Assembly: GCA_003990765.1 (NCBI GenBank)
Contig: RBNJ01000074.1
Location: 1-43,831, forward strand
Direction: 5' to 3'
Source: Jimgerdemannia flammicorona
Lineage: Eukaryota
DNA: 43,831 bases
Position numbers and translations under genes: made by a program. Shown here one piece after another: positions 1 to 43,831 of the stretch. The notes beneath the pieces are model-generated. The model ran no database searches. It was not told where the DNA came from and saw only the letters and a list, made by a program, of their open reading frames with translations. Each line of letters starts with the position of its first letter. Positions within the stretch are counted from its first letter, which is position 1.

Positions 1-330
1 TTGCCGAGATATTAAGGAAAACGTTCCATTTGACGAAATTTCCAAAATCGGCAAATCAAAGAATTTCCAAAATCGGCGATTCAGACATTTTCCTTCATAA
101 CTCAGCAACGCATGATCCGATTTCAATGTTCTTAGTATCATTAGATAGGCTTTATTAAGGGCTTTCAAATGACACCAAGATCATCAAATTTGGATGATTA
201 TTCATCAAATTATTGATGTAAACATTTAATTGTCTAATTTGGAAATCAAAACAATGGTTGATTCGAATCCGATTCGAATCCGATTCGAATCCATCCAAAT
301 CCCATCCGGATTGACTCGTTCGGAGCACTA
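1..330. mobile_element. Terminal segment of a hAT-like DNA transposon or MITE inserted into the Gypsy A pol gene
   Basis: Ends ...GTTCGGAGCACTA (reverse complement TAGTGCTCCGAAC, a hAT-like TIR start). It has subterminal repeats: GATTCGAATCC x3 at 260-292 and AATTTCCAAAATCGGC at 37-52 and 62-77. CpG is abundant, unlike the adjacent Gypsy, and it cuts the RT frame right after FYRRFIKG. The other end lies outside the window. Confidence 0.55.
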
Positions 331-1020
331 GTTGAAATATCCTTTGATGAACCTTCTGTAGAAGCTGGCCAGTCCAAGGAAGGCATGGACTTCTGTAGTT
401 GTTCTGGGTCTCAGGTAGACTGCAATAGCCTCAATCTTCATGGGGTCTGTGTGGATTCCAGTCTGGTTGATAAGGTGTCCTAGGTAGGTAATTTCCTGAG
501 CTGCAAACTTGTATTTCTTGGGCTTGATGTAGAGGCCATGCTCCTTGAGCTTCTTGAGGGCTAGCTGTATGTGATTGATATGTTCCCATACAGTATTGCC
601 GAAGATGATCATATCATCAACATAGACAAAGAGCCATTTTCCAATCTCATTACTGAAGACTCTATTCATCATTTGCTGAAAACTTGCTGAGGCATTGCAC
701 ATTCCAAATGGTATTCACAGGTCGATATAGGTGATATCAGGTGTGATAAAGGCTGATTTCTCACTGGCATCTTGAGAGAGACCAATCTGATAGAAGTCTG
801 AGAACAGATTCAAGGTGGTGTAGTATTTGGCTTTGCTTCCAAGAGTGGTAAGAATTTCTTGAATATTTGGCAAGAGCTGCCTATCCTTCTTGGTGATGGC
901 ATTGAGCTTTCTGTAATCAATGCAGAGTCTTGGCACAAACTCTCCAGGCTTACTTCCTTTCTTCAGGGTAAGGACAATGGGTGAGGCCCAGGGGCTGATA
1001 GCTTGCTTGATGATTCCAGC
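331..1020 (-). pseudogene. Gypsy A reverse transcriptase (disrupted)
   Basis: Motifs SPWASPIV, RLCIDYRKLNAITKKD, PFGMCNASASFQ, VYVDDMIIF, YLGH and FLGLASFYRRFIKG. A frameshift lies near 710. Confidence 0.92.
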
Positions 1021-1311
1021 TTCTATTTCCTTGAGTTCTGCTCACAGCCATTCTCTATAGGCAGGTGGTATAGGTCTGGCTTTCTGATAAATGGACTTGG
1101 TATCACCAGTGTCAACTTTGTGATAGTACTTGGGTTCTTGATTGTGAATATCTCTGAAGTCTGTAACAAGTACTCCTTCATTCTGATACAGGATCTTGAG
1201 AAGTTGTTCTTCCAGGGGAAAGTTTTCTCTGATGGTATATGTGTACTTATTCTGATCCTTGTCTTTCTTGTGCTCAAGTTTGGTAATCTTGGTGGTAGCA
1301 TAGACTCCTCT

Positions 1312-1732
1312 TCCAGTAGATCCAAAGCCTTGTTCTCCTCTCTTAGTCTTGATAAGTTCAATGGCTTCTATGATCTTGGGCTTCTTGATTCCATAGATCA
1401 GCATCTGGCCAATCCTGTCATACTTCTTGACTTCGAATGGGGTGGTGGGGTTGTGATTCCTGACTATGAGGAAGATCTTGCCAGTATAATCAGAGTCAAT
1501 TACTTCTCCTTTAACTGAGATTTCACTTTTTGCCAGACTGCTTCTGGTCTTGATAATTCTGGTATAGTTCTCTGGCAGCTTGACTCCAATTCCAGTGCCA
1601 AGTAGTGTGGTGGTCTGTGGTTCAAGGGTAGTATCTTGAATGCTGGCAAGGTCCATTCCTATGGCTCCTTCAGTCTTATATTCTGGGATTCTGGCTTCAT
1701 GGTGAAACTTCTTGATCTTGAGAGTGATATCT
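1312..1732 (-). pseudogene. dUTPase domain within Gypsy A pol, between protease and RT
   Basis: All five trimeric dUTPase motifs: GAIGMDL, KTRSSLA, GEVIDSDYTGKI, DRIGQML and RGEQGFGSTG. Confidence 0.92.
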
Positions 1733-2099
1733 GATTCTTGTTTCTCCTTGTCATCACTGTCAGCCTGAAGCTCTGGGGGCTGGTCATCTTCTTCAGCTTT
1801 CCTTTTTGCTTCAGCAGCTTCTTGCTCATATTTCTGTTGGCAGATTTTCCTGACTTCACTGATATAGGACCAGCAGTCATTCAGATATTCAGAGCAGTAC
1901 ATCCTAGTACTATGGGGGCATCTTCCTTGAGGGGCATAGCCATCAATGATCTTGTTGTACCACTGCTCATTTATGAGCTTGGGTGTCTTGTTCTTGTTCT
2001 TATTCACTAAGTGTATGAAGACCTCTGTGTCCTCTTCATCTTCTTCCTCCATGTCTGGCAGGACTCCTTTGTGGACATTGATAGAGACTGGTACCTTTC

Positions 2100-2420
2100 T
2101 TCCTCTATAGTTGATCTGTATCTTCTGGGCATTAAGGTCAATAATGGCCTTGGCCTTGTGAAGCCATTGGTTGCCAATGAGGATGTTATAGTTGATGATG
2201 CTTATAACAATCATGTCTACTGGGATGGTAGCTCCTCCTATCTTGATGGGAACTTCTCAGATTTTGCCAAGGGGGATAGCTTGTATACTATCTGCTATAA
2301 CATAGACCATCTTGGTAGACTCTTCAATGTCTCAGCCTAGGCAGTCAATTGCCTTCTTACTCATAAGGCATCCTCCAGCACTGGTATCAATAATGGCATC
2401 AAAGATACAATCTTCAATCT
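2100..2420 (-). pseudogene. Gypsy A aspartic protease
   Basis: AIIDTSAGGCLMS (DTG/S motif) near 2360-2400, then ILIGNQWL...AIIDL flap/C-terminal pattern. Confidence 0.8.
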
Positions 2421-2899
2421 AATATAGAGTATAGGCTGATGTCTTGTACTAGTCTCTGAATTCTTCACCTGAGTTTTTGGATTCTTCCTGTACATTGTGA
2501 GCTTCTACAATCTTGTACTCTTGATTCTTTGCAGTAGTTACAAGTCCTACTCTCAACTGCTGTCTGAAGGCAGGAACTTTGGCTAGCTGTCCAAAGGTAC
2601 CATTGACCTTCTGTTCCTTAAGGTTCTTATAGATATCATACTGGTGGATCTTGGTCTTGCATAGCTTCTATTTCTTCTTGCTTTCACTTTCTCCTGAGAC
2701 TGAGGTAGTGTCTTCAATAATTTGGCAGATAGCTTCATCTAACTCCATATCTTGATCAATTCCCCTGGGTTGGATCTTGCTTTGAATAGTGACAGCTGGG
2801 GTCTTCTTTGATCTTTCAACTGGCTTGCTGTTGCTCTTCCTGTCATAGGGCTTGGACTGGGTTCTGGTACCTTTAGTAGCAGGGTATAATTCAAGCTTC

Positions 2900-3817
2900 T
2901 CATAGTATTCTTCATCATCAGTATCACCAATCTCCTCAATGACTACTGTATTAGTTTATTCTCTGGTTCTGCTAGTATTGCTTGGTTGAGCCTTGCATCT
3001 TGTTTCAGTCATGCAATTCTTTGTATAGTGGCCTTCTTCTCCACATCTGAAACAATGTGATATTGTATTCTTCTGTAGCAGCTGCAAATATCTACACTGG
3101 TCTCCTGTTGGCACTTCAGACTTCTCTAACAACATTACTAAGGTGTGTAGTCATCTTGGCAAACTGCTTGGCAAGTTCTTCCACTGGGTCAGCTTTGGCT
3201 ACCTTGGGGGTAGGTGGGGTTGGTTGTCTGTTTACAACTGTGGCAGGTATGATACTAGTTGGCTTTGATGGCTCCATCTTGATGCCAGTTATTTTCTCCA
3301 TTGAGTATTTGGCAGGATGTCTGGCAGTCCAATATCTCTATACAAAGACCACTTTCTGATCAAGGGTCAGTGCAGCTAGAGTAGACTGGATTGCTAGGGC
3401 AATTTCAGGGTAAATTCCTTTATGGAAGGTTGAATCTGCTATTTGTTCTTTAAGGGTATTATCATAGCCAGCTAAGACAATCTGGTGGCAGATTCGGGTA
3501 TAGAATGAGTTGAGATCTTTACTTAGTCTCTGTCAGATAGTATTGAGTTGATCCTTGAGAGCTTGCTTGATCTCTTCAGTATAATATATTGTTCAGAGGA
3601 AGGCCTTTATATTGGCAAGTTTGGCTGCACCAGTATTAGCAATGGTGGCTATATTGAACTTGTCTCTGGCAGGTCCTCTGAGGCTGACTGATAGAAGGGC
3701 CAATTGTGCATCCACACCGAGGGCTCATACAGTGGTAAATTGTTCAAAGTCTTCAATGAAGGTCAGGATTGACTCTTCAGTAGTATATCTATAGAATGTG
3801 GGGGGATGCATTTCCAT
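2900..3817 (-). pseudogene. Gypsy A gag with CCHC zinc knuckle
   Basis: ATG at 3817 gives MEMHPPTFY...FIEDFEQF...SLRGPARDKF. Knuckle CFRCGEEGHYTKNC at about 3013-3054. In-frame stops present. Confidence 0.8.
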
Positions 3818-3916
3818 CTTGTCTTGAATTCTTGCAGGGGTGACTCTTGTAGTCAGGATAGTTATTGTGGGGATTGTTCATTTTTCAGCTTAAAAGTGAG
3901 GAATTCATCTTGAATC

Positions 3917-3934
3917 ACCAGCCAATGGGTACCA
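3917..3934 (-). promoter_or_regulatory. Primer-binding site of element A
   Basis: TGGTACCCATTGGCTGGT begins 3 nt after the LTR terminal CA. It is absent next to the solo LTR. Confidence 0.65.
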
Positions 3935-3937
3935 AGT

Positions 3938-5488
3938 TGTCACATAGTGGTCACTGAGTTCTTCAAATATGCCAGATTCTCTTCAAGATATATCTCTTAG
4001 ACTAACTCAAGTTTGTTATAAGCAAGTTCTTATTGAAGTACCTTCCCAAGGTCTTATAGTCCTCAAACTTCTTATCTTTAACTATCTTGTTATCTTTTAA
4101 ATTGCTTGCAAGAAAGTGTGTATATTGCACTTAAAAGACTGACTTTATTTCAGAGGAAATAAGAGAAGTATTTATACAAAATATAATTTAATGGTTGCTA
4201 AGATATAAAGCTAAATATAAATTCCAATAACTAAAATAAAATGCCAGGTTAGGAAAAACTACTAAGTTCCAGGGTCAGCACTGATAGTTGTATAGATTCA
4301 GGATACTGGTATAATTCAGTGTTATATCAGAATACCAGTGCTGAAACAATTTTGCATCACCTCAGAATGCTGGTGCTGGTATTATCCAGTATTACCTCAG
4401 AATTGATGCTGGCATTATTCAGTGTAACAAGGAACTTAGAGTGGAATGTTCAGGATCATAGAGGCTTCATCTTCATCATCAGAGGTCAGGATGTCTTCAA
4501 AGGAGATGAGGTCTGTGAATTTGTCTTTGCACATTTCACATGCTTTGATGTCATATGGGATGACATCATTGCCAATGACATCATCATGTTCAGTGGTGGG
4601 GAAATTAGGGGCTCTCCAATCTATGAGGTTCTCTTCCACAAAATAAGAGACAAATGTGGGGTCTTGGGAAGGTTTAACCTAGATACTTGGGCCTTGGAAT
4701 ACTGAGATCAATCCTTACAGGAATTGATCTGGGTTGTCCTGAAGGATGGAATGCCAGAAGTCTTCTACTTTATCACTATTGAGAGTGATAGTGGACTGGG
4801 CTTCTGTAGCCACCCTGGTTTTTAGTGCATTGATATGGTGGGATGATAGGTCTCTGAAATCTGAGACTCTAATATACTCCAAGTTGGGGATCGACCATAG
4901 TGCATGCCTGAAGATCTGATGGATCTTCTTAGCTATTCTCATTTCACATATATCTATAGAAGTGATATCTTGTTGCTCTTGAGTACTGGCTTATGGGAAC
5001 TCCTGGTAGAGGAGGTTTCCTATTTCATACTCCTGCCATATTTGGAGGTATTCAGTAGCAATAGTGATCCTTGTTTCTATTTCACAGCAGTAGAGGATAT
5101 AGTGATAAGGGTCACCAGTACCCAGGTTGACACTAGGAGTCCTTCTTGAGCAGGTCCTCATGGCTCTTCTGATGTCTTGGAATATACTTTCTTTGACTAA
5201 GATGCCTTGGTAGTTTCTTGACCTTGAGGTTTGGTAAGCAGCAGGTATTTTGTTTATGGTAAGTCTTTGAGCTATTTTGGGATTGGTGGGTCTTGTTGGT
5301 TACTACTTCTGTGGTTCCTTGATTCTTCTTTTATATTCCTCAAGATACCATACTGTGGACACAATGACTCACAGTTAGTCATCATTGCTCATCTTGTATG
5401 CTATATAATCTTCTTGTGCTCTGATCTGGTGGCTTGCAAGGAAAGGCTGTCTCCTATACTGATGTAATCATTCTGAGTCACTATTACA
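3938..5488 (-). repeat. 5' LTR of element A (1551 bp)
   Basis: TG...CA ends and colinear with 16469-17998. On the minus strand, TATAAATA at 4176-4169 and AATAAA at 4149-4144. Confidence 0.93.
4436..5392 (-). pseudogene. LTR-internal (U3) accessory ORF of family A, about 270-320 aa, unknown function
   Basis: One uninterrupted frame joins the track ORFs 4715-4942 and 4436-4639 and extends to an ATG at 5392. The stops are mostly CAA/CAG in the solo LTR copy. Confidence 0.65.
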
Positions 5489-5519
5489 ATATATATCTAT
5501 AATTAGTTAAACAGATTTA

Positions 5520-6025
5520 AGAACTAAAGAAGAACCAGATGATAGTAATAATAAATGACAGTACTACTATCTATATTTATAGAATATCTAGAAGAAGACC
5601 CAAGAGAATTCTTAGATACTTTTAAAGGAATTATAGCTCTAAAGAACCTTGCTCTTAGAGATAAATTATAGTCTTCAAGATATATCTGAGAGAGTTAGTA
5701 AAGGAATCTTTATCAGAATATTAAATAATTCAATTTCTGATCTAGAATAAGCTATAGCTGATATACACTACTATACAGAACAATATGAAGCTATCTCTTA
5801 TAGGTTTATTCAAAAATATATAGATATAGAACTTATCACAAAGTCTAGAAATCTTTTATAAAAATAAAGATGAATTCTGAAGAATTCCCATGAGCATTCT
5901 TTATAAGAATTCAGAAGAGAATATATACTATCAGATTCAGTATTACTAACTAAGACAATATTGGTCCAATGATCTTTATGAATAGAATTTCTCTCAATAT
6001 TACTCAGCATATCTATACTCTTAGT
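5520..6025 (+). pseudogene. Heavily decayed gag fragment related to family B
   Basis: Aligns by eye to 8020-8490, e.g. GGTCCAATGATCTTT..GAAT and GAAGACCCAAGAGAATTCTTAGAT versus AAAGACTCTAGAGAGTTCCTTGAT. Confidence 0.7.
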
Positions 6026-6192
6026 TTTATAATATATGTATTAGTTCAATAAAGGTAAATTATAAGATTGGGGCTGCTATATAAATTAGATTGAGCCTCC
6101 AGTTACTTTATTAAAAAGCAATAAAATGTTCAATAGTTTCTAGTTCAAATTTGTATAATATAGACAATTTTAGTAATTTTCTAATTAAGTAA

Positions 6193-7461
6193 TATGACAA
6201 ACCAAGATGTACTACCCAAATTATACCTTAGCTAGATGATGCAAACAATTAGCCAGATGATGTAAATATACAGCATAGTAATCAGTAACCATTGCTGCAG
6301 AAACTATATAAATAGCTGGACTATCAGATAAGATACATCTATACAGGACCTACACAACCTGCCATAAGTAGCAAATCTATAGTTAGCTATGTATATAACA
6401 ATCAGATAGCAAGCAACTTGTATAAATTACCCCAGAGACAAGAGTGAATAAACCTCAGTTCTGAAATACAAAGTAAAAGACAAGTCTGCCTATTACACTT
6501 TGAGAGATATACTTGCAAAAAGCCACTTAATTCTAAATAAATTGGATTGCAACACTTAGGAGAAATGCCTGCTCTACAGCCACTACTAGGAGATTGTAAG
6601 CTTTGCCCCTTTCCCACTCTGGTCCACTTTCTGATACAAAGAATGAGTTTGTTTTCAAGAGAAGCCTGCTATGATTTGGTTTGCTTACCAGATAAGCCTG
6701 AAGATTTACTGCCAAGTTCAAGAAAAAACTTCACTGCCTTTTAAGTAATCTGCCACTTAAGAAATAAGCTGCCATTTTCAAGAACTTCACTGATTCAGAA
6801 AGAATCCATATCATCTGCTGTTTCTAAGTTATCTGCCATATTCCCAACAGAAGCTGCTGATTCAGAAGGAACCTGTACCATCCATTATTCCCAGAAGAGC
6901 CTGATTCATGATACCCAAGTTATTTATTCTCAGTGAGCCTGAGTTATTGAGTTATCTGCCACCAGTACAATTTCCAGTGAAAAGAATCCATGCCATCCTC
7001 TATTCCCAGTGGGCCAAATTGAGTTATCTGCTAGGAATCACATACTTTTGGAAATTGCTGTCACCTAAGAAGGAAAAACTGCTAAAATTGCCAGACCATC
7101 ATACACAAGATCGTTGTGCTATATAGAAATTGCTTGCCACCCAAGAAGGAGGACCGCTAAATTGCCAGACCATCATGCACAAGATTGTCATACTATATAT
7201 GAAATTCTGCCATTCCCAGTTGATCCAAGAAGGAAACACATTCACACAAATCACTGCTACACCTAGAGAACCATCCTAATTAGGAAATCAACACACAAAT
7301 TGCTTGCAGACATCCAGCTTTTACTATTATACTACTAAACACCAAGGACCTCAGAAATCTTAAAACATTTTGTTGCTTTTGACAAAGTAACTGGAGGCTT
7401 AAGCCAAACTACATCCACCCCCAATCTTGTAATTTGCCTCCATTGAGCCAGGCATGTTATA
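6193..7461 (+). repeat. 5' LTR of element B
   Basis: Colinear with 15038-16341; the termini have decayed to TA...TA. TATAAAT at 6421, AATAAA at 6447, and an internal ~75-bp duplication at about 7068-7230. Confidence 0.93.
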
Positions 7462-7463
7462 TT

Positions 7464-7481
7464 TGGAGGCTCACCTGGGAA
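7464..7481 (+). promoter_or_regulatory. Primer-binding site of element B, tRNA-Pro-like
   Basis: TGGAGGCTCACCTGGGAA lies 2 nt after the LTR and matches the tRNA-Pro PBS TGGGGGCTCGTCCGGGAT at 13/18 positions. Confidence 0.6.
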
Positions 7482-7500
7482 GATTTCAAAATTGACATAA

Positions 7501-8925
7501 ATCTTCAGCTCACAAGAACCCATAGTCAAACTGGATATATTTGATACAATACCAATCTCTGTTACGATAGGAGAACCAGTTATCACCAGCATTTGGACAG
7601 AAAGAGAAGTAATCACATCAAGACTTGCCAACTACCCAGCATCAGAAGGATCCCAACCAGAACCAGAAGGTAGTACAGCCAAAAATCCCCAATCAGATCA
7701 ACTAGACAATTTAGACAGCTCTGCTAGAAACTTTGAAGAGCTTACACAAGAACTAGAAGATCTTATCACATGAAACTGAGACCTTACACCCAGACACCCC
7801 ACACCAGTCCCACCAATCTCACCAATAGAACTCTTACTACAACCCCTTACAGAGTTAGAAGTAGCTCCTACAAGAATACCTAGGCTTATTCTATCTTGTC
7901 CAAGGTCCAGAACACCATCTTCAAGATATCCAAGCACTCCCATCTCCAGTGACAGTTTAGAGAGTGAATCAGAATCAGAATCTGAACCTGAACCAGAATT
8001 AGAAGAAAGTAATGATGAAATGGCCACCTCATTGCCAACCTTTGCAGGATACCCAGAGAAAGACTCTAGAGAGTTCCTTGATGGAATTGAAGGAATCACA
8101 GCCTTGAGGAATCTCTCAGATGAAAGAAAAATTGTCATCTACAAGGCTCAGCTTAGAGAACTAGCTAGAGGGATTTTCCATCAAACAGCAAACAACCCAG
8201 ATTCAGAACTGGTAAGACAGATACAAGCAGCAATATCCTATGAGTTAGAATATGAGGCTATAGTCCACTGGCTCATTGAGAAGTATGCAGGAAATGAAAC
8301 CTGCTACAAGGCTCAAGAATCTATTATGGGGATGAAGATGAATCTTAGAGAATCACTCAGAGCCTTCTTCACAAGAATCCAGAAGAGAATGCATACTGCT
8401 GGGTTCAATGCCACTAACCAGGACATCATAGGTCCAATGATCTTTCTGAATGGAATTCCCCCAAACATTGCCCAACATGTTCACATTCTAGGCATCAGAA
8501 GGTCTGAAGAGCAAGTAGATGTAGCCCAAGGATTCTTTGATGTCAGACAGGGAACTACCTAGAGTGATCATGATAGGAAAGAAGATAAGGAAGACATCCT
8601 GGTCAAAGCCCTATAAGGACTCCTTCAAGGACAAGAAAGATCCAAAGAAAGAAGGCCAGCAAAAGAAGGAAAGAAAGACAGAAGTGAAATCTAAGACCTC
8701 AGCTCCAAGTTGGATCAATTGGTTGGATAGATTGAAAAACTCACCACATGCGAAAATCAGGGCTACTCAGACAACAGAGGATACCCACCACAGAGGAACC
8801 AAGGTTATCCACCAAGGGATAATAGGAATTACCAGCAGGAAGAAAGAAGGTACCCCATCTGAGACAGAGCCCAAGTCCAATGCTTTCACTGTGGACAATT
8901 TGGACACTATGCCACTGAATGTGAC
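7501..8925 (+). pseudogene. Gypsy B gag with CCHC knuckle
   Basis: LPTFAGYPEKDSREFL capsid-like start at 8020, in frame with an upstream Pro/Ser/Glu-rich segment from 7501. Knuckle CFHCGQFGHYATEC at 8881-8922. Confidence 0.85.
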
Positions 8926-9534
8926 AATAAAAGAAATAACCAAAGGGACTCAGAATCACCAAACTGAAGGAATGACACTCAGTACAAGAAGACTGAAGCC
9001 CATCCTGTTGAATATTTTGAGAAAGCAAGCAATAGTGAAGACTACAGTGACCTAGACTTATACCCCACCAAAGTTACTACCTGAAAAACAGTCTACCCAG
9101 TAGAGAAGAGGAAGAGACCTATAGGAAGGCCATCCAGGAACATTAGCAGAAGAATTATCCAAGAAGAGGATGAAGAACATGAAGAGGAATAAGCAGAAAC
9201 ACCTCCCTGAACCCCTCACCCTTTGTCCTTGAGACAAATGAGTTGCCACCAGAAGATGAAGAAATGGAACAAGAAGAATGGGAATCTATTGCTCCAAAGT
9301 CCAAGAAGAAGTGCACTCCAAAGACCATGCCTAGAGACATTTACAATGAAGCTTGACAGAAGATTCAAGAAGTCAAGATAGAAGTCCCTCTCCTGCAGTT
9401 CCTGCAACTGATACCAGTAGGAGTCCAAAACAAATTGCTGAGAACCACCAGGTCTAGTACTGGCCAAGTTCTAATCCCACAGCAAGAGCCTGCTCCCATC
9501 CCTATCCAAGCAGCTGAAAGTTATGTCAGTACCT

Positions 9535-9900
9535 ACTTGCATGGAGACATTGGAGGACAAAAAGCAAAAATCCTCATAGTCACAGGAGCAGCTGTCTGTA
9601 TTATTGCCAAATGATTCTTGGATACCCTCCAATGGCCCATTGATGGATCATCCAACCTCAGCATCATAGTAGTATATGGAGCCCAAACTCAACCTCTTGG
9701 AGAAGTATGAAATATCACCATCTCTCTTGGACACATTCAGTTTTCTATCCTGAAAGCTGTTGTCACTGAAGCTGTCACCTATGATATGATTCTTGGCACC
9801 AACTGGATGAAGGAAATGAATGCAGTTGTTGATATTAGTCAACAAGTACTCAAGTTTGACTACTGAGGCAAAAAGTACAGAGTTAAGGTAACTAGCTATG
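9535..9900 (+). pseudogene. Gypsy B aspartic protease
   Basis: KILIVTGAAVCII (catalytic D read as V), then YDMILGTNWM...AVVDI. Confidence 0.8.
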
Positions 9901-11214
9901 AGTAATTAAAGAAGAAGAAGAAGGTCACTATTCAGGAGGAATATGCCAGCAGTGAAGAGCCTACTACAAAAGAGGAAGAAGAATCTGAAGATGGAAATGA
10001 TCCCAGACTCAACCCCTGAATTAACCTGGTGGATGACAAACCAGAAGACAATGTGTGGGCCAAGAATACCATCTCTATTACCATTGGAGCTATTGTAGGA
10101 GAAATCAAAGGATGCCCTATTTGCCTCAAGAGACACAAGTGTCCCAAGCATTCCTCCAAGATCATGGGAATAAGAAAATCACCTAGCACAGCCTGCCCAG
10201 AGTGCAGAAGAAAGAAGAAGAAATACAGACATATTCCAGAAACACCTGCAACCAAAGCTGCAGAAGTGCAAGCAATTTGGGAACAAGAATCATCCAAGGA
10301 AGAAGAAACTTCTGACCAAGAAGTTCCTGAACAAGAAGTACCTGAAGATGAAGAGGTCCCCAAACTCATTCTCTGAGATGACCCTGCTGGACACCACCTG
10401 AAGACAATAATCCTTAGAATATAGAAGAAGGACCTAGTATAATCACCATTATTCCCAAGAAAGAAACTCACCAAGAAAAAGCCTTTTGGCTAGGAAGATG
10501 TCCACACCAAATGATCTTCCACTCCCCCTGAGACTACTGCTATCAGTATCATCTGTTGGACCAGCAAGAAGGACAGAGACCCCAGAGACCAGAACCCCTA
10601 ACCACACTTGCACAGTCAACCACCTTCCAAGAAGTTATCACAAGATTACAAAGTCGATTTAGAGGACAAGGATTCTTCACTTGGACAGAAATATATCCCT
10701 TATCTACTCTTCCACCTACCTATGATCAAGATGGGTACTGATTCCCAAGACAAAAAGAAATCAACAACTGAGAATATCATTTCTGAGCAATGGGATACTG
10801 CAACTATGAAAGACACTCAGACTGCTGAGACTGCAGGCATCAGAAGATCCATCTCAGTCATGATATTGCAGTTCACACCTTGAAGAAAAGAGATAACCAA
10901 AGCCAGATCCAAAAAAGCCAGATCTGAAAAAGCCAGACCAAAAAGTCAGGAAGAAGGACCCTCAAGATCAATGATTTAGGTGAAGACATTCTAGCTCTCA
11001 TCAGACATATAACCTGTCAAGGATGGGCAGAAGATGCCACCAACTTCATGGAAGCCCTTGACCCTACAGGATGAAGGGGAATCAACTATCTCCGAGACCC
11101 CTCTACTGGAGCCAAATGGCCCACCTCAACCTTAGAGCTTAGAGGCTCTCTACTAGTGGAGCTTCAGTCTTAGGAAAGCCCGAACTCAGTAAGGATATTA
11201 CCCAGTATACACTG

Positions 11215-11610
11215 TTGCACCCCAAGGCCAAACCCCCAACCAAGGCCCACCCAGAAGATGTAGAGTATAACCTCTACAGTCTGGAGGATGAATCTATCAA
11301 ACCTAGAAAGACCTTCATGATCAGAACCAGATTAGCCATACAGCCATCTCAGGGGGCTTATATCCAACTGACCTTAAGGTCTGGACTTGCCAGACAAAGA
11401 ATAACTATAGAAGGAGGAACCATTGACTCAGGATACACAGGCAAGATCAAGGTCATCCTATACAACAGAAATACAGAATGGCACCAAATTATTAGAGGAC
11501 AGAAAATTGCTCAAGCAGTCTTCATGAAGATCAAAACTCCACAATTGGAAGAAGTCTCTGAACTAGTTGAAAGAACAAGACAACCTAAAGGATTTGGAAG
11601 TTCAGATAGG
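11215..11610 (+). pseudogene. dUTPase domain within Gypsy B pol
   Basis: LRSGLARQ, GGTIDSGYTGKIKVIL, GQKIAQAVF and RQPKGFGSS; motif 1 has decayed (DVEYNL). Confidence 0.9.
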
Positions 11611-12014
11611 AAGGAAGTATATCTCCTTCAAGTCAACTACCTCAAAAGGAATATTCTCCAACAAGTGTACCAGCAACCAGTCAGACTATACAAGAATCTG
11701 ATCCTGGAGCCTGGAGAACAAACTACCTTTCAAACCTTTGTACCACCCAATCCCAGAAACCTTTTCTTCAAGCCCAAGGAAGATATTCCCCATCTGGATA
11801 TAGAGGGATATACATTCTCTGATAAGATGAACCTGGTACACTCCCGAGCAACCAACCAAAGTTGGGAAACCATCATTTTGCTGAAAGGAACCATTATAGG
11901 GCACCTGGTACTCTTTCTTAACTGAACTTATAGAGAAGTTTATGAACTAAACCTATCAGGAAACGGCAAAAGGTCCTAGAAGAAAGGAAAGGCCCCTCTG
12001 CGACCCAGGAGACA

Positions 12015-13410
12015 GTGAAGCCTTCCACCAACATTGGAGAAGAATTGACACCTCAACAACAACAACAACTAGTAGAACTTCTCATCAAATATCAAGATAT
12101 CTTCACTACTGATTATAGCAACCTGCCATACAATCTATCATATCATTACAGCATAAATACAGGAAATGAAACACCCATCCAGCAGAAACCCTATAGAATA
12201 TCCCATCACTTGAAAACATTTGATAAAGAGCACATTTAAGAACTTTTAGACAATGGGGTCATCTGACCCTATACTAGTCCCTGGGCTAGCCCTATACTTA
12301 TTGTACTAAAGAAAGGAGGATGGAGACTCTGTGTGGATTATCCAAAACTCAATTCAGTCACCAAAAAGGATGCCTATCCTTTGCCCAGAATTGATGACCT
12401 TTTGGATCAGCTACAAGATGCCAGATACTTCAGCAGTATAGACCTCTTTGCAGGATTCCACGAAATCCCCATAGACCCAAAAGACATTCAAAAGACAGCC
12501 TTCCTTGCTCTAGGAAAACTATTTGAATATCTCCGAATACCCTTTGGACATTGCAATACACCCCCCACCTTTCAGAGGATGATGAATTCAGTCTATGCTC
12601 CCTTGATCCACCACTGCCTGATTGTATACATGTATGATTTCAATATCTATTCAGCAAAATTCGAAGAACACCTACACCATCTAGAGAAATTCTTCAAGCT
12701 CCCCCATAAGAACCACTTAAGGCTGAATGCAAAGAAATGCTACTTTGGGAAACAGAAACTTGAATTTCTCAGATTTATAGTTTCAAAAGAAGGAACCCAT
12801 ACAGATCCAAAGAAAACTAAGAAGATCAACAATTGGCCAAAACCCAAAACTCTGAAAGAAACACTATCATTCCTGATGCTAGTATCCTACTACAGAAGGT
12901 TTATCAAAGACTTTGTCCAAATCACAACCCCAATTTGAATCCTTTTCAAGAAAGGAGTACTATTCAAATAGACAGAAATACAAGAAAAAGCCTTTAGAGA
13001 ACTTAAGAACTGCATGACTATAGCACCAAACCTTGTGTACTCCAATCTACAAAAGCCATTCATCTTGTATACAGATGCTTCTAAAGATGGCCTTGGAGCA
13101 GTTCTGACCCAAGAAGGACCCAATCAACAGCACCATGTGATAGCTTATGCAAGCAGAGCTACCAACCAGCACCAGACAAATTTTGGTAGTACCAAACTAG
13201 AATGTCTTATAGTCATATGGGCAGTCACTCTGTTCAAGCATTATCTTATTGAAAAAAGATTCACCCTGATTACAGACCATATAGCCCTCAAATGGCTATT
13301 CAACTACAAGGAACCCACTGGAATCCTAGCCCACTGGATCCTTATCCTTCAGGATTACAAAATCACCATTATTTACAAAGTAGGGAAAGCCCACAACAAT
13401 GTTGATTACT
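12015..13410 (+). pseudogene. Gypsy B reverse transcriptase and RNase H
   Basis: SPWASP, CVDYPKLN..TKKDAYPLPRIDDLL, PFGHCNTPPTFQRMMN, VYMYDF, FILYTDASKDGLGAVLTQ, LITDHIAL. Confidence 0.95.
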
Positions 13411-13449
13411 TTTTCACTAGCTCTAATGAACTAGAAGAAGGGTGTCCCA

Positions 13450-14480
13450 AGGAACTACACCCTAAAGGAAGCTCCTCAGACCATCAAGGCACAAGAAGAT
13501 CTCATCCAAAAAGAACATCAGAAAGCTCATTAAGGACAGGCAAATATAGAAAAGGAGTTGCAAGCAATACACCAACATTGGCCCAACCTCAGAACACAAG
13601 TCTGGAACATAGTTAAGAAATGTGACACCTGCCAGAAGTACCAAGGAAGGAAGAACTATCAAGCTCCACTGCAACCAATCATACCACTAGATAACATCCT
13701 TCAGAGATGGGGAGTAGTTATAATTGGACACCTACTGGTTATACCAAGAAGAAACAAATATATTGGAACATCTGACCAAGTGGCCCAAGGCTTTTCCAAT
13801 GGAAATCACAGATGTTTTAACCATTGTAGGCCTCCTCCATGAACTCACACTTAGATATGGACTCCCAGAAGAACTTATCTCTAACTGAGGCACAGAATTC
13901 ATCAATAACATAATTACAAGTTATGCCTGAATTCACAAGATCCACCTCAAAAGGACCACATCATACCACCCTCAGACCAATGGCATGACAGAGAGAATAA
14001 ACCAGACCATCAACAAAGAACTTACCCAAGTCAATCCTACAAATTGGGACCTCTGCTTACCTGAGATCCTATGGGAAATTTGGAACACCCCTGCTGCCTC
14101 CACTAAACAAAAGCCATTTGAAATGATATTTGTCAAGAAAACCAGAACTGCTGACCATGAGAATCTTAGAGACCTCCTCAAGAAGGCAGAACAGTTATAT
14201 AATCAGGCCCGAGGTCAGATTATTAAAGCCCAAGAAAGATAAAAGAAGTACTATAACCAAAGACAGAAGGATCAGGAGATCAAGATTGGAGATCGAGTAC
14301 TAGTTTGGAGGAGCATAATTGAAATGAATTTTGCCACCAAACTGGAACCCAAATGGGAAGGACCTTATCTTATATGTATATAACATCAGAGGAACCAGCA
14401 TCTATTTAAGAAGTATGGATGGACAAATCCTGAGAACACTAGTATACATCAATCATCTCAAGATATACCTTTCCCCACAT
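13450..14480 (+). pseudogene. Gypsy B integrase
   Basis: WPNL..VKKCDTCQK zinc-binding half, GTEF, YHPQTNGMTERINQT and the KLEPKWEGPY (GPY/F) module. No chromodomain seen. Confidence 0.92.
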
Positions 14481-14481
14481 C

Positions 14482-14997
14482 ATGAATCAGAGAATTGACA
14501 ACTGCCTTCAAACTCTTATTTTCAGCTCATTTCAATCACTACCAGTTCCCCTATCCCAATTCTGAGAAGTCAATGGAAATACTCTCCAAAAGATCCAGAT
14601 TCACCAAGAGAATCTTGTCCTGGCCAGACAGTTGCTATAGGTCTACCAACTCCAGACCCATTATGCCATTGGAGAACAATTGCAGAACCTCCCAGTTCCA
14701 GAACAAACATACATCAGAAATACCACAGGACTATTAAGAAGAAATACCACTACTGCAGATAGGCTGTACACTCTTTATAAGCAAAACTCTGCAGCCCTGA
14801 TACAAGTACAATTCTCCTGACATAATGCATAAGGAATGAACCTAGCCATCTACCAGAGCATCATCAATGCTGTTGAAATACTATTCCCAGAGAAAGAAGA
14901 AGAACCTTTAGAATAGAGCAATCATGATATAGATGATAAAGATGATAGAACAGATATTGATGCAGAAGATGCTTATTCATACTGGAATGATGACTAA
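14482..14997 (+). pseudogene. Accessory ORF3 of element B between integrase and PPT (171 aa, acidic tail)
   Basis: A single frame from ATG 14482 to TAA 14997. Its 5 internal stops are each one C-to-T change from CGA/CAG/CAA. Missed by the ORF track. Confidence 0.7.
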
Positions 14998-15037
14998 AGG
15001 ACAGTCTGAGGACAGACCATTCTTTAGTGAGGGCTGA

Positions 15038-16341
15038 TGTGACAAACTAAGACATACTACCCAAATTACACCTTAGCTAGATAATACAAACAATTAGCTA
15101 AATGACGTGAATACATAGTGTAGTAACTAGCAACCATTGCTGTGGAAACTGTATAAATAGCTAGACTACCAGATAAGGTACATATATACAGGACCTGCAC
15201 ACCTGTATAGGACCTGCACAACCTGCCATAAGTAGCAAATCTATAGTTAGCCATATAGCAACCAGATAGCAACCAACTTGTATAAATTACCCTAGAGACA
15301 AGAGTGAATAAACCTCAGTTCCAAAATACAAAGCAAAAGACAAGTCTGCCTACTATACTTTGAGAGATATATCTGCCAAAAGCCACTTAATCCTAAAGAA
15401 ATTGAATTGGAACACTTAGGAGAAACACCTGATCTACAGTCACTACTAGGAGATTGTAAGCTTGCTCCTTTCCCACTTTGGTCCACTTTCCAATACAAAG
15501 AACAAGTCCATTTTCAAGAGAAGCCTGCTATGATTTGATTTGCTTACCAGATAAGCCTGAAGATTTAATGCCAAGTTCAAGGAAGAACTTTGCCATCTTT
15601 TGAGTAATCTGCTACTTAAGGAATAAGCTACTGTTTTCAAGAACTTTGCTGATTCAGAAAGAATTCATATTATCTGCTATTTCTAAATTATCCACTATAT
15701 TTCCAGCAGAAGCTACCATTTCAGAAGGAACCCATGCCACCCATTATTCCCAGAAGAGCCTGATTTGTGACACTCAAGTTATTTGTTCCCAGTGAGCCCA
15801 AGTTATTGAGTTATCTACTACTAGTACAATTCTCAGTAAAAAGAATCCACACCATCCTCTATTCTCAGTGAGCTGAATCAAGTTATCTACTAGGAATCAT
15901 ATACTTTCAGAAATTGCTGTAGAAAAAGTACTAAAATTTGCTATCACTTAAGAAAGAAAAAGCACTAAAATTGCCAGACTATCATACACAAGATCATCAT
16001 GCTACACAGAAATTGCTCACCATCCAAGAAGGAAGACTGCTAAATTGCCAGACCATCATGTGCAAGATTGTCATACTATATATGAAATTCTGCCATTCCT
16101 TGACCCAAGAAGGAAACCCATTCACACAAATCACTGCTATATCTAGAGAACCATCCTAATTAGAAAATCAACACACAAATTGCTTGTAGATATCCAGCTT
16201 TGACTATTATACTACTTAACACCAAGGACCTCAGGAATCTTAAAATATTTTGTTACTTTTGACAAAGTAACTGGGAGCTCAAGCCAAACTACATTTACCC
16301 CCAATCTTGTAATTTGCCTCCATTGAGCCAGATATGTTACA
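15038..16341 (+). repeat. 3' LTR of element B
   Basis: TG...CA ends, preceded by a decayed purine tract AGTGAGGGCTGA (15026-15037). Confidence 0.93.
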
Positions 16342-16468
16342 GTAGTAATCTGGTATAATATATATAGATAATTTTGGTAGACCTTTTGTATAAAATAGAT
16401 TTCTCATTAATTTGACAATTTCTTTCTTAATTAGATTGTATAGTGAGATAGATTCCTTATATGTTTAT

Positions 16469-17998
16469 TGTCATATAGTAGTCACTGAGTCCTTCAAATA
16501 TGTCAGGTTCTCTTCAAGATATATCTCTTAGACTAACTACAAGTTTGTTATAAGCAAGTTCTTATTGAAGTGCCTTCCCAAGGTCTTATAGTCCTCAAAC
16601 TTCTTATTTTTAAACTGTCTTGTTATCTCTTAGATTGTTTGTAAGAAAGTATGTATATTGTACTGAGAGGAACTGACTTTATTTCAGAGGAAATAAGAGG
16701 GATATTTATACAAAATTTAATTCAATAGTTGCTAAGATATAAAGCTAAATATAAATTTCAATAACTAAAATAAAATTCCAGGACAGAAATCTACTAAGTT
16801 CCAGAGTTGGCACTGATGGTTGTACAGATTCAGGATGCTGGTATAATTCAGTATTATCTCAGAATACTATTGCTGGCACAATTTGATATTATATCAGAAT
16901 ACTGGTACTGATATAATTCAGTATTACCAAAGAACTTTAGAGCAGAATGTTCAAGACCATAAGGGCTTCATCCTCATCAGAGGTCAGGATGTCTTCAAAG
17001 GAGATGAGGTCTATGAATTCATCATCATCATATAGATTGTGTGTTTTGTATATATTGTGTGAGATGATATTATTACCAATGATGTCATCATGTTTGGTGG
17101 CAGCAGTGGCAGGAACAAGGAGATCTGGAGCTCTCCAGTCTATGAGGTTCTCTTCTGCAAAATAGGGAACAAATGTGGGGTCTTGGGGAGGTCTAATCTG
17201 GATACTTGGGCCTTGGAATATTGAGATCAATCCTTGCAGAAATTGATCTGGGTTATTCTGGAGAATGGGATGCCAGAAGTCTTCTACTTCATCACTATTG
17301 AGGGTGATAGTGGACTGGGCTTCTGTAGCTACTCTGGCTTCTAGTGCATTGATATGGCAGGCTGACAGATCTCTGAAATCGGAGACTCTAACATACTCCA
17401 AGTTAGAGATTGACCATAGTATATATCTTAAGACTGATAGATCTTCTTATCTGTTCTTATTTCATGTATATCCATGGGAGTGGCATCTTGTAGCTCTTGA
17501 GTGCTGGCCTGTGGGAACTCCCAGCAGAGGAGGTTTCCTATTTCATACTCCTGCCACATTTAGAGACAATGGTGATCCTTGTTTCTATTTTATAGTGATA
17601 GAGGATAAAGTGATAAGGATCTGTAGTACTCAGGTTGATACTAGGAGTACTTCTTGTGTGGGTCCTTATGGCTCTTCTGATGTCTTGGAATATCCTTTCT
17701 TCAACTGAGGTACCTTGGTGATTCCTTGACCTTGAGGTTTGGTAAGTAGCAGGCATTTTATTTGTAGTAAGTCTTTGAGCTATTTTGGGATTAGTGGGTC
17801 TTATTGGTTGCTGTTACTGTGGTTTCTTGATCTTTCTTTAATATTTCCTGAGATGCTTGTACTGTGGTCACAATGACTCACAGTTGGTCATTATTACTCA
17901 TCTTGTATACTGTATGATTTTCTTGTACTCTGATCTGATGGCTTGCAAGGAAAGACTATCTCTTGTACTGATGTCATCATTCTAGAGTCACTGTTACA
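16469..17998 (-). repeat. Solo LTR of family A
   Basis: TG...CA ends and colinear with 3938-5488. No PBS or PPT adjacent; flanks TTAT/ATAT (possible 4-bp TSD with one mismatch). Confidence 0.9.
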
Positions 17999-18284
17999 AT
18001 ATATAACTTCTGTATAATATTTCTAATCTTAATATTATACAGATAATTTGGCAGATTTCTTAATTAGGTAGATAACTTATATAATATAGATTCTTCCTAA
18101 ATCAGCAGACATCTCTTCTTTATTAGAAAGTAGACTAGAATAGAAATAGGACAAAGCTCACAGCTTCTCAGTAGTAGCTTATTGATAGATATATCTTTTA
18201 AGTATCTCTCTCCAGTACCATTCAGGTTACACAACCTTTGGAAGGCACTTACAACATCATTTTTGGAGAAAAGAGACTAGTAAC

Positions 18285-20309
18285 ATGGCAATCAACAGGC
18301 AATCTGAGGTGTGTACTGGGCAGGGTGGCCCAAGTGCTTTTGAATAGCAGCAGGTGGAAAGGGGCCTGGGCCTAGGGGGGGATATGAGAGGACTGCTGGT
18401 GGGAGGATGTGGAAGGGGTAGAGGTACTGGTAGAGACCAAGGGTCTGGGAGGGTGAGCTTTGTGGAGGGAGTGAGGGGAAGACAGCAGGTGTCAGGGCTG
18501 GAGGGCTGGCTGCAAAAGGGCAAGGAGAACAAGTAGGTGGTGGGGCATGGGGGAGTAGCCCTTGGAAGAGGGGGCAGTGGAGCTGGGGGAGTAGCAGCTG
18601 GGGGGAGTGTGACTGCTGATGGTGATGAGACTGCCAATCTGGAAAAAAATCCAGATGTGATAGCTGATGGCAAGGCTGAGTAGCTGAGGCTTAGAAGATA
18701 AGGGGATTTGGCAGATGGTGTAACAGGCCTAGCAGTGGCCCCATTACTCAAAAAATCGATCTCAGCATTCGTGGTTACACTGTGCTTTCAAGGCTTAGCA
18801 GTGATGATGAAAATGATACTGGGGCTTATTGCTAAGCAGGTGGCAGGAGCTGCATCAGTGAAGTTTTTAAAGGGACTGGAGGGTATGGAGGTGGGTTTTG
18901 AGGAGGCTGAGCCACTGGAGGATGCACTGAAAGTTGGGTTGGTAGTTGGGGAGGTGTGTATTCCAATAGCATGGTACCTGAAATGGGATCTGAGGGTGGT
19001 CCAACTGCTGGTGAAAGGAGTGCCCATGGTGATAGCAGGGGAGATAAGAAAGAGAGTTGAAGAAGTCATGGCAGAATATGGAGAGGTGGTGGATATTGGT
19101 TTCAGGGTCTGGGAAGGGACCTCACTCAGAACTAGTGATGTGGATGTGAGGATTCAACTGGCAGGGAAAGAGGCTACTGGGAAGGCAAGGGACTGGCCTT
19201 CAGTGATGGTCTGGGGAGCAATTTTGTGCAAGGTGATGAGGGTGAAGAGAAGTAAGGAGGAGAAAGAGAATTTATTAGAAGCACTTGAAGAATTGAGTGG
19301 TACTATAAAGTGGTGAGCTATAGCTTGGAAGGCCTTTGTGGAGTCGATGCACTTGGAGGTAGTAGATGGAAAGTGGATTTGAGTGGACAGGGTGCAGTGG
19401 GAAAGAGTGCAGAGGCAAAAGAGATAGAGGGATCTGCTGGCTAAACTGGGAGGCAGACCACTGGAGGATGAGGACAAGATGACAGGCATGGAGGGGGCCA
19501 AAACGAGTACCTGGGCTAGCAAGCAGGGTGGAAATGATGGGAAGGAGACAGGGAAGGAGAAGGAGGTGATAGTTGGTGACCTGTATGCTGATGGTACCTT
19601 TGAGGTTTGGGAGGAGACCTGGGAGGACTCCCCCACCCCTTCTTCTCTTATCAGGTATGGCCCAGCTTTCTGAAACAAGGTAGTGGAGGATGTGGCAATG
19701 AGGGGGGCTCAAAGGGTGAAATCTGGTGTTCCAGAGGTGCTGACTGAGGAACAGATAGTGGTGGCCAGAGAGGAGGAACTGGTGGATGTCCCTGAGGTGT
19801 GGGATGAGGTTGTGAGTGCTGGAGCTGACACCACAATGCTGGACAGAGGGAGGCCAGTGACCCCTGGAGGGAAGGAGGTGGGGAACCTACTTTGGATATA
19901 CAGAATTATGAATAACCTGGTGGCAGAAGAGTTGGGGGAGGTGGACTTGCGAGTGATGGGGAATGAGCACTGGGCAAGGATATTGCAGGGGGATGGAGTG
20001 ATGATGGCACTGAAGGCAGAAAATCTTGTGGTATATCTGGAGGAGGAAGGGTATGAGATGGACAAGGAGCAGGAGGCAGAGATGGTGGTTGTCACTGGGG
20101 AGAGGGCTGAATACTGCTGGAACAAGTGTCATGGATTGCAGCTTTGGCAGGAGGCATGCATTGAGTACCAGGAGGAATTTGAGGAAAAGGTGGATGGGGA
20201 GATGACCGAGATGTTGGCTGGATTGGAGGCTCAGAGGGTGGAAGAGGAGGAGATGATGGCAGAACATAATCTGGATATGGCACAGGAAGTGATAAACATA
20301 GAGCAGTAG
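18285..20309 (+). pseudogene. LINE ORF1 (about 674 codons, one frame, premature stops)
   Basis: Track ORFs at 18354, 18708, 19479 and 19683 are all in frame with ATG 18285. A central LLVKGVP...EYGEVVDI segment resembles an ORF1 RRM; the C-terminus is Glu-rich. Confidence 0.75.
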
Positions 20310-20339
20310 AGATTGACTGAGAACAAAACATACTTCATT

Positions 20340-23300
20340 ATGAACAGTATAACCAACATTTTTTCTTTGAATGTGAATGGGTTATGGGGTGCAGTTAGAT
20401 GTAGGAACATTTTTACTTGGCTGAAGGGATTGGAGGCCGATCTCTTCCTCATGCAGGATGTCAGGGGTGAGGATGATTCTAATAGGATGGAATGGACAAA
20501 GGAATGGGGAGACATGGTGATTTGGAGAGGTAAGGTTGGGATTCTGGTTCAGAAGGGCAGAGGGGAGATATGAGATATGAGGAACTGAGAGGAGAGACTG
20601 GGGTGGATGTGCTTGGGGGAGATTTCAATATGGTTCGGGATATACTGATAGATAGAACTAATGGAGGATGGGGTGCTGAGAGCAGGAGTGGGGTACTGGC
20701 AATGTGGGAGGAAGTAGAAAGACTTAGTGCATAGTAGATGCTGGTAGGGGGTACTGGGGGGATAGAAGGGTTTATACACATTGGGTTGGGGGCCTGTGGA
20801 CTAGGATCGACTGGATTCTAACAGCCAGCTGCTGGGGATGAGATGTCTGGAAGGTGCTGGAGGTGGGATCACTGGGGCCTTTTGGGACAGGGGTGCTTTG
20901 GGGGAAGTGAGGATGGACCTGGACATTGGCACCTAAATTCCTCTATGTTAGATGATAAGTCTCAGTGGAATGAGTGGACTAAAAACATTCAGCTGAGGGT
21001 GGAGAACTGGCAACAGGAGGGCACTTTCATTGAGGTTTGGTGGATGAGTATGAAAGAGTTGGCCAGGATTTACTAGAGTGAGGCAGGTAAGGAGGTGGGG
21101 AAGCAGAGAAGGCATAGAGTGCAGTGGGCTTCTACTAGATTGACTAGGCTTCTGGAGGAGTGGGCAAGACTGGTAATGTTGGAAAGAGAAGATGATTAGA
21201 GAGTCTTGAGAGTGAAGATGGAAGTTGGAGAACTACAACAGGTGCTGAAGGAAGAGAAAGAGGCAAGGGTGCAAAGCTTGGTGGCATGGCTTCATTGGCA
21301 GGTACTGGAGGAAGGGGAGAGGCCTTCCAAGTTCCTCACAAAGGCCCTTAGGGCAAGAAGGGTATAACAATGGTGGGAAGGGGTACTTGACTTGGATGGA
21401 GTACTAGTGTATGGGGTGCAGGACATTCTTGGATCATTGAAGGAGCAATGGAGTGATTTGTAGAGTGAGGAGAAGGGTGGGGTGGATGCTAATGCCATTG
21501 ACCAAACATTGGAGGATTGGTACCTACTACAGGTAGAGGGGCTAGGCAATCTGGTGATACCTGTAACAGAGGATGAGATCCACCAGGTTCTTGCCACGAC
21601 AACCCCAGGTATGGCACCTGGGGAGGATGGTCTGCCCTGGGGCTTCTGGAAGCGAATGGTTGGAGTCTCAGGTATGATAAGAGAGATGATGGCATTGTGT
21701 GACTCTATACTCCAGACAGGGAGATGGGTGGGGGAGCAGGACCTTGGACTGGTAACACCACTTTATAAGAACAAAGGAAGGTGTGAATATTGGAAGAACT
21801 GGCAGCCAATAATGTTGCTAGACATGGACAGAAAGCTGGTGACCAAAGTGGTGGTTGCAAGGCTACAGAAGGTGGCCTAGCAAGTGGTGGGTGTTGAACA
21901 GAGAGGATTTGTGGGTAGTTGACTCATAAGGGATGGCACAGCCTGGGTACATGGAGTTATTGAAGGGGCTAGAGCCTATGGACTAGACAGATGCCTAGTC
22001 TTCTTAGATCAGGAGAAGGTTTATGACCGGGTATGATGAGTCTGGCTGGCAAAGGTACTGGATAGAACAGGGGTACCATGCTAATTTTGGGCAGCAATGG
22101 TCAGCCTACTGGAAGGGAGTAGGGCTGCACTCATATATAATGGACATAGAGAGATAGCATTCTCCCTGGGTAGGGGAGTGCCCCAGGGGGACCCACTGTC
22201 CCCCATTTTGTACACCCTTTCCCTGGAACCTCTGATGGACAAAATTAGGCAAAGGATAGTGGGGCTCTCTATCTATGACATTGGGTGGAAAGTTGGGGCC
22301 TTCATGGATGACATGGTGGTTGGTTTGGGATCAATTGCCAATGTAGAGGAGCTCAAGAAGATAGTGGAATAGTATGAGGAGAACTCTGGGGCTAAGTTGA
22401 ATTAGCACAAGTGTGAAACAAAGATACTGGGCAACAGACTGATGGGAGGGGAAGTTATAGGAACAATCATCCCCACTGGTGAGGCAGTGTGGTACTTGGA
22501 CATCTATTTGTCAGTCTTGGATCGATTCAGCCCAGACTTTGGTGGGAGCAGAGAATTGGCATTTGGGAGGAGGACCTGTGGGGTTGGGGGGGAAGGCACT
22601 TTTCTCTAGTGGGGTAGGTCTCGATTTTGAATGTATATTGGTTGCTGAAGCTGTGGTATTTGGCTTACTATCTGGATTTCCCAGTCTGGGTGGTGAAGAG
22701 ATTGTTGAAGGTGGCAAAAGGATGGATTTGGGCAGGCAGAAGGAGTCAGATTGGTTAGGAGACCTTATCCCTACTGGTGGCAAGAGGTGGTCTTGGGCTA
22801 GTGGATTTTTTCAAATGACTTCACTGCTTGAAGGCATGGTGGCTAAAGAGGGCAGTGGAGCTGTGAGGAGGAGGATGGGTTCCTCTACTGCAGAAGATCT
22901 GGGAGAGGTAGACATCGCTGAGAGGCTCAACTGGCAATCTCCTCTCACTAGTTGGACTTTGAAATACTGAACTATTGCAATATAGAGGATTCTGGTGGGG
23001 AATAGTAAAGGGGGCTCACTGCATTAATATTCACTGGCAGGGGAATGAGGGGAAGGTAGCTTGGGACCTGGTAATGTGGAGATGGGATAGTTTACTACTG
23101 GGTAGTATTCCTTTAATTAAGTTTGATATTGGTGATAGAATAGAATACCAAAGGGGACCAGGCCAGGATCTGTGGCCTAGCAGTTGGCAAGGAGTTGGAA
23201 TTGGAGAAGAGTGGAACTAGTAAGGTGTTTGGACCTAGAGTGCCACAGTGTATAAGTGGATGTCACCGAAGTATTGGGTGGTTTGGTGGCAAATGCTGTG

Positions 23301-23800
23301 GAGGAATATAATGCTCAACTTCCACTCAGGGTACTTTATTATAGGGGGTTGCTTCAACTGTGAGGAGTGCCATAATGTAGAGCAGAAAGGGGGCTTCATA
23401 CAGACACCAGAACATTGGCTAGGAGAGTGTGAGGTGTTGGAGGACTTTTGGCAGACTATTGGAGAACACTTGGGGGTGAGGTGTAGGAGAGGTGAAGTAT
23501 GGGGGAGGTGGGAGGACTTGAGAGATCAATTGGTAGAGGGGGTAGGAAAGGAATGGCTTACCTTAGGCTGAGTGGTGGCCATTTGGGTGGGGCTGGCCAG
23601 TTACTGGCTATTTGTTTTTGAGGATGGGAGGAGGCAGGATTTGGAGTACTGGTTGTTGTAGTGGCAGAGTCTTATAGAGGACACCTTGATGGGCTGGTGA
23701 CTTGGTTGGGGGCTGCAGGGTGGTTGGAGGCACCACTTGGTGGAGAACATCTGTGGACAGAGTGGTGGAAGAGTTGGTATTGTTGGGGAGAAAGTGATCT
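20340..23800 (+). pseudogene. LINE ORF2: APE endonuclease, RT, C-terminal Cys/His motif
   Basis: SLNVNGL, LMQD, GGDFN, RIDW; PGEDGLP, NWQPIMLL, FLDQEK.YDRV, GVPQGDPLSPILY, AFMDD; CEEC...TPEHWLGEC. Confidence 0.92.
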
Positions 23801-24686
23801 TTATTCATAGGAAGGTGGGGAGGGACTTCCCTATGGGGATTGAGTAGTAGGTAGTGATAATATATATTTATTTATAGACTGGTAATAAAGGTGAAGTCCA
23901 AGTGACTATAAAAAAAAAAGATATATCTTTTAAGTATTGCAATCCTTCCTAGATTAAATAGCCTTTAGTAAAAAATTCTCTTAAGTATATCAGATAATTG
24001 GCTTTTGCTTTTGAACTTTACAGACTGAGGTTTATTCACTCAAATCTTTAGAGTATTAGATATAGTTTTAATTACTATCTGATTACTATATAGCTAATTA
24101 TATATAGATTACTATTTTTAATAATATTTAGCTATTCTTATTAAGAATATAAATCACAAATTCTGGTACAGTATACTAGTTAGGAATACTTTGTATACTT
24201 ATTTGACTATCTGAGTTATTTATATAAATTGGTACAGTAGAATAGTTCTGATTATCTAGTATATCTAATATAGTATATAGCAAAATTATAGAAACTAACC
24301 CTAGACTATAACTTAGTATATTTCTCTGCTAACTTATCATATCAGCCTTCAATAAAGGATAGTCTATCTCAGACTATTCTTTAGTCATTATTTAAATATG
24401 AGTAAGTATCTTCTATATTGACTTTTATTCTATTATCTTCTTTAGTTCCAGAGCTACTCTATTCTAATAGCTCTTCATCTTCTTTAGAGAATAGTATATA
24501 TCTCAATATATTAAATAATATACTAGTAGATAGTTAGAGTTATTTTTTGGATATCTCTAAGGCCAAATTTGGTCTGGGTTAATACTTCTATATATCACTT
24601 ATAGATAGTATAAAATCTGTTTACTATAATAGTATTTCTTCAGATAAGACCTATAATATATCTAGTATAGGTATACTCAGAGATCA

Positions 24687-25890
24687 GCTCCTTTCTCTAC
24701 TATCTTACCAGTTACAAGGTTTGGTAGACAACCTTTCAAGTCCCCTTTCCCCTATTATTACCTCCTCTACCTCAGATTGGTTTGCTGTATCTGCATGGAC
24801 ATGGTGGGAGGAGGGCAATAGTGATAAGTTGCCCCTTTATTAGTATCAGATCAGTGTCTTCTCCACTTTTTTGTAGTTTCTAGTGCCTTTGGCTGTATCT
24901 GGAGTACATCTGTTTTGGTGTGGTGCCTTCTTTCTTTTGTTATCATCAACAAGGTGCAGCCTCAGTGTGTTACAGGTTATGTAGGAAGTCAGCCGACCTT
25001 GGGCATCAAGTGCTCAGTGTAGGTTATCTGCAGGTCCTCAGTGCCTATAGTGGGGCCCTCTGGCTTTGGCAAGCTTCCTGGCAAGCATGGTTCTGGTAGA
25101 GGTGACTGTTTTTTGGGTGTTTTCAGGATGAGAGGGGAGATGGCCATTACAGATAGGGGGATGAGTGATAATGATGAACCAGTGGGGTGCTAGGCTGGGG
25201 GCAGTCATCAGGACTGGGGCAGACAATATTTTGGTGAAGCCTTTTGATTGGCTGGTGAGGGGTGGGGTGGTACAGGGGCTGGCATCCTGGCTGTATCCAA
25301 CTGGAACCAGGAGCTGATGCAGCAATGCAATTGAGGTCTGCAGGCTTGGAGAGTGGGGCCTGCCTCATTTGGCAGTACCTGACTAGAACCAAGAGCTGAC
25401 ACAGTAACATGATTGAGGCCTGCAGGCTCAGGGAGTGGGAGTGGGGTCTTTTCAGGCCCTAGCCCATATGTAAGTCCTTTGAGGAAGATACTGCATACAA
25501 GTTCTTTAATAACCCACTTTGAATCTACTTTGCTCCCTGTTGGTTGGTTGGGGGGTTTTTTCTTTGCCTCAGGCTTTCTTTTGGGATTCAGGGGGCTATT
25601 CTTTATTCAGTCCCAGCACTGCTAGATCTGATGCATAGGTATGCTCTCATGTGTAAATGATGATCCAGCCCTGGTGAGCAGACAAGTCTAGTCTATGTCA
25701 TTGGGGTTGACATAGCCAGTGTTCGACAGGCATAGCTGGAGCAGTGGGACTGCTGGACAATTTAGTAGCCTAGGTTAATGGAGGGATATTGTTCAGTGGG
25801 TGGTGGGGGAGGGTTTTGGCCTATATAGTCTAGGTTCCCTTTCAATAAAAATCCGCGGGACTATGAGTCTGTTAAAAAAAAAAAAAAAAA
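24687..25890 (+). mobile_element. ~1.2-kb non-autonomous poly(A) retroelement, copy 1
   Basis: TSD AGGTATACTCAGAGATCA (24669-24686) and AGATATACTCAGAGATTA (25891-25908), AATAAA and A-tail. Homologous to 41451-42596 and 42669-43831; no RT. Confidence 0.85.
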
Positions 25891-26947
25891 AGATATACTC
25901 AGAGATTAAGAGGTCTTGTAGTTGTTCTCTAATAATATAGTAGATCTATAGCTAGTAGATTTCTAAGAGTTACTAGGTTATAGTGAGGTTCTCTTGATAA
26001 ATCTGAATCAGTAAAGAGTACTTGCCAACAGTTTCTCTAAACTTAGTAAGAGGAATTGACAGGGCTTAGAGAGAACTAAGGATAAGAAATTAGAGATACT
26101 AATATTATTATGTAGAGAATAGATATATCTTAAGATAATTGATGTATACTGAAGTTATCAGAGAGTATCTATCTATACTTCTTACATATATATATAGATA
26201 CTTATTTCTCTAATATTATATATAAGATAAAGTTCTTCTCATTTGAGCTCCAGTTTGGTGATAAAGTTTATTTTGATCATACTTCTCTAAACTAATACTT
26301 GATCTCTAATCTTAATTTTCTGAATCTTCTACTTCTGATTATAGTATTTCTTTTATCTTTTCTGAGCCTTAATTATTTAGACTCAAGATTGATTATATAA
26401 TTGTTCTTCCTTTTCAAAAGATCTCTGAAGTTCTCATAATCAGTAGTTCTGAGTTTCTTTAGCTAACATTATCTCAAATAACTTTATTTAATAGAGATGG
26501 TAGAGGTATTTCAAATTTCCAATAAAATCTCAGATAAGTAGAGTTCTCAGTTAGTATAATTGACTTAGATAGGTCTCTTCTTTATGGTCTGGTTCATTTG
26601 TTCCATTATATTATTAATTTGTAGATAGTATAATGTAATCTATTTAGATAGATCATATAAATTTAAGTATAACTTGTGATCATATATATTATAGATGAAT
26701 TTGGTATCTTGGTCAGAGATAAATTCTTCTAGAGATCTATACCTGAGTGTGAGATTATGGAGGAGGCCAATAATAGTCAAGATATCAGTGACTTCTATTG
26801 AAAAATCTTTAGATAATTTGATTAAATATTCTATATATTTAGTTCTTCTTAGTATAACTGGTAGGAGTCCTATAATATCTACTTTCTATCTTTGAAAAAT
26901 GTGAACTAGTAGTGTGATTTATTATAGTAGTATTTCATAGTTCTTCA

Positions 26948-28010
26948 TTTTGTTTATTTTATTTTTTTTCTATTAAGTACTAGACTTCTTTAATAACCAA
27001 TTAAAATAAATACACAGTTCTCATACTATGCTGATAGCCCTAACTCATCTCACTCTATCTTACTCTACCCCAATATACTCTCTCTTCTTTACTCTAACTC
27101 TCTTAAAAATAACTATATTGTTAACCACAATAACCCACTCACTATCCTTTTTACATATCTCCTTCATTAAGTACTAATAGTGATTTCTCTGAGGGCCCTA
27201 CTCCCTCTATTAGTCAGACAGTATATTTATCATCAGCCTCTTCTATCTTACCATCTTCTCTCCCAGGACCATCAGCCTCTTATCTTTGAATACATATAGC
27301 TAGTATTTAGTTAACTCTATCTATATGGTCAATACTTTCCAAATAGTGAGTCACTCATTACCAATATACTCTATCAACTGCTTCTTCAAGTTATTATATC
27401 TACCCCTCTCTTTATCAGTATGCTATCTTACTCCCAGATAGCTCTCAACTATTACTCAGAAGTTATTAAGTATTTTGTACTATTTAGTCAATATTGAGGT
27501 ATCTGCATAGTTCCTCTCTCCTGCTCTATATTAAAAAAATTCTCACACTTAAAACTTCTTCCTTCTACCAAGTATCTCAACTAAAGGTTCAAATAGAAAC
27601 CTATATAACTTCTATTTTATAGGACCCCATTTGGCCTCATTCTTATTACTATACTAATATAAATCAATATAGTGAGCTCACTCTATCACTCTTTATCAGA
27701 ATCTTCTATATCTCAAGTATCTATTATTTCTTAGTTTAACTAATAATAGCAAATCTCCAAAAGATCCTCTAGATATCCTCATCTTCCAGACCCTCTGTAT
27801 CAATGACACTCATCCTTCTCTCATGAGCTCTACAGCTTACTTCAACTATTAAGCCCTAAGACAATATTTATATTCTTTTCAAAAATTTCACCAAACTTAA
27901 ATCTCCTCTATCTACCAGATTTGCCAAGGCCTTCCAACTTATCTTACTCTACCTCCTAGCCCAAATCTAATCCTTAGTCATCTTCAGCAACTACTTCACC
28001 ATAAAGCTGA
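26948..28010 (-). mobile_element. Decayed LINE-related element: ORF1-like sequence joined directly to a LINE-type 3' tail
   Basis: Decayed T-tract at 26948-26969. The 3' end resembles LINE 23865-23909. Short ORF1-like matches (WKA, LEDED, W/YGP, YKILNN vs YRIMNN) appear in colinear order. Confidence 0.5.
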
Positions 28011-28201
28011 AAAATTGAAATGATATTGACTTTTTCTCCTTTATGGATTTAGATTTATTTAGAGCTACTATTTTTAAAATAAGCTTGATTTTTTCTTATA
28101 TCTAAAGTATATAGTTTCTTCTTTTATAGTTACTCTATATTTTTTGAGTTTAGATCCTAAGATTAGCTAGATATATATTTCTTTAGATGGTTAAATAATA
28201 A

Positions 28202-28445
28202 GTTTTTGTTTTATTTTTTTATTTTTTTATAGTTACTCAGACTTCATTATTTATTACCAAACTAATCTATATCTATATAATATATAGTAACTCTGTCCTC
28301 TATTCAATCCCCCTGGAAGGTCCACTCTTCCCCACCTAAAGATTACCAGATTATTAACTACTATAACCCTATTACTACTTTGCTTACAAATTTCTTCCTC
28401 TAGATATTGATGATGACTACTCTGGAGACCCTATCCCATCTACTA
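28202..28445 (-). mobile_element. 5'-truncated LINE 3' end relic
   Basis: The reverse complement matches LINE 23810-23919 (AGGTGGG...GGGGATTGA; GAAGTC..AGT.ACTAT plus A-tail). Confidence 0.7.
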
Positions 28446-30937
28446 GTTATATAGCAAATTCTATACTAATGAGTATTATACTTTCAGGATTTAGAATATA
28501 TCTTGAAGACTATAGAAATTATAGTCTATATCTTATTTATAAATCTTTGTTGATAGAATAGCTTTGGAATATAATAAGATATATTATAAAATATTCTTTC
28601 TAAAAGCATATTGTCCTTAGAGTTGTTGTAAGTCTCTAAGCTTTGATATTGAGTTATAACTATCTAGCTCTAGTAGTGAGGTCTCAGAGATAATTAATAT
28701 ATCTCTTTTCTATAGAGTCTAAGACTTTTATAAAGTTGATAGTATCTTCTATCTATTCTTAATAAGATAAGTTGTATATCTGATGAGATTCAGAACATTA
28801 TCTCCTAATTATATTATATATATATATATCAGTTATAATATTTTATTATATCTCTTCTGTTATATTGAACACTTGTTTAAACAATATAGCTATTTCAAAT
28901 ATAAAAAAGCTTCAATGCTTGAGCTTAAGTACCTTAATTATGGGAAAAAAAGAACTTATTAATATTTTGTTTGATCAGATAGAACCAGATAGCTGTATCC
29001 AAAATATCCCCTGAGATAGTTTTGCTATAAACAATAGCAATAGCCTTATAAATATTGTTATAATCTATACTTATAGTATTCCTCTCAGTATAAGTATCAA
29101 TATCTTCATTCTAAATCTCAGTTTCATTAGAAAGTTTCAAAGTAATCTATATAGAATACAGAGTTATATTCTGGCAGTTAATATCCATAATGGAATAACT
29201 TGGATAATTGTTATATTACATGTATATACCATAATATCTTAGCTAAGATAAATCCTCTGATATTAATAGATTTGGTAGTTTGAGTGCTTTTAATGATAAC
29301 TATATCTTATTACTTAGAAGACCTATTTCTGACTATATATTAACTTCTCACTACCTTGGAAATTAGTAGCTATATCTACCATAAGCTACTAAAAGAGTAG
29401 CTGGAAGATATACTTCTGTATAGATAAATTAATCTCTTCTATAAAATTGTTTTGCTAGTATTATAATTGTTTCTTAAAATATGATTAACTATATAACTAT
29501 TACTGAAGATAACAGATCTGAGTATTTCTATCTTTACTATTAGTCTAATAAGTAGTATTGGTAGTAGTAGTCTTAAGAAGAGTAGAAGATTATTTGATGC
29601 TAATATCTTTCTTACTAAAAGATTTTTCTAGTTTATTTCTTATCTTGAGGCAATGATTACTAAACTTAATATTTCTCCAGTATCCAGAGTTTATTATTTT
29701 TATATTCTAATAGTATTCACTATAAGTTATTATAAAAAATTAGCTCAGAGAGTTCTCCAGTTCAGAGATTTCTTTATCTACTATTTCTTATCTATAAATT
29801 ACTTATATATACTTCTACAATCTCAGTTATAAGATTAGATATTTTTTATAAATAATTACATTTCTTTATTCTTTTTCTATATTCTAGACATTCTATACTA
29901 AGAGAGTTTATTATATCAATAATCTAGAAGAAGTGTTCAGAGAATTTATATTTTTTGAGATAAGTGAGATATTTTTTAGCTTATCTAACAATATTGTCAA
30001 TTGTGATAGAGATGTGTCTTATATCTATATATTGTCTTCTGGTCTATATTCTACTAGATTAATTCATAGGTAAAGTCTAGGATTATTATCTTCTTATAAT
30101 TCTTCTTCTTTATCTATAGTTGATTTTTTACTATCAGCATATTTTTCCTAAATAGTGACATTCTTTTTCTTCTTAGATTGCATATAACTAGTTACTTTAA
30201 TTCAGTACTTCCTTCTCTTTTATTAAACTTGAGTACCTATTAACTAATATTGATAACTATATTTATTTCTTTTATCAAATATATCTGAAAACTCTTCTAG
30301 ATCTTCTTTAGCATATCTTGTAAATATAGATAGTAGTGCTGTCATTTTATCATCACTATTCTCTAGGTTTTTGTTACCATTTCTATAGGTATACTGAATC
30401 TAATTAAACTATAGAGATTTGAAAAATAGATACTTAGTGTCAGAAATACAGATATAATTTTTAATATTCTTGAGAGTGCTGGGCTTAGAAAGTCTACTAG
30501 TTTAGATAGAGGTGAAGAAGTAAAATATCTAAAAAGAATCAGAATTAGACAATGTGATCTTCAAGTTCCTATAAGGTATATCAAAGTTTTGAGTAAGGTT
30601 ATCTATATTATCTAGTTGATTGGGCTGGGCTGTATCTCTTAGTAGTAAGTTTACTTGTACTTTAGATATATTTATTAAATATAAATTTAATTATCATACT
30701 AGTAATAGTGAATTCTATTCAGTACTAGCTTTCTCTCAATATTTTTCTAATAGTAGATAGTTGGCCAATTTTGAGATAATTACTTCTCTTTCTATCTAAA
30801 TATTGCTGATGATTTATTCCTCTATAGTTATTGAGATTAGTATAGCATCAAATATATATTTAATTTATTTATTGAGATCTATGAGTTTAAAATTCATATT
30901 GATTTTAAAAATCTTTCAAGTTGATCTCTAAATATAA

Positions 30938-31718
30938 TATAACAGCTCAATAAAGACAAATTATAAGAGTTAGATAGCTGTATAGATTGGCTTGAGCTCT
31001 TAGTTACTTTGTTAAAAAATAACTTAATTTCTAAAGATATAAATTCTCTGATTTATATAATATAGATAAATTTAGTAAATATAGATTCTGTATAATATAG
31101 AAGATTTCATAGATTTCTCTAAATAGTAACTATTTATTTGACTTTATTTGGCAAAAAGACTAAAATATAATAGATATCTTAGAGTTCTTCTGACTTAATC
31201 TAATAAATAGACCAAAATTGACAGTCTTCTTTATGTATATTGAAAAGTAAACCAGAGTGAAAAAGAAATAAAGCTTATAATTTCTTAGCAGTAACTCATT
31301 GAGATATATCTCTTAAGTATTATAAATCTTATTGAATTAGTAACTTTTGACAGATATTTCTCCTAAGTATATTAGATAATTAGTTTTTTACTTTTTAGAC
31401 TAAGGTTTATTTATTCAAATTTCTGAGATATTTTATATAGATATTGTTGCTATCTGGTTACTATCTGGATAATTATAAAATATATAATATAGCTAATTTA
31501 GAGAGAGGTCTAATCACTTATTCTCTTAATAGATAAGTATTTCTTATAAAATATATATTCTATATAGAATGAATATTCTTTCAGAAATCAGAGTGTTCTG
31601 ATTTGATATATCTAATTATTTATATAAATTAGTATTATATATAGTAACTATATAGAATAACTATACTAAGTATTCTTTTTGTATATTATCTAGCTATATC
31701 TGATATTCACTCATTACA
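30938..31718 (-). repeat. Decayed solo-LTR relic of the B/C family
   Basis: GCTCAATAAAGACAAATTATAAGA...GGCTTGAGC..TAGTTACTTTG matches 6040-6115 and the reverse complement of the LTR B end. GACTAAGGTTTATT near 31397. Confidence 0.65.
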
Positions 31719-32265
31719 GTATTAATTTAGTTAGAATATAATATTAGTTTCAATAATCAATATCTAGTAAATATAGAAACTATTAGAAGTATATTGAGTT
31801 TAATTTAAACTAATTATTATAATATAAATCTTAGAATTCTAATATTAATAAAAATATAATATTTTTAAAATAATTAATATAAAAAGTTATTTATTATAAT
31901 ATTAATTTACTAATAATATAAATTACTAAGATATACTTAATATTATAAACTAAATATATATATTACCAATATTATAATATTCTAAATATGAAATTTAAAA
32001 TGATAAATAATATAAGTAGATTGCAATATGTGAAGTCTTTAGATGTTTAAATATAAAAATATTAAAATGATAAAATTATTATATTTCTGCCAAGGAAGAT
32101 ATAAATATTTGTCAAAATATTATTAAATAATAGTATCATCTTATTGATGAAGGGGATATATTTAACTCTATTTCCATTAAGTTACTGTAGATCTCTTATC
32201 ATTACATTCGTTCTTATATGTATAACTGATTTTGGTAAAGGACTAGGACCTTATTGGGACACGGC

Positions 32266-35200
32266 CTATTTGATCCAAGGATGATTGTTCTTCACTTGTA
32301 CTTCATAAATTCGGAACTTGTTAGGAGACACTTCGTAAAACACAATATCCGGGAACCAGTTCCTATGAATTCGAAAACCTAAATATCAGTAACCATTGCG
32401 AATACTCTAGAGGTCGTAGATGGTATTCTAAACCTTACTTGTTTTGTCGCTGTTTTGCTGATAGCATAAATACTTCAACTGTTGCGACGAACTCGGCCCT
32501 ATTCCGAATCCACGACCTTTGGGCGATTTCTTGAGTGGCATCATAGACATTATTCAAGATGGCGACTGCACCCATACAAAGAAACGAGAAAGTTACGGTA
32601 ATTTTAAGTAGTGATATTTTTGAAAGACAGGCAGAGGAACGAGATTGTTGAGCGAAAGAGTGGACGGTGGAACGTTCTGAAGCAAGAGGCAATTCGAATC
32701 ATCGCACTTACTCAACATATTTAGCAGCACAATTGTGCTGATGATGGTGAAAAACACCCTCATAATGTCAGTCGATCGTCCAGCATCCCAATTGTCAATC
32801 GCATTGAAGTCACTCCCCAAAAATTGCCACAGTGACATCAGCGAACCATCCATATTGCTAAATGGATTGCCTGAATCTGGTGGGTTATTTGCGTTATGGA
32901 GGAGAATCCACATTGAATGAGAGAAGGCAAAGACAATTGCCGTCATGAGAAAAGCCAGCCAGACAAGGCTCTTCATGATTTGAATCAGCAAAGTGAAGAA
33001 CAGGCCTAAGCTGGTGTTCACAAAGAAAGCGTAAGTCTATAGTTATACAAGGGATGAGCGTGCAAACAATTAAAAACCAATAGAAACGATGTAAACGCGA
33101 ATTTTTCAACCAACCGTGAAAAAACCCTGAAGTTGAATACAACCAACAACCAAAGCGCCAGGACCGTCCAGGCTTGAAGGTCAATCGTTTGGTTATAATC
33201 TGGTGACGTGAGAAGAGTGCTAACCAGAACCAGTAAAAATGCAGCGCGGTCAATCCAATGGTAAATGGATAACCAGTAGGTTAGGTCATTCCATCGCTTC
33301 AACATCGGCCGAAAGTGAAAGATGACCAAAAAAATTGCTGTGAGCACGATCAGTGCGAGTTTGACTCCAGGTAACATGAGCGTGTACGGAGAAATACTGA
33401 CAGCGATCAAATAAATAAGGGCGTACGCAATGTATAAAACTAGGAGACGGCGGTGATACCACCGTGCAAACTCGTTCCATTTGTATTGCACTACCGCTTG
33501 GAATGCTGGTTCATCAAAAACCCTGCTTTTGGAAAAGGCGAGCTGTGCAAACACGCTAAGCCGAATATTGGGGTCTCCTGGAACTACTGGATAGCGATTG
33601 AGGCCGTAAAGAAGGGTTACGCATTGTTTTGGATGAAGCAGTCGTTCGCCGTTCCACAACAAACTTAATGTTTTTTTAAGTTTGGAACAGCTAGCTTGAA
33701 GAGGGGACTGATTGAATTTGGAAAGTTGCTCGACACGTGCGAATATGCCATCGCGAAACTCTCCGGTCACAGGAAATCCAGCAATAAAGCGATCGAGTTG
33801 AATGTGTGATAAGTACTGTGCAATTAGGGCAGCTAGTTCGGGACTTTTTCGAGAAATGGTTGGCAAAGCTCCGATCACAATTGCGACGTAACCAGGCTCC
33901 AGTGACGCACCGTCTTCCTTCATTATATCCTTCAAGCAGTATTTCACAATGTCCTCGACGAAATTTCCTACGTCCAATGCTTCCATCAACGCACTCCGAT
34001 CCCAAAAATTATTGTCGTAAAATATGGGACGGTAGGCGTTGCATTCCAATACTGTTTTAACATGTATGGCGGCTGCAGTGGACGGATTTCTAACCATGTG
34101 ACCGAAGGTGGACGTCTTTGTTTCAAATTCGACCTCGTTGATAAGTAAGATCTCGGCCGACTCCAACACCTGCTTCAGAGCCCTCTCATACGCCGCGCTG
34201 ACCCTGCTTCTGTAGTTCTTCCCAGCGAATTGAAGGTAACGTGACGCGTGCTTGATCGGAATTGAATGCTTTTCGATGTCCACAGTTTCTGTATGCGTTT
34301 TCCCATCATGCTGGTATTCCAATTTCATTAGCTGGGCGGTCGCGCCACCAGGACGTGTGAAGAGTTTAATTCCACTAATGGTTGCATCCGCGGAGGGAAG
34401 GCACCACCCGAATTCTATCACGTGCTTGTTGTAGGCCGATAATCTAGCGTTAATTATTTGCACAGTATGTCGGCCTGTAACCACGAAACAATCCTGGGAT
34501 ATCCAATGACACGCCAGTACGTGATTATTCCACGGTTCAGGACGAACAACGACTGGATTAATGAGATAGTCAGTAGGCAAAGTTAGACCATATATTTGGC
34601 ATCCCATCTATGACAATATCAGACAGAAGGCAAAATCAATAAATATTTACTTGGCAATGGTTTGAAACCCAATATTTCCACTTCGTATTCCTTCGTTGGG
34701 GCTTTGCGCTGTTTCACTACGAGGTTTTCGACTGTTGTTTGGCTGGGCGGATATATTATTTCAAACGAATTGTTGTTGACGGACGGTTGTTGCATGTCGT
34801 TAAGGTCCTTGATAAAACAGCGGGCGACAGTGGCCTTGAGCGGTGTCACAACGGATAATTTTTTGTCATCGATGACGACGCATGAATGTTTGAACTCACT
34901 CGAAAGCGTGTGCGTAATCAGGATAGAATCGTTAACTCTCAAGCCCGTTAAAGGACTCCACACGCCTAAAACGCAGCCCGTGTCGCTGCCATCTATTGTC
35001 ACGAGGAGAGGGACACCATTGATCGTAACGATTTTCACGCTGACAACCTTCATGTCACTTATGCCCTCCGCACGGCGAGCTTCACAAATAGAAATACCAG
35101 TCTGAGTGGTGAAAATTTTCAAGCCGTTCATGCCGTAGAACACAACGAGATTGTGAGTTGCATCGTAATCACATCTGTCGCCCGCTTGAAATGTATAGCG

Positions 35201-36771
35201 AAATGTTTGCACCAAACGACCGGTCGGCCAATGCCACATGGTCGTGTAATGAGGGGAATTGTACCACAGAAAATTATCCAGCCCTAGTGGTTTCAACATT
35301 GGTTTGAAGGCTGGCTCCGAGGTAATGACGTCCAAATGGTTTCTATCAAACGTGTGGATCACCGATCGCAATTTCATGTTCACCACAAAGAGACGTTCTG
35401 AATCCATTATTAGCAGGGTGTTCCCATCACCCAGAGTGTATAATTTGCCGACGATACTCTCCGGGCAGCTGAAGATGTTTCTCTGGCGAATGGGAAGGTG
35501 ATCTTTGCCGCTGTAGCTCAAGAAAAGAATTTGACAGTCTTCCAGAGTAAAGTCGGTATGATACCGACCTAAAACGAGTTGCGGTAATTTGTCATCATAT
35601 GTGTTCGAAACGGCAAGGCTGAACTGATCGTGGGGGAGTTGTTGGGACGAAATATTAATGTCGTCGAGCTTCCTTAGTGTGAAATCTGGAACAGGTATAT
35701 CCTGAACAAACTCGGCGACCTGACCACGGTAAAGTCTCCAAACCGTGACGACACCATCATCCCCACTGAAGCAAGCTGCGTAGCGGCGATCTGGTGAACA
35801 TTGCCACAATCCAACGGGAGCTTGGTGTGGAATGTGAAAAGGTATATGGGTTTGATGCTTGAAGGACTCCTTGTAGTTAATCACGAGGTCTGGACTAGAC
35901 TGTGTGAGGCGGATAACAGGATAAAGCCCTTTAGGAAGGCATTCCTTTCTCACGATCTCTGTGGTTGAGAGAATAAGGTTGAGAAAAGAAATTTCGGAAG
36001 ACCGTATTGGTGTAATTAATTCATTATTGAAATAACCTACCTTTTCCCTCGTCATCACCCCTTTTATAAACAATGGACCAGCAGTCCACCTCGTTGTCTT
36101 TAAAGCTCGTCACACCAAATCCAATGGTGGTATCGTAATCCTCCGTGCTTGGGTCGTGCGTATATAACATGTTTCCAAACTTCAAGGACCCTATCAGCGG
36201 CTCGTAGTTCCACGTGGTGATATCCTGCTCGCGACCTGAATTAAATTACTTGGAGTTCTTAGAGTTGTCGAGAAGCAACCATTTCTCGTGGTATATAGCG
36301 TGCGGCTCACCTCGACCGAATTTTTCATCCTCTCTCAGCGTGAACCATTTTTCATATACAAATCCTAGCCAAACGGCCCTTCAATGGGTGTTAAATGGGT
36401 GAAAACGGTAAGCTGGGCGTCATTGAGAAATATGACGATTTTGGATACTCTATGAGAACACACCTTGGCTCATGTTCACGTTTGAGAGTTATCTCAAAAT
36501 AAAAATCCTCAGTTATGCTGGCAGTTCCCTCAAAGTAATGGATTTGGTCATTTCCTATTTGAAAGATAAAACGAAGAAGTTGTTGGCTTGCTTCTGCGAC
36601 AAAGGGGGAAAGGGTAGTCGTCCCTTGCGACGTCATCTTTAACGTACTATTGGAGTTTTGGTGCAACAGCTGAATGGCTGAATTGTTCCGATCTGGGATT
36701 GTATATCTCCTTGGATTCATGTTAATGAACGTGGCAGTCGGTGGGGTAGGGAGTGGGAGTGCGGATTGCAT
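32266..36771 (-). CDS. TRP-like cation channel with N-terminal SPRY-like and WD40-like domains; 8 exons, 1279 aa
   Basis: Exons: 36771-36464, 36378-36311, 36235-36041, 35958-34651, 34552-33115, 33010-32712, 32565-32439, 32362-32266. All introns are GT-AG (75-146 nt), phases are consistent, total 3840 nt with no internal stop. Motifs: FDEPAFQAVVQYKWNEF, six TM segments, pore NPF...SLWQFLG, LLNMLIAILNNVY, WIRNRAEFVATVE, WFPDIVFY. The start codon could be 36720 or 36636. Confidence 0.88.
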
Positions 36772-36825
36772 TGGGTTGGATGCGAAGTAACAAACTGGCA
36801 GACCAGAAACACTTTACGAATATAC

Positions 36826-36909
36826 TGCGGATTCCGCTGCGGTGAATCGAATCGGGAGGGGTGCGGATTCCGCTGCGGTGAATCGAATCGGGAGGGGTGC
36901 GGATTCCGC
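36826..36909. repeat. 36-bp tandem repeat (2.3 copies) upstream of the channel gene
   Basis: TGCGGATTCCGCTGCGGTGAATCGAATCGGGAGGGG at 36826 and 36862, partial at 36898. Confidence 0.95.
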
Positions 36910-37199
36910 AGCCGTCCTTCTTTGTTCATCGCGACAATCGTTTTTCGGTTCATCCATCTTAATAAAGTCAACCGGCTTGGTCAGCTCTTACAACAGTTAA
37001 GCCCTCATGCTGTGCAACGGAAACCATCGAAGGCCGAAGCTTCTAGGGAAATTATGCAACATGACGTAGCACTTGATCCACAGGCGCAGTAGGCGCAGTA
37101 TTGTAAATAATGAACTACTCAAATTACTCAAGGTAGACCAGCCGACCCCATGCTGAATGAGTCTCTCTGCTCACCACATCACCAACACACAGTGACCAA

Positions 37200-37599
37200 G
37201 TTCGCCCTGACCAACACCTTCCCGTGCTCAAGTTCTTCGCCACCACTCACGGCCGCGAAAAGGCCTACCTGTGGCGTGTAGCACATTGTCAGGCTGGGCA
37301 CCACGGACAACATTCAAAAGTGAGACAACTTGAGGGATTTGGGCAATAGGGAAGCGTGAGTATTGGTTCTTCTGGGGGGATGGGAAGAGACGTGCTGGCA
37401 TGGTATGGTCTTGTCCGGTGTGTGTTCTTCGTCACTTTGATCGTCAATTAACGCGAACCAGACCTCGGCGATTTCCTAAAACCTTACCCTTCCGTCTTGC
37501 CAAGCCATCGAGAGCTCCTGCAATTTACGCAGGCTGTCTGCAACACCGCCTACAGTGCTACTACGTGTGCGAAATGTTCTAGGTGAGCCTTCCCCTCGT

Positions 37600-37632
<33 letters not shown>

Positions 37633-37817
37633 AATTGGCAAGGTTGCCAACCAAAAGCAAAGCAGTAACATGGGCCACAAATTCTGAACAGCAGCCCACA
37701 GCTTCTCGATCTTCTCGTTGCTCTACTCATTGCGCAAGGTCACCCCTACACGATGAGTTTCTCGAGGACGTGCACCACGCTGCAGGGCAAGGATGCTGCC
37801 ACCCAGTGCGCTGATTA
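37200..37817 (+). pseudogene. PEX11-like peroxin fragment
   Basis: LKFFATTHGREKAY (37227-37268), FRLAKP..ELLQ (37490-37522), YYVCEMF and LLDLLVAL in Pex11 order. GTGAG donors, frameshifts and deletions. Confidence 0.5.
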
Positions 37818-39911
37818 AAAGGCCGTTCAAGAAGGCAATCAAGAAATGAATAAGACTTTTTTGGAATAGGTTAAGGTGTCGGTTCAGAGGATAAGTAAAT
37901 CGCTGATTTCATAAAATGCAGTTGCGTTCCGATTGTAGAGTCGCTAGTCACATGAACCAACAGATTGGAGTATTTTAGCGATAAAAAAAGCGACATTCTC
38001 CATTCATTTCCCTTTCATCAGTGAGCCTACCTATGAATAAACATCTCGCACAAGTCGTGTTTGCGTCACTACTCTCGCCATTGTGATTGTTATTTTTTTA
38101 CGTGGTTGATTGGCTTGTTTTGGACGATGAAACGTTGGGTGGAAGCATCAAGAAATGCTGGTACCGTACATTGATTACCATTGAATATATACCTGCGCTA
38201 TAAATTTGAGTTCATGTGTACACCAAATATGCCATGTATATGACGTGGTTTTATGATGAAGCTGTGGTGGTGGCAGATGCGAGAGTAAAATGCGAAGAGT
38301 GTCGGGGGACCTGTGGAAAGTTGAGGGAGTTGTGGTGGGATTTGGTATGGGTTGGAATCGCACGGGAAGAATACTCTCGTTGGTTTCGCCATTTAATTCT
38401 ACCGCCATTACATTATTCTTGTCACGCAGGTTCTTGAAGACGAATACAAGAGGCTCTCTCACCCGTCTCTCCCGCAGCTTCCTTCAACTCAGCCGTTCAC
38501 GGTATCTATGAATCTGTGTTGTTCGATTGGAGGGGAGAGGAAAACGAGGATGGGGCTGAGGTGGTAAGTAGGCCGAAGGTTTATCGGAGATGCTTGTTTC
38601 GGGTTTTGGAGAAGGTAGGTGTTCTGATGACTGCATATCGAAGATTCGTGAGGATCATTCATGCCACACGGAATCATAGACTCACCCCTGCTACCATCCT
38701 GACAGTTCACTCAAGACGCCCAAAGCATGTCTTCAACTTCGAAACCCGTCTCATACTCTCCCGTCATCGTGGCATGATCGATGGCAGGGTTGTAGTCACC
38801 GACACCGTCAGCGGCTTCAGCGCCGTCAGTAATTTCTACCGGCAATCCTCTTTCACACTCTCATTCCCACACATGAGCGTCACGGCCGCTACACCGGCAA
38901 ACCCAGCTTGGATATCGCAAGCGCACGCCTCCTCTGTGATCTATCATGTGGCGGCTATGCTGATCATAAAATTCGAAGTGACCCCGGTGAGCTCGACAAA
39001 CAGATCGCTGATGAAAGCGACGACCACGCGAAGCTCGCGAACACATTCACGAAGCTAGCGAACTTTGTCAACGTCTACATCGCAGGATCTGCAAGGAGGT
39101 GGCGGCCGTCACGTTGGTCAAACGTAGAATCGCAACTCGGGAGCGAAGATATTCAGTATGGATGTGGACGGCGGTTCAGGACACCCATGACGCTTAGTAG
39201 CGAGATGTCGGCGGCAGACGTTACTGGGATTAAGATTAAGATGCCTAGGGGAGTGACGATACATAAATCGCCGTTGTATATTGCGAGGTAGGCTGAGCCT
39301 GACGAAGCGGTGGTAAGATTGAGTCAGGAGTTTGAAAGCAAGATTAATCTACGACAGAGATTCGATAAAGAGCTTTACTGGAGTTGCGATTAAGATACCA
39401 CCGAAACGGACCTCTCAAAGTGTTGGGATCAAAATACCCGGTCATGCAACTAATTGGCTGAGCTCGGTATTCCATAGCAACATTTGATGTTGAAGAAATA
39501 TATGTTGTTTTGTTGCAATATTGCGTACTTCTCAGTTCTAGATAAATATTTTTAGATAGTAGCTGTATTCCCACTTGTAACAAGCGCCGGCCACACTTTG
39601 AAAACATATGCATGATTGGGATATGCAGAGGCGGACACTTCGGCAATACCACTCAATCGTCTTGCCTGATCTCTAATGAAATCACGTTAGTTTCCATTTA
39701 TTCACGGGCTCTGAAACAGAGTTAAATTCACCATCGCTGCCATAAAAATGTCTGTCTATTAGTAATCCTGGTCATATATAAATAGTGTTCCAACCCAACT
39801 CGTAATGTCAGCGACGCCTATAAGGTTTCCCTAGTTCCAACTGAGCTCACACACTGATGGAAAAGGTGGAGGCGGTAATCCTCGACAACCAATCAAAAGA
39901 CGACCACTGCC

Positions 39912-40067
39912 AGAGGCATTGGTGGTATAGGAAAATCAGAGGTTATGTTTAAATATTGCTACTTGCACCGCAAGAATTATTATTATATCTTCTGGTTTTG
40001 TGTTGTTAATAGCAAGGCGGCTCAAGATACGTTCCGAGCAATAGCAAGGGAGCTGGGGACAAATTGA
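39912..40067 (+). pseudogene. NB-ARC (fungal NLR-type) P-loop fragment
   Basis: RGIGGIGKSEVMFKYCYLHRKNYYYIFWF...DTFRAIARELG* matches the GxGGxGKT...Y..rh...Y..vFW...F..IA..LG pattern. Below the ORF-track length cutoff. Confidence 0.8.
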
Positions 40068-40150
40068 ACACCATCCCAAACATTCTTAAGCTCATTTTGC
40101 GCCTGCTACGATTATTAAATTGTGCCTCTCGGTTTTTCTCTGTTCGTATT

Positions 40151-41122
40151 ATGGACTTAAACTTTAAAAAACCTACGCGGAAATCGCGGCAGAGCCTACT
40201 TTGTCTATCACAAAACTTCGCCAGAGTAAACTTGGTGCAAAAACCTCACCCTAATTGTAATGCACTCCTCATCGACACAAGCACAAATATCCAGGGTAAA
40301 ATTTTCGGGGAGCTTCGATTCCTATCAATGACATAAAGTTGCTCAGCCAGGTTCTCACCGAGTTTTCGTTGTGTGGCTATCCTGTGAACTATGTCAAGCT
40401 CCTCCAAGGCGAGGTAGCCTCCCGCAAAGCCACCATCGGGTAGTCAGATGTCATCAATAGTTGTATCGGCAAATTACAGCAGAATGGTTGTAGTATTCTT
40501 CTCTGGCCATGGGAATTAGACGACGAAGTATTCCCGATCCGTTATGGTTAGAAACAAGACGCACTTCTCGAGACGGAAGCAATCGACGAAGAGGTTTTGT
40601 TCGAGAAATTTAATTCCCACATGGCCGACAGAATTTTTCTGCTGCTCAATGCCTGTTACGCCAGTGGCATCATGGCAAAGCTTGACGACAAAGGCGCTGA
40701 TGGCCAAAAAAAATCTGTTCCCCGATCCAATGGCTATTTGTTAACTGAACATCAGCTCAAACGGATTCACAGTGGCCAAGGAGTCGTTGTTGTTTCAGTG
40801 GCGCAGATCTCCCAAAACGCCAAAAACCGCTCACCTAGCTAAAACTGTAGGACGGGATAAAGCCCTTTCGCAACCCGCCTTGAGTGAGGGTTCTCTGGCA
40901 TCGCAGTATACCAGCCTCGGCCTCGTCCACATATCCGACCTCATTACGGCGGGTATATTGAGCGTAACCACAAAAACCAAAAAACGGCATACCGCACTGC
41001 GACTTTGACGCACCAACCCTACAGCCGGCTGCTACAAACTCAGGATGGTGCGTAAGGCCAAATTGCTTGGTGACGATGTCGAGATTGACATTGAGGAAAA
41101 GACAAAAGATGACGAGGCGTAA
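40151..41122 (+). pseudogene. Caspase-like (peptidase C14) domain gene, frameshifted
   Basis: In order: NALLI..L.FPIND..LSQVL..CGY..VKLLQGEVASRKA, VVVFFSGHG (His 40508), IFLLLNACYASG (Cys 40654), GQGVVVVS, ALSEG...GLVHISDL. Confidence 0.78.
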
Positions 41123-41450
41123 CATGAAAAGAACGAGGTCGAAGGGAATCCAAGGTAGCATCCAAAACATTAATGATAGTAATTCAACAGTGATAAGAGG
41201 GGAAAATTTGGCCGAGGGGACACTTTCTTTCTATAGCAATAAAATATTAGTTTCAATATAATTCAGAAAAACTTAAGTTACCGAAATATTGAACTGTTCC
41301 ATGCTGACGATTCCTCTTATTTCAATTCTGTTATATTTGCGTTTTGTTTTGCCTTCTCAATTTCAAATGCATACCATCCAAGATTCCGTCAAAATGATAG
41401 AGACTCTGACTATTCCCAAAAACAATGCACATATAACACTCAGTGGTCCT

Positions 41451-42561
41451 CAACTTATTCCCCTTCTACATCAGATTGGTTTGCTATACCTGTTGCAGGG
41501 CAGTGAGAGGGAGGCAATGGGGATGAGTTGCCCCTTTATCAGTATTGAATCAGTGCTTTCTTTATTTTTTGCAGTTTCTGATACCTCCAGCTGCATCTGG
41601 GGTATATCTGTTTTGGTGCAGCGCCTTTTTTCTTTTGTTGTCATTAATAAGATTGTTGTGATATATCATGGGCTATATAAAGAGTTAGCCAACCTTGGGC
41701 ATCAAGTGTCAGTATAGGTTACCTACAGGTTGTCAGTATCTGTAGTGGGGGCCTCTGAGCTTTGGTGAGCTTTCTGATAAGTACAGTTCTGATATAGATA
41801 ACTGTTTTTCAGATTGGGTTGAGATGAAAAGAGAGATAGTCATTACAGATAGGAGAAAGGGCAATAATGGTGAATTAGTTTAGTATCAGACTGGGGATGG
41901 TCATTAGGGTTAGAGCAGATATTATCTTAATAGGGCCTTTTGATTGACTGGGAGGCAGTGAGATAGAATAGTGGCCAGTATTCTGATTGTATTCAACCAG
42001 AACTAGAAGCTGATACAGTAATATAATTAAGGCCTACAAGCTTGAAGAGTGGGATCTTCCTCATTTAGTAGTATCTGAATGAAACTGAGAGCTAATACAG
42101 TAATATAATTAAGACCCACAGGCTTCAGGAGTGAGATTGGGGTCTTTTTAGGCCTTAGTCTATATATTGGTCCTTTTGAGGAGATCTTATATATAAGTTC
42201 TTTACTCATCTATCATGAATCTATTCTGCTTCTTGTTAGTTGGTTGGAGAGTTTTTTTTTTTATTTCTGATCTTTATTTGGGATCAGAGGGGTTATATTG
42301 TTCAGTCCTAGTATCACTGAATCTGATATATACATATGCTCTTATGATATTGATCTGATGATCCAGCTCAGATGAACAGATAAGTTCAGTCTATATATTA
42401 TTGGAATAGAGGTATACAATACTACTCTTATATAGCTGAGATAGTAGAACTGCTAGTTTTCTTTATAGTTAGGGAAGTAATACTTGGAAGAAAGTGAGGG
42501 AGGGTTTTGACCTATATAGTCTAGATTCCCTTTTAATAAAAATCTGCAGAGACTTGATCTT

Positions 42562-42596
<35 letters not shown>
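41451..42596 (+). mobile_element. ~1.2-kb non-autonomous poly(A) retroelement, copy 2 (slightly 5'-truncated)
   Basis: TSD AACACTCAGTGGTCCT (41435-41450) and AACACTCAGTAGTTCT (42595-42610), A31 tail, homologous to copy 1. Confidence 0.87.
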
Positions 42597-42597
<1 letters not shown>

Positions 42598-42668
42598 ACT
42601 CAGTAGTTCTTAATACATTATGAAAGCATATTTATGATAAAGACTTCTAAGTACAATGACAATGACCA

Positions 42669-43831
42669 CCTATTTCTCTGCTACCTTACCAGTTACAATG
42701 GTTTGGTAGGCAACCTTCCAAGTCCACTTTCTATAATTATTACCCCCTCTACTTTTGGTTGGTTTGCTATACCTATTGCAGGGCAGTAGGAGGGAGATAA
42801 TGGTAATGAGTTACCCTTTTATTGGTATCAGATCAGTGTCTTCTCCACTTTTTTTGTGGTTTCTGGTGCCTTTGGCTACATCTGGAGTACATTCATTTTG
42901 ATGTGGTGTCTTCTTCCTTTTGTCATTATCAATAAGGTACTGTCTCAGTATATTATAGGTTATATAGAGAGTTAGCTAATTTTGAGCATCAAGTGCCTAG
43001 TGTAGATTACCTATAGGTCCTCAGTACCTGTGGTGGGGCCCTCTAGCTTTGGCAAGCTTCCTGGTGGGCATAGTTCTGGCATAAGTAACTGTTTTTCAGA
43101 TATTATCAGAATGGGAGGGGAGATAGCTGTCACAGATAAGAGGAAGGGCAATAACAGTGAACCAATAGGGTGCCAGGCTGGGGGCAGTCATCAGGGCTGA
43201 GGCAGGTGCTGCTTTGGTGGGGCCTTTTGATTGGTGCAGAGCAGTTAAATGGTAGGTATCACTCTCAGCTTCTTTTGGCAATTTGGCAGATTGGGCCCTG
43301 GTCATTGGAGGGAGTTGGGGGGCCTGAGGCTACCCATTTTAGGCATCTTGGCTACACTCAACTTGAACTGAGAGCTGATATGGCAATGTGATTGAGGCCT
43401 GTAGGCTTGAGTAGTGGAGTATTGGAGGTATCCTCTTGCCTTATATATAAGTTCTTTACTCACCTCAACTAGGAGAACCAGGCCCTATCCACCATGATGT
43501 ACTTTGATAAGAGTTTTTTCTTTGCCTGTTATTCTCTTTGGGATGGCAGGGGCTATTCTATTCAGCTCAAGCATGGCCTTGTATATACATTGGGGTCTCA
43601 GGCATGTGCTTTCAGTTGTTGGCATATGGCTAGATTCTCCCTAATGGTAGGAAGAGCATGGTATACAGAATGAGGTACAGGCCAACATAGGCCCTGCTGC
43701 ACCTGGCATGGTCAAGCTGCTGGACAATAGCTAGCCTAGGTTAATGGGGGGGCAGTGCTTGATGGATGGTGGGGGAGGGTTTTGGCCTATATAGTCTAGG
43801 TTCTCTTCCAATAAAAATCCGCAGGACTTGA
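42669..43831 (+). mobile_element. ~1.2-kb non-autonomous poly(A) retroelement, copy 3 (window ends just before the tail)
   Basis: Same 5' start as copy 1 (TTTCTCT.CTA.CTTACCAGTTACAA) and the same 3' motif GGCCTATATAGTCTAGGTTC...AATAAAAATCCGC. The middle diverges. Confidence 0.85.

Follow-up and report, generated by a model that had tools for sequence, protein, structure and literature searches.

The 43,831-nt stretch of DNA analysed here, referred to as the window, probably carries two dead copies of a genuine gene that sits wholly inside the LTR, in U3, of a dUTPase-bearing Ty3/Gypsy-type element and whose family is under selection elsewhere. This judgement covers coding capacity, selection and the location in the LTR and in U3, and is kept apart from the expression model and the function considered below. 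The LTR gene occupies ~810 nt of a 1.55-kb LTR and is present in a 5′ LTR (copy A1) and in a solo LTR (copy A2). Genome annotation masks retrotransposon LTRs, which are regarded as promoter and terminator modules without coding function. Solo LTRs are the commonest relic of LTR retrotransposons. A conserved gene located in the LTR would be duplicated with each insertion and survive LTR–LTR recombination.

The LTR and its element

Self-blastn of the window aligned positions 3937-5498 with 16468-18008 at 81.8% identity over 1591 columns. The two copies share their first nucleotides, TGTAA(T/C)AGTG (from 5488 in A1 and 17998 in A2), and their last, CACTAT(G/A)TGACA (to 3938 and 16469), which form an imperfect inverted repeat of the start. 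The main features of the LTR and the element are as follows.

3938..5488, minus strand: family A LTR copy A1, 1551 nt, 5′ LTR of a truncated element; starts TGTAATAGTG, ends CACTATGTGACA
16469..17998, minus strand: family A LTR copy A2 (solo LTR), 1530 nt; unrelated DNA on both flanks
3922..3934, minus strand: primer-binding-like site TGGTACCCATTGG, starting with TGG, 3 nt after the end of the A1 LTR
3338..3877, minus strand: gag-like first frame of element A1, with stops (read with X at stops)
1042..2256, minus strand: protease-dUTPase frame of element A1 (Pfam dUTPase 1e-26; RVP_2 1.3e-4)
6192-7460 and 15037-16340: LTR pair of family B, a complete element, verified in the window

In a test of the LTR termini, A1 was bounded by TGTAATAGTG and TGTGACA, giving TG...CA, with the primer-binding-like site beyond. 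The initial annotation had ended the LTR at the ORF stop; the A1 LTR instead runs from 5488 to 3938. No tRNA match was found for TGGTACCCATTGG, and there is no tRNA gene within the window. The gag-like frame of A1 aligns with the first ORF of the related family B (BLASTP E 5e-9, 25% over 155 residues), and a Pfam search of this frame returned no match. The RVP_2 match in the protease-dUTPase frame scored 22.3 bits, with a cut-off of 20.3. Within the window, the pol domains of family A comprise PR (RVP_2) and dUTPase only; in family B, dUTPase is followed by RVT_1 and then by RT_RNaseH.

Similarity to A2 stops at the same nucleotide as the LTR end, and the DNA beyond is unrelated. Because the two copies have common ends and the primer-binding-like site and gag-like frame follow A1 only, A1 and A2 look like a 5′ LTR and a solo LTR, respectively. 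The same observations, with both ends common to two copies and element sequence following A1, bear out the earlier proposal that the gene is inside the LTR. No convincing target-site duplication was found around A2 (TATAT versus ATAAA), the window contains no 3′ LTR of family A, and no pol sequence lies upstream of A1 or A2.

A single decayed frame in two copies

The features of the LTR gene are listed below.

4436..5248, minus strand: decayed LTR gene in A1, 270 codons plus TAA; start codon now ATA (5248-5246)
4993-4991 (TAA), 4717-4715 (TAA) and 4681-4679 (TAG), minus strand: in-frame stops of the A1 gene, from the ORF reading and comparison with A2
4359..4423, minus strand: 33-nt tandem repeat, directly 3′ of the A1 gene stop codon
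16937..17756, minus strand: LTR gene in A2, with ATG kept at 17756-17754
near 17566 (10-nt deletion), near 17433 (1-nt deletion) and ~17562-17560 (TAA), minus strand: lesions of the A2 gene
16838-16926: 35-nt repeat in A2, counterpart of the A1 tandem repeat

Three minus-strand ORFs of A1 (4991..5299, 4715..4990 and 4436..4678, stop to stop) are collinear in one frame. The initial annotation was right that a single minus-strand frame without a frameshift runs to the TAA at 4436 in A1, and the peptide strings that it quoted are present in the A1 translation. Over 5248..4439, the coding frame contains 3 stops versus 14 and 24 in the other sense frames, and the antisense frames over the gene contain 10, 13 and 27. 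When the A1 gene was shuffled with its dinucleotides preserved, 0 of 5000 shuffles had three or fewer stops in any sense frame; the best frame had a mean of 13.2 stops and a minimum of 5. The coding strand has a high A content (A 0.33, G 0.18). By tblastn, residues 1-271 of the relative P0002 match 5248-4439 at 68% identity (E 1.6e-119).

The limits of the gene required correction, from 5392..4436 to 5248..4436, as the intact relatives start at a Met-Pro aligned with position 5248. The ATG at 5392 is common to both copies, as had been observed, but it does not serve as the gene start, since in-frame stops lie downstream of it in both; translation from this codon reads MSNDD* in A1 and MSNNDQL* in A2. 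It is also upstream of a TATA box, the TAA of which ends the open frame in L001, a related locus described below. The three A1 stops do correspond to glutamine codons in the solo LTR, where A2 has CAG, CAA and CAG, and the ATG reported at 17756 is indeed there in A2, opposite the ATA of A1. The A2 gene had been taken as open; the 10-nt deletion, the 1-nt deletion and one TAA distribute it over three reading frames. Given the stops and lost ATG in A1 and the deletions and stop in A2, both window copies of the LTR gene are pseudogenes.

A1 and A2 are 83.9% identical in the ORF and 85.4% and 88.4% identical in the rest of the LTR, so the ORF is preserved no better than its surroundings. The ORF substitutions between them comprise 113 transitions and 15 transversions. 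Their dN/dS carries no selection signal (omega 0.47 in frame, 0.52 and 1.06 in the shifted frames). The divergence of the two copies is mostly decay after insertion. The A1 stops read as CAR-to-TAR changes, and the pattern points to inactivation of the copies by C-to-T/G-to-A transition decay together with small deletions. CpG is almost missing in A1, in A2 and also in the intact L001 ORF.

Contig pieces matching the LTR and ORF were present in four public runs (two soil metagenomes and two organisms), numbering 1930, 407, 184 and 58, and are 80-99% alike to the A1 LTR and ORF. The family is therefore abundant elsewhere. As a guess, the dUTPase layout, the soil sources of the runs and the composition hint at a fungal host. 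Coverage of the A1 region by these runs is absent in bins 5509-5575 and thin over 4437-4570. The contig pieces have loose ends at 5475 and 3937. In one run, X1, the differences from the window comprise 70 A>G, 43 T>C, 40 G>A and 27 C>T. Where the run contigs differ from the window, A or T is more often on the window side, a bias that fits transition decay of the window copy.

A small protein family under selection

As query we used P0001, the A1 frame read through with X at the stops. A protein search gave 4 hits at E ≤ 0.01 among 291 candidates, the best being P0002 (271 aa, E 4.9e-113, 68% identity over 94% of the query). Against 1.84 billion cluster representatives, 6 reached E ≤ 0.001; these include P0010, a 920-aa repeat protein that was matched in 7 short stretches and was set aside. 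A profile search found 11 relatives at E ≤ 0.001 among 8000 scored. All relatives come from short ena or jgi contigs, with 'hypothetical protein' as their only label. The contig that encodes P0008 is 4848 nt long. Of 8000 sequences scored in a search of longer proteins for fused forms, none reached E ≤ 0.001; this argues weakly against fusions.

Scans with the family profile produced 92 pattern matches and one relative (L001) in metagenome_contigs, 31 pattern matches and no relative in viral_contigs, and 23 pattern matches and no relative in genome_contigs. L001, the only DNA locus recovered, is 1345 nt long and contains an open frame of 343 codons from stop to stop, or 323 from its ATG. The intact natural relatives are P0002 (271 aa), P0008 (342 aa), P0011 (325 aa) and the L001 ORF (323 aa), all of which have a Met-Pro start and an LNFxL end. 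In a 13-row alignment, the Met-Pro falls in the same column in six rows (P0002, L001 ORF, P0006, P0008, P0011 and P0013) and the remaining seven begin further in; the conserved start and the C-terminal region are both present in 4 of the 13 sequences. The motifs WxEYEI, HQIFRH, DNPDQ, FxGP, PQDP and the terminal LNFxL recur down to 27% identity. With intact-frame relatives in existence, four of which retain both ends in the alignment, the suggestion that the ORF is protein-coding is upheld.

Comparison of A1 with L001 (Nei-Gojobori, 266 codons) gave a dN of 0.374, a dS of 1.53 and an omega of 0.244, from a single DNA pair aligned by protein and with dS near saturation. Out of frame, the dN/dS values are 1.11 and 1.39. 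Differences at codon positions 1, 2 and 3 number 100, 66 and 134. The initial annotation had proposed looking for a codon-position bias between subfamilies, and these counts, along with a dN/dS of 0.24 in frame versus 1.11 and 1.39 shifted, display one. Together, the comparisons show the gene to be a member of a small protein family whose frame is open, and by its codon changes under purifying selection, in other element lineages.

Promoter and poly(A) motifs and a probable location in U3

Three motifs in the A1 LTR define its putative transcription signals.

5328..5335, minus strand: upstream TATA box TATAAAAG, candidate LTR-gene promoter, 87 nt before the start codon position
4169..4178, minus strand: second TATA box TGTATAAATA, candidate genomic-RNA promoter, 258 nt after the stop codon
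4144..4149, minus strand: AATAAA poly(A) signal, 19 nt after the second TATA box; consensus-based

The TATAAAAG octamer also occurs in L001, 65 nt before the ATG; A2 has TATTAAAG at this site (17843-17836). The downstream TATA-AATAAA module aligns in five sequences (A1, A2, L001 and the 5′ and 3′ LTRs of family B), and the aligned block includes ~45 nt before the TATA and TCAGTTC after the AATAAA. The module lies ~230 nt from the LTR start in family B and ~1310 nt from it in family A, and the extra LTR length of family A holds the ORF. By tblastn, the family B LTR contains no homologue of the LTR gene. The gene is thus dispensable for such elements, since the related family B does without it.

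The AATAAA at 4144..4149 likely marks the U3/R border. If the genomic RNA takes its promoter and poly(A) signal from the TATA-AATAAA module, the LTR gene would be in U3, because the ORF lies upstream of a module homologous to that of the family B LTR pair. A U3 location, as first proposed, accordingly stands as a motif-based placement, with the ORF ending 258 nt upstream of the module. The frame is closed upstream by stops at 5305-5300 in A1 and 17816-17814 in A2 and by the TAA of the TATA box in L001. Closure within the LTR in all three DNA copies confines the gene entirely to the LTR and rules out a start upstream of the PPT. Consensus motifs suggest that the LTR gene has its own promoter and poly(A) site.

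Alternative explanations

The position of the gene relative to the two TATA boxes could also be read in another way, in which the ORF lies in a very long R, the upstream TATA (5335-5328) is the genomic-RNA promoter, the ORF is the first cistron at both RNA ends and the downstream TATA-AATAAA module acts as a poly(A) signal only. The retention of TATAAAAG in both A1 and L001, a distant relative, and the A at -3 relative to the ATG are consistent with such an arrangement, as is the spacing of 153 nt between the LTR start and the upstream TATA, which is similar to the ~230 nt of the family B module. However, the downstream module keeps its own TATA in all five aligned LTR sequences, in family B this downstream TATA is the only such module beside AATAAA, and A2 reads TATTAAAG at the upstream site. 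An R of ~1.2 kb would also be unusual and counts against this arrangement, which we regard as unlikely. A more radical reading would divide the 1.55-kb unit, leaving only the last 300-400 nt as the true LTR and making the ORF an internal ORF0-like frame or a 3′ ORF that belongs to a tandem element further upstream. Plant Ty3/Gypsy elements do carry extra ORFs before gag, as described in the available text of PMC3485330, and the window has neither a family A 3′ LTR nor a clean duplication around A2. Yet both copies start at the same nucleotide, and this start forms an inverted repeat with the shared end. An ORF0 would be expected after the PBS, whereas here the PBS-like site and gag come after the unit. 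Neither copy has pol sequence before it, and the promoter module is downstream of the ORF. The division of the unit is therefore highly improbable.

The two remaining explanations concern the origin of the frame. Capture of a host gene, which the LTR would then carry as a passenger that does nothing for the element, would account for the failure to match any known family or fold and for the ability of family B to do without the gene. Against this, all relatives are proteins of short ena or jgi contigs, none with an NCBI or UniRef source or a host-gene name; L001, whose protein is 54-60% identical, has the same layout of TATA, ORF and TATA/AATAAA; and the omega of 0.24 was obtained between LTR-borne copies, A1 and L001. 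We give capture a small chance. That a T-poor strand left the frame open by chance is barely conceivable and is refuted by the results: the A-rich coding strand does lower stop density somewhat, but no shuffle among the 5000 matched the frame, and intact relatives down to 27% identity occur alongside the codon-position bias.

Protein features and structure searches

The first 45 residues have a net charge of +5 to +8 in three of the four full-length members, with the fourth at +1. The acidic core is predicted to be helical. It is followed by a tail of 58-125 residues with a net charge of -15 to -25 and with D-L-I-x-F-like and LNFxL motifs. The four full-length members contain no hydrophobic segment (top 19-residue Kyte-Doolittle mean 0.47-1.07), and the protein is not an envelope or Sag-like membrane protein.

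Pfam returned no family at E ≤ 1 for P0002, P0008 and the L001 ORF, and none at E ≤ 0.01 for the window pieces of the LTR gene. A sequence search of the PDB gave no match at E ≤ 10. Two AF2 runs produced the same helix order, with mean pLDDT values of 57.4 and 60.4 and pTM values of 0.50 and 0.51; these models are weak, and the fold searches rest on them. Foldseek with the weak models found nothing at E ≤ 0.001 in the PDB and BFVD. VIA on the two weak models gave best Z scores of 4.5 and 4.8, which do not reach the background that the tool states for helical models. In the ESM Atlas, the best feature score was 0.83 (none ≥ 0.9) and the best TM was 0.33.

Acidic tails that include bulky hydrophobic residues are typically seen in activation domains. 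The basic N-terminus, the helical core and the acidic tail with its D-L-I-x-F and LNFxL motifs are the reasons to suggest, tentatively, that the protein could work in the nucleus as a trans-acting regulator or adaptor, with the element or host silencing as its target. Blocking of host silencing or help with particle assembly can be offered as guesses at an alternative role.

A proposed model for a gene carried by every LTR

With the gene in U3, a single copy would be present at the 3′ end of the genomic RNA, from which reverse transcription would place it in both LTRs. This follows the retroviral replication scheme, in which a U3 gene is present once in genomic RNA and at both ends of the DNA. 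The LTR gene would be transcribed from its own TATA box, 65-87 nt before the ATG, and its mRNA would be polyadenylated at the AATAAA of the LTR itself. Each LTR could then be a self-contained transcription unit of ~1.2 kb, comparable to MMTV sag under the U3 promoter P2.

It is possible, though we hold the idea with considerable doubt, that every LTR, solo LTRs included, is an autonomous gene (TATA, 270-340-codon ORF, poly(A)) for a new trans-acting factor. If so, this factor would be an activator of the element promoter or a blocker of host silencing. LTR genes of the MMTV type would then have had an independent origin in a Ty3/Gypsy lineage outside the vertebrates, probably a fungal one, and thousands of dispersed LTRs would form a reservoir of the factor. 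If the gene is active, solo LTRs could go on producing a trans-acting protein that affects the family or the defences of the host. If this is true, vertebrate viruses would not be alone in having the gene-in-U3 layout known from complex retroviruses. With no Pfam entry, solved relative or named member in the collections searched, the family is a target for the discovery of new retroelement function.

Comparison with known systems

Full-text searching for ORFs in retrotransposon LTRs, mostly outside subscription journals, yielded only retroviral cases (MMTV) and internal extra ORFs; an earlier report elsewhere may exist. The U3 of MMTV holds the sag/naf ORF, and its U3 promoter P2 can drive Sag without the main promoter P1, according to the accessible part of PMC9412291. 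The same part of that paper describes a dUTPase encoded beside the protease. To the extent that this source covers it, MMTV sag/naf is the closest analogue in layout, with an ORF of several hundred codons in U3 and a second promoter upstream, and MMTV and element A are further alike in having a dUTPase that adjoins the protease. The LTR gene has no sequence match in the PDB and, in searches with the weak models, no fold match there. Sag is a membrane glycoprotein and is membrane-anchored, whereas the LTR-gene protein is without a hydrophobic segment. The carrier also differs from MMTV, being of Ty3/Gypsy type with no env in view, in an apparently non-vertebrate host.

Other retroviral genes reach into the LTR from outside. 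HIV/SIV nef and foamy-virus tas/bet are 3′-end accessory genes that overlap U3; foamy viruses use an internal promoter for tas/bet, and the transactivator Tas has an acidic activation domain. The nef and tas/bet genes start upstream of the LTR and overlap it, whereas the gene of element A is wholly inside. The searches, whose fold part used the weak models, gave no homology of the LTR gene to these genes.

Among plant Ty3/Gypsy elements, the text available for PMC3485330 places ORF0 of Retrosat2, RIRE3 and RIRE8 internally, upstream of gag-pol, and that available for PMC6431247 places the extra ORFs of Ogre in the internal region; taken together, the plant extra ORFs are placed either before gag-pol or after pol. 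Both sources, in the same portions, have these extra ORFs evolving faster than pol (PMC3485330, PMC6431247). As far as these descriptions go, the plant extra ORFs resemble the LTR gene in being lineage-specific, in having an unassigned role and in belonging to long-LTR elements. They differ in position: a plant-type ORF0 would lie between the PBS and gag, whereas the gene of element A comes before the promoter module and the PBS-like site.

In bdelloid rotifer LTR elements, ORF3 genes follow pol, as stated in the accessible text of PMC5408684. A dUTPase between PR and RT is described for rotifer and basidiomycete elements in the sections available of PMC5408684 and PMC2864245. On these partial accounts, the rotifer and basidiomycete elements share with element A, as far as its pol sequence in the window extends, the dUTPase layout and also the capture of an extra ORF. 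Their extra ORFs follow pol and none is placed in the LTR in the text at hand, whereas that of element A is in the LTR. The gene described here, whose protein family is without known relatives, is a complex-retrovirus-like LTR gene in a Ty3/Gypsy-type retrotransposon.

Decay of the family A LTRs

The 5′ LTR of the truncated family A element (A1, 3938-5488, minus strand) and the solo LTR (A2, 16469-17998, minus strand) hold two CG dinucleotides in ~3.1 kb, and the intact ORF (69-1040) of L001, a metagenome locus carrying a relative of the LTR gene, has 4 CpG observed against 50 expected. Arginine codons of the relatives appear as cysteine or histidine codons in A1 and A2, and most C/T differences fall at CpA (67 of 104) and most G/A differences at TpG (48 of 83). 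The near absence of CpG, together with these codon changes and sequence contexts, suggests that cytosine methylation or a RIP-like process drove decay in the host.

The LTR ORF ends in an acidic tail.

4437-4570: C-terminal acidic tail, end of the LTR ORF

This tail spans 58 to 125 residues among relatives, carries repeated D-L-I-x-F-like motifs in P0008, an intact 342-residue relative, and has indels between A1 and A2 that stay in frame. In the putative U3, positions 5378-5353 are well conserved between A1 and A2 and include CTAAC, GTGAGT and CACAG, which in sequence resemble branch-point and splice-site consensus motifs.

The family B element

A complete element of the related family B lies between A1 and A2.

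6192-16340, plus strand: complete family B element, with LTR pair, PBS-like site and pol domains
7051-7212: 74-nt tandem repeat in the U5 part of the LTR
11143-11925, plus strand: dUTPase
12267-12938, plus strand: RT
12972-13616, plus strand: RNase H

The LTR at 6192-7460 is 84% similar to its partner at 15037-16340, a PBS-like TGGAGGCTCACC is present, and the domains run in the order dUTPase, RT, RNase H. No homologue of the LTR gene was found in the element (6192-16340). The LTR shares the TATA/AATAAA module of family A, placed only ~230 nt from the LTR start and followed downstream by a U5 of ~1 kb.

Other repeats and a possible host gene

Positions 18000-24000 form a GC-rich block (GC 0.45-0.52) with a strong skew of G over C (0.34-0.53) and long plus-strand frames whose translation resembles a non-LTR retrotransposon; three of these were compared with Pfam, without a match. 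The strongly AT-rich stretch 26000-32000 (GC 0.18-0.34) contains inverted fragments that match family B, both its internal part and its LTR, at 70-72%.

32593-36109, minus strand: long frames of 496, 529 and 147 residues

By appearance these frames look like a host gene, their sole Pfam match being a weak one to Ion_trans in the last piece, which at 17.1 bits falls short of the cut-off of 25. Direct repeats at 24692-25891 and 41455-43831, ~17 kb apart, are 72-80% alike and show partial internal duplication; they are possibly the LTRs of a third element.
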